This document shows positions 1 through 64,000 of a DNA stretch of 64,000 bases, one piece after another (positions within the stretch are counted from its first letter, which is position 1; each line of letters starts with the position of its first letter). The stretch is taken from positions 224,001 to 288,000 of the forward strand of contig CAVPLU010000004.1 in NCBI GenBank assembly GCA_963706285.1, in the 5' to 3' direction. The translations under genes were made by a program, and so were the position numbers. The notes beneath the pieces are model-generated. The model did not search any database, was not told the DNA's origin, and saw only the letters and a list, made by a program, of their open reading frames with translations. The DNA comes from Candidatus Bathyarchaeota archaeon. Lineage in GTDB: Archaea; Thermoproteota; Bathyarchaeia; 40CM-2-53-6.

Positions 1-8
1 CGGAATGT

Positions 9-2099
9 ATGTCGACGAGAATACGGCACGAGATAAAGAAGACCATCAGGGGAACGACATACTACTTCTGCAGCGAGAGCTGTCTCAGGCAATTTGAGAA
101 GCCTGAGGTTGAACTGCGCAGACTCAAGACACTTTTCTCGATCGGCGCAATTCTGACAATCCCTACAATGATACTGACCTATGTTCTAGTCTTGCCGCAG
201 GCTCTGAACAACTACTTGCTGCTTCTGCTAAGCGCGCCGGTTCAGTTCGGCGTGGGCTTGCGATTCTACAAAGGGACGTACGATGCATTGAGGAACCGCA
301 TGGGGAACATGGATACGCTCATTGCAATAGGCACAAGCGCGGCTTGGGCCTACAGTTTCATCGTGACTGTGTATCCTTCAGTGTTTCCTTCTAACGCAGT
401 ATATTTTGACACGGCTGCTTTGATCATAACGCTCGTCTTGCTCGGGAATACGCTCGAATACATGAGCAAAGGCAAGGCTTCCGAAGTCAGTCAGGAAGCT
501 CTTGGATCTTCAATCCCGAACCGCACGGATCGTGCGCGACGGCAGGGAGGTCAGACATCCCTGTAGAAGAAGTCCAAGTTGGCGACCTGTTCCTTGTCCG
601 ACCAGGTGAGAGAGTGCCTGTTGATGGGGTGGTCCTCGAAGGCCACACATCGATCGATCAATCGATGATCACTGGAGAGAGCATACCCGTCGAAAAGAAA
701 GCAGGCGACCAGGTGATCGGAGGCACTATCAACAAAACCGGTTTCGTACGAGCCAGAGCAGAGAAAGTCGGAGCAGACACTGTCCTATCGCCAAGATTGT
801 CCAGCTTGTGGAGGAGGCGCAGATGGCGAGAGCACCAATACAGAGACTGGCAGACAGGATATCCGGCTATTTCGTGCCTGCAGTGCTGACGATTGCGAGC
901 ATCTCGGCGTTGATTTGGTATTTCATCGGCCAGATTGGACTGAACTTTGCCTTGCTGGCCTTCGTCTCGGTGGTCATAATTGCTTGTCCCTGTGCCCTCG
1001 GAATTGCGACACCGGCAGCAGTCATGGTTGGAACGGCCAAAGGAGCACAACAAGGGATTCTGATCAAGGGCGGCGAACATCTCGAAGCAGCACAAAAAGT
1101 GGACACTGTAGTATTCGACAAGACCGGGACCTTGACGAAGGGTGAACCCACCGTCACTGACGTCATTACCTTCGGCGGCTTCGCAAAAGACGATCGTGTT
1201 GCGGTATGCAGCGACTGCCGAGAAGAGGTCGGAGCATTCACTTGGAGAGGCAATTCACCGCGAAGCCCGCCGATTGCAGATACAGATTCCTGATCCTGAG
1301 TCCTTCGAAGCAATCCCAGGAATGGGTGTTAGGTGCCACTATGATGGACACGATATCAAGTTCGGAAATCTCACTGCTGATGTCGACCTCAGCTTTCACC
1401 GTACCTAGCGAGGTCGAGAACCAAATCTCCACTCTTGAGAACGAAGGCAAGACCGCAATGATTCTCTCAATCGACAACAACATTGCGGGCTTGATAGGAG
1501 TCGCAGATACCCTCAAAGAGCATTCTGCAGAAGCGATCCGGCAGCTTGAAGCGATGGGTATTCAAGTCGTCATGCTGACTGGGGACAACGAAAGAACGGC
1601 ACGCACAATCGCGAAGAAACTCGGAATTGAACGAGTACTATCGCAGGTGCTTCCTGATCAGAAGGAACGCGTCATCAGAGAGCTCCAACAGGGAGGGGAG
1701 GCGTGTCGCCATGGTCGGGGATGGAGTGAACGACGCTCCTGCACTGGCTGCAGCTGATGTCGGAATCGCCATCGGAAGCGGAACTGATGTCGCGGTTGAG
1801 ACTGGTGGGATAGTCCTGATTCGAGATGATCCGAGAGACGTGGTCACTGCGATCCGAGCTTGAGCAGGCGTACGTTGCAGAAGATCAAACAGAACCTCTT
1901 CTGGGCTTTTGCCTACAACACGATTCTGATACCTGTTGCGGCGGGAGCGCTTGTTCCGTTTCTCGGCGCGGGAATGTACGATTATTTGCCATTCCTTGCA
2001 GCGGGGGCGATGGCGTTTAGCTCAGTAACCGTGGTAGGCAACTCTCTTCTCCTGTCCAGATTCGATCCCACGTCGACTCGTGAAGAGCTCATGAATTGA
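9..2099 (+). CDS. copA: Cu(I)-translocating P1B-type ATPase with N-terminal YHS/TRASH metal-binding domain (split by several frameshifts; 5' end may lie outside the window)
   Basis: [43 protein letters not shown] and AMAFSS motifs spread over consecutive ORF fragments. Confidence 0.92.
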
Positions 2100-2123
2100 C
2101 AGCGGAGCAGCTCCTCTGGCGTT

Positions 2124-2758
2124 TCAGTCTTTTCGTTCCAGCATGAGCTTTGTGATCTTTGTTCCGTATCTTTCCTTGTATTCGGTCAAGCACGGTTTGC
2201 AGCAGAAGTAGCGGTTTCTATCTCCGATCAGAAGTGTGACGGGGTCGCCATGTATTTCTTGTCCGCATGTGTCACAGGTGAGCTCTAACAAATTGGCCCG
2301 GGCGAATCGCAACGTTCGGTTCATCCTTGACAACCCGTGCCACCACATTGTAGGTGAGAGATGACACATTCGGTATCGACGAGATCGTCGATGCCAAGAA
2401 GTGTCTGAAGTTCATCCAGGCTGGCTGTGAACACCGTGAAGAGCACGTTGTGTTCGCCAGTCATTCCGTAGACGTTTCGTATCTCTGGCACCTTCGCCAG
2501 GGCATTGAGGACCTCATCAGCCTTACCGGGTTCTACCCTTGCTGTTGCGACCGCAAATAGTCCACTCGTTATCTTGGACGCGTCAATTATGGGCGCAATC
2601 TTCTTGATCAGACCCATATCCAACATTTTCCGCAGATGACTCTCGACAGTCGGCGTACTCACCCCGGCGGTGCGGGCGATATCTCTCAGGGAACGTCTAC
2701 CGTCTTCCGTAAGTGCGGTGAGAATGTGATAGTCTGTATCGTCTATTCGATTTGGCAA
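2124..2758 (-). CDS. Lrp/AsnC-family regulator with C-terminal TRASH domain (CopT/CopR-like), one frameshift near 2330; start approximate
   Basis: N-terminal HTH (DDTDYHILTALTEDGRRSLRDIA...VSTPTV); C-terminal CDTCG...YFCCKPC; convergent with copA. Confidence 0.8.
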
Positions 2759-2902
2759 GACACACACCAAGAATATGATTTGACAAGGGACATTAAAAGA
2801 GTTGTTAGAGCCATGCCCTGGACTCGACAGGATCAGGAAAACAAGCACTGGTCACCTTACTCCCGAGCGAGGCATGCTAGGGATAGGCTACGGCGGTCGG
2901 AA

Positions 2903-3707
2903 TCAGAGGCCCCAAGGGTTGGGTTGGGGCACCACGGCCATTATCGTTGAACTAAGCGCGACAACGGATATGACTGTGACGGCAATGAAACCAAGGTCAG
3001 CGTTGTGGAACCTCACATCTCTGAGGAAGGTCTTCTCAGCTCTTGACGAGAACCCGCGCGCCTCCAGGGCAATTGACCTCCTATAGGCTTCCTCTATCGC
3101 TCCCATCAGAAGTGGCGTGACAAGAGGAACGTATGTTTTGAGCCTCCGAACGATCCCGATACCTTCGAGTTGTAGTCCTCTCGACATTTGAGCCTGCTTC
3201 ACAGTTTGTAGTCTTGAGTCTATCGTAGGAACGATCTGGAATGCTGAGAAGAGTGGGTACGCGATTCTAAGTGGCAAGCCGAGCTTCTGCATTGAGGCCA
3301 TGAGATCTCCCGGACGGGTTGTCAGAGTGAGCAAGTATCCTCCACCGAAAATTGCCAAAAGGCGCGTCAGTAGGACAGCCGCAAAAACCAGTCCTTCACG
3401 TTTGAAATAGACCCATGGCAAGATGAAAAGAACGGGAGTCTTCCCAGCCGGATTGAAGAGCCCCTGAATAAGCAAGATCGGAATGAAGACTGGAAGAGAT
3501 ATCCTTCACTAGATTCTTGACGTAAACCGAGGCGACTCTTCCCACGGCAGATAGGATCACAGTGATACAGAACACCGCAAGACAGACAAGGATGCTATTG
3601 GAAACAACAGCCGGCAGCCCAATTGTGATCCACAGCGCAAGCTTGGTTCTGGGATCCAATCGATGGATCGGAGAGGAGCGCTGCACGAAAGTGAGTCGAA
3701 CAGACAA
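2903..3707 (-). CDS. ECF transporter transmembrane T component (frameshifted)
   Basis: SPIHRLDPRTKL N-terminus; AQMSRG and ALEARGF motifs. Confidence 0.88.
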
Positions 3708-3721
3708 TTGTGCTCTGTACT

Positions 3722-4329
3722 CTATGTTAGCGTCGTGTTGTCTTCACGAATTGAACTGGAACTCTCGTGTAGATCAGTCCACGCGATGAAGAACGTTATG
3801 ACCTTGTCCGAAATGTCCGAGATGAATTCTGCCGTCATGGATGCTGGGAAGACTTGCCAACCACCGGCCAAGAAGGCCGCGAAGATCGCGTCTACCCATG
3901 CTTTGCCTGTCGACCCGCCGTAAAGGTACACGTTAAGCGGCGTTGAGGTTAGGGTTGCCACGACTGCAAGAACCACGCTAATCGCGATCGTTCTGCCAAT
4001 CTGTGCTGGAAACTTGTATCTTTCCTGACGAACCCCAGCAACGCACATACGCCAGCTATGAGCCCAACTGCTGCATTGACTATTGCGTAAGGCAAGGCGA
4101 ATGGGTCGAACGTTACCCACTTGAAGACATTCGTGAGAATTCCTACGACTAACCCGTTGATGGGACCGATGATTATTCCCGCCAGCATAGAACCGAGCGT
4201 ATCAACCCAGATTGGCGTGCCCGCAGCTAGGTATGATGACGCGATGTTGATGCCGATCATTAGCGGGATCATGGCGATTCCGAAGGTGGAGAACTCTATC
4301 TTGAGTCTGGACGGTTTTGTTTCTGCCAT
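3722..4329 (-). CDS. ECF transporter substrate-specific S component (frameshifted)
   Basis: Hydrophobic; IWVDTLGSMLAGIIIGP and SDISDK motifs; lies within the A-A'-S-T operon. Confidence 0.8.
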
Positions 4330-4415
4330 CTCCTTCAGCCACGTGCCTAGGGTCCTATCGACTTGGATAATAATACTTACTCGGGACAAGACGCGCTACG
4401 TTGTCGCGAGCATGT

Positions 4416-5252
4416 TTAGCGAGTTAGCTCAACCATCTCCTCAACCGTCATGATGTCACGGCGAATCCCCAGATGTGAGAGGCTGATTGCCAATCGCGTG
4501 ACTTGCGGGGGCCGCACGCCTGACTGTTCAAGCGTTCCTGGATCGGACAGAATCCGTCTAGCTGATTCGTAGGCCGTTATCTCTCCATTGCACATCACAG
4601 CAACTCTCTCGCATTCTCTAGCAACAAATTCCATGTCGTGGGATATGATCACGACAGTCTTCCCGTCACGTTTTAGTTGTTCGAGAATCGAACCGAGTAG
4701 ACGTAACCCTCGGTAATCCTGTCCAGCGTTAGGCTCGTCCATTACCACAATATTCGGATCCATAGCGAGAACTGATGCGAGGCATAGCATCTTCCTTTGG
4801 CCATACGTCATGTTGTATGGGTGTTCCAATATGAAAGGCAACAGGCCAACCATGGACAGCGCGTTGTGTGTCGCACGTTCTATGCTTGCTTCATCCATAC
4901 CGATGTTCTTGGGCCCAAAGGCCACTTCCTCGATGACCGAGGACTCAAACAGCTGATCTTCAGGATTCTGAAAGACGTAACCCACCTCTCGAGCCATCTG
5001 ACTGGCAGACCTCTTCGAAGTGTCTATGCCAACCACGCTCACAGTCCCGGAAGTAGGTTTGAGGAGACTGTTCAAATGCTTTGCAAGCGTTGTCTTGCCA
5101 GCTCCATTCCTTCCTATGAGTGCCACAGTGCTCCCGGCCTCAATCTGGAGGTTCACATTCCTGAGCGCCTCGCGCCCGCTAGAATATTGATAGTGAAGAT
5201 TCTCAACGGAGACAGCCAATGGCACGTTACTCACCACAGAACTGTTTCTCAA
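4416..5252 (-). CDS. ECF transporter ATPase
   Basis: GRNGAGKT, VFQNPEDQL, MDEP, SHD motifs. Confidence 0.92.
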   Translation of the reverse strand: MRNSSVVSNVPLAVSVENLHYQYSSGREALRNVNLQIEAGSTVALIGRNGAGKTTLAKHLNSLLKPTSGTVSVVGIDTSKRSASQMAREVGYVFQNPEDQLFESSVIEEVAFGPKNIGMDEASIERATHNALSMVGLLPFILEHPYNMTYGQRKMLCLASVLAMDPNIVVMDEPNAGQDYRGLRLLGSILEQLKRDGKTVVIISHDMEFVARECERVAVMCNGEITAYESARRILSDPGTLEQSGVRPPQVTRLAISLSHLGIRRDIMTVEEMVELTR

Positions 5253-6090
5253 TCATCTCGGCCGCCTGGGACTCGTCGAGAGGATAGTCACCTCTCCACA
5301 GACCCTTTTCGTCCAACAGACCAGCTACCTGAGCGACTTGGGTATGTCGAACGCCAAGTTTCTCTGCGAACCGAACCTTCCTTGAGAACTCCTGCGGGGA
5401 ATCTAGCGCAACAATCTTGCCGTTGTTGAGGATACAGATCCTACTTGCATATTGAACGAGTGTCTCAGGTTGATTAGAAACCAAGATCGTCGTCATGGCG
5501 TATCTCTCATGAACAGAGTGGACTGCTCTCATGACGGAGACGGCACCCTCTGGATCCAGTAGTTCAGTCGGTTCATCCAAAATCATGATCTGAGGTCGCA
5601 TGGCAATCGCAGTAGCGAGGGAGAGTCTCTGCTGTTCTCCACCGGACAACTCGAAAGGCGCCCTTGTCTCAAATCCCGACAAGCCGACTGCGTCAAGCGC
5701 TTCTGCGATCCTATCCACCATAGCTTCCCTTGGGACTCCTAGGTTCTGAAGTCCAAAAGCCACTTCCTCCTCGACCGTCATGGCTGAACCGGTCATCTGT
5801 GAACGAGGGTCCTGAAACACGATTCCAACGAAACCCGATAGCTCCGACACCTCGCTTTTCCCAGTGTCAAAGCCTTTCACGCTGACAGTCCCTCGCATGG
5901 TTCCTTCGATGACATGTGGGACAAGTCCATTCAGTGAATGACAGAGTGTTGACTTGCCCGCGCCTGAGGGGCCAGTAATCCCGACGAACTCGTTATCCAT
6001 CACTTCTATGGTGATTCCATCCAGTGCCCAATCAACCCGTGAAAGGTAGCGAAAAGCCAGGTCAGAGATTGTGATCGCAGCGGAGGCCAT
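5227..6090 (-). CDS. ECF transporter ATPase
   Basis: GPSGAGKS, FQDP, LSGGEQQR, LDEP; likely start MASAAITI at 6090. Confidence 0.92.
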   Translation of the reverse strand: MASAAITISDLAFRYLSRVDWALDGITIEVMDNEFVGITGPSGAGKSTLCHSLNGLVPHVIEGTMRGTVSVKGFDTGKSEVSELSGFVGIVFQDPRSQMTGSAMTVEEEVAFGLQNLGVPREAMVDRIAEALDAVGLSGFETRAPFELSGGEQQRLSLATAIAMRPQIMILDEPTELLDPEGAVSVMRAVHSVHERYAMTTILVSNQPETLVQYASRICILNNGKIVALDSPQEFSRKVRFAEKLGVRHTQVAQVAGLLDEKGLWRGDYPLDESQAAEMIEKQFCGE

Positions 6091-6253
6091 CAGGCGAGTT
6101 CCCTTATACACTCTAAAATGTCTCTTACATAAAGCGGATTTTGGACTCAGCCTAGTATTGGCAGACATGTCGAATCGGGCGAACCGCACGAGCGGCTCGG
6201 CTAATCGCAAGTTATTAACTTGAGAACTCATTCCAATCACCGAGGCCAAGTTC

Positions 6254-6480
6254 GTGGCCGGTTCGGCGAGTAGGCCTCGGAGCCAAGTGGCGACGACTGG
6301 CAGGAGGGGTCTGGTCCTTGAGTTGTCCTTCGCAGCGATATACGCAGTGGCCGTTGTGGCGCTTGGCCCTATTAGTTATGCTGTGATCCAGATCCGCATT
6401 GCAGATGCCCTGATTCCGCTCTCCATTGTCTTTGGTCTCCCGGTGGTCTTAGACGTCACATTGGGAAACATCGCTGAAAA
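6254..6480 (+). pseudogene. Truncated QueT-like S-component fragment
   Basis: AAIYAV...PISYAVIQIRIADAL..L..FG...VTLGN resembles the QueT N-terminal half; similarity stops abruptly and the ORF runs into the tRNA. Confidence 0.6.
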
Positions 6481-6572
6481 GCGGCTGAGCGAATTAGCTC
6501 GAGAGGTCAATCAATTCAATCTCAAATCCAGAGCAGATCGCCATCAGATCAAGACGATTATCAGAGAGATTA

Positions 6573-6678
6573 TGGAGCCCCGGCCGAGGTTTGAACTCGG
6601 GACCCTTGCCTCTTCAGTCTTCGTTACCAAGGCAATGCTCTCGGCTGCAAAGCATCTACCAGGCTGAGCCACCGGGGC
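6573..6678 (-). tRNA. tRNA-Thr(GGT) with two introns (16 nt at ~22/23, 6640-6655; 13 nt at 37/38, 6612-6624) and encoded CCA
   Basis: Removing both inserts gives a 77-nt cloverleaf GCCCCGG-TG-GCTC-AGCCTGGTA-GAGC-A-TTGCC-TTGGTAA-GGCAA-GGGTC-CCGAG-TTCAAAC-CTCGG-CCGGGGC-T-CCA; TTTATTA box ~26 nt upstream. Confidence 0.93.
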
Positions 6679-6926
6679 TGCGGTTCAGGTCAGGATGATC
6701 TTCTAATAAAGTTTCGATCAGGAGCGAACAGTTCACTTTCGCTGACACATCTATGCTAAGTTGCGGCTCTGAAATGACAAAAACATGATCATGTCCGTCA
6801 TCATCATCTGCCAATTGCTCAAGCAGAGATTTGTCTATTCGCCGCTCGTCAAACGCTTTTACCAAATGTTTAAGACTACTCTGCCATTCACGTTGGTCAA
6901 CGAATCATAAGGAGGAAGAATGAATA

Positions 6927-7781
6927 TTGGTTAAGCGATGTCCAACATGCGGATACAACAACAGAGACGATGCCGTCTTCTGCTCAAGCTGCGGCGGTTC
7001 ACTTGCTGCCGCTGGAGCACCAATGATGAAACCAGTGCCGTCAGTTCGTGTGGTAACTCCGGTCACGTCAGGCGCCCCAATGAGGGTTCCAGCACCAGGA
7101 ATGTGTTTCTACCACCCGAGCCTTCCAGCTGTGTACATATGCAACCGTTGTGGCAGAGCAATCTGCCGTGACGACTCGAAGTCCTACATGGACCTAGTCC
7201 TCTGCCCACAGTGCTACCAAGGAATTGTGCCGCCGATGGCTATGGCTCCCCAAGCACCACAATACGCGCCAGCACCACAATACGCGCCAGCACCACAGTA
7301 TGGACCAGCATACGCACCACCACAATTTGCGCCTGGACCACAATTTGCCGGACCGATGATGGGCCCTATGGGAGCTCCCATGATGGGAGCCGGACCTGCA
7401 AGGTCGCTATGGGCTTTCATACTCGCCTTGGTTTCAGGAATTCTTGTGCTGCTCAACGCGGGACTGCTGCTAGCGTGGCAATTCTACGGCGGAACATTCC
7501 TTTGGGCGAACATATTCTTCTGGATCTGCAACATTGACCGTTCCACAGGATGTCCACTGCCTTCAGGATCTACTGCGACTGGCACGATCACATTCGTGAT
7601 CGGAGCAATCATAGGCCTAATCATAATCGTCGGATCGATTATGATGATCCTAGGATACGGCACAATCGGCAGCCTCATCATTTTCCCGCTAGCCGTCTTC
7701 AGCCTGATCATAGGCGGCGGCTTCATCGCAGGCTTCGTACTAGGCATCATCGCCGGTATCATGGGCATGTTAGGGCGATAG
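6927..7781 (+). CDS. Zinc-ribbon + B-box-like zinc finger + Pro/Tyr-rich linker + C-terminal multi-TM protein
   Basis: CPTCG-x-CSSCG; C-x2-H-x8-C-x2-C-x4-C-x2-D-x9-C-x2-C; APQYAP repeats; at least 3 hydrophobic helices; GGAGG SD upstream. Confidence 0.8.
   Translation: MVKRCPTCGYNNRDDAVFCSSCGGSLAAAGAPMMKPVPSVRVVTPVTSGAPMRVPAPGMCFYHPSLPAVYICNRCGRAICRDDSKSYMDLVLCPQCYQGIVPPMAMAPQAPQYAPAPQYAPAPQYGPAYAPPQFAPGPQFAGPMMGPMGAPMMGAGPARSLWAFILALVSGILVLLNAGLLLAWQFYGGTFLWANIFFWICNIDRSTGCPLPSGSTATGTITFVIGAIIGLIIIVGSIMMILGYGTIGSLIIFPLAVFSLIIGGGFIAGFVLGIIAGIMGMLGR
7254..7307 (+). repeat. In-frame 18-bp tandem repeat (APQYAP x3)
   Basis: gcaccacaatacgcgcca twice exactly, third copy gcaccacagtatggacca. Confidence 0.9.
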
Positions 7782-7797
7782 TCCTTAAATCCCCCCA

Positions 7798-7809
7798 GTT
7801 TTTTTCTTT
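7798..7809 (+). terminator. Archaeal oligo-T terminator candidate
   Basis: GTTTTTTTCTTT ~17 nt after the stop codon at 7781. Confidence 0.5.
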
Positions 7810-7823
7810 AACTTAGTATCCGT

Positions 7824-9478
7824 TTGGTCGTGTGTTCCGTGTCGTATGTGGCGATCTCCGGCCAAGTAGCCGAGAAGTTGGTTAGGGAGGCGAGAGATCA
7901 TCCAGAAGAGCAGGTCGTCGGTGTGTTGCTCGGCGGACAGTTCGGCAGCACCATTTCCATTGAAGATGCAGCGACAGGACCTGCCAACGCGGACGCCACA
8001 AAGGCAACGCTGACCGGGGATTCGATCGCAAGAATAGCGGATGACATAATCAATAAGAGAATAAGAGGAAGTATCGTTGGTTGGTATCATTCTCATGTTC
8101 GCGGTGGCGTCTTCATGTCCGAGACGGACGTGGAAACGCAGCTCAAACTTCAACAGTTTTCTCCTCTGGTGACAGCAATGGTGATTGACACGCAAACAGG
8201 AACATCAGGATTCTTCAGGGCTGACCCGAAGACGCGAGAGGCGGTGTCTGTGCCTTCGCAGAACGCAAGGGCCGAAGTTCATCGCCCGGATCCGCATCCT
8301 ACTATGCGCCTGAGCGAGCGACGTACCCGCAATATCCGACGCCCATGACCCAGGGCCCGTCAACTCGTACACTGTTGCTGGCACTTCTGATTATCACATT
8401 GGCCGTAACAGGAGGCATCCTGGCGCTGGTATACTACCGCAACCCAACAGTCTCCGGTGGCAGTGGTAATCTCGCGATAACTCATGCTCCACCTAGCGGG
8501 CCATTCACGATCGGGAGCCCTATAACGATCGATGCAAACGTCACCGGCTCTAAACCTACTGAACGTCACGTTGGCCTACAAGATAATCGAAGCAGCTCCC
8601 AACTCCCAGGGCGGATTGATCATTGGAAACTTGGTTCAAGTGCCCATGCTTCCGAGATCCGCAGGAGTGCACGAACCACCTGCACGTATTCGTACACTTT
8701 GCCGTCGTCTGAAATATCCGGAGTCTATGTTCAGTACTACATTTCCGCCTTCGACACTGCTTCCCCGCCTAATATTGTTCGCACTGATATCTACACTCTC
8801 AATGTGGGAGATTTCAGTTGGCGTGATGACACGACCGAGGTAGTTGCCATTCGACAAGCCCAGGCTGGCATATCACTTCCCTTGGATTCGATTAATGGCT
8901 TCAGTGACCTCATCACCATCAGAATCCTCACTCAACCGCCGCTAGGAGTTCGAATAGTTCCTATCAGCACGCAAGTTCGTCCTCCAAACGCCGCCAACCT
9001 AATAATAACCAGCACTGAAAACGCGCAGATCAGTTACAAGTACCCGATTCAAGTCGATGCCGTGTATACTGTACGCAACGTGCAGGTAATACGCTCCACA
9101 ATACTGCAGCTCACGTTGACTGACATCGACATCGCTGTCTCGCCAACCTACGCGAAGACCCAGCAATGTTATGCCTCCGATAGCTGCCTTGACTCGAATG
9201 AGTTCGCACAGTACACTGTGACGCTTACGATCTACGACGGATTTACCGCCCCGAACGGTATCCAACTGTTCCCAAGTGGTCTTCCGGATCATACTCGCTA
9301 CGAGATTCTGTTGGTCAGTCAGAAGATTGGCACGGACGAAACGCAGACATTAACTTACTCTCTCATAGTTCGCGCTGATACAGATTCCACTGTGAACAGG
9401 TACCTCTTTTCAATGATAGTCAGGGCCGGAAGTATCACACACAGTGTGGACAACATACAGTTTGAGATCGTGGACTGA
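7824..9478 (+). CDS. JAMM/MPN+ (Rpn11-like) isopeptidase probably fused to a single TM helix and extracellular beta-sandwich domains (frameshifts near 8270 and 8550-8670)
   Basis: VVGVLLG...VGWYHSHVRGGVFMSETD JAMM motif; the frame of the 8345 ORF stays open upstream as SASYYAPERATYPQYPTP, linking to TM LLLALLIITLAVTGGILALVYY; repaired ectodomain reads NVTLAYK...VPM...YSYTLP...VQYYISAFD. Confidence 0.78.
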
Positions 9479-9519
9479 TTGACGCAGACTTGATCGCTTG
9501 CTGGAGGTGAAAGAAGCAC

Positions 9520-9771
9520 TTGAAACTCTTCGTTCAGGCACCTATTGGGCCGCAGACAGGGCTGGCTGAGATTGATGTTATACCGGATCATACAGTCGGA
9601 GAGATCAAGCAGCAGGTATGCACCTCGTTCGGAGTTGACCCTGCTACGGTCGCGTTGATGTACGGCGGCATCATACTTGACGAGTCCAGCACAGTCAGCA
9701 GAGCCGGGATCCCTGAGAATGCCCAACTCGCACTGATGCCCTACAATATCATCGGTGGCAACGGAAGGTGA
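9520..9771 (+). CDS. Ubiquitin-like modifier (eukaryote-type beta-grasp) with C-terminal GG-NGR pro-extension
   Basis: MKLFVQ...IDVIPDHTVGEIKQQV...GVDP....LMYGGIILDESSTV...GI....L...GG follows the ubiquitin pattern; GGAGGTGA SD. Confidence 0.9.
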   Translation: MKLFVQAPIGPQTGLAEIDVIPDHTVGEIKQQVCTSFGVDPATVALMYGGIILDESSTVSRAGIPENAQLALMPYNIIGGNGR

Positions 9772-10361
9772 ACCTTCCGCTTCTCTACAAGGAGAAGAAT
9801 TTCACAAACCACCAATTCCCAACGGTAATGGCTCTCAATGATCCGCCCACGGCATACGAGGGTATGCTCAGGTGCGAGAAGGGAGAAGTGAAGACTCTCG
9901 CCGAGAAGAAGATCTGGCCCTTCACCGAGTATGCGGACTGGAACAGGTTCAGGCTAGAACTTCCGGACGAGTACCCCGTGAAGCCTCCCAAAGCGATTTG
10001 GCTCTCCGACATCTCCCACCCAAACATAGTCCCCAAGGTCATGAATGCCGTCTGCGTCTCTATCATCGGCGAGAACTGGCGTCCCGACCTGAAGCTTGTC
10101 TCTGTAGTGAACGCTCTTTACTACCTCCTGTCTGATCCAAACCCTGACAACGTATTCGACCACCCCGATTGCCTCAAGGCTGCAAACGTCTGCAGATCAT
10201 ACGGATTTCCAAAAATGACAAAGCGAAAGACCGCGACACAGCAGGGCGATCTTGTTCGATTCAACATCGTTCCTGTACCTCAAACGCGGCCAAGAGAGCC
10301 TGCACCGACGGGAGATGTGATACGATTTCGAATCCTTGACAGGGAGCGAAAGGAACATTAG
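9768..10361 (+). CDS. E2 ubiquitin-conjugating enzyme (UBC fold) with C-terminal tail
   Basis: FRLELPDEYPVKPPK, HPNI...VCVSII..NWRP...L..V...LLSDPNPD; overlaps the Ub stop (GTGA). Confidence 0.93.
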   Translation: MNLPLLYKEKNFTNHQFPTVMALNDPPTAYEGMLRCEKGEVKTLAEKKIWPFTEYADWNRFRLELPDEYPVKPPKAIWLSDISHPNIVPKVMNAVCVSIIGENWRPDLKLVSVVNALYYLLSDPNPDNVFDHPDCLKAANVCRSYGFPKMTKRKTATQQGDLVRFNIVPVPQTRPREPAPTGDVIRFRILDRERKEH

Positions 10362-11618
10362 TTGAAAGTAAAGCTCTCGATGCCGTCTGTTCGAGACATA
10401 GAACTTGACGTTCCTTCAACAGCAACGATCAGTCACCTAAAGGAAAAGGCATGCAAGAAGTTAGGAATCGAGTCTGACCTGACAAGCATCCTATGTGATG
10501 GTGCTCGGATTGATGGGAAGCGAAGCGTCGGCAGCCTCCATCTCAAGCAGAAGCTCCTGACAGTCGACTATCTCTGGGCTCGTCATCTAATACTTTGGGG
10601 GCCGGATGGGCAGAAACGACTGAGAGGTGCAACTGTACTTGTCGCTGGTGCGGGAGCGATTGGTAATGAGGTTGCGAAGAACCTTGCAATGCTCGGCGTC
10701 AAGCGCCTACTGATCATCGATAACGATACCGTCGAACTTTCGAACACGAGCCGAATGATCTTCTTCGATCGCAAGAGCCTGGGCTTGAACAAGGCGGAAA
10801 TGCTCGCCAGAGGAATCACCCAGAAGTTCCCCTATGTTGAGGCAATTGCATGGACCGGTGCACTCGAAGACCTCCCACTCGAACACATCCTAAGTGCCGA
10901 CGTGATCGTGTGCGGTCTAGACAACGTACTCTCCAGGATATACCTAGCACAAGTTTCCAGAAGGTACTCCATACCAATGGTAGACGGAGGCATCGTTGGG
11001 TATCGCGGACGTGTCCAAGTCTACGTTCCCCCAGACACGCCATGCCCGCTGTGCACATACCCATCCTCCGAATACGGCCGCATTGCAGGGCTCAGGAACC
11101 CCTGCGATGGGCCAGCTGAAGAAACGAAGGTCCCATCTCTTCCGACGACGATCTCGTTGGTTTCTTCGATCCAATGCCAAGAGGCGACCAAACTGATCGT
11201 TGGTTACCAAAGCTACTTGAGAACTGCGATTTGGCCGAAAGAGACCGGAGAACCGCTCAGGGGCGTGCTGATGATCGACTTGCAGTACAATCGTTACAGC
11301 CTGATGGAGATCAAGCGGAATAAGAGCTGCGTTGTGTGCGGGGAAAACGGGCTGGCCGAGAAGCCTGTGCCAGTGCTGACGATCCCGATAGGAGAAATTC
11401 GCGACTCAACCTCCAGACTGCATCAGATGGTTGCTAGCAGAATGAAACTGACAGCACAGCAAGTTATGTTGTTCTTGCAGCGTCAGAACAAGACAGTGCG
11501 AGTCGAGAAAGGGCAGTCTCTTCGGCGGGCACGCATCGGTGTGGGGAGCGTCATCACCGCGGTCGCACAAGATGGACCCGACTACAGTGAAGCTGTGGTC
11601 AGGCTCACAAAGCCCTAA
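10362..11618 (+). CDS. E1 ubiquitin-activating enzyme (ThiF/Uba) with N-terminal Ubl domain and C-terminal ubiquitin-fold-like domain
   Basis: VLVAGAGAIGNEVAKNL, DNDTVELSNTSR, LDN..SR, CPLC...NPC (candidate catalytic Cys)...CVVC. Confidence 0.92.
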   Translation: MKVKLSMPSVRDIELDVPSTATISHLKEKACKKLGIESDLTSILCDGARIDGKRSVGSLHLKQKLLTVDYLWARHLILWGPDGQKRLRGATVLVAGAGAIGNEVAKNLAMLGVKRLLIIDNDTVELSNTSRMIFFDRKSLGLNKAEMLARGITQKFPYVEAIAWTGALEDLPLEHILSADVIVCGLDNVLSRIYLAQVSRRYSIPMVDGGIVGYRGRVQVYVPPDTPCPLCTYPSSEYGRIAGLRNPCDGPAEETKVPSLPTTISLVSSIQCQEATKLIVGYQSYLRTAIWPKETGEPLRGVLMIDLQYNRYSLMEIKRNKSCVVCGENGLAEKPVPVLTIPIGEIRDSTSRLHQMVASRMKLTAQQVMLFLQRQNKTVRVEKGQSLRRARIGVGSVITAVAQDGPDYSEAVVRLTKP

Positions 11619-11728
11619 GCCTAGGGCACATAGATGAGGTAGTCGCATTGGAGCGTCCATGGATGATGGCTATCAAACGTAGCAATGGTTATTACATGTC
11701 TGAGGCGGTATCAGATTAGGTCTGGGTC

Positions 11729-12109
11729 ATGCGACAGTGTTTATCCTGTGGAAGTAGAAACTCCGATGACGCAGCCTTCTGTAGCATGTGTGGGCTCTCC
11801 TTTGCTGGAAGCCAACCGCAGCAGTATATGCAACCAGTCGGAGCGGCGATGAAACCCGTTCCAATTGTGAAAACGATCACCCCATTGGCGCAGGCAGGCC
11901 CGCAGCAGTGGCCAGTTCCAATGGCTCGGCCGCAGATGACGATCGGATCCTGCTCTTTTCACCCTGAGCTTCCGGCATCGTACATTTGCCTTCGATGCGG
12001 CAAGCAGATATGCTTCTCCTGCACGAAAACCTACGGTCAGCTGGCGATATGCCCTGAGTGCTACTGGGCACTTGCACCACGTACAGGCACAGCGCAGCCG
12101 GGACGCTGA
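11729..12109 (+). CDS. Soluble zinc-ribbon + B-box-like protein, paralog of 6927..7781
   Basis: CLSCG...CSMCG; MKPVP; C-x2-H-x8-C-x2-C-x4-C-x2-C-x9-C-x2-C. Confidence 0.82.
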   Translation: MRQCLSCGSRNSDDAAFCSMCGLSFAGSQPQQYMQPVGAAMKPVPIVKTITPLAQAGPQQWPVPMARPQMTIGSCSFHPELPASYICLRCGKQICFSCTKTYGQLAICPECYWALAPRTGTAQPGR

Positions 12110-12120
12110 AACGATCTTTC

Positions 12121-13727
12121 CTACGCGAGGAGCCCTTTCCTCTTCAGTCGCTCCGTGGATAGCTTGACCTCATTCACGGACAACCCAAGATCCTTCGAAG
12201 CTTGGCTAAGTGATATCTCACCATTTCGTTTCGCGATATATTGGTAGACTCGGTTATCCAGCTCCTCAAAGCCAACGGCGGCTGATGCCTGACCTCGCTT
12301 CCGGGCTCCAGCAACCGCGGTCCTGCGTCGTCTGACACCGGAGCTAAGCGATGAGCCCAGCCTTGCAAAAGATCTCGGGCGCTTCGCAATTATGAATATG
12401 ACAGCAGTGACGATTGTTGCTGCAGCGCCCAAAGAGACAATGAAGATCCACAAGGGTGCATAGTCTGTGACCCACTGTGCCTCTACTATGTAGGGTCGAT
12501 CCATCGTGACCTCATTTTCACCCGGTGGGACAGCGCTAATCACGTTCGAGGAATTGAGGCGCCAGCCAGCGAGCGTATGTTTCACTAATAGTTCTGACCC
12601 GCTGTAAGTCACATCAAACCTTGCTTTTTCCCCATCAAGATACCAGCCAGTACCTGTCGGTTCCCCAAATGAGGACGTTACCAGAAGGTAGTACTGTGTT
12701 TGATAGATCAACCGTACGTTGTGCGGTTTGTTCATCACAAGCTCCGCCGATGTTCCTGGCTGAGTCATGCCATCGATATTCCATGAAAGCCAGACAAATC
12801 GTTGAACCGAGCTTCCCGGGATTGAGATTATTTGAGGAACAGGTCCAAGAGAAGCAGTCTGGCCAGCATCGTACCAGGTGCTGTTAGGGGCTGAGATTTT
12901 CTGAGCAATGTCTGGTGGATCGTAAGTGACGTCCAATTTGTATTGTGTCTTGTATCTTGCAGTCACTGACTTGGGTCCATCCATGCGAGCAGACCCGTGG
13001 GAATCGGTACCTGTGTAGTCTCCTACCCATTGAACAAAGACCTGTCGAGTATCGGTTCCATTTGTTCCTTTAGGTGCAAGGAAATCTGCCGTAGATCCAG
13101 CGTCGAGCCAGAGAGTTGAGGGCGAGAAAAGTCCGACCGGATCATACGATATTCGAAGGATATACTGTGTCTTCCAGGTGGCAACGGCTTTCTTCGGACC
13201 ATTCATGACTATCGAGTCGGAGATTATTCCCTGCCCCGAGGCATCCTGTCCCCACTTGACAAACAGATATCTCACTCCTTCGGATCCGCTTGTCATGTTC
13301 GTGTCCAACCTGGCTTGAGCAGTTGTTCCCCCGTCGTACCAATCACTTCTAGACGGCGCTCCGTACTGAGAGACGACTTCGAGGTAGTATTGTGCCTTGT
13401 AGGTGAATGTGTGGGTGCCAGCTCCCGTGAAGGACCAGAGGTTGTCTCTGCATTGATACCTGGTTCCGTTGGCCCCGCCCACGTTTAGGTCGACGCTGAG
13501 CGTGTGCGCACCGCCAGGAGAGATGCTTAGGGTCTTCGTGTCGCCTGTTGCAATCGTTCCGTTTAGTATGCCGTCCAGGTAATATTGAGTTCTTGCTCCG
13601 CTGGAAGCCCTACCACTGTGAAGGAGACGGAGTACGCTTGAGCCTTCACGAGTGTCGGTGCGGTGACGAGAGAAATGAGGATCAGTGCGTCAAGTGCCAA
13701 GATGGCCAATCTAGTCCTCGACAACAT
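12121..13727 (-). CDS. Type I membrane protein: signal peptide, repeated beta domains, TM helix, cytoplasmic C-terminal winged helix (frameshifted near the N-terminus)
   Basis: ATG at 13727 with hydrophobic leader; repeats QY(Y/I/K)L.V.S...G...WY..G; TM LWIFIVSLGAAATIVTAVIFII; tail RVYQYIAKRNGEISLSQASKDLGLSVNEVKLSTERLKRKGLL. Confidence 0.75.
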
Positions 13728-13939
13728 GAAGGGTGGGCCTCCGCCACCCGTTTAGCATGTGTCTAGGCCTAAAATGTATTACACTCTCGGATCTGCCTTA
13801 TCGTGCCAAAACAGCAAGCCGGTAATCAATCTCTATGTCAGATTGACTGCGCCGATATGGAGGATGCGAAGCCTGACGATACGATTTGCCAAGCCCATGA
13901 GCGCAATCGTCATAACTAATTCGGCCCACTCACTGAGAT

Positions 13940-14245
13940 ATGGCTTCCACTCCGTACACGCGAGGCAGAAGTAGAGAATACCAAGTGCTGAAGAAACTGA
14001 GACGCGAAGGGTGGTACTGCAGCAGGAGCGCAGCATCTCACGGCCCCGTGGACGTCTTCGCTGGGAAGAACGGACTCGTCCGCATGATTCAAGTGAAGAG
14101 CGGGCAAGCCAGACTGAGGCCTGGAGACAGGGAGACCCTCAAGCTTTGGGCACAAGCTTACGCCGGAGTAGCTGAGGTCTGGTATTTTGGCAAGCGCGCA
14201 GGCACAAAAATAGAAGTGATTCTCGACGCAAGAACACGACTCTAA
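13940..14245 (+). CDS. hjc: Holliday junction resolvase Hjc-family nuclease
   Basis: GRSREY...L...GW...RSAASHGPVDVFA...IQVKS PD-(D/E)xK pattern. Confidence 0.8.
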   Translation: MASTPYTRGRSREYQVLKKLRREGWYCSRSAASHGPVDVFAGKNGLVRMIQVKSGQARLRPGDRETLKLWAQAYAGVAEVWYFGKRAGTKIEVILDARTRL

Positions 14246-14254
14246 CAACCTCAC

Positions 14255-15099
14255 TCACATATGAACGTCCAAGCAGACCTGGTAGCGACAAGGGCCAACA
14301 CTTCTGACCACATGTGATTCTATGTTGCCCTCCCCTGCACCTATCTGTCTGAAACACAGGACTCAACTTCGACAAAGCCTGCATGCTTGCCGCTGATCTA
14401 CGATTTGAGTCGATGAACACATAGCAGTGGACTACCCCGCAACCATTCTTCAATGCACTTTTCGCGGTCGGAAGAGACTGCAATGCCAATTCAGGCAACG
14501 GCAGCAGGACTCGATCAGCGCATCCGTTGAGAGAAAGAGGACACTAGCTGGTTCGCGTCTCCGCAGATCACATCTATTCTATCTCGTACTCGGTTGAGCA
14601 CGTTGTTCATGGCATGATAGCGAACGGCCGCTGGGTTGATGTCGAGGGAATAGACTCTTGAGGGGTGTGAGTGCTTCGCGATCATTATTGAGAAAGATCC
14701 CACTCCAGCGAAGAAATTTACAACACATTCTCCCTGAGAAACCAGGTCAGCAATTCGCTTTCGTTCATGACTGAGCCTCGGTGAGAAATACATCGTCTCT
14801 AGATCGACTCGGTATTGGCAGCCATGCTCGCGGTGTAGAGTCTCGGTCCGTTGCTCACCCGCCAACCATTCAAGCTTCCGGGTTCGAAACTGCGAACTAA
14901 CCGGACCCGTCTGTCCCAAGACGACTCTGAGGTTAGGTGCGAGATCAAGTAGGCTCTCCGCAATTTGGTGCTTTTCATGCTGAAATTCGTCGGGAAGCTT
15001 CAGGATCGCTATGTCTCCAACTATGTCAACACCTTTCTTGAGACGAGAAAGCTGTCCCATGTCAAGGAATTTCTTTGTAGATTTCGTGAGTAGCCTCAA
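14255..15099 (-). CDS. Trm5/Taw2 (Met-10+) family SAM-dependent tRNA G37 modification enzyme (frameshifted)
   Basis: DIVGDIAI, HREHGC...YFSPRLSHER, FAGVGSF, DINP motifs; adjacent to taw1. Confidence 0.85.
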
Positions 15100-15135
15100 T
15101 GTCGAACGCCACCGATCACCATTGAGGCTTCAGTC

Positions 15136-16152
15136 TCACAATTTGTCAAGCGAGAGATCTAGCGTAGATGAATCTCGTGCGAGAAGAACGACCCTGCTTA
15201 CCGTGTCCTCGGCGACATACTCGTATCCCGTGATTCTCGCAATTCGGTTTGCGAATTCTCTGATCTCGGAGTGATATGGCATTGCGGTGATCGGTAGTCG
15301 TTGCTTCGATTCTCCTAGCCAACTGTATCCCTTGAGCTCGACGATATCCACTGCTCCCTCTGCTACAAGTTTCGAGTACTTCTCTGGGCCGTTCATGTTC
15401 TCCCCCTTTACGAGTGTGAGCCTCAAGATTGTTCGGGATCGCTCGAAGCGACGCATCAATCGAAGGCTCGTCAGAACTCTCTGCCACGCGTCGGAAATTA
15501 TTGGGTGTGTCACGCTTTCGTACGTTTGACTATCTGGCCCACACAAGCTCAAGTACAGGTTCGTAGGCTCCGTCTTGCGTTCTGCAATCTCTTCAAGTCT
15601 TTCAGGCATGGTGCCGTTGGTTACTAGGAAAGATGTCATTCCCTTTCGATCGATCTCGCGGATGAGCGACCCGATGTGTGGGTAGAGAGTTGGTTCCCCA
15701 TCGAGAGAGATTGCGACGTGCTTAGGGTTCATCGATTCTTCGAACAGTTTCCCCGTTACATGTGGATTTGCTTTGAAGCCAGAGAGGAGTTTCCGCTGTG
15801 CCATAATGGCTTCATCCAGAATCAAATCGGGAGGATCCCAAGCTTGTTCCGAGTTGAATCGTTCACCTGTGTGGAAGCGCCAACAGAAGATGCAACGTAG
15901 GTTACAGAACTGCAGTGAAGGAGTAAGCTGCAGGCACATGTGACTCTGGATACCATACCATCTCTTGTAGCATAGTCTGCGTCCCATGAGTGCAGAACGT
16001 GCCCATCTGCAGATCTGAATGCCTGAGTGTCTTCCCACAAGCCTGTAACCTGCTCTGAGGTATCTTCGTACCGTGACCGGCCTGAAGCTCGACGGCGTCT
16101 GGCTGAGCGGAGATCTCGGCATCATTCTGGTTTGGGCCTCCGCATCGAGCAA
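15136..16152 (-). CDS. taw1: 4-demethylwyosine synthase Taw1 (radical SAM)
   Basis: CYKRWYGIQSHMC, CNLRCIFCWR, HVAISLDGEPTLYP, FLVTNGT. Confidence 0.93.
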   Translation of the reverse strand: MLDAEAQTRMMPRSPLSQTPSSFRPVTVRRYLRAGYRLVGRHSGIQICRWARSALMGRRLCYKRWYGIQSHMCLQLTPSLQFCNLRCIFCWRFHTGERFNSEQAWDPPDLILDEAIMAQRKLLSGFKANPHVTGKLFEESMNPKHVAISLDGEPTLYPHIGSLIREIDRKGMTSFLVTNGTMPERLEEIAERKTEPTNLYLSLCGPDSQTYESVTHPIISDAWQRVLTSLRLMRRFERSRTILRLTLVKGENMNGPEKYSKLVAEGAVDIVELKGYSWLGESKQRLPITAMPYHSEIREFANRIARITGYEYVAEDTVSRVVLLARDSSTLDLSLDKL

Positions 16153-16205
16153 GAATCTGCCGACCGCTTGACCGTTTTGAGTATGGCGAATTTGCCTCTT
16201 GATCT

Positions 16206-17348
16206 CTAACGATATGGGATGAATTCTCTGCCCAAGAGTTCTCTCGCGACGATCATCTTCATGATGTCTGATGTGCCGTCGCCGATCATAGATCCTCTGA
16301 TCTCTCTCAAACGGTATTCGTCAAGAGTCTCTGTTGTAAAGCCCACTGCTCCACGATTCTGTATACAGTCATTCACAACGTTGAATGCTACCTGCGGCAC
16401 CCAGAACTTTATCATGGCAGACTCTCTTGTGAATGGTTGATTCTTGTCCTTCAACCAGAATGTTCTGTAGCAGAGGAGCCTGGCTGCCTGAAGTGTCGTG
16501 TAGTCTTCGGCGATCCGAAATTGAACCGATTCAAACTTACCAATGGGGCTTCCGAAGGCTTTCCTTTGCTTCACGTATTCCATGGATTCCTCAAGCGCTG
16601 CCTCAGCCATTCCGACCGTCCAAAGCGCAATGTATGCACGCATAAGGTCGAAAGTTTCCATGACATAGTAGAAGCCCTTGTTTTCTTCTCCGATCAGGTT
16701 GCCCGCGGGCACGACCACGTCCTTGAGTACAAATCCCCCGAACGAGAACAACCTCCACCCAAGCGCGTCAAACAGATACTTCTCGAGACCCGCGCGATCA
16801 GTCTCGACGAGAAACATGCTGACTCCCTTGGCATCGTTCTTCTGCCCTGTTCTAGCCATGAGACAATACGCGGCGCACTCGTTGATGCCGGTGATACACT
16901 GCTTCTCCCCGTTGATCACATATTCACCGCCCTTCTTCACAGCGCGGGTTGAGATCGATCCCGCGTCCGAGCCCACACCAGGCTCTGTTGAGGCGATGCC
17001 GAGCATCTTCTCGCCGGTCGCGAGTGAACGCAACCACTTCTCCTTCAGCTGCTGCGATCCATGCAAGTAGAGTATCTCAGCCATGATGTCGCCTAGCGGT
17101 ATCTGCCAACCTGCTCGAGCGAGCTCTTCAACCGCGATCGCCATAGTCGTCGCATCGGATTCTTGACCACCATATTCCTTGGGCAATCTCAGACCAAGCA
17201 AGCCGGCCTTTCCCATTTTGCGGTAGATGTCCCATGGAAACTGGCCTTTTCGTTCGTACTCCCGAATCTTCGGAGCAACCTCTTTCTGCGCGAATTCCCG
17301 GACGGTACGTCCAAAGAGTTCCTGCTCTTCAGTGAAACTGAAATCCAA
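16206..17348 (-). CDS. Acyl-CoA dehydrogenase
   Basis: TEPGVGSD, INGEK, RKAFG.PI..F..VQF, IGDGTSDI motifs. Confidence 0.95.
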   Translation of the reverse strand: MDFSFTEEQELFGRTVREFAQKEVAPKIREYERKGQFPWDIYRKMGKAGLLGLRLPKEYGGQESDATTMAIAVEELARAGWQIPLGDIMAEILYLHGSQQLKEKWLRSLATGEKMLGIASTEPGVGSDAGSISTRAVKKGGEYVINGEKQCITGINECAAYCLMARTGQKNDAKGVSMFLVETDRAGLEKYLFDALGWRLFSFGGFVLKDVVVPAGNLIGEENKGFYYVMETFDLMRAYIALWTVGMAEAALEESMEYVKQRKAFGSPIGKFESVQFRIAEDYTTLQAARLLCYRTFWLKDKNQPFTRESAMIKFWVPQVAFNVVNDCIQNRGAVGFTTETLDEYRLREIRGSMIGDGTSDIMKMIVARELLGREFIPYR

Positions 17349-17485
17349 TTTCGTCTACCCCACCAAAGACGACAATTGAGCTACCTATGCACCGCTGATA
17401 AGCCTGCCCTTGAATTCCCTCGTCCGTCAAGTATCTCTAGCCGAAGAGTACCCCCAGAAGCTATCTTTTGTCGCTGAGACAGTGA

Positions 17486-17995
17486 CTACAGGTTCATCGT
17501 GATGATGCCCCTCTTGACTAGCATGTAGACAACTATGGTACTGAAAACGAGCTCGAGCACCAGATATGAGCCATTGTAGACTGCAGAATATACTGCTGGA
17601 TTCATTCCGGTTGGGGCATAGGTCGCGAAGAACACGAGGCCGGATATGAAGTGGCAGATGAATCTGCCGAATATGCCAACTGCGACGCCTGTAATCGGAT
17701 GCCCTCTGAGAAGACCAGCGAGACCGAGAGCACCAAACGCTAGCGGATAATCTAGCAGGAACTGCACTGGATGTACGATGAAGGGTTGTGGAAACAAGTC
17801 CACGAGACCAAAAATCACGCCTCCGAATACGCCTATCTTAGGACCCCTTCTCAAGGCCAACCAGAGAATCGGAACCATGCTGGCTGCGGTTACGGAACCA
17901 CCTTGCGGCAATCGAAGAATCACGATCAAGTTCAATACATATGCCAGGGCAACGGCCACGACTATCTCAGCTATGATCTTTGTTTGATTTTTCAT
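17486..17995 (-). CDS. thiT: Energy-coupled thiamine transporter S component ThiT
   Basis: LPQGGSV..SMVPI, HPVQFLLDYPLAF, RFICHFISGLVFF..YAP, YS.VYN; TPP riboswitch upstream. Confidence 0.92.
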   Translation of the reverse strand: MKNQTKIIAEIVVAVALAYVLNLIVILRLPQGGSVTAASMVPILWLALRRGPKIGVFGGVIFGLVDLFPQPFIVHPVQFLLDYPLAFGALGLAGLLRGHPITGVAVGIFGRFICHFISGLVFFATYAPTGMNPAVYSAVYNGSYLVLELVFSTIVVYMLVKRGIITMNL

Positions 17996-18035
17996 TCATG
18001 AGACCTCAGAGGAGCGAGGCCTACCTAGCGAGAAA

Positions 18036-18130
18036 CACCCTTCCTTCGCCAGCATTGCCTGGATCAGGTTCAAGGGGTCGACGACTCCAGTCGTCCTCTC
18101 AGCCGGGTAGACCCAGCTCCCCAACCCTCG
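18036..18130 (-). promoter_or_regulatory. TPP (THI-box) riboswitch
   Basis: Minus strand GGGGAGC...GCTGAGAG...ACCCCTTGAACCTGATCCAGGCAATGCTGGCGAAGGAAG matches the THI-box consensus; TTAAATA box upstream. Confidence 0.92.
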
Positions 18131-18314
18131 TGAAGCAGCACCATCGTATTTAACGCAAGTGATCGTGCTAGGCCGTCCATGCCTTGCCAGCTGTGGCAAT
18201 TGCAGTCGAAGTTGTCTTCGGCGGGATGGTTTTGTCTTAACCTCGACGTTTTAGTACCACCGTTGTTCGATAGCAATGTGACGCGGATGTCCAAGAGAAG
18301 CTCAACTCTACCGT

Positions 18315-19352
18315 GTGCTTGAAGGAGGCCGGGTGAAGTGTACCGCCTGCGCTCGATACTGCAACATTCCAGAGGGCAAGGTAGGATTCTGTGGCATCCG
18401 CCAGAACCTGAAGGGTCGACTGTACCTGCTCGCATACGGGAAGATCACCGCCAGTCATGTTGACCCGATCGAGAAGAAGCCATTAACACACTATTTGCCA
18501 GGAACCAAGATCTTCTCCATATCTACCACTGGCTGCAGCTGGAGCTGCGCCTACTGCCAGAACTATGACATGAGCCAACGGAGAATCGTAGAAGGCACTA
18601 ACGTAACGCCCGAACAGATTGTGCGTCTGGCGGAACAGAACGGATGCGAGAGTATCGCGTACACGTACAATGAACCGACGATCTTCCTAGAGTTCGCACA
18701 TGATGTGGGCGTCCTAGCACGCAAACAGGGAATTCACAACGCTTTCGTCTCCAACGGCTACGCCACACCTGACGGGGTGAAGATGATGAGCGAATTCCTC
18801 GATGCAATAACAGTCGACTTCAAGGGCAATGGAGAAACCAACTTTCTCCGACGCAACGTGGGAATTCCTGATGCGGAACCGATCTATCAAACTCTCCTAG
18901 CGTTGAAGAAGGCGGGAATCCACATAGAAATCACTGATCTGGTAGTGCCAGAGATTGGTGATGATCTCAAGGAAGCGCGAAGGTTGTCACGTTGGATCTT
19001 TGAGAACGTCGGCCCTGATACTCCAATGCATTTTCTCAGGTTCCACCCCGACTTCAAGCTAAGCCATTTACCTTGGACGCCAACGGAGACGCTTGAGAGA
19101 CACTATGAAGTAGCCAAGGCGGAGGGTCTCAAGTATGTCTATGTCGGCAATGTCCAAGGCCACAAATTCGAGAGCACATATTGCGCTGGGTGCGGCGCCC
19201 TAGCGGTTAAGAGGTATGGGTTCGATATCGCGGGCTGGTACCTGGACGAAAGAAACAATTGCTTGAAATGTGGTGAGCATATCCCCATCGTTGGAACACT
19301 CAGCCACACAGCCAACGATGACCGATTCTTTTCTGTCCCGGTCGACCACTAA
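18315..19352 (+). CDS. amrS: AmmeMemoRadiSam system radical SAM enzyme
   Basis: CTACARYC..G.CG.R, DPIEKKPL.H, GCSWSCAYCQN, AYTYNEP, RFHP, YVYVGNV. Confidence 0.9.
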   Translation: MLEGGRVKCTACARYCNIPEGKVGFCGIRQNLKGRLYLLAYGKITASHVDPIEKKPLTHYLPGTKIFSISTTGCSWSCAYCQNYDMSQRRIVEGTNVTPEQIVRLAEQNGCESIAYTYNEPTIFLEFAHDVGVLARKQGIHNAFVSNGYATPDGVKMMSEFLDAITVDFKGNGETNFLRRNVGIPDAEPIYQTLLALKKAGIHIEITDLVVPEIGDDLKEARRLSRWIFENVGPDTPMHFLRFHPDFKLSHLPWTPTETLERHYEVAKAEGLKYVYVGNVQGHKFESTYCAGCGALAVKRYGFDIAGWYLDERNNCLKCGEHIPIVGTLSHTANDDRFFSVPVDH

Positions 19353-19369
19353 CGCAACGGGGCGATGAG

Positions 19370-20452
19370 CTAGGGCTTCTCTAGCGTCGAGTATTCTTTC
19401 AGCAGCTCCTTCTGCCGATTAGTCAACTTCGTCGGTATTCGGATCAGAATCTCAAGGAGCTGGTCACCCTTGCCTCCTCCTACCCGAGGCATCCCTCTTC
19501 CCCTAAGTCGTAGGACCGTTCCAGGTTGTGTGCCTGCTGGAACTTTGACATTCAGCGTGCCATCGAGTGTGGGAACCTCAATTTCCTTTCCGAGCGCTAG
19601 GTCTGCAAAGCCGAGCTCTGAATGATAGATGAGGTCGTCTCCGTCTCTCTCTAAGAGATGATGCGGTTTCACATGGATAACAACGTAGAGATCGCCGGGG
19701 GGTTCTCCCAGTTCTCCAGCTTCTCCCTCGCCCGTCAATCTTAGGTGGTTGCCGGATTCAACTCCAGGTGGGATCTTGATCGAGATCTTGCGAGTTCTTC
19801 GTACACGGCCCTGGCCTTTGCATTCCTCGCACGGATTGTCGATGATCGTTCCCTTGCCGCGACAATTGTTGCATGGTACTATCCTCACGAATCGTGCAAA
19901 GCCCGCTTCCTGAACTTGCTGAATTTGCCCGGCGCCGTTGCATCTCGGACAACGCTTTGGCTTGGTTCCTGGTCTTGCGCCTGTTCCTCGACAAGTGGGG
20001 CAGAGTTCAGCCCGAGGAACTTCAATCTCACGTCTCGCGCCGGAGTAGGCTTCTTCCAGTGAAATGCTGGTGTCATATCTCAAGTCAGCTCCACGGGATA
20101 CTCTGCGTCTCTCGCCTCCTCCGAAGAAGCGATCGAAGATGCTGTCAAAGCCTCCAAACCCGAATCCGATATCTCTGAACACATCGCCGAAGTCTACTCC
20201 TCGGAAAATGTCATCCCAGGAGTATCGGCTGTCTATTCCTGCGTGGCCGAACTGGTCGTATTGTGCTCGTTTCTGTTCGTCTGAGAGGATCGCGTATGCT
20301 TCCGTGATTTCTTTGAACTTCTCTTCGGCTTCAGGTGACTTGTTTCGGTCGGGATGATACTGGAGAGCTAGCTTCCTGTAGGCGTTCTTGATGTCGTCCT
20401 TGCTGGCTTCGCGAGGAACACTGAGGACATCATAGTAGTCGCGTCTGCTCAA
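19370..20452 (-). CDS. dnaJ: Chaperone DnaJ
   Basis: J domain HPD, four CxxCxGxG repeats. Confidence 0.97.
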
Positions 20453-20488
20453 GCTCTCTCAGCCGTTGTCGTGTTGGGCAAAGGCACT

Positions 20489-22357
20489 CTACTTCTTCTC
20501 GTCCTTGACTTCGTATTCGGCGTCAACAACCTTCTTTTCGGGTTCTCCCTGAGGAGGCTTCTCTGAAGTTGCCTGCTCGGCTTTCGCCTTCTCCTGAGCG
20601 ACCTGCTGATATACGGCCGTTCCCACTTCCTGCAGAACTTTGGCGAGGGCTTCACTCTTGGTTTTGATAAGTTCGATATCTTGTCCTGCCAGTGCCTTCC
20701 TCAACTCTTCCGTGGCCTGGTCTAGTTTCTCCACTTGGTCCTTTGCGATCTTATCTGCAAGATCCTTCTTGGTTTTTTCAGTTGTGTAGATCATTGAATC
20801 TGCGTTGTTGCGGACCTCCGCCTCTTCTTTCCGCTTCTTGTCCTGTTCAGCGAACTCCTCAGCATCTTTGACCATGTGTTCCTTCTCTTTCTCAGAAAGT
20901 TTGGTAGATGCAGTAATAGTGATGCGCTGTTCCTTGCCGGTTCCAAGATCCTTTGCAGAGACATTCAGCAATCCGTTTGCATCGATGTCAAATGTGACCT
21001 CGATCTGCGGTACGCCTCTGGGGGCGGGCGGTATGCCAACCAAGTTGAACATTCCAAGCGAGACGTTGTCGCTGGCCATGCTCCGCTCGCCTTGGAGCAC
21101 ATGAATGGTCACACTCGTCTGCAAGTCAGCTGCTGTGGAGAAGATCTGGCTTCGCTTAGTTGGTATAGTTGTGTTCCGTTCTAAGACCTTGGTATGGATT
21201 CCTCCAAGCGTTTCGACTCCTAGTGAAAGGGGAGTCACGTCGAGAAGCAGTAAATCCTTGACTTCTCCGGAAAGAACCGCGCCTTGAATCGCGGCGCCCA
21301 CCGCAACGCACTCCATGGGGTCGACACCAGTCTCGGGTGCCTTGCCCAGAGTGTCCTCGACAAACTTCCGGACGAGAGGCATTCGAGTTTGTCCGCCGAT
21401 AAGAATTATCTTGTTAACATCGTTAAGCGACAGCTTCGCGTCCTCAATCACCCTCTTTATCGGGACCCGAATCTTTTCGACGATCGGGCGAGCTAGGTCC
21501 TCCAGTTTGGCTCGAGTCAGCGTTGCGTGAAGATGTTTGTCCCGCATTATGAATGGGAGATCCACGTCCGTTGTAACAAGCGTTGAAAGTTCGATCTTTG
21601 CTTTCTCAGCCGCCTCCTTAAGTCGAGTCATCGCCATCTTGTCGGCGGCAAGATCGATTCCGCTTTGGCGCTTGAAATCGTCAGCTAGGTATCCCACGAC
21701 CGCGTTGTCAATGTCAGCCCCTCCCGTCTTGGTGTCTCCGCTCGTAGCTAGGACTTGAAAGACTCCGCCTCCGAAATCCATGAGCGTGACATCATGGGTT
21801 CCTCCGCCAAAACTGAAGACTAGTATCTTCATCTCCTTCTCCAGTTTGTCTAGCCCAAAAGCGAGACAGGCGGCGGTAGGCTCATTGATTATCCTTACAA
21901 CTTCCAGGCCGGCTATCTCGCCGGCATCTTTTGTCGCCTGTCTTTGGTTATCATTGAAGTGTGCGGGAACGGTAATTACTGCCTTCTTGACCGGGCCGCC
22001 TAGGAAGGTCTCTGCGTCACGCTTTATCTTCTGAAGAATGAAGGAGGAGATTTGTTGAGGCGTGTACTCCTTTCCATAGATCGTAACCTTGTAGTCGGTG
22101 CCCATCTTCCGCTTGATTTCAAATACTGTGCCCTCCGGGTTGACTGTAGCCTGTCTCTTTGCAGGTTCACCAACCAGCAGCTGACCTTCCTTCGTGAAGG
22201 AAACGACCGATGGGAACATCTTTCCCGCCATCGTCGGCCCTTCTGCGCTGGGGACAACGGTGGGTCGGCCTGCTTCCATGACAGCGGCTGCGGAATTAGT
22301 GGTGCCGAGGTCTATTCCCAATATCTTCTCCTTAGCAGGTTGTCCTGAACTACTCAA
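20489..22357 (-). CDS. dnaK: Chaperone DnaK
   Basis: [27 protein letters not shown] motifs. Confidence 0.98.
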
Positions 22358-23020
22358 TCTCTCTCACTCTCAACAGGTTCTGAATTGACTGGCTCCGCGA
22401 TGTGCGGAACCGCAATTTTAACAATACTCGGCCTAACTAACTTTCCCTTCATAGTGAACCCCTCCCGGACCTCCTCTAGGATGGTGCCCTCCTCCTTTCC
22501 GTCGCACGGGACACGTTCAGCCGCCTCATGCAATGTTGGATCGAACTTCTTGCCGATTGTCTCGATCTTGGATACACCTTCTGCGGCAAGCAGGTCACGG
22601 AATTTCTTCAACACGATTCGTAGACCCTCTGCCACGGCAGTCGAGTTCTCCGCATTCTTTGCAGCCTCAAGTGCAAGCTCCAGTTCATCAACGATCGCTA
22701 GGAGGTTCTTGAACTAGCCTCGCTTTTCCGGCTTCGATTCTGGAGTCCACTTCTTGGTTGAGGCGTTTCCGATAGTTCTCAAAGTCTGCCTGAGCATAGA
22801 GAAGCTTGTTGAGGTGTTCCTTTGACTTCTCCTGCTCCTGCCTAAGCTGTTCCTTTAGGGAAGCAACTTCGCTAGCTACTGCCTGTTCCTGTTGAATTGC
22901 CGGGATTTCAGGAGATGATTGCTCTCCTGCTGGCGACGTTTTCTTCTGCTTCTGTTGCTTCGTGGACAGAACCTCCCTTTCAGAACGTTGTTGCTGGACC
23001 TTTCCCGCAAGAGCTCCCAT
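22354..23020 (-). CDS. grpE: Nucleotide exchange factor GrpE (frameshift near 22700)
   Basis: ADFENYRKR; FDPTLHEA; GF...LVRPSIVKI. Confidence 0.93.
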
Positions 23021-23180
23021 GCGGTGCCCATCTCGGATTTTCTTTCAAGGAAAGCGAGAATCTGAAAGCGCTCTAGCCTTTTCCTATATTTTCCTTGATA
23101 GCCAAGGAACTTATAGCCAGCCTGGGCTGCTCCAGAGGCCTCGCAATCCCTGAGGCTGCCAAGAATCCAGCACCCAAAAT

Positions 23181-25746
23181 ATGAGCATTTCTAACCGTCT
23201 ATTGCATCCAATTGAATCCAGCTGAGGTGCCTCCGCCACCACCCCCGCCACCAGTCAGCTTCAAACCACCACTAAGCGCAGACGTGATCAGCGATCGTGT
23301 AGACGCAATAACAGCAACAACTCATCGAAAGGCACGTAGGGGAAACGATCTGTCTACGCAACAGACAATATGGGGTGCATGGCGGATAACTGCATTCTGA
23401 GAATTCGAGTCAAGGACGGCATCATAAGGGCTGTCGAGACCGATGACACAGTGAACCTTGGATCCGCCAGAGAGGAAGTAAGCGTCGATGCCTGAACAAG
23501 GGTGCAATCCAGGAACGAATCTGCACCGTCGCTCGCGCGTGGCGAGCCAAAGTCTACGATCCGACGCGTATTCTCTATCCGATGAAGCAAACGGGGAAGC
23601 GAGGAGAAGACAAGTTCGTCAGAATCTCTTGGAAAGAAGCGCTTGACACGATCGCAGCCAAAGTGAAAGAGACCAAGGAAAAATTCGGTCCGTACTCGAT
23701 CTACTATCGGCCACAGGCCTCTCAGTTCGGATGTGGAGTGAGCTCATGGGGAGAGAACTCTCACTCGGGTGACACAGTCGAGGAATGGCTGGTACGAAGG
23801 TCGTTCAAAGTGGCGATCTGTTGACCCGGCGACGATGTCAGAAGTATTCAAGAGCAAACTGGTCGTGTTGTGGGGTCGAAACCCGGTTTACATCGAAAGA
23901 GGGACTTGGCCGTACTTCTTGATACGAGCCAAAGAAGCAGGTGTGCCGTTCATCGTTATCGATCCACGTTACTGCGCCTCGGCGGAGACCTTAAACGGGC
24001 AATGGATTCCAATCAGACCTGGCACAGATCTTGCGATGGCATTGGCCGTCGCGAATGTCCTCATCAAGGAAAATCTGTACGACAAGGAATACGTAGCCAA
24101 GTGGGCGGAGCCGACAGGGTTCGCCAAGTTCAAGGACTACCTACTCGGTAGCGAAGACGGTACCGAAAAATCACCTGAATGGGCAGAGAAGCTTTGTGGC
24201 GTTCCAGCGGAGACAATCCGCGAGCTCGCAAGGCTCTACGCGCACAGTAGACCTGCCATGATGCTCTTCGGCTGGGCATCATGTCGTTCTATGTCCACAA
24301 ACGTCTCGCGTGTCATTATCTACCTGTCATGTGCTAACCGGCAATCTAACCGTACCAGGCGGCGGACATCCATACTGGGGAGGATACACCAAGAACCCAG
24401 CTGCCAATGCGACCCCCTTCATCGAGCTTCAATCGGAAATCGTCATGGCCAGTTCCCGTCCTATTCAATGGGCCAGCCAAGTATGCGGACACCATTCTGC
24501 TCAGAGAGAAGATTGATACGGGAGAGCTCAAACCCGAAGAATACAACGGAATTGTCGGTAACAAGCGCGACAGTGCGATGATTCCGAACTTCAGATGCTG
24601 GTTTTTGGCGACACGATACCTTCGATCGAACACGTACACGACTCTAGCAAGCGAGTCAGAGGCAATCAAGAAAGCAGCCTTCACATACGGTTTCCAGTGG
24701 GACAGGAAGAGTGCGGAGTTACGCTACATGGACATAGTCTTGCCCAAGAACCGAGCACTTCGAGGAAAATCGAGGCATCGTCGGCGGAGGGAGTGCTGGT
24801 CTGAACAACTACATAGTCTACCGCAAGAGATGCATAAGAGCTCCCGGCGAGGCAAGACCTGTAGAGTGGGTTTATGTTCAAATTGCAAAGAGGCTCGGCC
24901 TGGACAAGGACTACAATCCAGTCCTCGCGGACCTACTTGGCCCAGACGAATGGGACGATGACAAGTGGGACACGGCGAATGACCGACTCTGGAAGACTGC
25001 ATACGAAACTTGGAGTAAGCGTGATGACATTGCATCAAGGAATCCGCCAAGCTGGGAAGAATTCAACAAGAAGCCCGTCATCCGATTCGCCGCGGTGCAG
25101 AAAGCAAACATGAGCGCACTCCTCGCGCAAGGCAGTAATCCGTTTCAAGGAACAAGTTCGGGGAAGATCGAGATCTACTCCAAGTTCTTGGAAGACCCAG
25201 CGACAGTAGCTAACACTGTAGTGGACATCAAGGAGACTTTTTCGACTAGCAAGACTTGCTTGGGCAAACTGGGGCAGGCGGTGACTCCCCTTCCCAAATG
25301 GCATGACAGATGTGTACGGCACGTTTCATGATAGCAGCTGTGGCGAGTATATCCTTTAGTCGTTCTATCCCCCAACTCGTTCATGCGCCACCACTCTGCC
25401 TTGTTTGGGGTTCCTTGGCTGAACGGAGACTGCTACAGACATTCGTGCTGGATCAGCGTTGCGGATGCCAAAGCGCGAGGGATCAAAGATGGAGATCTGG
25501 TCAGAGTCTACAGCTCCGTTGGCGAAATGATAATCCCTGGATATGTCACATCACGAATCATTCCAGGAGTGGCAGCAGTATTTCACGGCGGCATGTACCA
25601 GCCCGGCGGTGCCAAGACAGATCTGATGCCTGACGGAGTGGACCGCGGTGGAAACCAGAACTTCCTGATAGAGGACAACCAACCAGGTAGAATGAGAGTG
25701 GGTCCAACTCTTAGATGCCGGACTGTGTCAAGTAGAAAGATTGTAG
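23181..25746 (+). CDS. DMSO-reductase-family molybdopterin oxidoreductase, catalytic subunit (many frameshifts; possibly pseudogene; start approximate)
   Basis: RILYPMK..GKRGE.KFVRISWKEALDTIA, VLWGRNP, IDPRY, PIRPGTDLA, SPEWAEKLCGVPAETI, SGKIEIYS, DAKARGIKDGDLVRV. Confidence 0.85.
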
Positions 25747-25755
25747 GTGATATTG

Positions 25756-26525
25756 ATGCCACAATACGGTTTCTTCTTCGATCAAAGCCGCTGTACCTCA
25801 TGCTACGCATGTGCCGTCGCTTGCAAGGACTGGAACGACATACCAGTCCGGACCCGTCAAGTGGTTGCGGCTAATCGAGTGGGAAAAAGGGTGCTTTCAC
25901 CTAACACACGAGTCAACAAGCTTTTGCGCCAACTGCTATCACTGCGAAAATCCGGTTTGTGTTGACGCATGCCCCAACAAGGCGTTGTACAAGGAAGAGA
26001 AGTACGGTGCGGTGCTCGTCGACTCTGACAAGTGCAAGGGCGCCCGCCAGTGCTGGATTGCATGCCCGTACGGAGCACCTCAGTTCGCAAGCGATGAACC
26101 AGGTACAAAGACGAGCAAATGCACAATGTGCATCGACAAGCTCGAACAGCAAGAGAAGCCCTGTCTGCGTGATGGCTTGCTACATGCAGCGCTCTCGACT
26201 TCGACACGCTAGAGAACTTGACCAGGAGATACGGAGCAACCGAGACCTCGAGGATATGCCAAACAGCTGCAACTGCAAAGACCCGCCGTAGATCTTCAAA
26301 CCTAACGACACGAAGAAACAGTACGTGCCCTACGACGTGGATCAGGCGCTTGCAATTGCTTGGCTAGAAATAGAGACACCACTCCCGCCCGTGTTTGGAT
26401 CAACCAAACGATGTGACCGACAATTCCTCAGGGCATGGTTGGACGCGACAAGTTAGTTATGCAGCAGACGAATGTCACTGAGGCCACTGATGCTCGTAAC
26501 CCAGGACGCGACGAAGGATATCGAG
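25756..26525 (+). CDS. DmsB-like 4Fe-4S electron-transfer subunit (frameshifted; end approximate)
   Basis: QYGFFFDQSRCTSCYACAVACK, CYHCENPVCVDACP, C.G.RQC..ACPYGAP, KCTMC. Confidence 0.88.
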
Positions 26526-27471
26526 ACAAGTCCTTCAATCAGACTCGCGGCGCGCTAAGGACCGATCTTATCAGTGCAGCTACGGCTACTGCGGTTGACG
26601 TTCTTCGCTGGATGACTACGGCATTTGGGAGGGCTCGAATGTATTGCCAAGAAAACGTATTCGCTAGAGAACTGTTTCGGAAATTCATCTCAGTCTAAGA
26701 AAGCTCTATCGCGTCTCCTAGAAGGTGTATTAATCCTGAGATCTCGACTCGGTTTTCGTACAGCACAAGGTCAAGGATCTTCACGTGCTCTGCATCGGTT
26801 ATTGAGAACCGATCTTTTGTGTACCGGAAATCCAAGAATGTTTCGTTGTCAACCCATCATCGATCCTCACTCATCAAACGAATCAGATTGCCACTTGTTG
26901 CGAACAGCTTAGGGAACTCGAAGATATCCGTGATCATTCCTGGTACTTGGCCGCTTGATATCAGGGGAATGTCATTAAGCACCAAGATGTTCTGACAATT
27001 GGTGAAATGGTACTTCCAATGTCGATCTGAAAGTGCTCTTTGCTTATCGACAGACAGCCTGCGCAGTTTGGTCATGGCGTTATCCTACTTAGAATATTCC
27101 TACTACGTCTCTCAGAACTCGTCTCGCATTATCTGTCTCGCCTGAAAAGTTCGAGCTACAGGGAAGATATGAGAAGGAAAGAGGTGCAAGAAGTGTGAAC
27201 TCAGATGTATTTGCAGATGGAGCAGGCGACCGGTTGCTTTGCTCAGACTTCAATGCCTGGCACCGGCCGTTGAACTCACTCCGAATGATGCTCAAACAAA
27301 GCTCGACTCTCTTTCCATGCACGTGAAATGTAATTCGTCTCGTACTGTTTTTGGTGCAGGTGAAGCAGAAGTGGAGTCAGTTATCACCGCTCCTAATCGA
27401 ACCGGAAACGGGACTGCGACCAGTTGTAATGACACGCGTTTGTAGCCGAAATGTGAAACATCGTTTACTCG

Positions 27472-28807
27472 TTACACATCCGAGAGGCGAAAAGTCTGCG
27501 GAGTGGTCACATCAACTTTCAATTCGTGCAAGTAGGTCTTTCCGTTACGTTTTTCCAGGATGTTCGTTGAGATGCCCACTTCCACATCGAGCCGGTTCAG
27601 CATCTCGATTTTGCTGACATGGAATTCGAGAGATTGATATTCATTATTGAAACGATAGTCGTGATAGCCATTCCTATCGAAGATCTGCTTGGCGGATGCT
27701 ACGTTCTCTCCAAAGACTTTGGCGGATTTCAGGAAATAGTCTCGCTGAGAAAAGTACAGCACTTTCGGACCGCCACCTGACATGTTCTGTTCATAGACCT
27801 GACTTGTGTGCCTGTTTTCCAGCGAGCAATAATGAACCCCGAGTTTGAGTCCAGCGTCAAGGGTGAACTCGACTAGGTCGAGGCAGGTCGTCTCACTGCC
27901 CGCGACCGGCAGGCCGCCAGCGTAGCCGCTATAGTTGTAGAGAACGCGGAACGGTCTGGCTTTGATGCGGTAGCCGCGTGCGCGAAACTCATCTGCGTTG
28001 TGGAGGGGAAAGCAAAACTCAAGCAGGTTAATGCCAAACGCGCCCAGGCGATCGAGCTCAACCAGTATGGCCTTCATCTCATCCAGCGTCCCCGGGAAGA
28101 ACAGGCATCTCCACCATCACGTTGGGCACGTATTCCTGCGCCAGCGCGATCTGGTCGAACGTGTGCTGCCGCGCATTCTCGGCATCCTCCAATCGAATAC
28201 TGATGCGGATCTCGTTCAAACCCGCATCTTTGAGAGCCTGCAACGTTTCGCGTTCAAGATGATCGCCGCAGGTGTAAAGGCGCGTATGAGCGTTCGGAAA
28301 ATTCTGGCGGGCACGCTGGAAGAAACGCAAGGTTTGTTCCTTGTGGAGCAGCGGCTCACCGCCCGTCAGAGCTAGATGCTGGAGGCGCTGTCCGCTCGCA
28401 TGCAGACGCATCCAGCTCAGCCGCCGTATCGCGCATGTGCTCGCGCTGATACTCGTAGTCTTTCTGATTGGGATTGAAGCAGAAAAAGCAATGACGATGA
28501 CACTTCAACGACACGGAGAACGTGAGGCTCCCTCACACCGGTTTGACAGGCTTGGCAACGCGGACGAGATGCGATTGACGTACACGCTCTTGCCGTCATT
28601 GCGGACGACCGCACCCTTCCTGCCCAGTGCAGCGATCCGTTCGTGGATCTGCTGGCCGTCGTCTTCTTCCTCAATCTCCATGCCCATCTGACGGATCTGC
28701 TGCATGAAGTCCTGATAGTTGCGAACGTACTCTTCGGCATAGGATCGCAGAGCAGGATTCTGGATGGAGGCGAGCGTAGCCTCGTTCACATCAATAGAAT
28801 GGCGCAT
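27472..28807 (-). CDS. Uncharacterised radical SAM protein (frameshifted; 5' end abuts the IS)
   Basis: C.R.CFFCFNPNQ when reframed, HLALTGGEPLL, TRLYT.G, EIRISI, VHYCS. Confidence 0.8.
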
Positions 28808-29645
28808 GAAGAAACCAAGAGATGTTGTGAAGCTCCGGTGCTGGTGCATACGAAGACGTGGGGAGGGGGCGTCAGTCAGCAAGATATGCACCGCAGCCCA
28901 GATACCTCGAAGAACCTTCTACGACTGGTGGAGCCGCTACCGCCAGCACGGCCCAGACGGACTGGACACCGAGATCCAGGAGACCACATACCATCCATCG
29001 CACCTCAGACCAAGTAGTGAAGGAAGATCAATCGCGACTCAGACAGAAGACAAGCTGGTGTCCCACACAAGATAGCGGGATACCTACGAACGCGAGAGAC
29101 GCCAGATAGGACACATGACCGTCTACCGCATCCTACGCTCGCGCAGGCCTCAACAGTCCCCTCCAGACGCCGAGGATGAAACGAACCTACACGCGATGGC
29201 AGCGCAGACGCATCCGAACAGCCTATGGCAATGCGACCTCAAGGTCGTAGGCGCCAAGATGGCTCATCACCAATCCTAGACGACCACATCCAGATTCGTA
29301 ACCGGCATCCGAACGCTTCAACGAAGGCACCACAGAGAACGTGATCTGGCTACTCGACCAGGCCATCCACGAATACTCGAAGCCAAGAGAGATCCTCACA
29401 GATCACGGCAGCACAATTCTGGAGCGTACGCAGAGGCGAATCCAGCTTCACCGCGTACTGTCAACAGCAGAGGATCAAGCATATCCTCGGCGGCATCGGC
29501 AAGCCTACAACGCTCGGCAAGATCGAACGTGGTTCCGAACCTACGACCTCGAACATGCCAGATTCCAACTCCACAGGAAATTCATCGAATACTACAACTA
29601 CGAGCGTCCACACATGGCGGAGAGATCAGGCAGTTCTACTAGTGG
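28806..29645 (+). mobile_element. IS481-family transposase (degraded/frameshifted); element ends not resolved
   Basis: N-terminal HTH (RRTFYDWWSRY...G.DGL), LWQCDLK, ILTDHG, GKIERWFRT, YYNYERPH integrase-core motifs. Confidence 0.85.
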
Positions 29646-29919
29646 ATTAGAGAACAGTCGATCGTTTGCAAAACTAGCCTCCTAACAAGTTCCCAGAACA
29701 GAAAAACGAGTCTTCATCGCATATGGGTACAGGGTGCATACCTCTTACTCGCCCCCCATAACCCACACCTGATCCCAACTGAATGCTTGCAGAAATCTGG
29801 TCAAGCAGAGCGTTGTCGAATTGCAGTGGCTCGGTCAAAGGAGGCATGAAGCGGAGCCATAGGCAAGTTATTTTTTTCAGACCCCGTCAATTGATGCCAA
29901 ACTCAGTTGGAGATACGTA

Positions 29920-31465
29920 GTGTCAGACATTTCTCACGACCGCGTCGTAGTCTTGGATTTCGGTGGGCAATACTCCCACCTGATAGCTCGACGGATCCGA
30001 GAGTGCGAAGTGTACTCAGAGCTTCTGCCTTGGAACACAGCAATCAGTGAGATTCAGGCTAAGACACCGAGAGCCATTGTACTATCCGGCGGTCCGGCAA
30101 GCGTGAAGGACCCAAACGCGCCGATGCTCGGAAAGGAGGTTTTCAGCCTCGGCATTCCAGTGCTTGGGATCTGCTATGGGCTTCAACTCATGGTCGAATT
30201 GTTCGGGGGAAAGATCGAGCGCCCACCATATGCAAGAGTACGGACGAACTGTTGTCAACTTCGAAGATCGCACTGATCTCTTCAAGGGACTTGCAGACGA
30301 GGGAATTTGCTGGATGAGTCACGCCGATTCCGCAACACAGCTTCCTGAAGGGTTCGAAGGTATCGCGCACTCAAAACACACGCGATATGCAGCGATCAGG
30401 AACAAGAAACGCTTACTCTTTGGCGTGCAGTTTCATCCAGAAGTCATTCACACTACCAGAGGCACAGATATCATTCGCAACTTTCTCTTCGAGGTTGCAG
30501 GATGTCGTCCCACGTGGAAGGTGGCACCCTTTGCGAAGGAAATGATCGCTGAAATCAGACGTACGGTGGGGAAGAAGCGTGTTCTCTGCGCCGTCAGTGG
30601 AGGGGTTGACTCGACCACGACCGCAGCTCTCGTGAATGAGGCCATAGGAAACCAGTTGATGTGCATTTTTGTTGATCACGGTCTCATGAGAAAAGGGGAA
30701 CCTGAGCAGGTAAGAGAGATCCTTGAGCGCATGAAACTCAAAACCGTTCACGTGAATGCATCTGACCGGTTTCTGACGAAGCTGAAAGGAATCTCAGACC
30801 CAGAGCAAAAGAGGAAGATCATTGGTGAAGAGTTCATCCGCGTTTTCACTGATGTCGCAAATGAGCATGGGAAATTCGAATGGCTGGCCCAAGGCACGCT
30901 CTACCCGGACGTAATAGAAAGCGCACATACCGGAAGCCCTGCCTCAAGAATCAAAACCCATCACAACGTGGCTGGGCTTCCTGAATGGACGGAGTTCAAG
31001 CTGATTGAGCCGCTCCGATTTCTCTACAAGGATGAGGTACGAAAAGTCGCAGCAGCACTGGGTATCCCTGCAGCGATCACTGCGAGACATCCGTTCCCTG
31101 GACCTGGATTGGCTGTGAGAATCCTTGGTGAAGTAACCAGAGATAAGGTCGCGATATGCCGTGAAGCGAGCGAAATTGTTGAGACCGAGCTCAGAGCCGA
31201 AGGGGTCTACGACAAGGTTTGGCAGGCATTCGCAATGGTCGGGGATGACCTTGCCGTCGGAGTCTTGGGCGATGAGCGGAAGCTCGGGCACGTTGTCACA
31301 GTACGCGTTGTGGAGTCGGTGGACGGCATGACCGCAGACTGGGTGCGCATCTCAGACGACCTGTTATCACGAATCAGCAACAGAATAACAAATGAAGTCA
31401 AGAATGTGACCTGGGTCACGTACGCAATCTCATCGAAGCCTCCATCAACTATCGAACCCTGCTGA
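29920..31465 (+). CDS. guaA: GMP synthase (glutamine-hydrolysing), one frameshift near 30230
   Basis: LDFGGQY, GICYG, QFHPEV, SGGVDS, QGTLYPDVIES, HPFPGPGL, SKPPSTIE. Confidence 0.97.
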
Positions 31466-31574
31466 CTCGTCGCCGGATATTCCGAAAGTCGTGTTTCCGA
31501 TCGCCGATACGTCTTCCGGCTGCGCCTGCACAAACATAATCCGCTGGAATCGGTCAGATACTCTGAGATGACTC

Positions 31575-32097
31575 ATGACAGAGTTCAAGATCAAGAATTG
31601 CGTGATTAGCGTCGTTCTAGGTGACATTACCCAAACGCAGGCTGACGCTATTGTGAATCCCGCAAATAGCAGACTGATGATGGGTGGCGGAGTAGCAGGA
31701 GCCATCAAACGAATTGGAGGAGCAATAATTGAAAAAGAAGCCGTTCAGAAGGGCCCGATCAGAGTCGGTGAGGCAGTTGCGACTAGTGCAGGAAAACTCA
31801 AAGCGCGTTATGTGATACATGCACCTACAATGCCGCTACCTGCGATGAGCACAGACCTGAAGAATGTCGAAAAAGCCACCTCAGCTGCACTTCGACTGGC
31901 AAGAGATCTCGAACTCTCGAGCATCGCGATTCCAGGAATGGGAACTGGAGTCGGGGGAGTTCCCGTCAAGGACGCCGCTCAAACCATGATTGAAGCCATC
32001 AAGACAGCATCTGTCCGAAGGGACGACCTTACGGCAAATAATCTTGGTGTCTATTGACAAGACATTGATCGATGCGTTCGAGTCTGTTCTGCGATAG
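31575..32097 (+). CDS. Macro domain (ADP-ribose-binding/hydrolase) protein, C-terminal frameshift
   Basis: GDIT...DAIVNPAN..L.MGGGVAGAI, IAIPGMGTGVGG. Confidence 0.92.
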
Positions 32098-32118
32098 CCT
32101 TCAGCTCGAGCTTTCCGA

Positions 32119-32634
32119 TTAGATCGTGTCTCTGTAAAGCCTAGCGCCACGATCCCTCGGGACGTGTGGGCGGAGATCCAGTCTAACGTAGCGCCTTCTG
32201 ACTTTCTCTCGCAGAACGCTCAGCTCGCATTTTGCAATGAGAAAGTGGGACTCGCACTTGCAGTCTGAGGAGCCTACTCCTTTGGCCAGGACGGCGATAT
32301 CAGGATCTTTCAGAAGTGCGGCGTTCACTCTGCATTCTGCTTTGCGTGTCGTTCTCGCGAAGATCAATGAAACCACGTGCACCGAATCCGATGAGAGAAT
32401 CCGATCTATGTGCCAGAAGTTCTTCTTTTCTTGACTCAGATGACGTCCTATTCTCCCTTCCAATGAAGTTGAGCCGCGCCCCTGACCAGAACCAGTGTAC
32501 AAGTACAACCCTCGCTCAAGGGAGACGGAAAGATGCCTCCCAACTCGAATCCTGCGGCGATCTGTTGAGCGAATGATTAATGTGTAAACGCCTTGGTGGT
32601 TTTTGTGAGTAGTGGATCGCTTTCGAGGTCTCAT
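32119..32634 (-). CDS. DUF123 / GIY-YIG nuclease-family protein
   Basis: GVYTL...GLYLYTGS...RIGRH...WHID...E...GSSDCKCESH. Confidence 0.88.
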   Translation of the reverse strand: MRPRKRSTTHKNHQGVYTLIIRSTDRRRIRVGRHLSVSLERGLYLYTGSGQGRGSTSLEGRIGRHLSQEKKNFWHIDRILSSDSVHVVSLIFARTTRKAECRVNAALLKDPDIAVLAKGVGSSDCKCESHFLIAKCELSVLREKVRRRYVRLDLRPHVPRDRGARLYRDTI

Positions 32635-32929
32635 TATAGACCTAGGGCTCCAAACGACCGGCCGGCAAGATGTAGGTGGGGTAGACCTAGTATTAGTTCA
32701 ATGCTTCACTTAGTCGTTTGGCGCATTTCATGCAGATGGTTGGCCGTCACGTGCAAATAATGGCACACGAAAAGAATTGAAGAAGTTGGCATCCTATGGT
32801 CGATGTCAATTCGAGCGTGGCTCCGCTTCTCCTTCTCCGGGATCTCATCTCAATTGTATGATTCGTCTGGATGATTCATGCGGATCGCCTAAATTCGTTA
32901 GACACACTCTCGCCGTCGAGGTGACATGA

Positions 32930-33427
32930 ATGAAGAAAACAACTACGCTCGTATTGTTGCTGAGTCTGATCGCCTTGACGACAATTGCGCCGTTGCAACA
33001 GGTCGTTGCGGATAACGCTCAAGATCGGCTGCAAGTGGGCGATATGTTTGAGCTTGTCTCCGTCAGAGGCATGGCATACGAACACGCCGCAAACAGAACG
33101 ACTGAGGCAAAGGTATCTCTGAAACTGACTGTGACAGACGTGAACGCGAGCCGAGTCAGATTCAAGATAACGACCGGCGAGATAGCACTCGGCGACCGTG
33201 TCTACGCGGTAACTGACGGTCAAGGAGGGGCTCTCCTACGCAAGTTCGGCTGGATGACACTTCAAGGAGAGGCAAAGCTCGCAAACGGGCAGGTGTTCAA
33301 GCTCCATCTTGACGGTATGCTTCACCTTGAACGGGCCGGCCTCGTGCTCGCCGGACTTACAGGTGGACTGGGCAACGACAACGAGCAAATCCGACTGAGA
33401 ATACTCATGAGACTCTCAAAGAGCTAG
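32930..33427 (+). CDS. Secreted hypothetical beta-rich protein
   Basis: MKK + hydrophobic signal peptide, GAGGTGA SD, intact ORF. Confidence 0.7.
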   Translation: MKKTTTLVLLLSLIALTTIAPLQQVVADNAQDRLQVGDMFELVSVRGMAYEHAANRTTEAKVSLKLTVTDVNASRVRFKITTGEIALGDRVYAVTDGQGGALLRKFGWMTLQGEAKLANGQVFKLHLDGMLHLERAGLVLAGLTGGLGNDNEQIRLRILMRLSKS

Positions 33428-33650
33428 CAGTGGAGACCCGACGTCTCAACCCGTAGAACTCCCCACTTTTCTTCAAACCGAACCATGGTTTGCGTGTGAC
33501 CAGAGCTGGTAGGCAGGAACCTTCCACAATTCGGCTTCCGCCGTCGCTATAGGAACGCAACTAAGCCGCGAACGATGGAGGGTTTAACTTCTCTCAAAAC
33601 CTATTTCATCTCATTGAATATTCACGGCTAGTATAGATACAATGGCTTGA

Positions 33651-34763
33651 TTGTGGTGCTGCGATCTGAAAGCATTGATATTGGCTGGGGGATATGCCAC
33701 TAGGCTTCGTCCTCTAAGCTACGCGCTTCCGAAGCTTCTCTTTCCAATCGGCGGCAGACCTGTCCTCGAACAGACAATCGACCATCTCTCATCCTTCGGC
33801 ATTGACGAGATTATTCTGGCTGTGAAGTACCTCGCGAATGAGTTGAGAGAGTACTTTGGGGAAGAGTATCATGGAGTGAAGATCAGATACTCTCTTGAGC
33901 CAAAACCCCTCGGAACAGGTGGGCCGATCGCGTTTGCACGCAAGTACTACGAGAAGGGTCAAACATTGCTTGTCATGAACGGCGACATCTTTGCGGAGAT
34001 CAACTTGGACGCCATGAAAAAGGTACACGAATCTAGTCACGCTCTTGCAACGGTCGCACTGCACGAGGTTGAGGATCCCTCGCGTTTCGGGGTCGTGAGG
34101 CTGGATCAGGATTCGAGGATACTCGAGTTCGTAGAGAAACCAAGACTAATCGACGCTCCGAGCCGGCTGATCAACGCTGGGGCGTATCTTCTCGAGCCAG
34201 GGGCCATCGATCTTATTCCTCAAGGCCGGAAAGTCGTGATCGAACGCGAAATCTTTCCCGCCCTTGCGAACGAGGGGCGACTATTCGGATATGTCCACTC
34301 GGGAAGTTGGTTCGATATCGGGAACATCAACGACTTTCGAATCGCCAACTTCACCTATCTTGAAGACAAAGCTCGCGGCAAGATCATCATTGGAGAAGAC
34401 ACCAGAGTTGCCAAGTCAACAAAGCTAACGCCACCTGCGCTCATAGGCGATCACACCATAGTTGAGAACGGAGCGAGCGTAGGCCCCAGAACGATCATCG
34501 GCCGCCATGTACGTATCGGCGAAAACTCAAGAGTTGTAAACAGCATATTGTTCGATCATGTCGAGGTGGGAAGAGACTCCTCAATCGAAGGAGCTGTAGT
34601 GGCGGACTCGGTTACAATCGGGAATGGGGTTGTTATACAGAAGGAATCGGTAATCTCAAGCCAAGTAACCATTCGTGACAATGTCCGAGTGACAAACGAT
34701 GTGTATATTCACCCATACAAGGAAATCAGTGCAGACATCTTGAAACCGGGGCATGTCGTCTAG
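33651..34763 (+). CDS. NDP-sugar pyrophosphorylase (mannose-1-P guanylyltransferase-like) with hexapeptide repeats
   Basis: LAGGYATRLRPL...PK, EPKPLGTGG, NGD, EKP, WFDIG, left-handed beta-helix tail. Confidence 0.92.
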   Translation: MWCCDLKALILAGGYATRLRPLSYALPKLLFPIGGRPVLEQTIDHLSSFGIDEIILAVKYLANELREYFGEEYHGVKIRYSLEPKPLGTGGPIAFARKYYEKGQTLLVMNGDIFAEINLDAMKKVHESSHALATVALHEVEDPSRFGVVRLDQDSRILEFVEKPRLIDAPSRLINAGAYLLEPGAIDLIPQGRKVVIEREIFPALANEGRLFGYVHSGSWFDIGNINDFRIANFTYLEDKARGKIIIGEDTRVAKSTKLTPPALIGDHTIVENGASVGPRTIIGRHVRIGENSRVVNSILFDHVEVGRDSSIEGAVVADSVTIGNGVVIQKESVISSQVTIRDNVRVTNDVYIHPYKEISADILKPGHVV

Positions 34764-36159
34764 AATGACTGAAATCTTGGATGAGAGGCGCCTCTTTGGA
34801 ACGAACGGCGTCAGAGGCGTTGTCAACAAGGACCTGACGCTTGAACTGGTTCTTGAGTTGTCGCAAGCTATTGGAGCCTTCTTCAAAGGAGGCAAGATGG
34901 TTGTAGGCTCTGACGGTCGCACGAGCAGCCCAGCTCTTCGGAACTTGGCCATGGGTGGACTTGCCTCAGTCGGATGCAAGGTTCATGATATCGGTCAAGC
35001 TCCAACCCCAATGATTGATTTCTTGACACGGGCTTGGAAAGCAGAAGGAGGAATCGCAGTCACCGCAAGCCACAACCCACCCGAGTACAATGGAATCAAG
35101 ACGATCAAATCAGACGGAGTCGAAACAGACCGAATTGAAGAACTCGAGATCGAGAAGATATACTTCAGCCGATCTTGGAAAAGAGCTGAATGGAACCACG
35201 TGGGCGATATTGTAGAGGAAACAGGAGCCGGGCTCCGCGAATACCTCGATTCCATCAAGAAAGAGGTAGACATCGCGAGAATACGTTCGCGGAATTTGAA
35301 AGTGGCTGTTGACCCAGGCAACGGTGTCTCAGCACTGACAACACCGATCCTCATGTCCGAACTCGGCTGCAAGGTCATTACAATCAACGCTAACGTTGAC
35401 GGAAGGTTCCCGGGAAGATTTTCTGAACCCAGACCAGACACGATCGGATCGCTGATGAGCTTAGTGAAGTCGTCGGATGCTGATTTCGGAGTGGCACTTG
35501 ATGGGGACGGAGACCGTGCCATATTCGTGGACGAGACAGGCGAGGCGCAATGGGGAGACAGAAGCTTTGCATTGGTCGCCGACGACTACCTCTCAACCAA
35601 CCCTGGCCACACGATAGTGACCCCAGTAAGCTGTTCCAGAGCGATCAAGGAGATCGCTGATTCGCGAAACGGGAAAATCGTTTGGACTAGAGTTGGAAGC
35701 GTAGACGTTTCTCATCGAATGATAGATCTGGGAGCCGGTCTTGGCGGGGAAGAGAACGGCGGCATCTTCTACGCACCACACATCCCAGTCCGAGATGGCT
35801 CCATGGCTGCGGCACTCATTGCAAACATAATCGCGAAAACTAGGCAACCGCTCTCTAGACTCCTGTCGCTCTTGCCATCATACCAACTCTACAAAGAGAA
35901 GGTGCCTTGTCCAAATCACTTGAAGCAGCAAGTTCTTGCCACCTTGCGTGAACGTACAAGCAAATACAACCCTGAAACGATCGATGGCGTCAAGGTTATG
36001 TTCGAAGATGGAACCTCCGTACTGTTGCGACCAAGCGGTACAGAACCGATCTTCAGAATCATGGCTGAAGGAAAATCCGAAGGCGCAGCAAGAAACGTGG
36101 CTGATGAGTACAAGTCGATAATCGCGAAGATCATCAAAGAGAAGAACACGGATGCTTGA
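34753..36159 (+). CDS. glmM: Phosphoglucosamine mutase / phosphomannomutase
   Basis: LFGTNGVRG, TASHNP, DGDGDR, GEENGG, RPSGTEP. Confidence 0.9.
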   Translation: MSSRMTEILDERRLFGTNGVRGVVNKDLTLELVLELSQAIGAFFKGGKMVVGSDGRTSSPALRNLAMGGLASVGCKVHDIGQAPTPMIDFLTRAWKAEGGIAVTASHNPPEYNGIKTIKSDGVETDRIEELEIEKIYFSRSWKRAEWNHVGDIVEETGAGLREYLDSIKKEVDIARIRSRNLKVAVDPGNGVSALTTPILMSELGCKVITINANVDGRFPGRFSEPRPDTIGSLMSLVKSSDADFGVALDGDGDRAIFVDETGEAQWGDRSFALVADDYLSTNPGHTIVTPVSCSRAIKEIADSRNGKIVWTRVGSVDVSHRMIDLGAGLGGEENGGIFYAPHIPVRDGSMAAALIANIIAKTRQPLSRLLSLLPSYQLYKEKVPCPNHLKQQVLATLRERTSKYNPETIDGVKVMFEDGTSVLLRPSGTEPIFRIMAEGKSEGAARNVADEYKSIIAKIIKEKNTDA

Positions 36160-37150
36160 CTATTACGCGGCCGGCATGGCTTTCACGGCCTCCGTGACCG
36201 CTTTTGTAGTCACTTATCTGACGATTCCACCTCTTGCGGCTTTGCTAAAGCGCCGAAGCATAGTAGGGATCGACATTCACAAACTCGACAGACCAAAGAT
36301 TCCTGAAATGTGCGGGCTCTCAGTGATAGCTGGAATTGCAGCGGGTATGCTCTCATTGGAATTACTGGGAGGACCTTCACGAGAGATCGTTGCCTTTCTG
36401 GCAACCGTTCTGATCGCTGGGGCAATCGGTGCCATCGACGATATTAGACCGCTGGGTCCGAAACTGAAACCAGCCTTGACAGCCCTCGCGGCGATCCCAA
36501 TTCTCCTCCTGGGCACTTACAACCCTCACCCTGTCTTCCCGCTAGTCGGCGCTTTCAGACTGACCATCATATACCCAATCCTGATCTTGTTCGCAATTGC
36601 TGTGCCGGCGAACGCGGTTAACATGCTGGATGTCTTCAACGGCTCTATGAGTGGAACTCTCACGATCGTGTCGCTCACACTTGCTGTAGTTCTCGCCGTT
36701 TCAGGCAAGACTACGGCTGTGGGTCTAGCGTTGGCATTATTCGGTTCACTGCTTGCCTTCTATCTGTTCAACCGGTATCCTGCACGTGTCTTCGGGGGAG
36801 ACACAGGAAGCCTAGCTGTCGGAGCCGCGGTCGGAGCGCTTGCCGTGATCGGACGGATCGAACTAGTCACAATCGTCGCCATTGCCCCGTACATAATGAA
36901 CTCATTCTATGGCCTCGCATCGATTGGGCGTCTATATGAAAGACGAGAGATCAAGCCCCGGCCTGTCAAATTGAGGAGCGACGGAATGCTCGAAGCGACC
37001 ACAGACAAGCGTGCCCCAGTCACCCTAACGAGATTGATTCTTGCCGAAGGTCCCATGCGCGAGCAGCAGATTGTCCGTGTCATGTTGCTGCTTACTGTCC
37101 TGTCGTCCGCGATGGCGCTGCTGGCTTCTCTCCTTGTCGGGGTACAATAG
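36152..37150 (+). CDS. UDP-GlcNAc:dolichyl-phosphate GlcNAc-1-P transferase (AglH/GPT-like)
   Basis: GIDIHK, PEMCG, GAIDD, NAVNMLDVFNG, FNRYPARVFGGDTG; multi-TM. Confidence 0.88.
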   Translation: MLDYYAAGMAFTASVTAFVVTYLTIPPLAALLKRRSIVGIDIHKLDRPKIPEMCGLSVIAGIAAGMLSLELLGGPSREIVAFLATVLIAGAIGAIDDIRPLGPKLKPALTALAAIPILLLGTYNPHPVFPLVGAFRLTIIYPILILFAIAVPANAVNMLDVFNGSMSGTLTIVSLTLAVVLAVSGKTTAVGLALALFGSLLAFYLFNRYPARVFGGDTGSLAVGAAVGALAVIGRIELVTIVAIAPYIMNSFYGLASIGRLYERREIKPRPVKLRSDGMLEATTDKRAPVTLTRLILAEGPMREQQIVRVMLLLTVLSSAMALLASLLVGVQ

Positions 37151-37403
37151 CATGCGGATAGTTGCGCTTGCGTTGTTCGTGATCTTCGTTTGTCTGTCGT
37201 TGATCTTTGGCGTTTTCGTCATCGTCAGATGTGTACTGTATGTCTTGCCCTATTCTGTGACACAGATCCGAATAGTCGTGGATGTTCTGAGAGTACTTCT
37301 TGCTATTGCGTTGGCTTACGTTTGGCTTAGGGTTTGGAAGGCAATTACTGATCTGTACTTCTGGCGATCCGTCGGTGTCATCAAAGGCCGAGGTGGGTCA
37401 TGA
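37151..37403 (+). CDS. Small two-TM membrane protein
   Basis: ATG directly after the GPT stop; two hydrophobic helices. Confidence 0.6.
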
Positions 37404-38433
37404 TGACGCGTAACGGGTCTTCCATCTTGGCAACTACGCGATCAGCTTTTTTCTTCTGACGAACCGCAAGATTGGGGTCAGCCAAGAACCTGCGCACCGT
37501 GGCGACAACCCTATCAACAGATAGCATCCTCTCGGCAAGCTTGAGCCTGAACAAGGACTTGTCAACGTACGTGGGTTCGGAAGGGTAGCAGCTTATTGTT
37601 GGAACTCCCATCAATGCCGACTCCGCGCTCATGGTTCCCCCTGCACCAATGAAGAACGAACACCGTGAGAGCAACGCGACGCCATCAACAACATTGGGCA
37701 GGACGGAAGCCACGCTGCTCAGCTCCTCTGTCAGCGCTTCAGCTTGCTTCTCATACCGCGGTAGCACGACAACTTGGGCACCTAGCTCTGCAAGCGGCTT
37801 CGCCAGTCGTGTAATGATGCTTTTTCTGGCTGTTGGAGTCTGGAGGTATGATGCGTACTCTTCTTCAGGTCGCAACACGACGATCGGCTTTTCGGTGTTT
37901 ACTCCCTGTATCTCTCTCGGATCCGATCCATGAGAATATTCACGGATCCACACTACGGGATCAAGTGCATTGTACTGAACTACGTCGGTTGAAACTACTG
38001 CATACCGTTTCCATGCGCCCTTGGGAATCACTCTCGGAGCAAATAGCTTTCTCAAAAGGGGAATTGTGAGTCTACAGACCGCCTCGGCGTGCGGGGAATC
38101 GCACATGGAATAGTGAGGGATACGAAGCCCGTACGCTACTCTTGCAGCTTCTGGCGAACAATAGGAGATCGCAATATCGGGAATCCTACTGCCTACGAAT
38201 TCGGCGAGTTCAGTAATCCTCTTTGAACTCTCAACGAGTTTTGCTGATAGATTCCCGCCACCATGCCTACCGATCGCTGTTGCGTTCGTTCCGCGTATCT
38301 GAAGGAGCTGCTCGACCTCTCTATAGCGTCTAGTAGTGACAAAAGTCTCATGCCCGTTTGCTGCAAGTCTAGTGACTAGAACTGAGAACAGATTTGCTTG
38401 TTTCGGTGTCAGTGCATCAATCCAGATCCTCAT
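37381..38433 (-). CDS. DUF354 (GT-B-like) protein
   Basis: IWIDALTPKQ, SPEAARVAYGL.IP, DSPH, RPEE..ASY, GAGGTMSAESAL. Confidence 0.88.
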   Translation of the reverse strand: MRIWIDALTPKQANLFSVLVTRLAANGHETFVTTRRYREVEQLLQIRGTNATAIGRHGGGNLSAKLVESSKRITELAEFVGSRIPDIAISYCSPEAARVAYGLRIPHYSMCDSPHAEAVCRLTIPLLRKLFAPRVIPKGAWKRYAVVSTDVVQYNALDPVVWIREYSHGSDPREIQGVNTEKPIVVLRPEEEYASYLQTPTARKSIITRLAKPLAELGAQVVVLPRYEKQAEALTEELSSVASVLPNVVDGVALLSRCSFFIGAGGTMSAESALMGVPTISCYPSEPTYVDKSLFRLKLAERMLSVDRVVATVRRFLADPNLAVRQKKKADRVVAKMEDPLRVIMTHLGL

Positions 38434-38584
38434 TGCGAGCTACCTGCTAGATCTGCACAGCGAACTCTTCGTCCCGATAGTAGAACACTTGTCGCAAGAT
38501 AATAACTCACATCCATCCTCTCTAGGAAAAGAGAAATTAACCTAAATACGTGTTTCACACGAGCGTACGCTCCGGTGTTTCTGA

Positions 38585-39967
38585 ATGTCATCCTCCGAGC
38601 TCATGGCCACGAACCCCGATAAGATTCCCATGAAACTGAAGGCGGGACAGTTTACTATCGAGGTGGTGGGACTCGGTTGGATGGGCCTACCTTTGGCCTG
38701 TCTATTCGCCAAAGCCGGTGCACGTGTTATAGGAGCAGATCAGAACTCATCTCTAGTGAAGACCATCAACTCTCGCAAGTCACCGATCAACGAAGATGGA
38801 ATGCCTGAGCTCCTGAGAAAAGTCGTATCCTCCGGCAAGTTCACAGCTACGACGGACACTGCAGATGCGTGTTCCAAGAGCGACGTAATCGCGATTATGG
38901 TGCCAACCCTGATCGATCGACACAAGAGACCGTACTATCAACATGTGGAAGAGGCCTGTATGGAAATCGGAAAGGGAATTCGACCTGGCTCTCTGGTTCT
39001 CTTCCAGAGCACTTGTGGACCAGGAGTGACCGACAGAGTGGTAAAGACAACCATCGAGAAACATTCGGGATTCAAAGCGGGACAGGATTTCGGAATGGCT
39101 TACAGCCCCATCAGAGCAATGGGAGGCCAGGGCCTTGTCGACATGCAGAAGTACGCTCGAGCTGTGGGCGGCATCGATAGGAAGAGTGCTGATGTTGCGA
39201 TCGCGGTTTTGTCTTGCATCGTTGATGGTCAGCTCATCAGAACTCGAGACATCCGCACAGCCGAAGCGTCAAAACTCTTTGAGACCATCTACAGAGACGT
39301 CAGCATAGCTCTAGCAAACGAGTTCGCGATGTTTTGCGAAGGAGCCGGAATCGATTACTTAGAGGCAATGCGTGCAGCCAATTCTCAACCGTATTCCCAC
39401 TTGTTGTCACCTGGAGCCGGCGTCGGCGGGCACTGCCTGCCTGTCTATCCGTATCTTCTCTCGGCTGAATCTGACGGGGGAAAACTGAAGATCCCCATGG
39501 ATTCAAGACGTACGAATGATCAGATGCCTAGTCACGTTATGAGACTCGCAGCTGATGGCTTGAGAACATGCGGCAGGAGCGTAAAGAGATCAAAGTTCAC
39601 AGTACTTGGGATCGCCTACCGACCAAATGTGAAGGAGACAAGATACTCTCCGTCGCTGGAACTTATCGGGTTACTCAAGAGGCGTGGCGGAAGAATCTGT
39701 GTCTATGACCCACTCTATTCTTCTGACGAGTTGAGGAAGATGGGATTTCATTCCGAACCTACCCTCCCTGGAGCCTTGGAGAAAGCTGATTGCGTAATCC
39801 TCACAGTGAGTCACAATGAGTTCAAGTCGATCAAGGGCATTGATCTCGCCGCCAACATGTCAAAGAACGCTGTCGTCGTCGATTGTACGGGGACCCTTGG
39901 GCCGGAAGATATTGAGAAGGTAGGTCTAATCTACAGAGGAGTCGGTAGAGGCGTCTGGTCCAAGTGA
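38585..39967 (+). CDS. Nucleotide-sugar dehydrogenase (UDP-ManNAc/GlcNAc DH family)
   Basis: GLGWMGLP, SKLFET.YRDV.IALANE, PGAGVGGHCLP, GIAYRPNV.ETR.SP. Confidence 0.92.
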   Translation: MSSSELMATNPDKIPMKLKAGQFTIEVVGLGWMGLPLACLFAKAGARVIGADQNSSLVKTINSRKSPINEDGMPELLRKVVSSGKFTATTDTADACSKSDVIAIMVPTLIDRHKRPYYQHVEEACMEIGKGIRPGSLVLFQSTCGPGVTDRVVKTTIEKHSGFKAGQDFGMAYSPIRAMGGQGLVDMQKYARAVGGIDRKSADVAIAVLSCIVDGQLIRTRDIRTAEASKLFETIYRDVSIALANEFAMFCEGAGIDYLEAMRAANSQPYSHLLSPGAGVGGHCLPVYPYLLSAESDGGKLKIPMDSRRTNDQMPSHVMRLAADGLRTCGRSVKRSKFTVLGIAYRPNVKETRYSPSLELIGLLKRRGGRICVYDPLYSSDELRKMGFHSEPTLPGALEKADCVILTVSHNEFKSIKGIDLAANMSKNAVVVDCTGTLGPEDIEKVGLIYRGVGRGVWSK

Positions 39968-40030
39968 TGGGGCAAGGATGAACCGATAAACAGAATATCA
40001 CACATGCCATAACTATGAGAGGGAGACTAG

Positions 40031-40300
40031 TTGAAGAAGAGACTGATGGACATACTCGCGTGCCCGATCGACAAGGCGTATCCACTCGAACTTCATGTCT
40101 TTGAGGAGAAAGACGAAATCGTCTCGGGGATGCTCGTTTGCTCCAAATGCAATAGATGGTATCCAATAATAGACGAGATCCCACACATGCTTCCGGATGA
40201 CCTCAGAGAAGAGAAGGAGGATATAGCCTTCCTTCGGAAATGGAAGGAGAAGATCCCTCAGGCAACGCTCTCCGAAGGCAAACCGTTCAAGCTTGCGTAG
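40031..40300 (+). CDS. trm112: Trm112 methyltransferase activator
   Basis: LMDILACPIDK...G.L.CSKCNRWYPIIDEIPHMLP. Confidence 0.9.
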   Translation: MKKRLMDILACPIDKAYPLELHVFEEKDEIVSGMLVCSKCNRWYPIIDEIPHMLPDDLREEKEDIAFLRKWKEKIPQATLSEGKPFKLA

Positions 40301-40302
40301 CT

Positions 40303-40752
40303 GGACTTCCCGATAGATGAAGGTTTTATAGCGACATCGTGGTCGGGGTAGTCTTGGCCCGGGGCTCGATAGCCCGGTGGGGGAGCAGTAGGTTGCTCCG
40401 CCGAATGTAGTGGACAAAGGAAACCGTATTCCGTCTAGGCATAGCGGGCTTTGGTTCTCGCTCAACGAGAAGAAACCCGCCGACGGGAGTTCGAATGGTT
40501 CGTCAGAGAACCCGAACATCTCCCCCGGGCTACCATCAACCACCGTCATTAACTTAGAGGTGGTTTCTCATCAGGGCAATCAACGCCCATGACCCACGCC
40601 TTTCCGGCCTCGATGAGAACTCTCAAAGTGGCCCCTCTTTCCCGGAAAGCGGCCCCTCTTTGGAGCATGTGATCAACCATGGAGGCTCTCCAGCATGATA
40701 GCCTTCATAGGGAGATTTTCCGAGAACGATTTAGCGGAATCGGAAGAAGTCC
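40303..40752. ncRNA. Putative ~450-nt highly structured non-coding RNA, family unassigned (+ strand slightly favoured)
   Basis: Intergenic between convergent genes; terminal helix GGACTTC/GAAGTCC closes about 10 nested helices (see findings). Confidence 0.6.
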
Positions 40753-40777
40753 CTTTGATTGCATCACTAGCGTTTCA

Positions 40778-41566
40778 TCAAAACTGTCCGGCTCCGCATG
40801 ATCTGCAGAATCTGTCCTCTGCAAGAATCAGCGCTCCACACTGCATGCAGTACTTGGTTGCCAACACAGGTGGTTGCATCATGCGTGCTTCTGGTCGGAA
40901 CGGAGAGGTTGCGAGAGCGATCCTTCTGAGCCTGAAGAAGACTATCCATCCTGCAACAACAACTCCGCCGGCAATCATGATGCCCACTAGTGGGCCTGTT
41001 CCAACCAGTCCGTAGTCGAATGTCGTGTGCATGATAACGGCTACACACAGGCCCGTGAGGCCTGAAGCTCTAGCGGATGAGAGTTTTCGGCGTGCGAGGC
41101 CGTATCCGATGATTGAGCCCCAGAGTGCGTGTCCTGGCACGGACAAAATCGCGCGAATAATCCCTAAAGTTGCTCCTTGACTCAACACATACAGCAGGTT
41201 CTCTGGTGCCGCAAATCCTAGACCCGCTATGGCACCATATACTAATCCATCCATCAGTTCGTTGAACTCGCGTGAATTGTACACTGAGATACGAACGGCC
41301 AGATACTTTGACGATTCTTCCACAAGCGATACCACTATCAGGAAATGCAGGAACAAAGCAAGCGGGTCGTTCGATGGTGGAAGAAATAGACTTCCAAGCA
41401 GCTCAGCGATCACTACTGGCACGACAAGGAAGGCGCCTAGAATGAACGTCTTGATGATGAGCTTGCGCGGTTCACGTTCGTACCGATCGCGAGTGTAGAC
41501 GAACCAAGCAAGAAAAACGATAGGAGCAAGGGCAATTCCGATCAGTTCAAGATCCACTTGCCACAC
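40778..41566 (-). CDS. PrsW-family intramembrane glutamic/metallo-protease with C-terminal zinc ribbon
   Basis: DRYEREP, VEESSK, GFAAPEN, R...VPGHA, H..FD; CMQCG...CRSCG. Confidence 0.9.
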   Translation of the reverse strand: MWQVDLELIGIALAPIVFLAWFVYTRDRYEREPRKLIIKTFILGAFLVVPVVIAELLGSLFLPPSNDPLALFLHFLIVVSLVEESSKYLAVRISVYNSREFNELMDGLVYGAIAGLGFAAPENLLYVLSQGATLGIIRAILSVPGHALWGSIIGYGLARRKLSSARASGLTGLCVAVIMHTTFDYGLVGTGPLVGIMIAGGVVVAGWIVFFRLRRIALATSPFRPEARMMQPPVLATKYCMQCGALILAEDRFCRSCGAGQF

Positions 41567-41677
41567 CTGTCATGCTAATTCTGTGGGGGTAACCCCCAGT
41601 CTATCCATCATAAGCGTCGCTGGTGCATTCAAGTGGAGTTGAAGAGGACTCAGCCTGAAGGTCGCATTACGGGCTTG

Positions 41678-43309
41678 TCAGCTGGCTTGGGGTGCTTTCA
41701 ATGGTTCTGACGAGACGATCCTTCTATAAAGGTCGTCGCTGAGTTTCCGTCCCGTTTTCTTCTCCCATTCGCTGATTGGCATTCCGTATTCTCTCTGGAC
41801 TTTGTCTCTGTACCATTCTGGGATTACGTTGAATGTGCAGAATGGGATTATGCGCTCGTCTGGCGTAGCGTAGTGGATTGCACAGCGTTTTGCTCTTTCA
41901 ATATCCCAATTGTAGAGGTCCTGGAAATGCATCAGGCCAATGAACAAGCTGTTGTGTTGGAGGACTCCCAGTGCATAGTAGTCGTGTTTGAGAAGTGCGT
42001 CGAACAGTATTCTTGACACGTTGAGTCCCTTCGGGGCCTTGCTCTTGTCCACGAATTTCGTGAAGAGCCTGTAAAGGAGCTTCAGGCCAACTGTGTATCT
42101 GCTGGAACCTTTTCGCAGATCGACGGCTTTCTCATCCAAGTATCCGAAGAATCCGTCCACGTCAACAAAACGGGGCATCGGAATAGTCTTCTCGCCATCT
42201 TGGAATACGTATGTTGCCATGCCGCAAGCGAAATGAGTTGACAACTCGTACTCCCGGTCATGTGTCAAGGCCTCCACAAAGTTGCTGAATGGCATGCATG
42301 ATGGAATTGGATAAAAGTCGTCGCGCGATATCTCCCCTGCGAAGTCCTCCTCTATCTTCATCATGACATCAGGGATAGTGATTCGAAAACGTTCTCTCTC
42401 CCGCTCCGGGACTCGTCCCACAATGGAGATGGGCTGGAAGTTGACCCCTCTAACCGAATCTAGGTTCTTAAGTGCAAATCTGAGAATACTCCCAACATCG
42501 GAATCATTGGTGCCCTTGATGACCGTTGGAACTAGAACGACGCCCACCCCTGCTTTCTTGCAGTTGTCCAAGACTCCAGGGATCTCCCTGTGGTTCTTCG
42601 GGTTCTTCTCGAGTGTCGTGCCGTCATAGCTCAGGTAGATCGTGTTGACACCGGCTTCCCTCACTTTCGCTGCGAGAGTAGGATCCCTCGACAAGTTGAT
42701 GCCATCTGTATTGAGTTGCACGTGGTCAATTCCCTCTTCCCTGCAGATCTTGATGATGTCGAGCAGGTCTTCACGGAGAGTAGGTTCCCCTCCGGTCAGT
42801 TGGATCGCGTTGCAGGGTACTGGTTTCTCATTCGTTAGTGACCTAACCATTGATCGAATCTGATCCAAGGACGGCTCGTAAACGTATCCAGCTTTCTCCG
42901 CGAAGAAGAAGCAGTACCAGCAGTTCAAGTCGCAGCGGTTCGTAAGGACAATGTTTCCAAGTGCGGTGTGACTCGTGTGCAGGTTGCAGAGACCGCAATC
43001 AATTGGACACACAGGGTTTTGTTTGCTGACGAAGGGATTGTCCACTCCCTTTCCGTCGCGTGCATAGCGTTTCGCTCGTTCGTATATGGCGCTGGATCCC
43101 CAGTAGAGTTCGTTGAATTCTCCATGCTTTGCACAGCTCTTGCGAATCCAGATTTTGCCTGCCTGTTCGTACACTTCGGCCTCCAGGATAGCTAGGCATT
43201 CTGGGCATAGGCTCTGCGTTTGGTTGATCAGTGTTACTGGTTGCAAACGAAGGGGGGATTCAGTGGCAGCTTTTGTCAATATCGTGATCTCCCTTCGAGG
43301 AGGGGGCAT
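41678..43309 (-). CDS. tes: Tetraether (GDGT) lipid synthase Tes / MJ0619-type radical SAM
   Basis: TQSLCPEC...C..HG, CPIDCGLC..H, NRCDLNCWYCFF, HFACG, C.IHYA.PD.RIIPFC. Confidence 0.85.
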   Translation of the reverse strand: MPPPRREITILTKAATESPLRLQPVTLINQTQSLCPECLAILEAEVYEQAGKIWIRKSCAKHGEFNELYWGSSAIYERAKRYARDGKGVDNPFVSKQNPVCPIDCGLCNLHTSHTALGNIVLTNRCDLNCWYCFFFAEKAGYVYEPSLDQIRSMVRSLTNEKPVPCNAIQLTGGEPTLREDLLDIIKICREEGIDHVQLNTDGINLSRDPTLAAKVREAGVNTIYLSYDGTTLEKNPKNHREIPGVLDNCKKAGVGVVLVPTVIKGTNDSDVGSILRFALKNLDSVRGVNFQPISIVGRVPERERERFRITIPDVMMKIEEDFAGEISRDDFYPIPSCMPFSNFVEALTHDREYELSTHFACGMATYVFQDGEKTIPMPRFVDVDGFFGYLDEKAVDLRKGSSRYTVGLKLLYRLFTKFVDKSKAPKGLNVSRILFDALLKHDYYALGVLQHNSLFIGLMHFQDLYNWDIERAKRCAIHYATPDERIIPFCTFNVIPEWYRDKVQREYGMPISEWEKKTGRKLSDDLYRRIVSSEPLKAPQAS

Positions 43310-43373
43310 TTGTCCTATTTACCCGTTCTGATTAGCGCTCAATGGAACATGCAAGGCACGCTTTTATCATCAG

Positions 43374-45203
43374 GTGGCTCCTGCTAGCGTGATTGAGATG
43401 TCATCAGAACAACGCTTTGTCCCCGATACTTCAGCGATAATTAACGGAAGAATATCTGAGATCATTGAAAGAGGAAATGTGGCGGAAGTAATCATACCGC
43501 ACGCCGCGTTGGATGAACTGCAGGCGCAAGCGTCGAAAGGTAGAGAGGTCGGTCACATCGGTCTCGCTGAATTGAAGAGACTTCGGGCAGTTTGCGAGCA
43601 GAAGAACATCAAGCTCACGTTTATGGGTTCGAGACCTGACCTCGACCAAATCAAGTTGGCAAGGAGCGGCAGACTTGATGCCCTAATCATAGATGTTGCG
43701 AGGAAGGAAAACGCGACTCTTGTGACGGCGGACTATGTGCAAGCTCTCGTGGCAGAAGTGCAGGGCCTCAAGGTGCTTTACTCAGCGCCTCTAGTGAAAA
43801 CGGAGGGGCTCATCTTCGAGAACCTCTTCACGCCTGAGACAGCAAGCGTACATGTGAAGGAGGGGACTTTGCCGCTTGCTAAGCGAGGGAAGCCTGGCAA
43901 GTTCGAGCTCGTAAAGATATCCGACCGACTGACTACCAACGAAGAACTCGAGCAGATCATCAAGCAAATAAATGATGCAGCCCACGTTAGCGACGAAGGA
44001 TTCGTAGAAATCAGCCGCATAGGCGCTTCAGTGATACAGCTGGGCAGGTACAGAATCGCGATTACGAGGCCCCCGTTCTCTGACGGACTGGAAGTCACCA
44101 TCGTGAGACCAGTCGTATCGTTACGTCTCGAAGATTATCGTCTGTCAGAGAAACTGATGGAGCGGCTGAAATCGAAAGCTGAAGGAATCCTTATTGCAGG
44201 ACCTCCTGGGTCAGGCAAGACCACATTCGCATCCTCGCTTGCCGAATTCTATTGGAGTCAGAGCAAGATCGTCAAGACTCTGGAGTCTCCGCGAGACCTC
44301 CAAGTGAGTCCCGAGATTACACAGTACGGTCCGCTAGAGGGTGACTTTGAGAACACGGCTGAGATCTTGCTCCTCGTGAGGCCGGATTATACGGTTTTTG
44401 ATGAGGTTAGAAAGACCAAGGATTTCCAAGTCTTTGCGGATATGCGTCTCGCCGGGGTTGGCATGATAGGAGTCGTGCATGCTACAGACGCCATCGATGC
44501 GGTGCAGCGATTCGTCGGCCGTGTTGAGCTGGGGATGATTCCCCACATAATCGATACGATAATCTTCATCCGATACGGGGAAGTGATCAACGTTTTTTGC
44601 CTCAACCTAGTTGTGCGGGTCCCAAGTGGCATGACCGAAGCCGACCTGGCTCGACCGCTCGTGGAGGTAACGGATTTCGAGACAGGGAAGCTCGAATACG
44701 AGATGTACACCTTCGGTGAAGAGAATGTCATAGTACCCGTTACTGAGGCCGCCCCTCAAGTATCCGGAGCACGCAAACTGGCTGCCGAAAGAGTCCTCCA
44801 AGAGGTCCGTCGATTTGATCCTCAGGCCGAGGTAACATTTGTTTCCGATAACAAAGCCGTTCTGAAAGTAGACAGCGAGTCAATCCCGCTGTTGATCGGG
44901 AAGAAAGGTGTCACGATATCGAAACTCGAAAAATCCCTAGGCATCCATATTGATGTCGAACCGGCGACTCCTACAGGTGGAAACGAAATGCGCTTCAAGA
45001 TTGCTGAGATTGGAAATAGGATCGACTTGGAATTCGACAAGAAGAGCATCGGCCAGGTTGCGAGCGTCTATGTTGACAACGAGTACCTCTTCTCCGCTAC
45101 TGTCGGGAAGAAAAGCCAAATCCGAGTCTCCAAAGAATCCGACCTAGGAAAATCGTTACTGCATGCAATAGTTCGCAAGAAAACGATTAAGATCTTGGCC
45201 TAG
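43374..45203 (+). CDS. PINA: PIN domain + ATPase + KH protein
   Basis: VPDTS PIN N-terminus, GPPGSGKT, ESPRDL, FDEVR, KH-like IGKKG. Confidence 0.9.
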   Translation: MAPASVIEMSSEQRFVPDTSAIINGRISEIIERGNVAEVIIPHAALDELQAQASKGREVGHIGLAELKRLRAVCEQKNIKLTFMGSRPDLDQIKLARSGRLDALIIDVARKENATLVTADYVQALVAEVQGLKVLYSAPLVKTEGLIFENLFTPETASVHVKEGTLPLAKRGKPGKFELVKISDRLTTNEELEQIIKQINDAAHVSDEGFVEISRIGASVIQLGRYRIAITRPPFSDGLEVTIVRPVVSLRLEDYRLSEKLMERLKSKAEGILIAGPPGSGKTTFASSLAEFYWSQSKIVKTLESPRDLQVSPEITQYGPLEGDFENTAEILLLVRPDYTVFDEVRKTKDFQVFADMRLAGVGMIGVVHATDAIDAVQRFVGRVELGMIPHIIDTIIFIRYGEVINVFCLNLVVRVPSGMTEADLARPLVEVTDFETGKLEYEMYTFGEENVIVPVTEAAPQVSGARKLAAERVLQEVRRFDPQAEVTFVSDNKAVLKVDSESIPLLIGKKGVTISKLEKSLGIHIDVEPATPTGGNEMRFKIAEIGNRIDLEFDKKSIGQVASVYVDNEYLFSATVGKKSQIRVSKESDLGKSLLHAIVRKKTIKILA

Positions 45204-45205
45204 AC

Positions 45206-46472
45206 TCAGCGACTGTACTGTTCCAGCTCAATTTTGACCGGCTTCTTCGTCAGCTTGTCAACCAACTGCTCGGTATCTTTCGTGAATTGCACAAGAGACT
45301 CTCTGAGTGTCTCAGTCTTCTCCAAGAGCAGCTTGGATCGACGCTCAAGATCTGTGTTTTGTGCTTGAAGGTTCTTCAGCTCTTGTTTCTTCTGTCTATA
45401 GGTGCGGATGAGTTCGAGACATGTCGGGTCCTGTCAAGTGAGTTCTTCGTTCACCCAGAAGCTTCGTAGCTTCGTGATGTATCCCATCAAGGCTATTCTT
45501 TTCTGCGACATTGTCGATTCTTTCAAGGACCTTCCTCTCCTCGCGCTGCTTTAGCAGAAGCTTCTTCCGTTCTATTGCCTGCTCCATGTTCTTGAGGATC
45601 GATTTCAGTGATGGGTATCCGTCTTCCTCGTGAATGAAGGTCGTGAATGGTCGCTTGAGGTATTCTGATAGTTTGTCTCTGACCTCAGGGGCCATTGGGA
45701 ATTCACCTCTGGCAGCCATCGCTTCCAGCTTTCGCAGAGGTCTCCCCAGACGCCTGAAACCGACGGTTAAGAGGTCTCCGCGAAGTTCTCTCATCCTGCC
45801 ATCGATCTTTCTCAGTTCCGCAATTTCGGGGGTAGCCACAAGTAACTCTATCTGGCGTTCAGCATCGGCGATTTGTGGGCTGATGCTTCCGGCCTCATCT
45901 GTCAGGTGCTTACACTCAGCCATTTGCTTCTGCAACGACTCTTCCAGATCTTGGATCTTCTTCACTCTGGTGTGGGCTTCTTCAATGCCGCGGAGTAAGC
46001 CCCCATCTTTGCTAAAGAGTTCCCATGCTTGCTCTCCAAGCCTACGAAGCCTGTCGATTGAGGCGTTGAGGCTCATCATGTCGAGGATGTAGTACGGGCG
46101 AACCTGTCCGATCCACCTTTCGCGTACCTTGGCTGCATCACTTGAGAGTTTCGTGGTAGCATCGCTGAATTGCTTCAATCCCTCATAGCTGTGAGGGTCA
46201 GCCGATGAATGGGCCGTGAGAAGATCTTGAAGTTCTAAGCACATTCGATTCACGGCACGTGCAGCTTTGTACACGGCTCTGTCGTTTCTTTTCTCAGTGG
46301 AGTCTTTGTCAGACTTCGCTGTGAGATCCAGTGCCACTTCCTTCAGCGAGGAGACTTGTGCCTCGATGTCGGTTTTGTTTTTCTCGATGGCCTTGTTGGC
46401 GTTAGCGATTTGGGTTCTTAACGTGTCTCTGAGCCAGGATTCTAGCTCATCAGGCCTGACAACGTCTTCCAT
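45206..46472 (-). CDS. Hypothetical coiled-coil protein (frameshift near 45430)
   Basis: Long charged helical ORF continuing in another frame to TGA at 45206. Confidence 0.7.
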
Positions 46473-46543
46473 TGGTCACCATGGCAATGTATATGAGCAA
46501 AACAATTGCGGTGTAGTCTCGCCCGAATCTAGGCTCGATCCTT

Positions 46544-48251
46544 TCAACGGGCGTCTTCTCGTAACGAGATCAAGCTCGTCTCCACGAGTTCCCGCGCCTT
46601 GTCGATGCGTTTGTTCAAGTCATCAAGCGCTCTCTCGTAAGCTTCTTTCGACATTTTTCCTGAGCGGTACTGAGTCTTGAAGTGTTCTTCGCCTAGTCGG
46701 TTCGCATCGATTTCAGCCTCAGCTTTCTCCATCCGCATGATCATCTCACCGTATCTGACGTGGGACGACTTGAGATCCTCCTTGAGAGGCTGAAGTGCCT
46801 TGGCCAGCTCAGCCATACGATACTCGATAGTCTTACGCCTGCGTCTGTACTCGTGCTTGTTGAGTGCACCTCGAGCAAGATCCTGAGACATCCTGTCTAA
46901 CTCGAGTCTTAATGCAGTTCGGCCGTCGTAGAGTTCCACGAATTGTTTTAGTTTGTCGGAAGGAACAGGGATCTTCAACGTTGCGGGTTTCCGCGTCTTG
47001 GAAACGACAATAACGGCTGCCACTGCTAACTCGACAATGGCAAGCCAAGTCAGAATCAGAGAGCCCGACCAGAATGGAGCGTAGGTGTATTCGAGACTCA
47101 GTCCTAAGTCGGTATATGGCGTGACGTTGGTGAGCGTGTAGTCGAGGCTGCGATGGAGGAATGCCTGTGAGGTCGAGGATGGAGATGGAGAGGCGTTTCT
47201 CACTGCAAAGCCTTCTGGAATGACTATGCTGGTTTCAAGCTTCTCGATCACCCAATCCTTCAAGTTCGAGTAGAGCGAGACCCTGTACTTGTTCATACCC
47301 CACCAGCTTGTCTCCTCCACGTAGGTTGCCGGGTCTAGCTTGTACTTCAGCGTAAAAGTGAACGTGCGATTCGCTTCGATGCCACCTGAATACCTAGGGG
47401 CCACGGAAACGTCAGGGCCATCTTGAGGGGCATCCCAAAGTCGGCCAATTTGATCGTATGCCATAATATCGCTGGAATTCTTGGGAAGTGTAAGTTGGAT
47501 TGTCGAAACGGGGTTGCCCAAGCTCTCGAAGTCGTAGGTTTCGGAGACTTGTATGGATCCGTCCTGATCGAATCTGATCTCTCTTGCTACTTCGGGTACT
47601 CGGACAATGTACTGAGCTGTGGAGGTCATGTTCAGCACGAATGAACTTGTCGTGTATGGTTCTATTGGAGCGAAGGACCCATTGAGACGCAAGTAGCCGC
47701 CCACAGGAGCCTGCGTGAGTTTGAGCCATTCTGGAATCGAGAATGTTGATCCAGTTTCCGCCTTTATTGTCATGTTCTCTGAGATCCCTCTTACTTGAAG
47801 AATCGGAGTTGTTGTGTAATGGAATTGATATCCATGTCGCAACTGGGGTCAGGAGATTTGTATGGACGGATGTTACCGTGAACTTGTAGGTCTCGTCACG
47901 AGCTAGCGCTCGTCCAAAGTTGACCTTGAACCAGTAGGTCCCGCTTGAAGCTTCCAAGTCACGCTCAAGCGTGAGGCCCACGTTGTGATCATCTTGAGCA
48001 CTCAGGTACTTCAAACCTGTCGTCAGGTTTCTCGGAAGACCTATTGGAATTCCCTGCAAGGGAGTTGGAGAATTGTTTCCGACTGTGAAAGTGTCGTTGA
48101 CTGTCAGCAGACCCCAACTCGTGATTTGCGCAACCCTATCCACTTTAACTGTATAGTCTGACGCGGGTTGCGCGGTCACCGCCCAAGGCCCAGCAGTGAG
48201 AATGAAGATGATCATTAGAGCAGCGGCAGAAGCAACTATCTTTTCTCTCAT
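46544..48251 (-). CDS. Ribophorin I (OST1/RPN1)-like type I membrane protein (frameshift near 47830)
   Basis: Signal peptide; VDRVAQITSWGLLTVNDT and VAREIRF...G.I.VSETY; AYDQIG; VAPRY...FTLKY; TM; cytoplasmic coiled coil. Confidence 0.7.
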
Positions 48252-48422
48252 TCTCGGAACCCGTCCTTGCCATTTCTCTTTGAGTGCTCTATCGTGCGCG
48301 AAATTAACGCGACTAGCCCGACTTGGCTTCCACCTCAGTCGGCCATAAATCGCTTTCCACGACTTTTCGGCAACTCAATTGATGATCGCTATTTAAGAAT
48401 GCCGAACTTGTTCAATCTGTTC

Positions 48423-49229
48423 TCACTTTCCCAGCGGGGATCTCACGATTGTAGGAGAGAATGTCCGCCAGTCCGCTGGGGTGTTCTTCAATTTCCTTGC
48501 GGGTATTCCAACATAGATCGAGTGGGAAGGAACATCCTGCATTACGAGAGACTGAGCTCCAATGACGGCACCTTCACCAATCTCAATGGATGGCATAAGC
48601 AATGCGTTTGCGCCAATGCTTGCACCTCGCCGGACTGTTGGGCCGACGAGTTCTGTTTTCTTCTGAGCTACGTACTTATCATTGGTGAAAACAGCGTGCG
48701 GTCCCAGGAAGACTGAATCCTCAATCGTGGAATTAGTGCAAATGTAGCCGCCAGTCTGAATCGAGACCCTTTCACCTATACGACATGATCCGTCTATGAC
48801 AACGCCTGTTCCGATCAGAGTGTTCCTTCCGATCTGAACGTTCTCGCGAACCATCGCGTTGTGTCCGAAGGATACATTGTCACCTATTGAAACGTCGGAG
48901 TAGATGCATGTCCCCGACCTGATGATACAATTATTTCCTATGAGGAGTTGGCGTCTGCTAGGGGCATCATCTACGCTACGTTCATGGCGGATCGATTCGG
49001 TCAGCTCGGTTCTGGATGGAAAACCAAGTACGACATTGGGGCCAACAAAAGAATCCTGTCCAATCTTCGTCGGACCGTACACTATGGCGTTCGGTTCAAT
49101 TCTAACCCTTTCTCCAACCGTCACTTGTCCGAGGAGTTTTGCACCTTGTCCAATGGTACAGCTTGGAGTCAGGGAAGCGGCTTTGTCAACCCAAGCGCCG
49201 CCTTGGACTTGTGGAGTGGTTCTGGTCAA
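48423..49229 (-). CDS. Hexapeptide-repeat acyltransferase (sugar N-acetyltransferase-like)
   Basis: Extensive [LIV]G..x repeats, FTNDKY, GASIGANA, GIPAR. Confidence 0.88.
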   Translation of the reverse strand: MTRTTPQVQGGAWVDKAASLTPSCTIGQGAKLLGQVTVGERVRIEPNAIVYGPTKIGQDSFVGPNVVLGFPSRTELTESIRHERSVDDAPSRRQLLIGNNCIIRSGTCIYSDVSIGDNVSFGHNAMVRENVQIGRNTLIGTGVVIDGSCRIGERVSIQTGGYICTNSTIEDSVFLGPHAVFTNDKYVAQKKTELVGPTVRRGASIGANALLMPSIEIGEGAVIGAQSLVMQDVPSHSIYVGIPARKLKNTPADWRTFSPTIVRSPLGK

Positions 49230-49312
49230 AGTTCAACCTAGAACAGATGGGATTCTAACGCAAGATATTAGTCTGATTCCGAGGGAACGTCCATAGACAC
49301 GACTGATGACTG

Positions 49313-50704
49313 ATGAGCCAACCGCATCCTTTCATGCCCACCAGTGCTCGTAGAATCAAGGAGGAGATGCTACATGAGCTGGGAGTTCGCAATGTGGAGG
49401 TCCTCTTCGACGACATTCCCGAATCAATTAGGAAAGACTCTACTCTGAACCTGCCTTCGCATCGATCCGAGATGGAAGCCAGGCTAACGGTGGAGGGTCT
49501 GCTGTCGAAGAACCTCTCGACGAGGGAGGTTGTATCTTTCCTAGGGGGAGGAGTCTGGCCTCACTACGTTCCGGCTGCCGTGGACGAAATAGTTTCCCGG
49601 TCTGAATTCCTTACGTCCTACACTCCCTACCAACCGGAGATCTCGCAAGGTATCCTCCAAGCTCTGTTCGAATACCAAAGCATGATCGCGGAGCTGATGG
49701 GGATGGAGTATGCAAACAGCTCACTCTACGACTGGGCAACGGCCCTAGGAGAAGCTGCGAGAATGGCATCTCGCGTAACGGGTCGAGATGAATTCGTCAT
49801 TCCTCACTACGTCCAGCCTGAGAGGATCCAGACTCTGAAGACATTTTGCGAGCCTGCCAGGATACATGTAGTCGAAGTTGATCAGGATAGGCAAACCGGA
49901 GCAATCCTAGACAGCGACCTTCAGAAGAAGGTCGGCTCGAAGACTGCTGGCGTGTACGTTGAGAACCCATCGTACCTCGGCTTCTTTGAAGCCGGAGCGA
50001 AACGAATCGGAGAAATAGCGCACCAGAAAGGGGCCTTGTTCGTTGTCGGTGCCGATCCGATCTCGCTTGGATTGTTCGCGTCGCCCGGCGAGTTGGGCGC
50101 AGATATTGCCATTGGAGAAGGTCAGCCGCTTGGAAATCACATGAACTATGGCGGCCCTCTGCTCGGACTTTTCGCATGCAAGGATGAACGCTTGCTAAGG
50201 CAGATGCCCGGACGCCTGATTGGTGAGACGATAACCAAAGATGGCAGCTCGAAGGCTTTCACGATGGCACTTCAGACAAGAGAACAGCACATCCGGCGTG
50301 AGAGGGCCACCTCGAACATCTGCACGAATGAGGCACTCTGTGCATTGGCCGCTGCAGCATATCTTTCGCTGCTCGGCCCGAGCGGACTTGAGAGACTAGG
50401 CAAGATCATCCTAGACAACTCACACTACGCTATGCAACAACTGAAGGAACTGAAGGGTCTCAAGGTGCCGCTCTTTGAAGCACAACACTTCAAAGAATTC
50501 GTTGTTAGTTTCGAGGGCACAGGCCTTGCAGTCTCAAAAGTCAACGAGGAACTCGCCCGACGAGGCATTCAAGGGGGCATTTGCTTGCCCACTCAATTCC
50601 CCGAGCTCGGCCAATCCGCGCTCTACTGTGTGACCGAATGTCACACGCGCGAGAACATCGACCGACTCAGGACAACGATCGGAGCAATCTTGGAGGAGAG
50701 ATGA
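49313..50704 (+). CDS. gcvPA: Glycine dehydrogenase subunit 1
   Basis: YTPYQPEISQG.LQ.LFEYQ, QTREQHIRRERATSNICTN. Confidence 0.96.
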   Translation: MSQPHPFMPTSARRIKEEMLHELGVRNVEVLFDDIPESIRKDSTLNLPSHRSEMEARLTVEGLLSKNLSTREVVSFLGGGVWPHYVPAAVDEIVSRSEFLTSYTPYQPEISQGILQALFEYQSMIAELMGMEYANSSLYDWATALGEAARMASRVTGRDEFVIPHYVQPERIQTLKTFCEPARIHVVEVDQDRQTGAILDSDLQKKVGSKTAGVYVENPSYLGFFEAGAKRIGEIAHQKGALFVVGADPISLGLFASPGELGADIAIGEGQPLGNHMNYGGPLLGLFACKDERLLRQMPGRLIGETITKDGSSKAFTMALQTREQHIRRERATSNICTNEALCALAAAAYLSLLGPSGLERLGKIILDNSHYAMQQLKELKGLKVPLFEAQHFKEFVVSFEGTGLAVSKVNEELARRGIQGGICLPTQFPELGQSALYCVTECHTRENIDRLRTTIGAILEER

Positions 50705-52198
50705 TGACATTCAAACAGGCTCAATGGAATGAACCTCTCATCATCGAAAGATCTAGGGAAGGAATTGTGGGATTCTCTCTCCCAACCTGTGAAGAACTCG
50801 CCGTTCATGTTCCCGTCGAGCTCCTCCGCAAGAAACGTCCTAAGCTTCCAGAGGTGGCTGAGACTGATGTCATCCGTCACTATGTTCGATTGTCGCAAAT
50901 GAACTACGGTGTAGACCTTGGGATCTACCCGCTCGGGAGTTGCACGATGAAGTACAACCCGAAGGTGCTCGACAAGCTCGCAGCAAGCACAAAGATCCAG
51001 GACCTACATCCTTTGCAGGATGCTGCAACAGTGCAGGGCATTCTGAGAATACTTCACGAACTTTCTGAATGGCTTGCCGAAATAGTTGGGTTGCACAAAG
51101 TCTCCCTGCAGCCAGCCGCAGGCGCACACGGCGGAATTTGCTGGTGCAATGATCATCAGAGCCTTTCATAGACAAAACGGAGATCTGGAGAAGAGAGACG
51201 AGGTCATCGTTCCCGACTCGGCACATGGAACGAATCCGGCGAGCGCGACAATGGCGGGCTTCAAGGTTGTGGAGGTGCCTTCCAATCGGGATGGATGTGT
51301 GGATATCGATGCCCTTCGTGCCTCGCTCTCTGACAGAACGGCCGGCTTGATGCTCACGAACCCGAACACACTCGGAATATTCGAATCGGAGATCCTCGAG
51401 ATCGCCAGACTCGTCCACGAGGCCGGTGGTCTGCTCTATTATGATGGTGCAAACCTAAACGCGATGCTCGGAAAGGCCAAACCTGGACGAATGGGCTTTG
51501 ACATTGTACACATCAACATCCACAAGACGTTCGGCACTCCTCACGGGGGCGGAGGGCCTGGTTCAGGCCCGATTGCAGTCACCAAGGAGCTTGATGGATT
51601 CCTCCCCGTTCCCACCGTAGAGCAAGATCGTGACAGGTACTACTTGGACTTCAATCGGCCTAAGAGTATTGGAAAGATTCGAAGTTTCTGGGGAAACTCA
51701 TCAGTGCTGCTTCGTGCCTATGCGTACATCTTGATGATGGGACGCGAGGGACTTGAGGAAGTTGCTGAAGTCTCTGTTCTCAACGCAAACTACTTGGCAA
51801 AGAAATTGAGCCAAGTGCGTGGGTACGAATTGCCGTTCCCACACAGAGTCAGGAAACACGAGTTCGTTCTCAGCGCTGCCAAAATGACACATGAGACGGG
51901 CGTCACCGCTGCGCACCTCTCGAAGAGACTGCTTGATTTCGGAATTCACGCCCCCACAATCTACTTCCCACTGATTGTTGATGAAGCTATGATGATTGAA
52001 CCGACTGAAACGGTGAGCAAACAGGAACTGGACGGATTCATCACGGCCTTCTCGAAGGCAAGCGATGAAGCGTACACGAATCCCGATCTTGTGAAAGACT
52101 CTCCGAAGAACACGGCCGTTACCAGGATCGATGAAGTGAGAGCCTCCCATCCCAAGACCATGCAGCTGACATGGAAGCAGAAAGCGCAAACGATCTGA
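50701..52198 (+). CDS. gcvPB: Glycine dehydrogenase subunit 2 (frameshift near 51130)
   Basis: YPLGSCTMKYNP, SAHGTNPAS, YYDGANLN, HKTFGTPHGGGGPG. Confidence 0.95.
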
Positions 52199-52253
52199 GA
52201 AACGCAATTCTTTTCCTAGAGTTTGAATTCTACTCCAGACTGCCGGATATCTC

Positions 52254-52541
52254 ATGAAAGTCACGGTCAAATTCTTCGCGCTTGTAAGAGAACTCACAGG
52301 CAAGAGGGAGGAGGTCGTTGATTTGGACGACCAGGCGACGGTTCGAACTCTGCTGAGCAAGCTTGTGGAGGAATACGGCGTTAAGTTTCGCGATTACATA
52401 TTCGACCCTGTATCCAAGGAACCAAGAGGGCACTTGCAGTTTCTTATGGATGGGCGCAATGTTGCGCTTATGCAGGGCCTTGAAACGATTCTGAAAGAAG
52501 GGGCGAGTCTTGCGATCCTGCCTCCGGTGGGCGGGGGCTAG
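52254..52541 (+). CDS. MoaD/SAMP-type ubiquitin-like protein
   Basis: VKFFALVRE...ILPPVGGG C-terminus. Confidence 0.92.
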   Translation: MKVTVKFFALVRELTGKREEVVDLDDQATVRTLLSKLVEEYGVKFRDYIFDPVSKEPRGHLQFLMDGRNVALMQGLETILKEGASLAILPPVGGG

Positions 52542-52648
52542 AAGCTAAGCAAGATGAGGTGAACATCTGAGCCCTTGTTGAGCTCAGATTGTGAAGGACA
52601 TGCTATTTCTGCGATGAAGAGCGTCTTTGGGAGTAGCATGGTCGGTCA

Positions 52649-52693
52649 TGTAATTCAATTGTATTTCAATTGTAATACGTAACGCTATATAAG
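52649..52693 (+). promoter_or_regulatory. Three 11-bp-period repeats directly upstream of a TATA box
   Basis: TGTAATTCAAT TGTATTTCAAT TGTAATACGTA then CGCTATATAAG. Confidence 0.6.
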
Positions 52694-52756
52694 TCTCGTT
52701 CGATACTTGCATCACTCCGCAGCCAATCGCCCAGACAGATTCGGAGCCCTCTCAAC

Positions 52757-53836
52757 ATGGTTGTCAATCAAGCCCTCTCGTGCTTACCTCAACTCTACTC
52801 AAGATTCCCTCGCGTCTCAATCATAGGAGTTGGCAACGATGCAAACCACATTGTCAGCCAGATATTCGAGCAGGGAGGCTCAGGTGCCCAGTGCATATCA
52901 GTCGACACCGACAGCGCCAGCCTCGAAGATATCTACTCGCACGAGAAAGTGCTCATTGCAGAACATCCTGCTTCTGATACAGGATTTCCCAGCGATCGCG
53001 AAACCGGACAAGAAACCATCCAAGAGTGCACGAGCCTCATTACTCCACTGGTCATCGGCGCGGACGTCACGTTCATAATCGTTGGAACTGCCGATATAGC
53101 CAAACTTAGCATAGCATCGGCCACTGCAAGCGTGGCCCGAAAAATCGGGGCCGTAACGGTTGGATTGGCGATAATCCCGCCGGATTCGCAAAGAGATGAC
53201 GGGTTCATCGCTCCTCACGGACTTGCGCAAATGCGAAAAAGCTGCCACACCCTGGCGATTGTTGACACCGGCCGCTCAGAGCGACTCCTAGGATACACAC
53301 GCGAACTGAATGGCGATTTGTCGGAGAAGTTGACCATCGATATCGTATCGGGCCTATCTCAAGCTCTTGCATGCCCCAGTACCGTAAACATTGAACTCCC
53401 AGCGTTCCGAGAGCTGATGATGCATGGCGGAATCGCTCATGCGGGAATCGCCCACTCCTCCTCTGCCCTGAGAATAGAGGAAGCAACCCTGGGAGCTCTA
53501 AGAGGCCCCTTGCTCTATGACCAGATCACACGATACCGCGGCGCCCTCATTAACGTACGTGGCGACTCAAGCCTCACAATCGAGGAGGCTGAGAGAGCTG
53601 CCCAACTCATCACAGAGCGAGCAGGATGGAATGTGCCTGTCGTAATGGGAACTTTTGTCGATGAATCGTGGTATGAGGGATGCCAAGTTTCGCTCCTCCT
53701 AACGGGAGGCGTCTATCCGTACATCCCAGGCGGATACAGGAGAGTGCCCCTAGAAATGTATGAAATGGAACCAGACGGAGAAGATGAAACCCCCGTAAAC
53801 CTTGAGTTAGATCTGGATCAGTTGGAAGAGACTTAG
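52757..53836 (+). CDS. Divergent FtsZ-like protein lacking the GTP-binding signature
   Basis: VSIIGVG, ISVDTD, GADVTFII, VARKIGAVTV, GALINVRG..LTIEEAE follow the FtsZ layout; GGGTG(T/S)G absent. Confidence 0.8.
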   Translation: MVVNQALSCLPQLYSRFPRVSIIGVGNDANHIVSQIFEQGGSGAQCISVDTDSASLEDIYSHEKVLIAEHPASDTGFPSDRETGQETIQECTSLITPLVIGADVTFIIVGTADIAKLSIASATASVARKIGAVTVGLAIIPPDSQRDDGFIAPHGLAQMRKSCHTLAIVDTGRSERLLGYTRELNGDLSEKLTIDIVSGLSQALACPSTVNIELPAFRELMMHGGIAHAGIAHSSSALRIEEATLGALRGPLLYDQITRYRGALINVRGDSSLTIEEAERAAQLITERAGWNVPVVMGTFVDESWYEGCQVSLLLTGGVYPYIPGGYRRVPLEMYEMEPDGEDETPVNLELDLDQLEET

Positions 53837-53954
53837 AAGCGTCTACTTCCATCTTTTCGTGGATCTTAGACAACTCATTACTCATAATGGGCTACTTACG
53901 GTTCGAGGGGCTTTGGGTGCCACTCAGCAGCGAAAACAGGGATCATACTTTTTG

Positions 53955-54461
53955 TCAGGTGTAGTCCCCGAGGTAGACATCCAACTGTTTTGATCTACCG
54001 TCAACTTCTCTTCTATTGATCCAAGGCTCCTTCACTAATTCGGCAAGGTGCTTCTGGAAGTCTTTGAGCACTATATGCAAGAGTTTGAGCTCATCTCCCC
54101 CAACGCCCATCGGGGAATCAACTTGCTTGCGCAGAGAGCAAAGCATACTATAGTCTTGATTCTGAATATCTGACTTGATCTGTGGTCTTTTGGCAATCTG
54201 ATCTCTCTCGTAACATTCAATCGCTTCCAGGAACAATTCCCTGTTGTACTTGACTACTTCAGGAGATAAGACACCCAAATGTTTCACACATAAAAGAGAT
54301 GGAGTCCTAGCTCTTGATTCTTTCGCGAGAGGGGTGAGTTCATCGTCACCCTCGTTCGGGGGCTGTTGGGCGCTTCCTACAATGAGGATCGTTTCTGTTA
54401 CGGCATAGTCGCCAACTAACCCACCGTCCGTCGTCACAAGGCCCCTCCGGACACCTCCCAC
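53955..54461 (-). CDS. Hypothetical protein
   Basis: 168-aa ORF in a lower-GC stretch; no motif recognised. Confidence 0.45.
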   Translation of the reverse strand: MGGVRRGLVTTDGGLVGDYAVTETILIVGSAQQPPNEGDDELTPLAKESRARTPSLLCVKHLGVLSPEVVKYNRELFLEAIECYERDQIAKRPQIKSDIQNQDYSMLCSLRKQVDSPMGVGGDELKLLHIVLKDFQKHLAELVKEPWINRREVDGRSKQLDVYLGDYT

Positions 54462-54591
54462 GCACCAAAAATAGGCTCAAAATGGGTGGTTTTGTGTCTC
54501 TCATGTGCGGCGGTATTATGAATTTGTGGGAGGTTAGGGGTGGCTGTGTGTGGGGGCATTATCAAGTCTAGGGGTGTGTATGTATGTAGGT

Positions 54592-54903
54592 TCAGTTGGC
54601 TCTTTGCAGGATCTCGTTTGATATTTCTTCTCTGGTCTTGCCTTCTGTGGTGATTCCAAGTTTCTTGGCAGTCGTAACTAGGACATCGTCGGAGCTTGTC
54701 TCGGGTGAAGTTGGTGCTGGTGTCCTCGGGGCGCCTTGACCTGATGCTGGTTCTTCGATAGGATTTGTAAGCTGTTTGTAAGCGGCGTCAAATTCTCTTT
54801 TTGCCCGGCCGATGGTTCTTGCAAGATCAGGTATCTTGTTTCCCCCCCAGAATAAGAGGCCGATGAAGACGCCTGCAATTACTATCCATTCCCACCAATC
54901 CAT
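54592..54903 (-). CDS. tatA: Twin-arginine translocase TatA/E
   Basis: EWIVIA...LLFWGGNKIPDLARTIGRAKREF; archaeal tail AKKLGITTEGKTREEI. Confidence 0.93.
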   Translation of the reverse strand: MDWWEWIVIAGVFIGLLFWGGNKIPDLARTIGRAKREFDAAYKQLTNPIEEPASGQGAPRTPAPTSPETSSDDVLVTTAKKLGITTEGKTREEISNEILQRAN

Positions 54904-55093
54904 TGATAATTGGCCTCGGTCCGATCGTAAACCAATTGTATGCTTAAACGGCTTTTCACTTAAACCAAATCTCTTGTATGTTCATTGTCTCTTAACTAGG
55001 GCAGCAGCATGCGGAACACTAATAGAACATCAGTCGCCGCCTATGGGAAACGCTAAGAATTGGCTATAGCTGCAACATGTTAGGTGGCTGACT

Positions 55094-55354
55094 ATGATGG
55101 AGATAAAGGGTAAGTGGATTGTTGTCGATAATGACGTCTATCAGCGGCTCAAAGACCTTGGCGAGAAAGGTGAAACGTTCAACGACATCATACGTAGACT
55201 CTTAGAGACCTACGAACCACGGGCCGCCCCCAAAGAAGAGAGAACGTCTGGCGTTAACACCAAACCTGACGATCCCAATGCAAGCAAGCGATGGAGCGAC
55301 GCTAAAGAAATGAGCGAACACCGATGGGAACGGCAGGCGAGGGACCCCCCTTAA
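55094..55354 (+). CDS. RHH/VapB-like small DNA-binding protein with no adjacent toxin
   Basis: IVVDNDVYQRLKDL...GETFNDIIRRLL. Confidence 0.75.
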   Translation: MMEIKGKWIVVDNDVYQRLKDLGEKGETFNDIIRRLLETYEPRAAPKEERTSGVNTKPDDPNASKRWSDAKEMSEHRWERQARDPP

Positions 55355-55511
55355 CCGTAAACAGAAGCTTCACACCAAACAGAACGCGGAGCACCACATT
55401 AACAGTGGTAGAGGGAACACCTACATGATACAGGGAACCACAAAGAGAGGTAGCATAAGAAGAAAAGTGGAAGCGTAGCGTACCCACACACAACCCCCAT
55501 CAACCATTCCC

Positions 55512-56144
55512 TTAACCACGTCTAAGTTTCCTTCCGACCTTGAGAAGTTTCTTGCCAAATGAGGTCGGTCCACCCGCAGGCTGAACAGATCCTGTTCTTA
55601 TTGCGCAGAGAATGTCATCAACGCTTCTTGAGTTGCTGTCAACCAGAGTGTAGGCATCGCCTACTGTCTCGGGAATATGCGCGTCGCTTCCTGCAACCAT
55701 TGGCAGACCAATCTGTTTCGCCACTCGTTCAGCCAATCTCTTGTTGAGATGGAAGAACAGGGCGTCGGAATTGATTGTTTCGATCGCTTCAGGTCTGGAC
55801 ATTAGTTTGAGCGGATCAACACATGGAGATATCGGGTCGAAAGGATGTGGAATTATGGCGACTCCTCCGACGGCATGGATCAGTGCAATCGTCTCGTCCG
55901 CTGTTCTTCCTTTTGCAATTGGATCGGATATCCCAAGTCCAATGATGTGTCCTTGTCGTGTTGACACCTCGATTCCTGGTAGGATGATCGTTTCTGAACT
56001 GCTTACTTCGGTGAGCGAATCGTGATTAGTGATGGCCACGCCGTCAAGGCCTTTCTCCCGTAGGATCATTGGGAGTTGTTCCGGGTCCACGAACGAATCG
56101 TCTGACCCAGTTGTGTGTACGTGAAGGTCGATCTTGAGTCTCAT
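55512..56144 (-). CDS. PHP-family metallophosphoesterase
   Basis: DLHVHT..SD, AITNHD, GIEVS...GH, PHP, GSDAH. Confidence 0.92.
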   Translation of the reverse strand: MRLKIDLHVHTTGSDDSFVDPEQLPMILREKGLDGVAITNHDSLTEVSSSETIILPGIEVSTRQGHIIGLGISDPIAKGRTADETIALIHAVGGVAIIPHPFDPISPCVDPLKLMSRPEAIETINSDALFFHLNKRLAERVAKQIGLPMVAGSDAHIPETVGDAYTLVDSNSRSVDDILCAIRTGSVQPAGGPTSFGKKLLKVGRKLRRG

Positions 56145-56160
56145 TGGAGAGGGCCCTATC

Positions 56161-57843
56161 TCATTGAACGCTTTGGATGCGAATGCTGATTTGATCGTCA
56201 GAGATCTTCTTGAACAACGGTACGGGATCGCCTATTACGTGGCCTTCACGTAGAAGTATCTCGCCAGCCTCTTCCCAACGCCTCTTGGAAACGCCATTCT
56301 GTAAACCAAGCTGTGCCCAGATTGAATCGGCCGTCGTGGGAAGGAAAGGTGCAAGCAATACCGCCAGGGATCTCACCAATTGTGCGCATATGAACATCGT
56401 CGTGCGAGCGCTTACAACCTCTCGCTTGATTGAATGCCATGGTTCACTTTCGCTGAGGTAGAGATTCCCATCCCGAGCAAGGTCGATCACCGCGGATAGG
56501 CCTTCTCTCAGCTTGCACTGATCAAGTTCCGCACTCGCTTTCCTGGGCGCTCCCTGAAGCTTCGCTAGGATCGCCTTGTCGCGTTCGTTGAATTCGCCTG
56601 GTGAAGGGATTGTGCCTGAGAAGTTGTTCTTGATGAAGGTCAGGGTTCTGTGGACGAAGTTGCCGAGTACGTCGTTCAGGTCTGCGTTCACTCGTGCTTG
56701 GAAATCCTTCCAAGTGAAGTTGGCGTCCTTCGTTTCAGGTCTAATCGCGATCAGAAGATACCTCCAGTAGTCGGCTGGTGCAACTTGTAGCGCCTCGTCC
56801 ATCCAGACTCCGATTCGGTGACTCTTCGAGAACTTCTTGTTGTCAAAGAGTATGAACTCGGTCGAAGACACTTGCCACGGCAATACGTACGGGTCCTTCG
56901 TCGCCATGAGTAAAGCTGGAAAGATTATTGTGTGAAATGGGATGTTGTCTTTTCCAATGAAGTGTACGTTTTTCGTTTCTTTGTCGAACCAGAACGTTTT
57001 CCAGTCGTCAGGTCTCCCGTTTTTCTCGGCCCATTCCACAGCCGCCGAGACGTATCCGAGAACTGCTTCTAACCAGACATAGATCGTCTTCTCTTCTGCG
57101 CCTGGGAAAGGTGCTGGAATCCCCCACTTGTTATCGCGTGTAAGAGCTCTTGGGCGTAATCCTTCCTGTAGCCATCGTTTCGAGAAGTTGCGTGCGTTGT
57201 CCGGGAGTCCAGTGCTGGAGTCGATGTAATTGGTCAATGAATCAGAGAACTTGGGCAGGTCAAAGAACCAATGCTTTGAGGGCTTGATAGTCGGGGTTGT
57301 GCCGCAAAAGGCGCAACGGGGTGATTTCAATTCTAGCGGGTCGAGGACTCTGCCGCAGCTGTCGCATTGGTCCCCTCTCGCATTGTCCTTGCCGCAGTGA
57401 GGGCATATCCCCTCGACGAATCTGTCCGGTAGAAAGCGCTCGCATTTGGGACAGAATGGGAGATTGACGGTTTCGCTGTATATGAAACCATTATCGTAGA
57501 CTTTTCGGTAGAATTCTTGAACGTATCTCTTGTGCACAGGGTTCTCAGTTCTAGTGTAGTTACTGAAGTGGATCTGATACTTGTCCAGTAGGTCGCATAT
57601 GGCGGCATGGTATTCGTCTGTGAGTTGTTTGGGAGGCACTCCCTTCTTGATCGCCTCAACCTCAATTGGAGTCCCATGCTCGTCGGATCCCGTGACAGAG
57701 ATAACATCTTCGCCTTTAAGCGACAGATATCTTGAGAAAACGTCCGCGGACAGAAGATGGATAAACGTACCAAGGTGTGGAAGTGTATTCACGTACGGCC
57801 ATGCCGAACATACTATCCACTTGCCCAATCCATGTTCCTCCAC
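56161..57843 (-). CDS. metG: Methionine--tRNA ligase (no C-terminal dimerisation domain)
   Basis: PYVN..PHLG, GSDEHG, zinc knuckles, GKDN..FH, KFSKS. Confidence 0.97.
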   Translation of the reverse strand: MEEHGLGKWIVCSAWPYVNTLPHLGTFIHLLSADVFSRYLSLKGEDVISVTGSDEHGTPIEVEAIKKGVPPKQLTDEYHAAICDLLDKYQIHFSNYTRTENPVHKRYVQEFYRKVYDNGFIYSETVNLPFCPKCERFLPDRFVEGICPHCGKDNARGDQCDSCGRVLDPLELKSPRCAFCGTTPTIKPSKHWFFDLPKFSDSLTNYIDSSTGLPDNARNFSKRWLQEGLRPRALTRDNKWGIPAPFPGAEEKTIYVWLEAVLGYVSAAVEWAEKNGRPDDWKTFWFDKETKNVHFIGKDNIPFHTIIFPALLMATKDPYVLPWQVSSTEFILFDNKKFSKSHRIGVWMDEALQVAPADYWRYLLIAIRPETKDANFTWKDFQARVNADLNDVLGNFVHRTLTFIKNNFSGTIPSPGEFNERDKAILAKLQGAPRKASAELDQCKLREGLSAVIDLARDGNLYLSESEPWHSIKREVVSARTTMFICAQLVRSLAVLLAPFLPTTADSIWAQLGLQNGVSKRRWEEAGEILLREGHVIGDPVPLFKKISDDQISIRIQSVQ

Positions 57844-58012
57844 GTTAAGCCGTTGATTCGATCACAGGCCCTGCAAGACTGCTGGCAAGACGCGAGCTGG
57901 CAGGTGCCCAGAATTGCCCCTCCAAAGGCTTGAAAGCGCATACGCAACCTTCCGAATAGATTAACATTATCAGTCAATGCAAATGGGAATGAAGAAATAG
58001 CGCACAGACAAT

Positions 58013-58444
58013 GTGCTCCCGAGGAACGACACGATGAGCGACGAGTATACAAAGCTGCTCGACAGTGCGATGGAGAAGATCCCTAAGAGAACCTCTTCCG
58101 GCGAGAGGTTTGAGCTGCCGTCAATCCAAGGAGTCAGGATGGGTAGCAGAACCATCATCCAGAATTTCAAGGAAATCGCCGACCGTATGAACCGAGATCC
58201 GCTCCATCTTCTGAAGTTCCTTTCAAAAGAACTCGCGACCGCTGGGACAACGGATGGAACACGCGCAATCTTGAAAGGCGTATTCAAGGTGGAGTCAATG
58301 AGGAGGCTATTGGAGATCTACACGCAAAGATTCGTAATCTGCCCAGTCTGCAAGAGACCTGACACAAAAATGGTCAGAGAGAAGGGGCGCACATTCCTCA
58401 CATGTGAGGCCTGCGGTGCAAGATCACCAATATCCACAACTTGA
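58013..58444 (+). CDS. eif2b: Translation initiation factor aIF-2 beta
   Basis: TIIQNF..I...MNRDP.H..KFL.KEL, CPVCKRPDT...CEACGA. Confidence 0.95.
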   Translation: MLPRNDTMSDEYTKLLDSAMEKIPKRTSSGERFELPSIQGVRMGSRTIIQNFKEIADRMNRDPLHLLKFLSKELATAGTTDGTRAILKGVFKVESMRRLLEIYTQRFVICPVCKRPDTKMVREKGRTFLTCEACGARSPISTT

Positions 58445-58457
58445 GAAGTGTAGGACC

Positions 58458-58754
58458 GTGGAGGTCCATCTTAGAATTATTAATGAAAAGCGCGGAATGC
58501 TGGTCGCCGTCTGTGATTCTGGGCTACTGGGCGAAACGTTCAGACAAGGTAGGATGAAGCTCGAAGTGAGCACCGAATTCTATGGAGGCTCATTATGCTC
58601 GGTCGACAGGGCTATGGAGGTGCTTGCCGAAGCAGATGTTGCTAATCTTGTTGGCAAGGCGACGATCAAGGCAGCCGTCGATAAAGGCCTGGTAGACCCT
58701 CAGGCAGTGATCTACTTCGGCCCGGTCCCCCATGTACAGATCGTGAGGCTGTAG
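58458..58754 (+). CDS. DUF424 family protein
   Basis: VAVCD..LLG..F...L.V..EFYGG...ANLVG. Confidence 0.88.
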   Translation: MEVHLRIINEKRGMLVAVCDSGLLGETFRQGRMKLEVSTEFYGGSLCSVDRAMEVLAEADVANLVGKATIKAAVDKGLVDPQAVIYFGPVPHVQIVRL

Positions 58755-58831
58755 GACCGAACTCGCCTGAGTGTATTCTTTTAATGTGACCTGTAGGTTA
58801 CACGAAGTCTGCGAGCTTTGAGAGTGGGCTG

Positions 58832-59137
58832 TTGGGTAAGAAGAAAGTTCTCAGTGAAGGCCAACTTCGCGAAATGGTGACCCCTGGCCAGGGTCAAATG
58901 TTCGGTGTTGTGATGCAGATGCTTGGTTACGATAGACTCCTTGTCAAGTGTGCAGATGGGCATGAGAGGGTGTGTCGAATCAGAGGCAAGATGAAGAGAC
59001 GCGTCTGGATAAAAATGGGAGACGTAGTCCTTGTCGCACCTTGGGACTTCCAGTTTGAGACTCGCGGAGACATCCTCTGGAGGTACACTGAAGCCCAAGC
59101 CCAGATACTGCGGCAAAAAGGCCAGCTTGTAATGTAA
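58832..59137 (+). CDS. eif1a: Translation initiation factor aIF-1A
   Basis: MLG..R..V.C.DG..R.CRIRGKMKRRVWI..GDVVLV.PW. Confidence 0.96.
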   Translation: MGKKKVLSEGQLREMVTPGQGQMFGVVMQMLGYDRLLVKCADGHERVCRIRGKMKRRVWIKMGDVVLVAPWDFQFETRGDILWRYTEAQAQILRQKGQLVM

Positions 59138-59157
59138 GCGTTTACTGGTGCCTGTCT

Positions 59158-59958
59158 GTGGCGTGGTCGAGGACCGAAGGACGGCTGAGGCTAAGACAGG
59201 CCCGGTATGAAACTACTCGCTTGATGAGAGATAAGAGAAGTGAAGAGCTGGAAGCGCTAGAACAGGTTTTCGATAAGTCTACGCTTATGGTAATCTATCA
59301 TATGCTCGACACCGGCAAATTGTCCAAGATCTCAGGCGCCGTTAGGTCAGGCAAGGAAGCGAAAGTCTATTGGGGCATTGGCCCCAAGAAGAATGAGATC
59401 GCCATCAAGATCTACTTGACCTTGTCTGCTGAGTTCAAGAAAGGCAGGCTCGCATATATTGAAGGAGACCCGAGATTCGAGAGGACGCGCACCGACACGC
59501 GATCGCTCGTCTACCTCTGGGCTCAGAAGGAATTCAGGAACCTCAAACAGGCTCATGAGGCAAAGGTGCGAGTTCCGAAGCCTATTGCAGTGGTGAAGAA
59601 TGTCCTGCTCATGGATTTCATAGGCAGTAAAGGCGAGCCAGCTCCACTGCTTAGGGAAAACGTTTCGAAGAACCCTAAGAGGATCTACAGGGAGCTCATC
59701 TCGTATATTCGGCTTCTATATCAGAAGGCTGAGTTGGTTCACGGGGACCTGAGTGAGTACAACATAATGGTTTGGCGCGGGCATCCTGTCATATTCGATG
59801 TTTCACAAGCGGTTGACACTGAGCACCCAATTGCGAACCGATTACTTATGAGGGACATATTGAACTTAAACCGCTACTTCCACCAAATCGGGGTGGAAAC
59901 TGAAGACGAAAGTGACATCTACGATCAGGTGGTGAAAACAACTGTCGACCAAGACTAG
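59158..59958 (+). CDS. rio1: Rio1 serine/threonine kinase
   Basis: SGKEA.VY, AIKIY, WAQKEFRNL, VHGDLSEYNI, FDVSQAV. Confidence 0.95.
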   Translation: MAWSRTEGRLRLRQARYETTRLMRDKRSEELEALEQVFDKSTLMVIYHMLDTGKLSKISGAVRSGKEAKVYWGIGPKKNEIAIKIYLTLSAEFKKGRLAYIEGDPRFERTRTDTRSLVYLWAQKEFRNLKQAHEAKVRVPKPIAVVKNVLLMDFIGSKGEPAPLLRENVSKNPKRIYRELISYIRLLYQKAELVHGDLSEYNIMVWRGHPVIFDVSQAVDTEHPIANRLLMRDILNLNRYFHQIGVETEDESDIYDQVVKTTVDQD

Positions 59959-59962
59959 TACG

Positions 59963-60514
59963 ATGATTCCTCACGACAGAATAGGCGTCGTGCTCGGCCG
60001 CGAAGGAGCCACAAAAACCGATATCGAGAAAATGTTCAAGGTCAAACTGAATATCAACAGCGAGTCAGGAACAATCGAAGTTACCCCCTCCGACGACAAC
60101 ACTGACCCATCAACCATACTGCGTGCAAAAGATGTAGTGACAGCCGTCGGAAGAGGATTCTCCCCTGAACGCGCAATGACGCTGGTCGACGACGACATGG
60201 TCCTTGACCTAATCGACCTCCGCGAACTCTTCGGGAAGAATGAGAGCGATATTAACCGCATCAAAGGCAGAGTCATCGGCAGCGAAGGAAAGATGAGGCG
60301 ACTCCTCGAAGAAATGACAGACGCCAAAGTCTCCGTCTACGGATCCACAATATCGATGATCGGAGAGTTCGAAGCCGTTTCCGCTGCAAGACAGGCAATC
60401 GAGATGCTGATCAAAGGAAAACAGCACTCGACCGTGTACAAATTCCTTAGAAAGACTAAGACCGAGAGCAAGAGAAGAAAGACATTGGAGCTGTGGGAGA
60501 CGCCCCCCAAATGA
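59963..60514 (+). CDS. KH-domain rRNA processing protein (Dim2/Pno1/Krr1)
   Basis: RIGVVLGREG, AVGRGFSPE, RIKGRVIG..GK, G..H..VY. Confidence 0.93.
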   Translation: MIPHDRIGVVLGREGATKTDIEKMFKVKLNINSESGTIEVTPSDDNTDPSTILRAKDVVTAVGRGFSPERAMTLVDDDMVLDLIDLRELFGKNESDINRIKGRVIGSEGKMRRLLEEMTDAKVSVYGSTISMIGEFEAVSAARQAIEMLIKGKQHSTVYKFLRKTKTESKRRKTLELWETPPK

Positions 60515-60575
60515 GCATTCCAGCTTCGACAAACGGTTTGGGAATGAAAGCAGTCCTCACCTGTGGAATCTCACG

Positions 60576-62150
60576 ATGAAAGCAGCTGAGGTTTTTCAAG
60601 AGATCTCCCCCGCTGACTTTTTCTACAGAAACCGAGACATCGCCGGATTCACTAACCCGACGCGTGCGATCTATTCGACAATTCGGGAACTTATCGAGAA
60701 CTCCCTCGATGCGTGCGAGGTGCACGGCATAACCCCGGATGTCTACATGAGGATCTCACACGAATCCGGGCCAGCCGAAGGTGTCGGAGTCTATCGCATC
60801 AGGGTCGCAGACAACGGAATAGGTGTGCCATCAAAACTCATACCTTCAGCCTTCGGCCAAGTCCTATTCGGGTCAAAGTACAAGCTCAGACAGACGCGTG
60901 GACAGTTTGGCTTAGGCGGCAAAATGGCCATACTATACGGACAAATCACCACGCACTCAGAAGCAATCGTGATCTCAAGCACTGGACCAACCAAGATACA
61001 CGAGCTCAGACTCCGAATCGATATCCAACGCAACCAACCAGAAAAGATCAAAGAGATCACACATCCGAACCCCGATCGTTGGCATGGCACTGTAGTCGAG
61101 TTCTCAACAGAAGCGGACTATACGCGAGCAATGCCGAAAATTCTAGACTATCTCCAAGAGACCGCGATAGTCGCACCATATGCCAACCTCACCTTTGTTG
61201 ACCCCAGAGGTAGACTCTACAAATTCGAGCGTGCGACAACTCAGATGCCTGATCCTCCCAAAGAGACCACTCTCCACCCCCACGGCGTCGATGTAGAGAC
61301 TATGAAACGCATCATTGAGGTAACACAAGCCCGGTCACTTCATGTATTCATGAAAACGCATTTCCAGAGAGTAGGAGACACGACAGCTCGCAGGTTTCTA
61401 GAATTCGTAGGTATACCAGGCAAGAAGAACCCCAAGAAGATGACAAACGAGGAGACCGTCGCGCTCGTGACAGCGATGAAGAATTTTGAGGACTTCCTGC
61501 CTCCTGACTCAAGTTGTCTGTCACCGCTGGGCGAAGAGCTATTGAACGCAGGGATCAAGAAAGAGTTGGCTCCAGAGTACGTGGAGGTCTATCAGCGGAA
61601 ACCCTCCGCCTACTCAGGCTTCCCATTCATTGTAGAGGTTGGAATCGCATACGGTGGCAAAATCCCGAACACCGGCGGGATAGTACTCTACCGATTCGCG
61701 AACAAGATACCGCTCCTCTTCGATGAGGCAAGCGATGTTTCGTGGAAAGTGGTCAACTCGCTGGTTGACTGGCGACACTACAAGGTCCTGCCTGACATGC
61801 CCATTGCCGTTTTTGTTCACCTGTGCTCCACAAAGGTCCCCTACAAGACAGTTGGGAAGGAATTCATCGCCGACCGACCCGATGTCGAGAGAGAAATCTT
61901 AAACGCTCTACGAGAGGTCGCAAGACGCCTCTCCGTTTTCCTTTCGCGAAAGCACACAATCGAGCGACAGAAGAGGCGTCTGGATGTCTTTGAGAAGTAT
62001 CTGCCCAAGATAGCTTTGTTCTCTACGAAGCTGGCTGGAAAGAAGAAAGAACCTGATGTTAAGCCACTACTCAAGAGTGTATTGAGGTATGAAAAAGAAG
62101 GAGAAGAAGAAAGCAGCGGAGAAACGAGCAAAGAAGACCGGGCTGATTAA
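60576..62150 (+). CDS. top6B: DNA topoisomerase VI subunit B
   Basis: ELIENSLDA, DNGIG, GSKY...RGQFGLG, RFANKIPL, STKVPYKTVGKE. Confidence 0.97.
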   Translation: MKAAEVFQEISPADFFYRNRDIAGFTNPTRAIYSTIRELIENSLDACEVHGITPDVYMRISHESGPAEGVGVYRIRVADNGIGVPSKLIPSAFGQVLFGSKYKLRQTRGQFGLGGKMAILYGQITTHSEAIVISSTGPTKIHELRLRIDIQRNQPEKIKEITHPNPDRWHGTVVEFSTEADYTRAMPKILDYLQETAIVAPYANLTFVDPRGRLYKFERATTQMPDPPKETTLHPHGVDVETMKRIIEVTQARSLHVFMKTHFQRVGDTTARRFLEFVGIPGKKNPKKMTNEETVALVTAMKNFEDFLPPDSSCLSPLGEELLNAGIKKELAPEYVEVYQRKPSAYSGFPFIVEVGIAYGGKIPNTGGIVLYRFANKIPLLFDEASDVSWKVVNSLVDWRHYKVLPDMPIAVFVHLCSTKVPYKTVGKEFIADRPDVEREILNALREVARRLSVFLSRKHTIERQKRRLDVFEKYLPKIALFSTKLAGKKKEPDVKPLLKSVLRYEKEGEEESSGETSKEDRAD

Positions 62151-63216
62151 AGAAAAGAAGGCAAAGGTCCTCTCAGCCCTTACTGGACTTGGTGACAAAC
62201 TGTACAACCAAATGGTCCACCGACAATTCCCATCAATAGAAATGCCGAATCGATCCATCCACAACATACAATACGACCAGAAACTTAGACAATACATACT
62301 TGGAGAGAAGGCGGTCAAGCGCAGTTCAAGAAACATCAAGCACATTCGGCCTTTGACTCAGCTAGTATGGACGGCATCCTTTGTCGATGAACTCAGAGGA
62401 CAAGATAGAACATCAACACTAAGAGACGTTTTCTATTCCGCGCAAGCCTACGCGATGAATTTCACAGATCAGACCGAAAGTGACAACATCATCACAGACC
62501 TCGAAACCGTCATAGGACATTCTCGAGAGGACTTCAGCGTCTTCCCAGAAGAACGATCAGCGATCTTCGGAAACCTCGTGGTAGAGTACACTGTGCCCGG
62601 CTATGAGGGCAAGACATTGAATCTCTCCTCGCACCCAGACGGAATGATGATAGGCCCCGCCCTAACGAACGCGGAGTTCGTTGAATGCAAAGCCGACAAA
62701 ATCATCGCCATAGAAAAGGGCGGCCTCTTCACCCGCTTCGTCGAAGAGAAAGTCCACGACAAACACAAAGCGATCTTGGTCCATACCGCGGGACAGGCAC
62801 CAAGAGCGACACGATCTCTCATACGACGACTAAGTCGAGAACTGGACCTGCCCGTTTACATATTCTGCGATGCTGACCCTTGGGGAATGCACATCGCCAT
62901 GGTCATAATCTCAGGATCAGCAAACGCTGCGCACCTACGCGATCTTAATACTCCCGACGCGAAGTGGGCTGGAGTCTGGGCGTCAGACATTGTCGACTAC
63001 GATTTGCCCAGCGACAAACTGACTGATCTAGACATAAAAAGACTGTACGAACTTCAGAAGGATCCACGCTACAATAGTAAGCTCTGGAAGAGAGAGATTG
63101 AGACGTTTCTGAAAATCAAGAAAAAGGCGGAACAGGAAGCGTTCAGCCGGTATGGTCTTGCCTACATTGTAGACAAGTACCTTCCGGCCAAACTAAAGGA
63201 GATGGACGAGTACTAG
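62089..63216 (+). CDS. top6A: DNA topoisomerase VI subunit A
   Basis: STLRDVFY (catalytic Tyr), IEK, DADPWG, AEQEA. Confidence 0.97.
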   Translation: MKKKEKKKAAEKRAKKTGLIKEKKAKVLSALTGLGDKLYNQMVHRQFPSIEMPNRSIHNIQYDQKLRQYILGEKAVKRSSRNIKHIRPLTQLVWTASFVDELRGQDRTSTLRDVFYSAQAYAMNFTDQTESDNIITDLETVIGHSREDFSVFPEERSAIFGNLVVEYTVPGYEGKTLNLSSHPDGMMIGPALTNAEFVECKADKIIAIEKGGLFTRFVEEKVHDKHKAILVHTAGQAPRATRSLIRRLSRELDLPVYIFCDADPWGMHIAMVIISGSANAAHLRDLNTPDAKWAGVWASDIVDYDLPSDKLTDLDIKRLYELQKDPRYNSKLWKREIETFLKIKKKAEQEAFSRYGLAYIVDKYLPAKLKEMDEY

Positions 63217-63402
63217 ACATACGCGAGAGGCTGCCGCTAACGCTGAGTCCTCTACGCGGTCTTTTCGGGAACGGTTCTTCCGGGTGGCTGTTTCTTCTCC
63301 TCTTTCTTCTTGGCTTTCTTAACCATCTTGAATGAGCCCATTTGGCATCTACACCCTAGATTTAGCAGAGGTACCTTATATGCAATAAGGTTTAGCGCAA
63401 GT

Positions 63403-63873
63403 TCAGATCCTGGCTAGAGCATCCTTGACCTCGTCGTAGTTGGGCTCCTTACCTGGGTCCTCGCTGATCCACCTATAACGCACCACGCCCTTGTCATCAA
63501 GGATGAAAACGGATCGCTTGGCAGCAGTATACCCTTTCAGTCCAGCAAAATCTTCATGGAAGACATTGAACTTCCTGACGGTTTCTCTGCCATAGTCGCT
63601 CAGGATGGGGAACTGCAGCTTGTTTGCTTCTGAGAACGCCTTGTTCGTGAAAGGATCATTGACGCTTATGGCGACTACCTGAGCGTTCAGTCTGTTCAGT
63701 GTTTGCATCGAGTCTCTGAAGGCGCACATTTCTCGCGTGCAAGGGTTTGTGAAGGCACCGGGAAAGAACGCGATAACGGTCTTCTTTCCAATGAAATCCT
63801 TCAGGGCCTGTTGTTTCCTATCTTGGTCATGTAGCTGGAAGTCAGGCGGCTTCTGTCCTATCTCAACTGACAT
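63403..63873 (-). CDS. Peroxiredoxin (BCP/PrxQ-like)
   Basis: FFPGAFTNPCTREMCAFRD, AKRSVF. Confidence 0.93.
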   Translation of the reverse strand: MSVEIGQKPPDFQLHDQDRKQQALKDFIGKKTVIAFFPGAFTNPCTREMCAFRDSMQTLNRLNAQVVAISVNDPFTNKAFSEANKLQFPILSDYGRETVRKFNVFHEDFAGLKGYTAAKRSVFILDDKGVVRYRWISEDPGKEPNYDEVKDALARI

Positions 63874-64000
63874 GGCTGAACAATCCGATCACTGTGCAAG
63901 GAGTGCACTGGGAGTTAATCGTTGCCCAGATTCGAACAATGACGCAATGAGAGGGCGTAGAGTCCCAAATCCAGTGCGGCTTACGATAGGCCATGGCGAC

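Follow-up and report, generated by a model that had tools for sequence, protein, structure and literature searches.

Analysis of a 64,000-nucleotide window from a soil and wetland archaeon of the Bathyarchaeia revealed a six-gene set of eukaryote-like ubiquitin components between positions 6927 and 12109. The order on the + strand is a zinc-ribbon/B-box protein with transmembrane (TM) helices (ZnR/B-box-TM), a JAMM/MPN protein with a TM helix and an ectodomain (JAMM-TM), a ubiquitin (Ub) precursor, an E2, an E1 fused to a ubiquitin-like (Ubl) domain, and a soluble ZnR/B-box protein. The earlier note had called six co-oriented genes, two of them encoding TM helices, and we recovered all six at the positions given there and on this strand, with helices in ZnR/B-box-TM and JAMM-TM. 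We lean towards reading the cluster as a vertically inherited, eukaryote-like Ub conjugation system organized at the cytoplasmic face of the membrane. Judged by sequence, B-box zinc fingers appear to occupy the place of the RING ligase of other archaea, and several parts are predicted to be membrane-anchored. The analysis covers gene content, motifs, synteny, phyletic co-occurrence, and B-box membership; from these we infer every biochemical step, the E3 role, topology, substrate, and function of the cluster. The kind of system is already known as the archaeal Ub operon, of which the B-box/membrane version is a new variant. The earlier note did not recognize this architecture among described archaeal operons, and no publication of it was found in the literature library searched.

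Ub, E2, and E1 form a complete set of eukaryotic type. As the earlier note had it, the three genes overlap or abut (the Ub stop and E2 start overlap by 4 nt; the E2 stop abuts the E1 start), the modifier follows the ubiquitin pattern, and the E2 and E1 motifs are intact. The 83-amino-acid (aa) Ub precursor (9520..9771, + strand) matches the ubiquitin family (E = 8.5e-10), ends in IIGG-NGR, and has eukaryotic ubiquitin and the Caldiarchaeum subterraneum Ub-like protein as its best solved relatives. It contains only two lysines, K2 and K30, the latter invariant. The GG is also invariant across 21 orthologues, 8 of which stop there while 13 carry tails of 1–6 residues. Identity to the window copy, 79–98% for Ub, is 39–79% for E1 and 26–68% for JAMM-TM across the order, and Ub appears to be under extreme purifying selection. 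The 197-aa E2 (9768..10361, + strand; UQ_con E = 1e-15, profile positions 48–118 of 140) is the sole E2 of the genome. Its H84, P85, N86, and catalytic Cys96 are invariant in 20/20 orthologues, its C-terminal tail is conserved with two [VI]RF-x-I motifs, and among solved structures eukaryotic E2s come closest to it (4e-13). The 418-aa E1 (10362..11618, + strand) combines an N-terminal Ubl domain (res. 1–~68; ubiquitin E = 2.1e-6), a ThiF adenylation domain (E = 9.6e-48), and two CxxC pairs; its crossover loop, which holds Cys248, is short, and its C-terminal region can be aligned to the corresponding part of Caldiarchaeum-like E1. All 16 sequences compared keep GAGAxGNE, both CxxC pairs, and Cys248 unchanged, and the nearest solved structure is UBA1 (1e-25), ahead of MoeB (1e-17). 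The distance from the first CxxC to the next aligned block is 24 residues, versus 83 in Caldiarchaeum-like E1.

The C. subterraneum-type operon encodes Ub, E2, E1, a small RING finger protein, and an adjacent Rpn11-like JAMM, and its ubiquitylation has been reconstituted in vitro (PMC5654768, PMC6043591). We compared the window with a locus near-identical to this operon (L104), which encodes a 75-aa zf-RING_2 protein (6.5e-10) directly after E1 and, nearby, a 250-aa protein with a C-terminal zf-RING_2 (1.9e-9) and several hydrophobic TM-like segments, recognized by eye in the sequence. Since these RING genes, one of them TM-like, share the positions of the window's B-box genes, a membrane-linked E3 candidate is not unprecedented. 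Both loci keep Ub, E2, and E1 in identical order on a single strand, and in both the Ub precursor extends past GG and the E2 carries HPN...Cys. The E1s share two CxxC pairs and homology at the C-terminus, and each locus also has an Rpn11-like JAMM in the neighborhood, a small zinc-finger gene directly after E1, and a second zinc-finger protein with TM-like segments (by eye in L104). In contrast, both window zinc-finger proteins are of B-box rather than RING-H2 type, and the zinc domain precedes the TM region, which in L104 it follows. The window JAMM gene runs in the same direction as the cluster, its product continues into a TM helix and three predicted Ig-like ectodomains, and 11/14 orthologues have Gln/Arg/Lys in place of the catalytic Glu; an additional soluble JAMM is unlinked. 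The window E1 carries the N-terminal Ubl that the L104 E1 lacks, and a 24-residue Cys loop where L104 has a long Cys-bearing insertion in an 83-residue segment. The E2 matches UQ_con over positions 48–118 with 58 bits (2–139 and 103 bits in L104) and has the conserved C-terminal tail, and a convergent gene encodes a membrane-tethered winged helix-turn-helix (wHTH) protein. Identity between the proteins of the two loci is only 29–41% over the aligned parts.

The 284-aa ZnR/B-box-TM protein (6927..7781, + strand) begins with a zinc ribbon, C-x2-C-x3-N-x6-C-x2-C (Zn_Ribbon_1, E = 1.1e-6), joined by a conserved linker, KPVPxVxVVTP, to a B-box of pattern C-x2-H-x8-C-x2-C-x4-C-x2-D-x9-C-x2-C, and the zinc motif is kept in 18/18 orthologues. 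A Pro/Gln/Tyr-rich linker then leads to 3–4 TM helices (hydrophobic segments at res. ~171–189, 231–249, and 257–275 in a sibling copy), whose likeness to DUF6114 is a lead only. The 126-aa soluble protein (11729..12109, + strand; Zn_Ribbon_1, E = 9.7e-7) is encoded directly downstream of E1; its AF2 model is confident at residues 1–26 and 70–118, with a disordered linker. The two products are candidate E3-like adaptors, one membrane-embedded and one soluble.

The zinc domain after the ribbon is a genuine B-box, with the binuclear cross-brace of RING-like folds. Both window copies score below Pfam's zf-B_box gathering cut-off of 24.1 bits (17.2 bits for the TM protein, 20.9 for the soluble one). 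The family matches at E ≤ 0.01 in 16/18 soluble orthologues, and the eight-ligand motif is present in 36/36 sequences. A domain-only profile collected 673 cluster representatives at E ≤ 1e-3, and among 105 more distant representatives scanned, 73 matched zf-B_box at E ≤ 1e-3 (best 2.4e-16). Structural searches with the small zinc domain hit several kinds of cross-brace, each weakly (FYVE Z 5.1, PHD/RING Z 2.5–3), and the domain profile found no significant B-box among solved structures, TRIM28 B-box2 reaching only E = 0.4. One publication describes B-boxes as RING-like binuclear treble clefs credited with E4 ligase activity (PMC4506424). The label "RING-less" given by the earlier note holds in that zf-RING_2 finds no match at E ≤ 0.1 in the 89%-complete genome, but the B-box is itself RING-like and sits in the RING positions. 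As in eukaryotic membrane-embedded E3 ligases and TRIM-type B-box proteins, a putatively cytosolic cross-brace zinc domain is carried on a polytopic membrane anchor, here beside E2 and E1. The ligand pattern, with Asp as an alternative ligand, is also TRIM-like, whereas RING, coiled coil, and PRY/SPRY are absent, and the pattern closes, after a 9-residue spacer, with CxxC in place of HxxH.

The cascade could be real without the B-box proteins being E3s, an alternative that we consider rather unlikely but the most serious. They would then receive Ub, be modified themselves, or assist the membrane JAMM/ectodomain protein as cofactors, and E2 would modify targets with no E3 or with an unrecognized one. 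The cysteines of the N-terminal ribbon are spaced as in RanBP2/NZF fingers, and the ribbon superposes on the Ub-binding NZFs of TAB2 and Npl4, although these matches are very weak (Z 2.4–2.6, rmsd 1.1–1.3, 26–27 residues) and the Thr-Phe dipeptide that follows the first CxxC in Ub-binding NZFs is absent. The sequence link to RING is not significant, hhalign against Caldiarchaeum-like RING proteins giving probabilities of 9% and 22%. Burroughs, Iyer and Aravind (2011) are said to have tied prokaryotic B-boxes to membrane peptidases and not to ubiquitin, so the B-box proteins could serve the membrane JAMM rather than E2. Consistent with this, two of the 105 distant relatives carry an Rce1-like membrane protease domain and four a DUF4190, and the ZnR/B-box-TM gene adjoins the JAMM-TM gene in 17/20 loci. 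Against it stand the soluble B-box gene, which occupies the slot of the Caldiarchaeum-like RING gene, and the phyletic pattern common to B-box and E2: ZnR/B-box-TM profile matches follow the genera of E2 (0/6 in g2, 0/3 in g3, 0/1 in g5), and in genus g13 the profile matches the TM half only.

The JAMM-TM gene is split into two open reading frames (ORFs) in the window. The first piece (7824..8348, + strand) encodes the JAMM/MPN domain (JAB, E = 9.4e-14), and the second (8225..9478, + strand; open frame from 8225, listed ORF 8345–9478) a Pro/Tyr-rich linker, one TM helix, and an ectodomain in a region without a Pfam family. The AF2 model (pLDDT 79.8) places the TM helix at residues 181–205 and β domains at 218–551, and together with Ig-like fold matches it suggests three tandem Ig-like β-sandwiches. 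The nearest solved relative of the JAMM domain is the C. subterraneum Rpn11-like protein, and the model superposes on CsRpn11 chain 6fnn_A with a target-normalized TM-score of 0.81 (rmsd 2.4, 148 columns). HxH-x7-S-x2-D is intact, and Gln30 aligns with the catalytic Glu24 of CsRpn11 (alignment to 6fjv; active-site residues from PMC6043591). This column reads Q in 8, E in 3, R in 2, and K in 1 of 14 orthologues, which argues against a deubiquitinase role. The JAMM domain and TM helix reported in the earlier note are present, but the canonical Glu is missing in the window's genus, and the membrane JAMM may not be a deubiquitinase. At one locus of family f2, where the ORFs were read, the JAMM domain is absent from the JAMM-TM gene, and the other f2 locus gave no JAMM match at the cluster. 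The zinc ligands are fully conserved, which is hard to explain if the protein is inactive. A soluble JAMM paralogue, unlinked to the cluster, keeps the Glu in 18/18 sequences; 21 genomes, each with an E2, carry it as a small ORF of its own, and no match to it came from any of 12 E2-negative genomes. Two MPN paralogues with the full catalytic set in only one resemble the eukaryotic MPN+/MPN− pairs Rpn11/Rpn8 and CSN5/CSN6; unlike MPN− partners, the degenerate window copy keeps the zinc ligands and Ser, loses only the Glu, and is predicted to be membrane-anchored.

A convergent gene (12121..13727, − strand; 572 aa in the sibling copy) encodes a predicted type-I membrane protein with a signal/anchor, a β-rich ectodomain with Ig-like domains, a TM helix, a Lys/Arg-rich juxtamembrane tail, and a C-terminal winged helix. 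In the window it is split into a 453-aa ORF (12121–13482) and an N-terminal piece (13563–13727). Distant orthologues add a Zn ribbon and HTH_24, the latter with matches below Pfam's cut-off, and large ORFs with the same C-terminus lie on E2's contig in E2-positive genomes. The protein is a candidate partner or substrate.

In the membrane-organized conjugation system that we favor, a JAMM protease, most likely the unlinked soluble paralogue with its catalytic Glu, would trim the 83-aa precursor to ...GG. The Ubl-fused E1 would adenylate Ub, load it on Cys248, and hand it to Cys96 of the single E2. As RING-like E3 adaptors, the two ZnR/B-box proteins would work on E2~Ub, one embedded in the membrane through its DUF6114-like TM domain and the other soluble. 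The MPN-TM-3xIg protein would link the system to the cell surface; since its MPN keeps the zinc site, usually without the general base, it would more likely bind Ub or partner the soluble JAMM than cleave. The likeliest dedicated client would be the wHTH membrane protein, with further membrane proteins as possible clients. Of the membrane Ub cascade first proposed, the Ub/E2/E1 set, the conserved flanking genes, and the TM helices stand, while "RING-less" is nominal and the JAMM lacks its Glu. Of the candidate roles that the earlier note put forward for such a cascade, receptor signaling, membrane-protein quality control or sorting, and antiviral modification, the antiviral one is disfavored.

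The split frames could also mean that the module is decaying in this genome, with real indels and a partly pseudogenized window copy, which we regard as improbable. Relative to a sibling contig (93.6% identical), the JAMM-TM gene bears indels at 8278 (−1), 8552 (+1), 8664 (+1), and 8678 (−5); the 1-base deletion near 8278 ends the JAMM piece, and the segment ~8552–8678 is out of frame. Single-base indels also fall at 13602, 13734, and 13799, in or just upstream of the wHTH gene, none of the indels in a long homopolymer. However, 1-base indels are similarly frequent in intergenic DNA, as expected of uncorrected assembly errors, and beyond the shifts the frames remain open and the protein conserved. 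JAMM-TM is one 552-aa ORF in the sibling (L003:10296-11954), and single low-depth contigs of related strains, from one DNA run and one RNA-library run, differ at or near the same places, restoring the base at 8278 and omitting single bases near 8552, 8665, and 8673, which would restore one frame. The genes for Ub, E2, E1, and the two B-box proteins keep unbroken frames.

The gene order is the same in 20/20 loci, from 20 genomes and 9 families of one order of Bathyarchaeia, and the cluster is therefore not a product of chance. Ub–E2–E1 adjacency is universal (20/20), the ZnR/B-box-TM gene lies upstream in 18/20 (the other two are cut by contig ends), JAMM-TM is in place in 17/20, the soluble ZnR/B-box gene lies downstream in 18/20, and the wHTH gene is convergent in 19/20, the last interrupted by a contig end. 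The B-box and JAMM-TM genes are thus conserved beside Ub/E2/E1 in relatives, as the proposal implied. E2 was found in 29/41 relatives, and among the genomes searched the system is almost confined to this order, in most genera of which every sampled genome carries the cluster. It occupies one conserved chromosomal position adjoining Hjc in 17/20 loci, and it is passed on vertically with the chromosome. An antiviral or conflict system tagging viral proteins at the membrane, like bacterial Bil or CBASS-associated E1/E2/JAB, is disfavored as very improbable: one report places bacterial Ubl+E2+E1+JAB operons, with the same four enzyme classes, in phage defense (PMC10557695), the E1 adenylation domain matches PADLOC E1–E2 models (up to 1.1e-16), and surface Ig-like ectodomains could sense particles, but these matches are limited to the generic adenylation core, no PADLOC defense model matches E2, Ub, or either B-box protein, E2 and Ub fall in eukaryotic Pfam families with the HPN...Cys signature in E2, a pattern-limited search of a viral contig collection found no relative of the cluster, and the fixed site, prevalence, and apparent selection on Ub also run against it.

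Two RNA libraries yielded contigs over parts of every module gene except E1; such libraries can hold DNA, and the support for expression is weak. Beyond the features first noted, the survey brought out a soluble JAMM encoded away from the cluster, the convergent gene for a membrane-tethered wHTH protein, and an E1 whose Cys loop is short.

The cluster occupies positions 6927–12109 of the plus strand, where seven co-directional open reading frames (ORFs) represent six genes. It opens with a 284-residue zinc-ribbon (ZnR)/B-box-TM protein (6927–7781) that matches Pfam Zn_Ribbon_1 (1.1e-6) and reaches 17.2 bits for zf-B_box, under the cut-off of 24.1. Two consecutive frames follow, a JAMM piece of 174 residues (7824–8348; Pfam JAB, 9.4e-14) and a TM/ectodomain piece of 377 residues that matches no Pfam family (8345–9478). 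The central part encodes an 83-residue ubiquitin (Ub) precursor (9520–9771; Pfam ubiquitin, 8.5e-10), a 197-residue E2 (9768–10361; Pfam UQ_con, 1e-15), and a 418-residue E1 (10362–11618; Pfam ThiF, 9.6e-48) with an N-terminal ubiquitin domain (2.1e-6). A soluble ZnR/B-box protein of 126 residues completes the set (11729–12109; Zn_Ribbon_1, 9.7e-7; zf-B_box, 20.9 bits against a cut-off of 24.1). The Ub stop and the E2 start overlap, and the E2 stop is directly abutted by the E1 start. ORFs and Pfam matches thus confirm the six co-oriented genes, with Ub, E2, and E1 overlapping or abutting, described in an earlier note on this DNA.

The JAMM frame and the next one are fused as a single 552-residue gene in a sibling copy of the region, found on a 32.8-kb contig of the same genome (contig C20, L003:8945–19913, aligned with window 6500–17413) and 93.6% identical across 10,981 alignment columns. 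A true duplication was rejected: with 93.6% identity over 11 kb and a bin contamination of 7.5%, the C20 copy is most simply a co-binned related strain. Relative to this sibling, the JAMM-TM gene of the window carries indels at 8278 (−1), 8552 (+1), 8664 (+1), and 8678 (−5), and single-base indels also occur in the next downstream gene and in spacers. Between 6500 and 13800, one-base differences appear about once per kb (e.g., 6519, 6893, 7798, 9481, 13602, 13734, and 13799). Because they hit genes and spacers alike, they suggest that the assembly behind the window contig was left unpolished. In one DNA run and one RNA-library run, related strains are represented by single contigs of low depth with indels at or near the same places that would restore one frame. 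Assembly error is the likeliest reading of the frame breaks. The sequencing runs searched did not include the window's own strain: the share of sampled words stayed below one half in every run, with a maximum of 0.38. Outside the cluster, window 1–2769 also matches C20 (91%) and 2770–6500 has no match there. The match of the ORF at 6254–6667 to the QueT transporter profile stops after the first third (positions 7–54 of 141), so this gene too may be broken by a frameshift; upstream of it lie two ABC/ECF-type ATPase genes on the minus strand (4416–5252 and 5227–6249).

The arrangement is conserved. Using the intact sibling proteins as queries, we compared 20 loci from 20 genomes in nine families and found Ub, E2, and E1 adjacent in all 20. 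The flanking genes are conserved as well: 18 of 20 loci have the ZnR/B-box-TM gene upstream, the remaining two being cut at contig edges; the JAMM-TM gene sits between it and Ub-E2-E1 in 17 of 20; and a soluble ZnR/B-box gene follows E1 in 18 of 20, with one locus cut and one without the gene. Next, in 19 of 20 loci, comes a convergent gene whose large membrane product ends in a winged helix (wHTH; 12121–13727, minus strand, in the window); beyond it, 17 of 20 loci retain Hjc. More distant neighbors are common to only 3–6 of the 20 loci, roughly those of the window's own genus. The Hjc gene, a Holliday-junction resolvase (13940–14245; Pfam Hjc, 4.9e-6), shows no visible functional link to the module. 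Two departures concern the membrane JAMM gene. In family f2, the gene between B-box-TM and Ub encodes a linker, TM helix, and ectodomain only, with no JAMM, as read from the ORFs of one locus, and a second f2 locus has no JAMM match at the cluster either. The sole positive genome of another order encodes a JAMM domain with a TM helix and no ectodomain, and has no soluble B-box gene after E1.

The E2 is present in 29 of 41 close relatives, counting the window's genome. A class-wide sample of 301 genomes includes 55 with the E2, which with a single exception belong to families f1–f10 of the window's order; other large families of the class have none (f17, 0/48; f22, 0/71). Across the phylum, PF00179 matches 66 of 401 genomes, and families f43 (17/17) and f48 (24/24) have a more canonical E2 (~1e-30). 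The accessory genes follow a similar distribution. At E ≤ 1e-15, the ZnR/B-box-TM profile recovers the same genera as the E2, except that in g13 the match is limited to the TM half. The profile of the MPN-TM protein, the product of the JAMM-TM gene, is matched over its full length in E2-positive genomes only, its Ig-like part alone matching elsewhere. The C-terminal TM+wHTH piece of the convergent gene finds its best match beside the cluster in E2-positive genomes and gives two weak matches to short ORFs among 12 E2-negative genomes. Related loci are filed as Bathyarchaeia or Bathyarchaeota in 49 of 55 cases, simply as "archaeon" in two, and under bacterial MAG labels in four. Bacterial names (Acidiferrales, Acidoferrum, Methylomirabilota, Nitrospiraceae, Saccharimonadales, and [Eubacterium] cellulosolvens) are attached to the cluster contigs L054, L055, L057, and L068 and to the proteins P0121, P0035, and P0113; these sequences are probably mis-binned or contaminant. 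The cluster is a real, conserved archaeal ubiquitin system, almost confined to one order in the genomes searched, and the locus is stable and vertically inherited.

This inheritance bears on a possible role in defence, of the Bil or CBASS type. PADLOC (library dated 2023) recognizes the E1 through a generic adenylation core and reports weak JAB matches, and none of its families matches the E2, Ub, or B-box proteins. A scan of viral contigs with the E2 alignment returned 44 pattern matches, none of them a relative, within the limits of the scan pattern. A defence role is unlikely because the PADLOC matches are generic, viral relatives were not found, and the locus is stable and vertical.

The three core proteins retain the features of a ubiquitin cascade. 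The modifier matches PF00240 at 38.7 bits (cut-off 25.4), as expected from the earlier description of a ubiquitin-like rather than SAMP/MoaD protein. Copies from across the order share 79–98% identity with that of the window, and the C-terminal GG is invariant in 21 of 21 sequences. The gene stops at GG in 8 of 21 cases and adds a tail of 1–6 residues in 13; of the two lysines, K30 is invariant. The E2, the only one in the genome, scores 58 bits for UBC (cut-off 27). The E2 (HPN...C) and E1 motifs were described as intact, and they prove invariant across the order's homologs: H84, P85, N86, and C96 in 20 of 20 E2 sequences, and the ATP loop, the CxxC pairs C228/C231 and C323/C326, and C248 in 16 of 16 E1 sequences. 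The best solved relative of the E1 is UBA1 (1e-25) rather than MoeB (1e-17). A conserved C-terminal tail extends the E2 with two [VI]RF-x-I motifs; in the window (residues ~150–197, 10200–10361) these read as two short [DE]-x-[VIL]-[RK]-F-x-[IV] motifs with a Pro-rich stretch between them. A SAMP/Urm1-type sulfur-carrier or sampylation system, with a MoaD/ThiS-like modifier served by an E1 alone, was rejected: the modifier here is a PF00240 member, and between Ub and E1 lies a gene for an E2, an enzyme that such systems lack (PMC11354881).

Both ZnR/B-box proteins contain a ribbon (C-x2-C-x3-N-x6-C-x2-C), a conserved KPVPxV..TP linker, and an eight-ligand domain whose motif, C-x2-H-x8-C-x2-C-x4-C-x2-[C/D]-x9-C-x2-C, is found in 36 of 36 sequences. 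The last ligand pair is Cys-Cys here and His-His in the B-box motif CC/HCCCCHH as published (PMC4506424). At E ≤ 0.01, zf-B_box (PF00643) matches 16 of 18 soluble orthologues (best 5.3e-7). A domain-only profile retrieved 673 cluster representatives at E ≤ 1e-3; among 150 listed, we scanned 105 more distant relatives and obtained zf-B_box matches at E ≤ 1e-3 for 73 of them (best 2.4e-16) and ANCHR-like_BBOX matches for 15. Because orthologues and distant relatives alike match this family, the eight-ligand domain is, on sequence grounds, a B-box.

Structural comparison was less informative. The AlphaFold2 (AF2) model of the soluble protein is confident at residues 1–26 and 70–118. A Foldseek search of the B-box model against the PDB had no match at E ≤ 1e-3 (CONSTANS B-boxes reached E ~3), and the domain profile run against PDB sequences gave nothing below E = 0.017, the top entries being CTCF, TraR, and L31 zinc fingers. 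VIA-align of the small domain ranked FYVE best (Z 5.1), followed by PHD and RING-type fingers (Z 2.5–3), all weak, and the ribbon matched NZF/RanBP2 fingers weakly (Z ~2.5). Searching for homologues by word matches to the soluble protein's B-box region returned one uninformative candidate. Complex prediction of the E2 with the soluble ZnR/B-box protein scored 0.00, an outcome that speaks neither for nor against binding.

The earlier claim that no RING gene is present holds, though only nominally. No RING family exceeds its cut-off in the cluster, where Prok-RING_1 reaches 18.5 bits against 29.1 and falls on the zinc ribbon, and zf-RING_2 has no match at E ≤ 0.1 in the whole genome (89% complete). 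Yet the zinc domain, as a B-box by sequence, belongs to a family placed among RING-like binuclear treble clefs (PMC4506424). Homology to two Caldiarchaeum-like RING proteins is not claimable, as hhalign with the B-box alignments is too weak (9% and 22% probability). The TM part of the membrane protein resembles DUF6114 (atlas score 0.87; a sub-threshold Pfam hit in one orthologue), an identity that is a lead only. Public records name the B-box-TM protein just "zinc ribbon domain-containing" or "hypothetical". Away from the cluster, another ZnR/B-box paralogue, the third in this genome and ~110–140 residues long, lies beside a thermosome-like gene (G000:C4:447798–448106; L100:1417–1839, minus strand), and several relatives have similar third copies.

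The AF2 model of the MPN-TM protein (pLDDT 79.8) consists of a JAMM domain, a disordered linker, one TM helix, and three β-sandwich domains. The modelled JAMM part superposes on chain 6fnn_A of the Rpn11-like JAMM of Caldiarchaeum subterraneum (CsRpn11) with a target-normalised TM-score of 0.81 (rmsd 2.4, 148 columns) and also on CSN5, these two being nearest in both sequence and predicted fold; the remainder gives generic tandem Ig-like matches. The CsRpn11 active site comprises Glu24, His83, His85, Ser93, and Asp96 (PMC6043591). In pairwise alignment, the window family has Gln at the position of Glu24. H89, H91, S99, and D102 of the membrane JAMM are invariant in 14 of 14 sequences, and in the Glu column eight sequences have Q, three E, two R, and one K; with its Gln, the window copy lacks the full JAMM/MPN+ motif (PF01398; Glu ... 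HxH-x7-S-x2-D). Elsewhere in the genome lies the gene for a soluble JAMM paralogue of ~145 residues, with Glu and the full motif kept in all 18 sequences examined. Twenty-one genomes, each of them E2-positive, encode this paralogue as an ORF of its own, and none of 12 E2-negative relatives has any match. The window genome's copy has 147 residues, is Rpn11-like with Glu and zinc motif intact (G000:C10:127522–127962; L095:1381–1824, minus strand), and neighbors an HD-domain gene and a SIMPL/DUF541-like gene. A third, small JAMM in this genome is of the ordinary prokaryotic kind. The DUF6114-like TM domain and the MPN Ig-like ectodomain also occur together in other proteins of ~725–850 residues (e.g., G016:C1:25796–27058 and G000:C12:146139–146507); since they recur together elsewhere in these genomes, they are shuffled surface-protein modules.

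To our knowledge, the described archaeal ubiquitin systems (Caldiarchaeum and Asgard) use RING fingers and soluble Rpn11-like proteases. The Caldiarchaeum type and the window cluster share a PF00240 Ub with GG, an HPN/Cys E2, and a ThiF E1 with CxxC pairs, whereas the small RING-H2 E3 is found only in the former. For comparison, we used a Caldiarchaeum-like locus (L104, genome G326), one of those with the more canonical E2; where the two sequences align, its JAMM is the same as the solved Rpn11-like chain of C. subterraneum. There, a 75-residue RING gene directly follows E1 (zf-RING_2, 6.5e-10), and a second zf-RING_2 protein of 250 residues with a C-terminal RING is encoded nearby (1.9e-9). 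The E1 enzymes also differ: the window's E1 has an extra N-terminal Ubl that the Caldiarchaeum-like E1 lacks, and the distance from the first CxxC to the next conserved block is 24 residues in the former versus 83 in the latter. The catalytic Cys falls in a short loop in the window's E1 and in a long insertion in the Caldiarchaeum-like E1. According to a review, the catalytic Cys of C. subterraneum E1 belongs to a distinct 60-residue domain (PMC11354881). The cluster is a variant of the Caldiarchaeum type, and we infer that its mechanism operates at the membrane. By eye, the 250-residue L104 protein (L104:10380–11132) has about four hydrophobic, TM-like segments before its RING and is a candidate membrane-linked E3; the available portions of the literature on the operon contain no discussion of this second RING protein.

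On a bolder and admittedly improbable reading, the locus would be a device for ubiquitin signalling across a prokaryotic membrane. The protein with the three-Ig ectodomain would sense a surface cue; its cytoplasmic MPN domain, zinc-bound but without the Glu, would be a pseudo-deubiquitinase and would recruit the soluble Rpn11-like JAMM or gate its action. The membrane and soluble B-box proteins would serve as E3s, and the regulator, the neighboring membrane-tethered winged-helix protein, would be released or destroyed through reversible ubiquitylation of its Lys/Arg-rich tail. If true, this device would be the first contextual link of prokaryotic B-boxes to ubiquitin, and in archaea it would prefigure both receptor-coupled ubiquitin signalling and MPN+/MPN− pairs. 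Archaeal ubiquitin systems give the best view of the origin of the eukaryotic ubiquitin network. The Bathyarchaeia variant as such would show that the B-box, a second RING-like domain, was already recruited beside E2 and E1 in archaea, that MPN paralogues were already divided into complete and Glu-less forms, and that the entire apparatus can be wired to the membrane and a surface-exposed domain. The gene set is compact (seven at the locus and one unlinked), comes from abundant wetland and soil archaea, and is suited to in vitro reconstitution. Should the B-box proteins not be ligases, the locus would still be a conserved, wholly unannotated protein set.

The full-text literature, as far as accessible (including PMC5654768, PMC6043591, PMC4327156, PMC4571572, PMC3930316, PMC11188069, PMC11354881, PMC4506424, and PMC8195603), describes no Bathyarchaeia ubiquitin cluster, no B-box in a ubiquitin operon, and no membrane-anchored archaeal MPN protein; the supplement of PMC5654768, whose Supplementary Fig. 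1 presents archaeal clusters I–III and might include Bathyarchaeia loci, could bear on priority. Expression of the cluster is only hinted at, because RNA libraries may contain DNA and the matching contigs derive from related strains. Contigs from two such libraries cover parts of all genes except E1, a gap from which nothing follows, at 88–99% identity, and one contig of 401 nt spans the Ub/E2 junction.

What the first reader, a model, noticed from the sequence alone, without database searches (positions are those of the whole stretch)
7824..9478. JAMM protease apparently fused to a TM helix and extracellular beta-sandwich domains: receptor-like deubiquitinase
Seen: the 8345 ORF frame is open back to ~8270 and reads SSPGSASYYAPERATYPQYPTP, a natural Pro/Tyr linker, whereas the annotated JAMM tail looks like off-frame junk. 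One indel joins them, and indels are pervasive in this contig. The fused protein (~550 aa) would have a cytoplasmic JAMM, one TM helix and ~330 aa of S/T-rich beta ectodomain. Inference: an external ligand could control pro-Ub maturation or deconjugation.
Basis: partly seen in the sequence, partly recalled or inferred. Interest (0 to 1): 0.85.

Follow-up and report, generated by a model that had tools for sequence, protein, structure and literature searches.

The report
Membrane-anchored Rpn11-like protein, gene split by indels
The two reading frames are one archaeal gene, probably broken by sequencing errors, for a membrane protein that joins a ubiquitin-protease-like domain inside the cell to three immunoglobulin-like domains outside, although a key catalytic residue of the protease part is missing.

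Summary
The frame of the 8345 ORF is open from 8225. One missing base at 8278/8279 joins it to the JAMM ORF. Three further single-base insertions (8552, about 8665, about 8673) push about 40 codons of the second ORF out of frame.

Intact relatives exist: 42 of 57 homologs are 528-561 aa and carry PF01398, and the same bin holds an intact 552-aa copy on contig C20. Read in the restored frame, dN/dS against C20 is 0.12. Other genes on this contig are broken too, so assembly error is the likeliest cause.

The protein is an N-terminal Rpn11-like MPN domain, a disordered Pro/Tyr linker, one TM helix and three beta-sandwich domains (AF2 pLDDT 89.7). It sits in a conserved Bathyarchaeia operon: Zn-finger membrane protein, this gene, pro-ubiquitin, E2, E1, Zn-finger protein.

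It is Gln, Arg or Lys in five other families. A stand-alone Rpn11-like paralog keeps Glu in 21 of 21. Some lineages have the TM-ectodomain protein in the same operon slot without any MPN.

"Receptor-like" architecture is supported. "Deubiquitinase" and ligand control are not shown.

The parts
6927..7781 (+). First gene of the operon: Zn-ribbon plus B-box-like Zn finger, Pro/Gln/Tyr-rich repeat linker, C-terminal multi-TM region (candidate membrane E3-like protein)
   Evidence: Pfam Zn_Ribbon_1 1.1e-6; zf-B_box 0.006 and Prok-RING_1 0.0019, both under cut-off. Conserved directly upstream of the fused gene in related loci.
7824..8264 (+). MPN/JAMM (Rpn11-like) domain, residues 1-147 of the restored protein
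   Evidence: PF01398 9.4e-14, 51.7 bits against cut-off 22.5. Best solved relatives CsRpn11 6fjv 2.7e-12 and CSN5. dN/dS 0.046 against C20.
7911..7913 (+). Codon CAG = Gln30, at the position of the catalytic Glu of the JAMM motif
   Evidence: HMMER alignments to CsRpn11 and CSN5 put Gln30 opposite their Glu. Q30 is invariant in 44 of 44. The codon was read.
8088..8129 (+). HSHVRGGVFMSETD = HxHx7SxxD zinc-site motif, retained
   Evidence: H89, H91, S99, D102 invariant in alignment A2. Coordinates.
8278..8279 (+). Frame break 1: one base missing relative to all intact relatives; it separates the MPN frame from the linker/TM frame
   Evidence: Contigs of X1 and X2 have C put in behind 8278.
8265..8362 (+). 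Disordered Pro/Tyr-rich cytoplasmic linker with a conserved Y-P-Q-x-P motif at 8324-8338
   Evidence: pLDDT below 50 for residues 149-185 of the full model. Y168 invariant; Q170 and P172 at least 90% conserved.
8363..8434 (+). Single transmembrane helix (residues 181-204)
   Evidence: Kyte-Doolittle 19-residue windows up to 2.72. Helix 181-204 in the AF2 model. No amino-acid change against C20.
8438..9475 (+). Ectodomain of three beta-sandwich domains (D1 8465-8809, D2 8810-9124, D3 9125-9475); stop codon 9476-9478
   Evidence: AF2 model from alignment A1: mean pLDDT 89.7, all-beta. Generic Ig-like/E-set/PapD-like matches. Coordinates.
8552..8673 (+). About 40 codons of D1 that lie out of frame in the window, between an extra base at 8552 and two extra bases at about 8665 and about 8673. 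Holds the conserved N-V-T sequon (8562-8570, read in the frame of 7824).
   Evidence: N247 and T249 invariant. dN/dS 0.076 in the restored frame.
9520..9771 (+). Pro-ubiquitin, ends ...IIGGNGR (three residues after Gly-Gly)
   Evidence: PF00240 8.5e-10. Translation. 92-98% identical in the genome contigs Bathyarchaeia loci L005-L010 and 85% in L011.
9768..10361 (+). E2-like ubiquitin-conjugating enzyme
   Evidence: PF00179 1e-15.
10362..11618 (+). E1-like enzyme with an N-terminal ubiquitin-like domain
   Evidence: PF00899 9.6e-48; PF00240 2.1e-6 on residues 5-64.
11729..12109 (+). Soluble paralog of the Zn-ribbon/B-box-like protein (second candidate E3-like)
   Evidence: Zn_Ribbon_1 9.7e-7; zf-B_box 4.1e-4, under cut-off. 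Conserved after E1 in relatives.

Best explanation
Window 7824-9478 is ONE gene. In this assembly it is broken by four single-base indels, which are most likely long-read consensus errors.

The protein is about 550 aa and spans the membrane once. An Rpn11-like MPN domain (1-147) and a disordered Pro/Tyr linker lie in the cytoplasm. One TM helix follows (181-204). Three tandem beta-sandwich (Ig-like) domains lie outside the cell.

It is the second gene of a conserved operon in one order of Bathyarchaeia: membrane Zn-ribbon/B-box-like protein, this protein, pro-ubiquitin (GG+NGR), E2, Ubl-E1, soluble Zn-ribbon/B-box-like protein.

Inferred mechanism: the protein places a ubiquitin-recognising MPN module at the inner face of the membrane, beside the membrane-embedded E3-like protein, so this ubiquitin system acts at the membrane or cell surface. 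In this genus the MPN keeps its zinc site but has Gln where the catalytic Glu should be. It is therefore more likely a ubiquitin-binding or scaffolding pseudo-protease (or at best a weak one) than the main deubiquitinase. Pro-ubiquitin processing is then assigned to the stand-alone Rpn11-like JAMM (G000 C10, L004), which keeps the full motif.

Shown: gene unity, domain architecture, operon conservation, and the residue states. Inferred: topology (N-in, C-out), loss of catalysis, the division of labour with the stand-alone JAMM, and any role of the ectodomain.

My odds:
- one gene with this architecture: 0.9
- indels are assembly errors rather than real mutations: 0.8
- fused MPN of this genus is catalytically dead or strongly impaired: 0.6
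- the whole functional picture: 0.4
For: Gene unity:
- 42 of 57 homologs of the second ORF are 528-561 aa and carry PF01398.
- An intact 552-aa copy lies on C20 of the same bin.
- Fused open frames of 544-561 aa are found in the 7 further genomes of the genus that gave an ectodomain match.

Indels:
- locate them.
- dN/dS in the restored frame is 0.12 overall, and 0.16 and 0.076 in the two stretches that are out of frame in the window.
- 5 of 13 C20 frames are split on C4, against 1 of 12 the other way.
- The Met codon at 8345 is Val in L002 and P0003.

Architecture:
- Pfam and hydropathy.
- AF2 ectodomain pLDDT 89.7.
- Full model with helix 181-204 and a low-confidence linker.
- Invariant N-V-T sequon in D1, which fits an extracellular, glycosylated domain (inference).

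Operon:
- The same gene order occurs in 7 of 8 genome-contig loci and in L014-L024 and L029-L031.
- Record titles name Bathyarchaeia.

Catalytic residue:
- Q30 lies opposite the Glu of CsRpn11 and CSN5 and is invariant in 44 of 44.
- Other families with the fused gene have Q (f7, f10), R (f9, f5, f2), K (f2) or E (g4 of f1, f6, f3).
- Fuchs et al. 2018 state that JAMM proteases use Zn2+ and a Glu to polarise the water (PMC6043591, passages).

Stand-alone paralog:
- 147 aa, with E27/H86/H88/S96/D99 invariant in 21 of 21.
- Rpn11-like: 4ocl 2.4e-12.
- Its phyletic pattern follows that of E2: 69 of 105 genomes match the JAMM query (the stand-alone protein, which also hits the fused MPN), 66 of 105 match E2, and both give 0 of 22 in g2, 0 of 3 in g3 and 0 of 7 in g15.
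- G122, whose operon protein lacks MPN, has only the stand-alone JAMM.
Against: - No reads of the same strain were found (best run holds 0.29 of the words). Real mutations in this strain are therefore not excluded.
- Gln for Glu does not prove inactivity. The zinc ligands and Ser are invariant and the domain is under strong purifying selection (dN/dS 0.046). That also fits a working enzyme with another general base.
- The sister genus g4 and families f3 and f6 keep Glu, so the ancestral fused protein was probably an active DUB.
- The stand-alone JAMM is not encoded in the operon; its neighbours are unrelated. Its co-occurrence with E2 is counted over kin that are not independent.
- Topology rests on hydropathy and logic only: one Arg lies on each side of the helix.
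- The ectodomain matches only generic folds, so no ligand can be named.
- 15 of 57 homologs (259-463 aa) lack PF01398. I could not see their contigs. Some may be natural MPN-less forms, as P0058, P0060 and P0062 are.
Confidence: 0.6

Rival explanations
1. The fused protein is an active, receptor-like deubiquitinase. The cytoplasmic JAMM cleaves pro-Ub or removes Ub from membrane targets, and ligand binding or clustering of the ectodomain tunes that activity.
For: - The architecture is that of a single-pass receptor.
- The zinc-site motif HxHx7SxxD is invariant.
- The MPN is under strong constraint, dN/dS 0.046.
- Fused proteins of g4, f3 and f6 keep the catalytic Glu.
- The Ub gene carries a C-terminal extension that needs a protease, and this is the only JAMM encoded in the operon.
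Against: - Gln30 replaces the catalytic Glu in 44 of 44 sequences of this group.
- R or K stands there in f2, f5 and f9.
- MPN-less versions occupy the same operon slot in f4 and in G122, so processing cannot depend on the fused MPN there.
- Nothing tested bears on ligand control.
Confidence: 0.2
2. The window's copy is a real, recently inactivated pseudogene (four true indels) in this strain or in a duplicated segment. The intact copy on C20 does the work.
For: - The bin holds two copies, C4 and C20, 92.6% identical over the aligned stretch window 6600-9660.
- No same-strain reads were available to test the indels.
- Four indels in 400 bases of one gene is a dense cluster.
Against: - dN/dS in the restored frame is 0.12, and 0.16 and 0.076 in the shifted stretches, with no stop codons accumulated there.
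- Frame breaks also hit unrelated genes on C4: 5 of 13 against 1 of 12 the other way, and the ATPase and ECF transporter genes. That fits sequence quality, not targeted decay.
- C20 is collinear with C4 over about 17 kb at 93.6-95%, and the bin has 7.47% contamination. This fits a second strain rather than a paralogous segment.
Confidence: 0.15
3. Two genuine, translationally coupled genes (ATGA overlap at 8345-8348): a short soluble JAMM and a separate TM-ectodomain protein.
For: - The ATGA overlap exists.
- MPN-less TM-ectodomain proteins are natural elsewhere: L028 with 378 aa, L073 with 389 aa, and P0058, P0060 and P0062.
Against: - The nearest relatives (87% and 78% identical, P0001 and P0003) and the C20 copy are fused.
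- The conserved linker motif lies upstream of the ATG in the second frame.
- The Met is Val in L002 and P0003.
- The JAMM ORF's last roughly 22 residues match nothing.
- Even as a separate gene, the second ORF would still carry three frame breaks inside D1.
Confidence: 0.03

Closest known systems
CsRpn11, the Rpn11-like JAMM deubiquitinase of the Caldiarchaeum subterraneum ubiquitin operon (PDB 6FJU/6FJV; Fuchs et al. 2018, PMC6043591; Hennell James et al. 2017, PMC5654768)
   Same: - It is the best solved sequence relative of the MPN domain (2.7e-12).
- It is encoded next to a pro-ubiquitin with a C-terminal extension, an E2 and an E1 in an archaeon.
- It has the same HxHx7SxxD zinc site.
   Different: - CsRpn11 is a soluble 202-aa protein with C-terminal helices H4/H5 and a catalytic Glu. 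It was shown to cleave pro-Ub and conjugates (passages read).
- Here the MPN core is followed by a disordered linker, a TM helix and a 347-aa ectodomain.
- Here the Glu is Gln.
- Neither paper contains the word 'transmembrane'.
Eukaryotic MPN+/MPN- pairs (Rpn11-Rpn8, CSN5-CSN6, BRCC36-Abraxas)
   Same: Two Rpn11-like paralogs co-occur with a ubiquitin system. One has the complete JAMM motif (stand-alone, 21 of 21 with Glu). The other has lost the catalytic Glu in several lineages.
   Different: - Eukaryotic MPN- subunits have usually lost the zinc ligands too (recalled). Here the zinc site is intact.
- No evidence of a heterodimer was obtained.
[quoted passage not shown]
AMSH/AMSH-LP and Sst2: JAMM deubiquitinases that act at endosomal membranes on ubiquitylated receptors
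   Same: A JAMM-family domain working at a membrane in a ubiquitin pathway. Weak sequence matches to Sst2 (0.003).
   Different: AMSH is a peripheral protein recruited through ESCRT partners, not an integral membrane protein (recalled). It has no ectodomain and keeps its catalytic Glu (recalled).
Single-pass receptors with tandem Ig-like ectodomains (titin-like, DIP/Dpr, KIT D1-3, NCAM) and prokaryotic E-set/PapD-like surface domains
   Same: Fold-level likeness of the three ectodomain modules:
- Foldseek E 1e-9 to 1e-7 with TM-scores of 0.2-0.45.
- VIA Z 9-11.7 for single domains at rmsd 2.2-3.0 over 85-100 residues.
   Different: - Sequence identity is 5-24% and no single match stands above the rest.
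- No Pfam family matches.
- The sequence family is tiny: 38 representatives among 1.84 billion.

Membership tests
JAMM/MPN+ metalloprotease (active deubiquitinase/desampylase class) | MPN fold / match to Pfam JAB (PF01398) above the curated cut-off | tested here: met
   51.7 bits against cut-off 22.5 for the window ORF; 47.0 bits for the intact C20 protein.
JAMM/MPN+ metalloprotease (active deubiquitinase/desampylase class) | Zinc-binding motif H-x-H-x7-S-x2-D | tested here: met
   HSHVRGGVFMSETD at 8088-8129. H89, H91, S99, D102 invariant in 44 of 44.
JAMM/MPN+ metalloprotease (active deubiquitinase/desampylase class) | Upstream catalytic Glu (E-xn-HxHx7SxxD) that polarises the water | tested here: not met
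   Gln30 aligns with the Glu of CsRpn11 and with Glu76 of CSN5 (numbering counted; its role in CSN5 is recalled). Q30 is invariant in 44 of 44. The flanking acidic residue 29 is Q or K in some sequences.
JAMM/MPN+ metalloprotease (active deubiquitinase/desampylase class) | Isopeptidase/peptidase activity on Ub-GG | not testable with these tools
   Needs an enzyme assay.
CsRpn11-type archaeal operon deubiquitinase | Encoded beside pro-Ub, E2-like and E1-like genes | tested here: met
CsRpn11-type archaeal operon deubiquitinase | Soluble protein of about 200 aa with helices H4/H5 after the JAMM core | tested here: not met
   After residue 147 come a disordered linker, a TM helix and three beta domains.
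Caldiarchaeum/Asgard-type eukaryote-like ubiquitylation operon | Ubiquitin-fold modifier with Gly-Gly plus a C-terminal extension; UBC-type E2; ThiF-type E1 | tested here: met
   PF00240 8.5e-10, sequence ends GGNGR; PF00179 1e-15; PF00899 9.6e-48.
Caldiarchaeum/Asgard-type eukaryote-like ubiquitylation operon | RING-type E3 (srfp) | tested here: inconclusive
   The two Zn-finger proteins match Zn_Ribbon_1 above cut-off, but zf-B_box and Prok-RING_1 only below cut-off. No RING family is above threshold.
Single-pass membrane receptor (N-in, C-out) | One hydrophobic helix, no signal peptide, extracytoplasmic folded domain | tested here: met
   One hydrophobic stretch at 181-205, a helix in the model, and an invariant N-x-T sequon in D1. 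Orientation is inferred, not measured.
Single-pass membrane receptor (N-in, C-out) | Ligand binding and transmission of a signal to the cytoplasmic domain | not testable with these tools
   No ligand can be inferred. Fold matches are generic.
Anti-phage Ubl/E1/E2/JAB systems (Bil, CBASS-associated) in PADLOC | Match to the systems' protein models | tested here: inconclusive
   E1 matches the generic E1-E2 models (best 1.1e-16) over the adenylation core only. The JAB match is 5.8e-4. Ub, E2 and the Zn proteins give nothing.

The most novel reading that the evidence does not exclude
One order of Bathyarchaeia has a ubiquitin system built around the cell surface. The conserved core is a single-pass surface protein (Pro/Tyr-rich cytoplasmic tail, TM helix, three Ig-like domains). 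The operon's E1/E2 and a membrane-embedded E3-like Zn-finger protein ubiquitylate it, or use it to read ubiquitin.

In most lineages this protein has captured an Rpn11-like MPN domain. That domain has repeatedly lost its catalytic Glu while a soluble MPN+ paralog persists. This would be an archaeal forerunner of both receptor ubiquitylation and the MPN+/MPN- (Rpn11/Rpn8-type) division of labour, arising outside the Asgard lineage.
Probability: 0.12. Interest if true: 0.9.

Novelty: new variant of a known kind. Interest (0 to 1): 0.62.

Why it matters
Archaeal eukaryote-like ubiquitin operons have so far been studied with soluble parts, in Caldiarchaeum and the Asgard archaea. Their natural substrates and cellular role are unknown.

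This Bathyarchaeia version ties the system physically to the membrane in two ways. The E3-like protein is embedded in the membrane. The Rpn11-like protein is an integral membrane protein with a large exposed ectodomain. That points to where to look for substrates (membrane or surface proteins). It also gives a tractable construct set for experiments: MPN domain, stand-alone JAMM, pro-Ub, E1, E2.

The loss of the catalytic Glu with a retained zinc site, beside a complete paralog, is a natural experiment. It bears on how inactive MPN partners such as Rpn8 and CSN6 may arise.

For genome annotation the practical lesson is that this contig carries many single-base indels. Split gene calls in it should not be taken at face value.

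Tried and rejected
- **Heterodimer test.** Complex prediction with the fused MPN (A2, residues 1-147) and the stand-alone JAMM (A3) scored 0.01 against a mark of 0.32. Verdict: no answer; controls were not folded. This counts neither for nor against binding.
- **Same-strain reads.** The look-up of sequencing runs found no run holding half or more of the words (best 0.29). The contigs laid come from relatives, so they cannot decide between error and mutation. Parts of the stretch had no cover in some runs, which says nothing.
- **Ectodomain function.** No Pfam family. PDB sequence search gave only one marginal capsid hit (0.0055), which I dismiss. Foldseek and VIA-align gave generic beta-sandwich matches. 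The ESM Atlas gave first hits of 0.82, below the level where a hit means anything.
- **Defence-system link.** PADLOC and NCBIfam gave nothing specific.
- **Does the stand-alone JAMM occur only where the fused MPN lost Glu?** Rejected. g4 keeps Glu in the fused protein, and 22 of 23 of its genomes matched the JAMM query; by my reading of the rows, 21 of these have a separate stand-alone copy.
- **Split genes further along the window.** A Pfam scan of 10 frames gave partial-profile matches that suggest breaks (molybdopterin oxidoreductase, GcvP subunit 2, radical SAM) but is not decisive. I rest the 'pervasive indels' claim.
- **Independence of the Glu losses.** On the tree the backbone is unresolved. 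The tree needs 3 changes for Gln, but well-supported branches force only 1. My label pattern missed 12 stand-alone rows (shown as '?'); all of them have Glu.
- **tRNA scan of the window:** none found.
- **Literature.** Four full-text searches and passages of PMC6043591, PMC5654768 and PMC11188069 turned up no description of a membrane-anchored MPN protein in an archaeal ubiquitin operon. This covers only the held library. I opened no supplementary files. The JAMM cluster map and tables of Fuchs et al. and the neighbourhood tables of the ESCRT preprint might list such proteins.
Full report
**1. What is in the sequence.**

The region holds two listed ORFs: 7824-8348 (174 aa) and 8345-9478 (377 aa).
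- The first matches Pfam JAB (PF01398, 9.4e-14) over residues 6-114 only. The second matches no Pfam family.
- The frame of the second ORF is open upstream to 8225 (stop TGA at 8222-8224).
- ATGA lies at 8345-8348.

**2. One gene, four indels.**

A search with the 377-aa ORF found 57 homologs.
- 42 of them are 528-561 aa and carry PF01398. The best (P0001, 550 aa) is 87% identical to the query.
- The other 15 (259-463 aa, on contigs of at most 6134 bases) carry no Pfam domain. I could not inspect their contigs.

The window's own bin (G000: 21 contigs, 89.2% complete, 7.47% contaminated) holds a second copy with an open frame of 556 aa on contig C20. It is a 552-aa ORF, L002:1486-3144. C20 (32.8 kb) is collinear with C4 over about 17 kb at 93.6-95% identity. 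This fits a second strain in the bin.

Aligned to L002, the window shows these frame-breaking differences:
- one base missing at 8278/8279;
- extra bases at 8552 and about 8664, and a net frame change around 8674-8679.

Laying contigs of four public runs gave the same four differences in every contig listed with a change there:
- C put in behind 8278 (1 contig each in X1 and X2);
- one base left out at 8552 (1 contig each in X1 and X2; X3 and X4 show depth there but no such contig);
- one base left out at 8666 (X1);
- one base left out at 8673 (X1).

Between 8552 and 8673 the conserved text (NLLNVTLAYKIIEAAPNSQGG...) lies in the frame of 7824.

**3. Error or mutation?**

No run holds even half of the sampled words (best 0.29). 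The laid contigs are therefore relatives, and the question is not settled directly. Three lines favour assembly error.
- (a) Read codon by codon in L002's frame, the window's gene has dN/dS of 0.12 overall. By part: MPN 0.046; TM no amino-acid change; D1, D2, D3 0.107, 0.279, 0.132. The two stretches that are out of frame in the window give 0.16 and 0.076.
- (b) Frame breaks are spread over unrelated genes of C4. 5 of 13 C20 stop-to-stop frames of 200 aa or more that match C4 are divided over two or three frames there. Only 1 of 12 is divided in the reverse comparison.
- (c) A P-type ATPase lies in at least four pieces at window 3-1757. ECF-transporter components are in pieces at 2903-4389 (gene names rest on motifs I recognise, not on a search).

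The Met codon at 8345 is Val in L002 and P0003, so the apparent start is not conserved. I put assembly error at about 0.8, a real recent pseudogene at about 0.15, and two genuine coupled genes at about 0.03.

**4. Architecture.**

The intact protein has one hydrophobic stretch, residues 181-205 (Kyte-Doolittle up to 2.72), and no N-terminal signal.
- AlphaFold2 on a 44-row alignment gave, for the ectodomain alone, mean pLDDT 89.7 and an all-beta structure. From the strand pattern and the model ranges matched, I read three sandwich domains: ectodomain residues about 10-125, 126-230 and 231-347.
- For the full length it gave an MPN domain to about residue 147, residues 149-185 below pLDDT 50, and a helix at 181-204.
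- Foldseek and VIA-align returned only generic tandem Ig-like, E-set and PapD-like matches: TM-scores of 0.2-0.45, single-domain Z of 9-11.7, and none standing out.
- An N-V-T sequon in D1 (N247, T249) is invariant, and a Y-P-Q-x-P motif before the helix is conserved (Y168 invariant; Q170 and P172 in at least 90%).

N-in/C-out topology is inferred. The MPN has no signal peptide and must meet cytoplasmic ubiquitin, and the sequon suits an exposed archaeal glycoprotein.

**5. Context.**

The neighbours are:
- a Zn-ribbon/B-box-like protein with a multi-TM tail (6927-7781);
- a ubiquitin that ends GGNGR (9520-9771);
- a UBC-type E2 (9768-10361);
- a ThiF-type E1 with an N-terminal Ubl domain (10362-11618);
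- a soluble paralog of the Zn-finger protein (11729-12109).

The same order of genes recurs in 7 of 8 loci from genome contigs, all titled Bathyarchaeia or Bathyarchaeota.

In a sample of 401 genomes of the class, the ectodomain was found in 45, all within one order. This single-sequence search misses diverged members. In f3 the ectodomain query found none (0 of 4), yet 511-512-aa frames with a JAMM match turned up there. Whether those carry a homologous ectodomain or sit in the operon was not checked.

Against 1.84 billion cluster representatives, only 38 match the ectodomain at E up to 0.001. The family is small and lineage-specific.

**6. The catalytic residue.**

HMMER alignments to CsRpn11 and CSN5 place Gln30 of this protein opposite their catalytic Glu, without gaps nearby.
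- Q30 is invariant in all 44 sequences of alignment A2. H89, H91, S99 and D102 of the zinc site are also invariant. In the window the codon is CAG at 7911-7913.
- Fused proteins of other families carry Gln (f7, f10), Arg (f9; L030 of f5; L029 of f2), Lys (two of f2) or Glu (genus g4 of f1, f6, f3) at this place.
- Fuchs et al. describe Zn2+ and a Glu as polarising the attacking water in JAMM proteases (PMC6043591, passage).

So a defining feature of active MPN+ enzymes is not met here. This lowers 'it is a deubiquitinase' but does not prove inactivity.

**7. A complete paralog.**

G000 has a stand-alone 147-aa JAMM on C10 (L004) with unrelated neighbours.
- In 21 orthologs the Glu and the whole zinc motif are invariant.
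- Its best solved relatives are yeast Rpn11 and CsRpn11 (2.4e-12 and 2.5e-12).
- In 105 genomes of the order, the JAMM query matched 69 and E2 matched 66, with the same genus pattern: g1 9/9 and 9/9; g4 22/23 and 21/23; g2 0/22 and 0/22; g3 0/3 and 0/3; g15 0/7 and 0/7. The JAMM query also hits the fused MPN, so a few of the 69 genomes have only the fused gene. Kin are not independent, so this is a pattern, not a test.
- On a tree the stand-alone proteins form one clade (SH-aLRT 99), and g1 (Gln) is sister to g4 (Glu) with support 88. The deeper backbone is open.

**8. MPN-less versions.**

- In G122 (f5) the operon slot holds a 378-aa protein: short tail, TM, ectodomain. It has no MPN, and that genome gave only the stand-alone JAMM.
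- In f4 (L073) the slot holds a 389-aa protein with a Pro/Tyr-rich tail, TM and ectodomain. It is homologous to the TM-ectodomain part by hhalign (probability 99.7%, E 1.2e-25).
- Representatives P0058, P0060 and P0062 are of this kind too.

The constant element of the slot is thus the TM-ectodomain protein, and the MPN is an optional N-terminal addition. Ectodomain paralogs also occur away from the operon (L025-L027).

**9. Reading.**

What is shown: one gene, its domain order, the conserved operon, and the residue states.

What I infer: the protein tethers a ubiquitin-recognising MPN module to the inner face of the membrane, next to a membrane E3-like protein. In this genus it likely binds rather than cuts. 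The stand-alone JAMM matures pro-Ub.

Nothing here tests a ligand. A test of a heterodimer between the two MPN proteins gave no verdict and is reported only under Tried and rejected.

**10. Novelty.**

JGI's pipeline names these proteins 'proteasome lid subunit RPN8/RPN11', so they sit in databases.
- Four full-text searches and passages of the three most relevant papers gave no description of a membrane-anchored MPN in an archaeal ubiquitin operon.
- I opened no supplementary files of those papers; they may list such proteins.

I rate it a new variant of a known kind: a Caldiarchaeum-type ubiquitin operon whose Rpn11-like component is an integral membrane protein with an ectodomain and, here, a substituted catalytic Glu.

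**11. Verdict.**

- Observation: confirmed, and extended from one indel to four.
- Interpretation: partly supported.
- Interest: 0.62. The split itself is an artefact. The underlying protein family is unusual, and it gives the archaeal ubiquitin field a concrete place to look for substrates.

Noticed in passing
window 3-1757 (+): A heavy-metal P-type ATPase gene lies in at least four overlapping frame pieces (3-566, 614-889, 808-1293, 1206-1757). The C20 copy is one 712-aa frame. The gene name rests on motifs I recognise, not on a search.
   Followed up: partly
window 2903-3707 (-) and 3722-4389 (-): ECF-transporter-like membrane components, next to two ABC ATPase genes (4416-5252, 5227-6249), each appear split into two overlapping ORFs. 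More likely indels.
   Followed up: no
window 14258-15129 (-): A gene that is one 291-aa frame on C20 is spread over three frames on C4.
   Followed up: partly
G000 contig C20 against C4 220728-241413: The bin holds a second, collinear 32.8-kb contig, 93.6-95% identical to part of the window's contig. This fits the 7.47% contamination and a second strain. C20 has far fewer broken frames than C4.
   Followed up: partly
window 7290-7318: The Pro/Gln/Tyr(Phe)-rich repeat (APQY/APQF units) in the linker of the Zn-finger membrane protein differs in copy number between C4 and C20. The gaps are in-frame: 12, 6 and 3 bases (translations).
   Followed up: no
window 12121-13482 (-); stop-to-stop frame 12124-13689: A large beta-rich protein with a TM helix near its C-terminus, followed by a weak winged-helix match (HTH_24 0.009, TrmB 0.012, both under cut-off). 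It lies convergent to the end of the operon. A 652-aa frame with a similar C-terminal text lies in the same place in L073. Possibly a membrane-bound regulator linked to the operon.
   Followed up: partly
window 10362-10560 (+): The E1-like enzyme begins with a ubiquitin-like domain (PF00240 2.1e-6, residues 5-64). The figure legend seen in PMC5654768 speaks of a C-terminal UBL domain in the Caldiarchaeum E1.
   Followed up: no
L051:3304-4311 (+), L052:2907-3818 (+): In family f4 a third kind of Rpn11-like protein occurs away from the operon: a basic, probably coiled-coil N-terminal half of about 170 aa joined to a C-terminal JAMM with the Glu kept.
   Followed up: partly
window 49310-52195 (+): Glycine-cleavage P-protein genes. 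Subunit 1 is whole (PF02347 6.6e-109). The frame holding subunit 2 matches the profiles only from mid-domain onward, and the overlapping frame before it matches nothing. Possibly another indel.
   Followed up: partly
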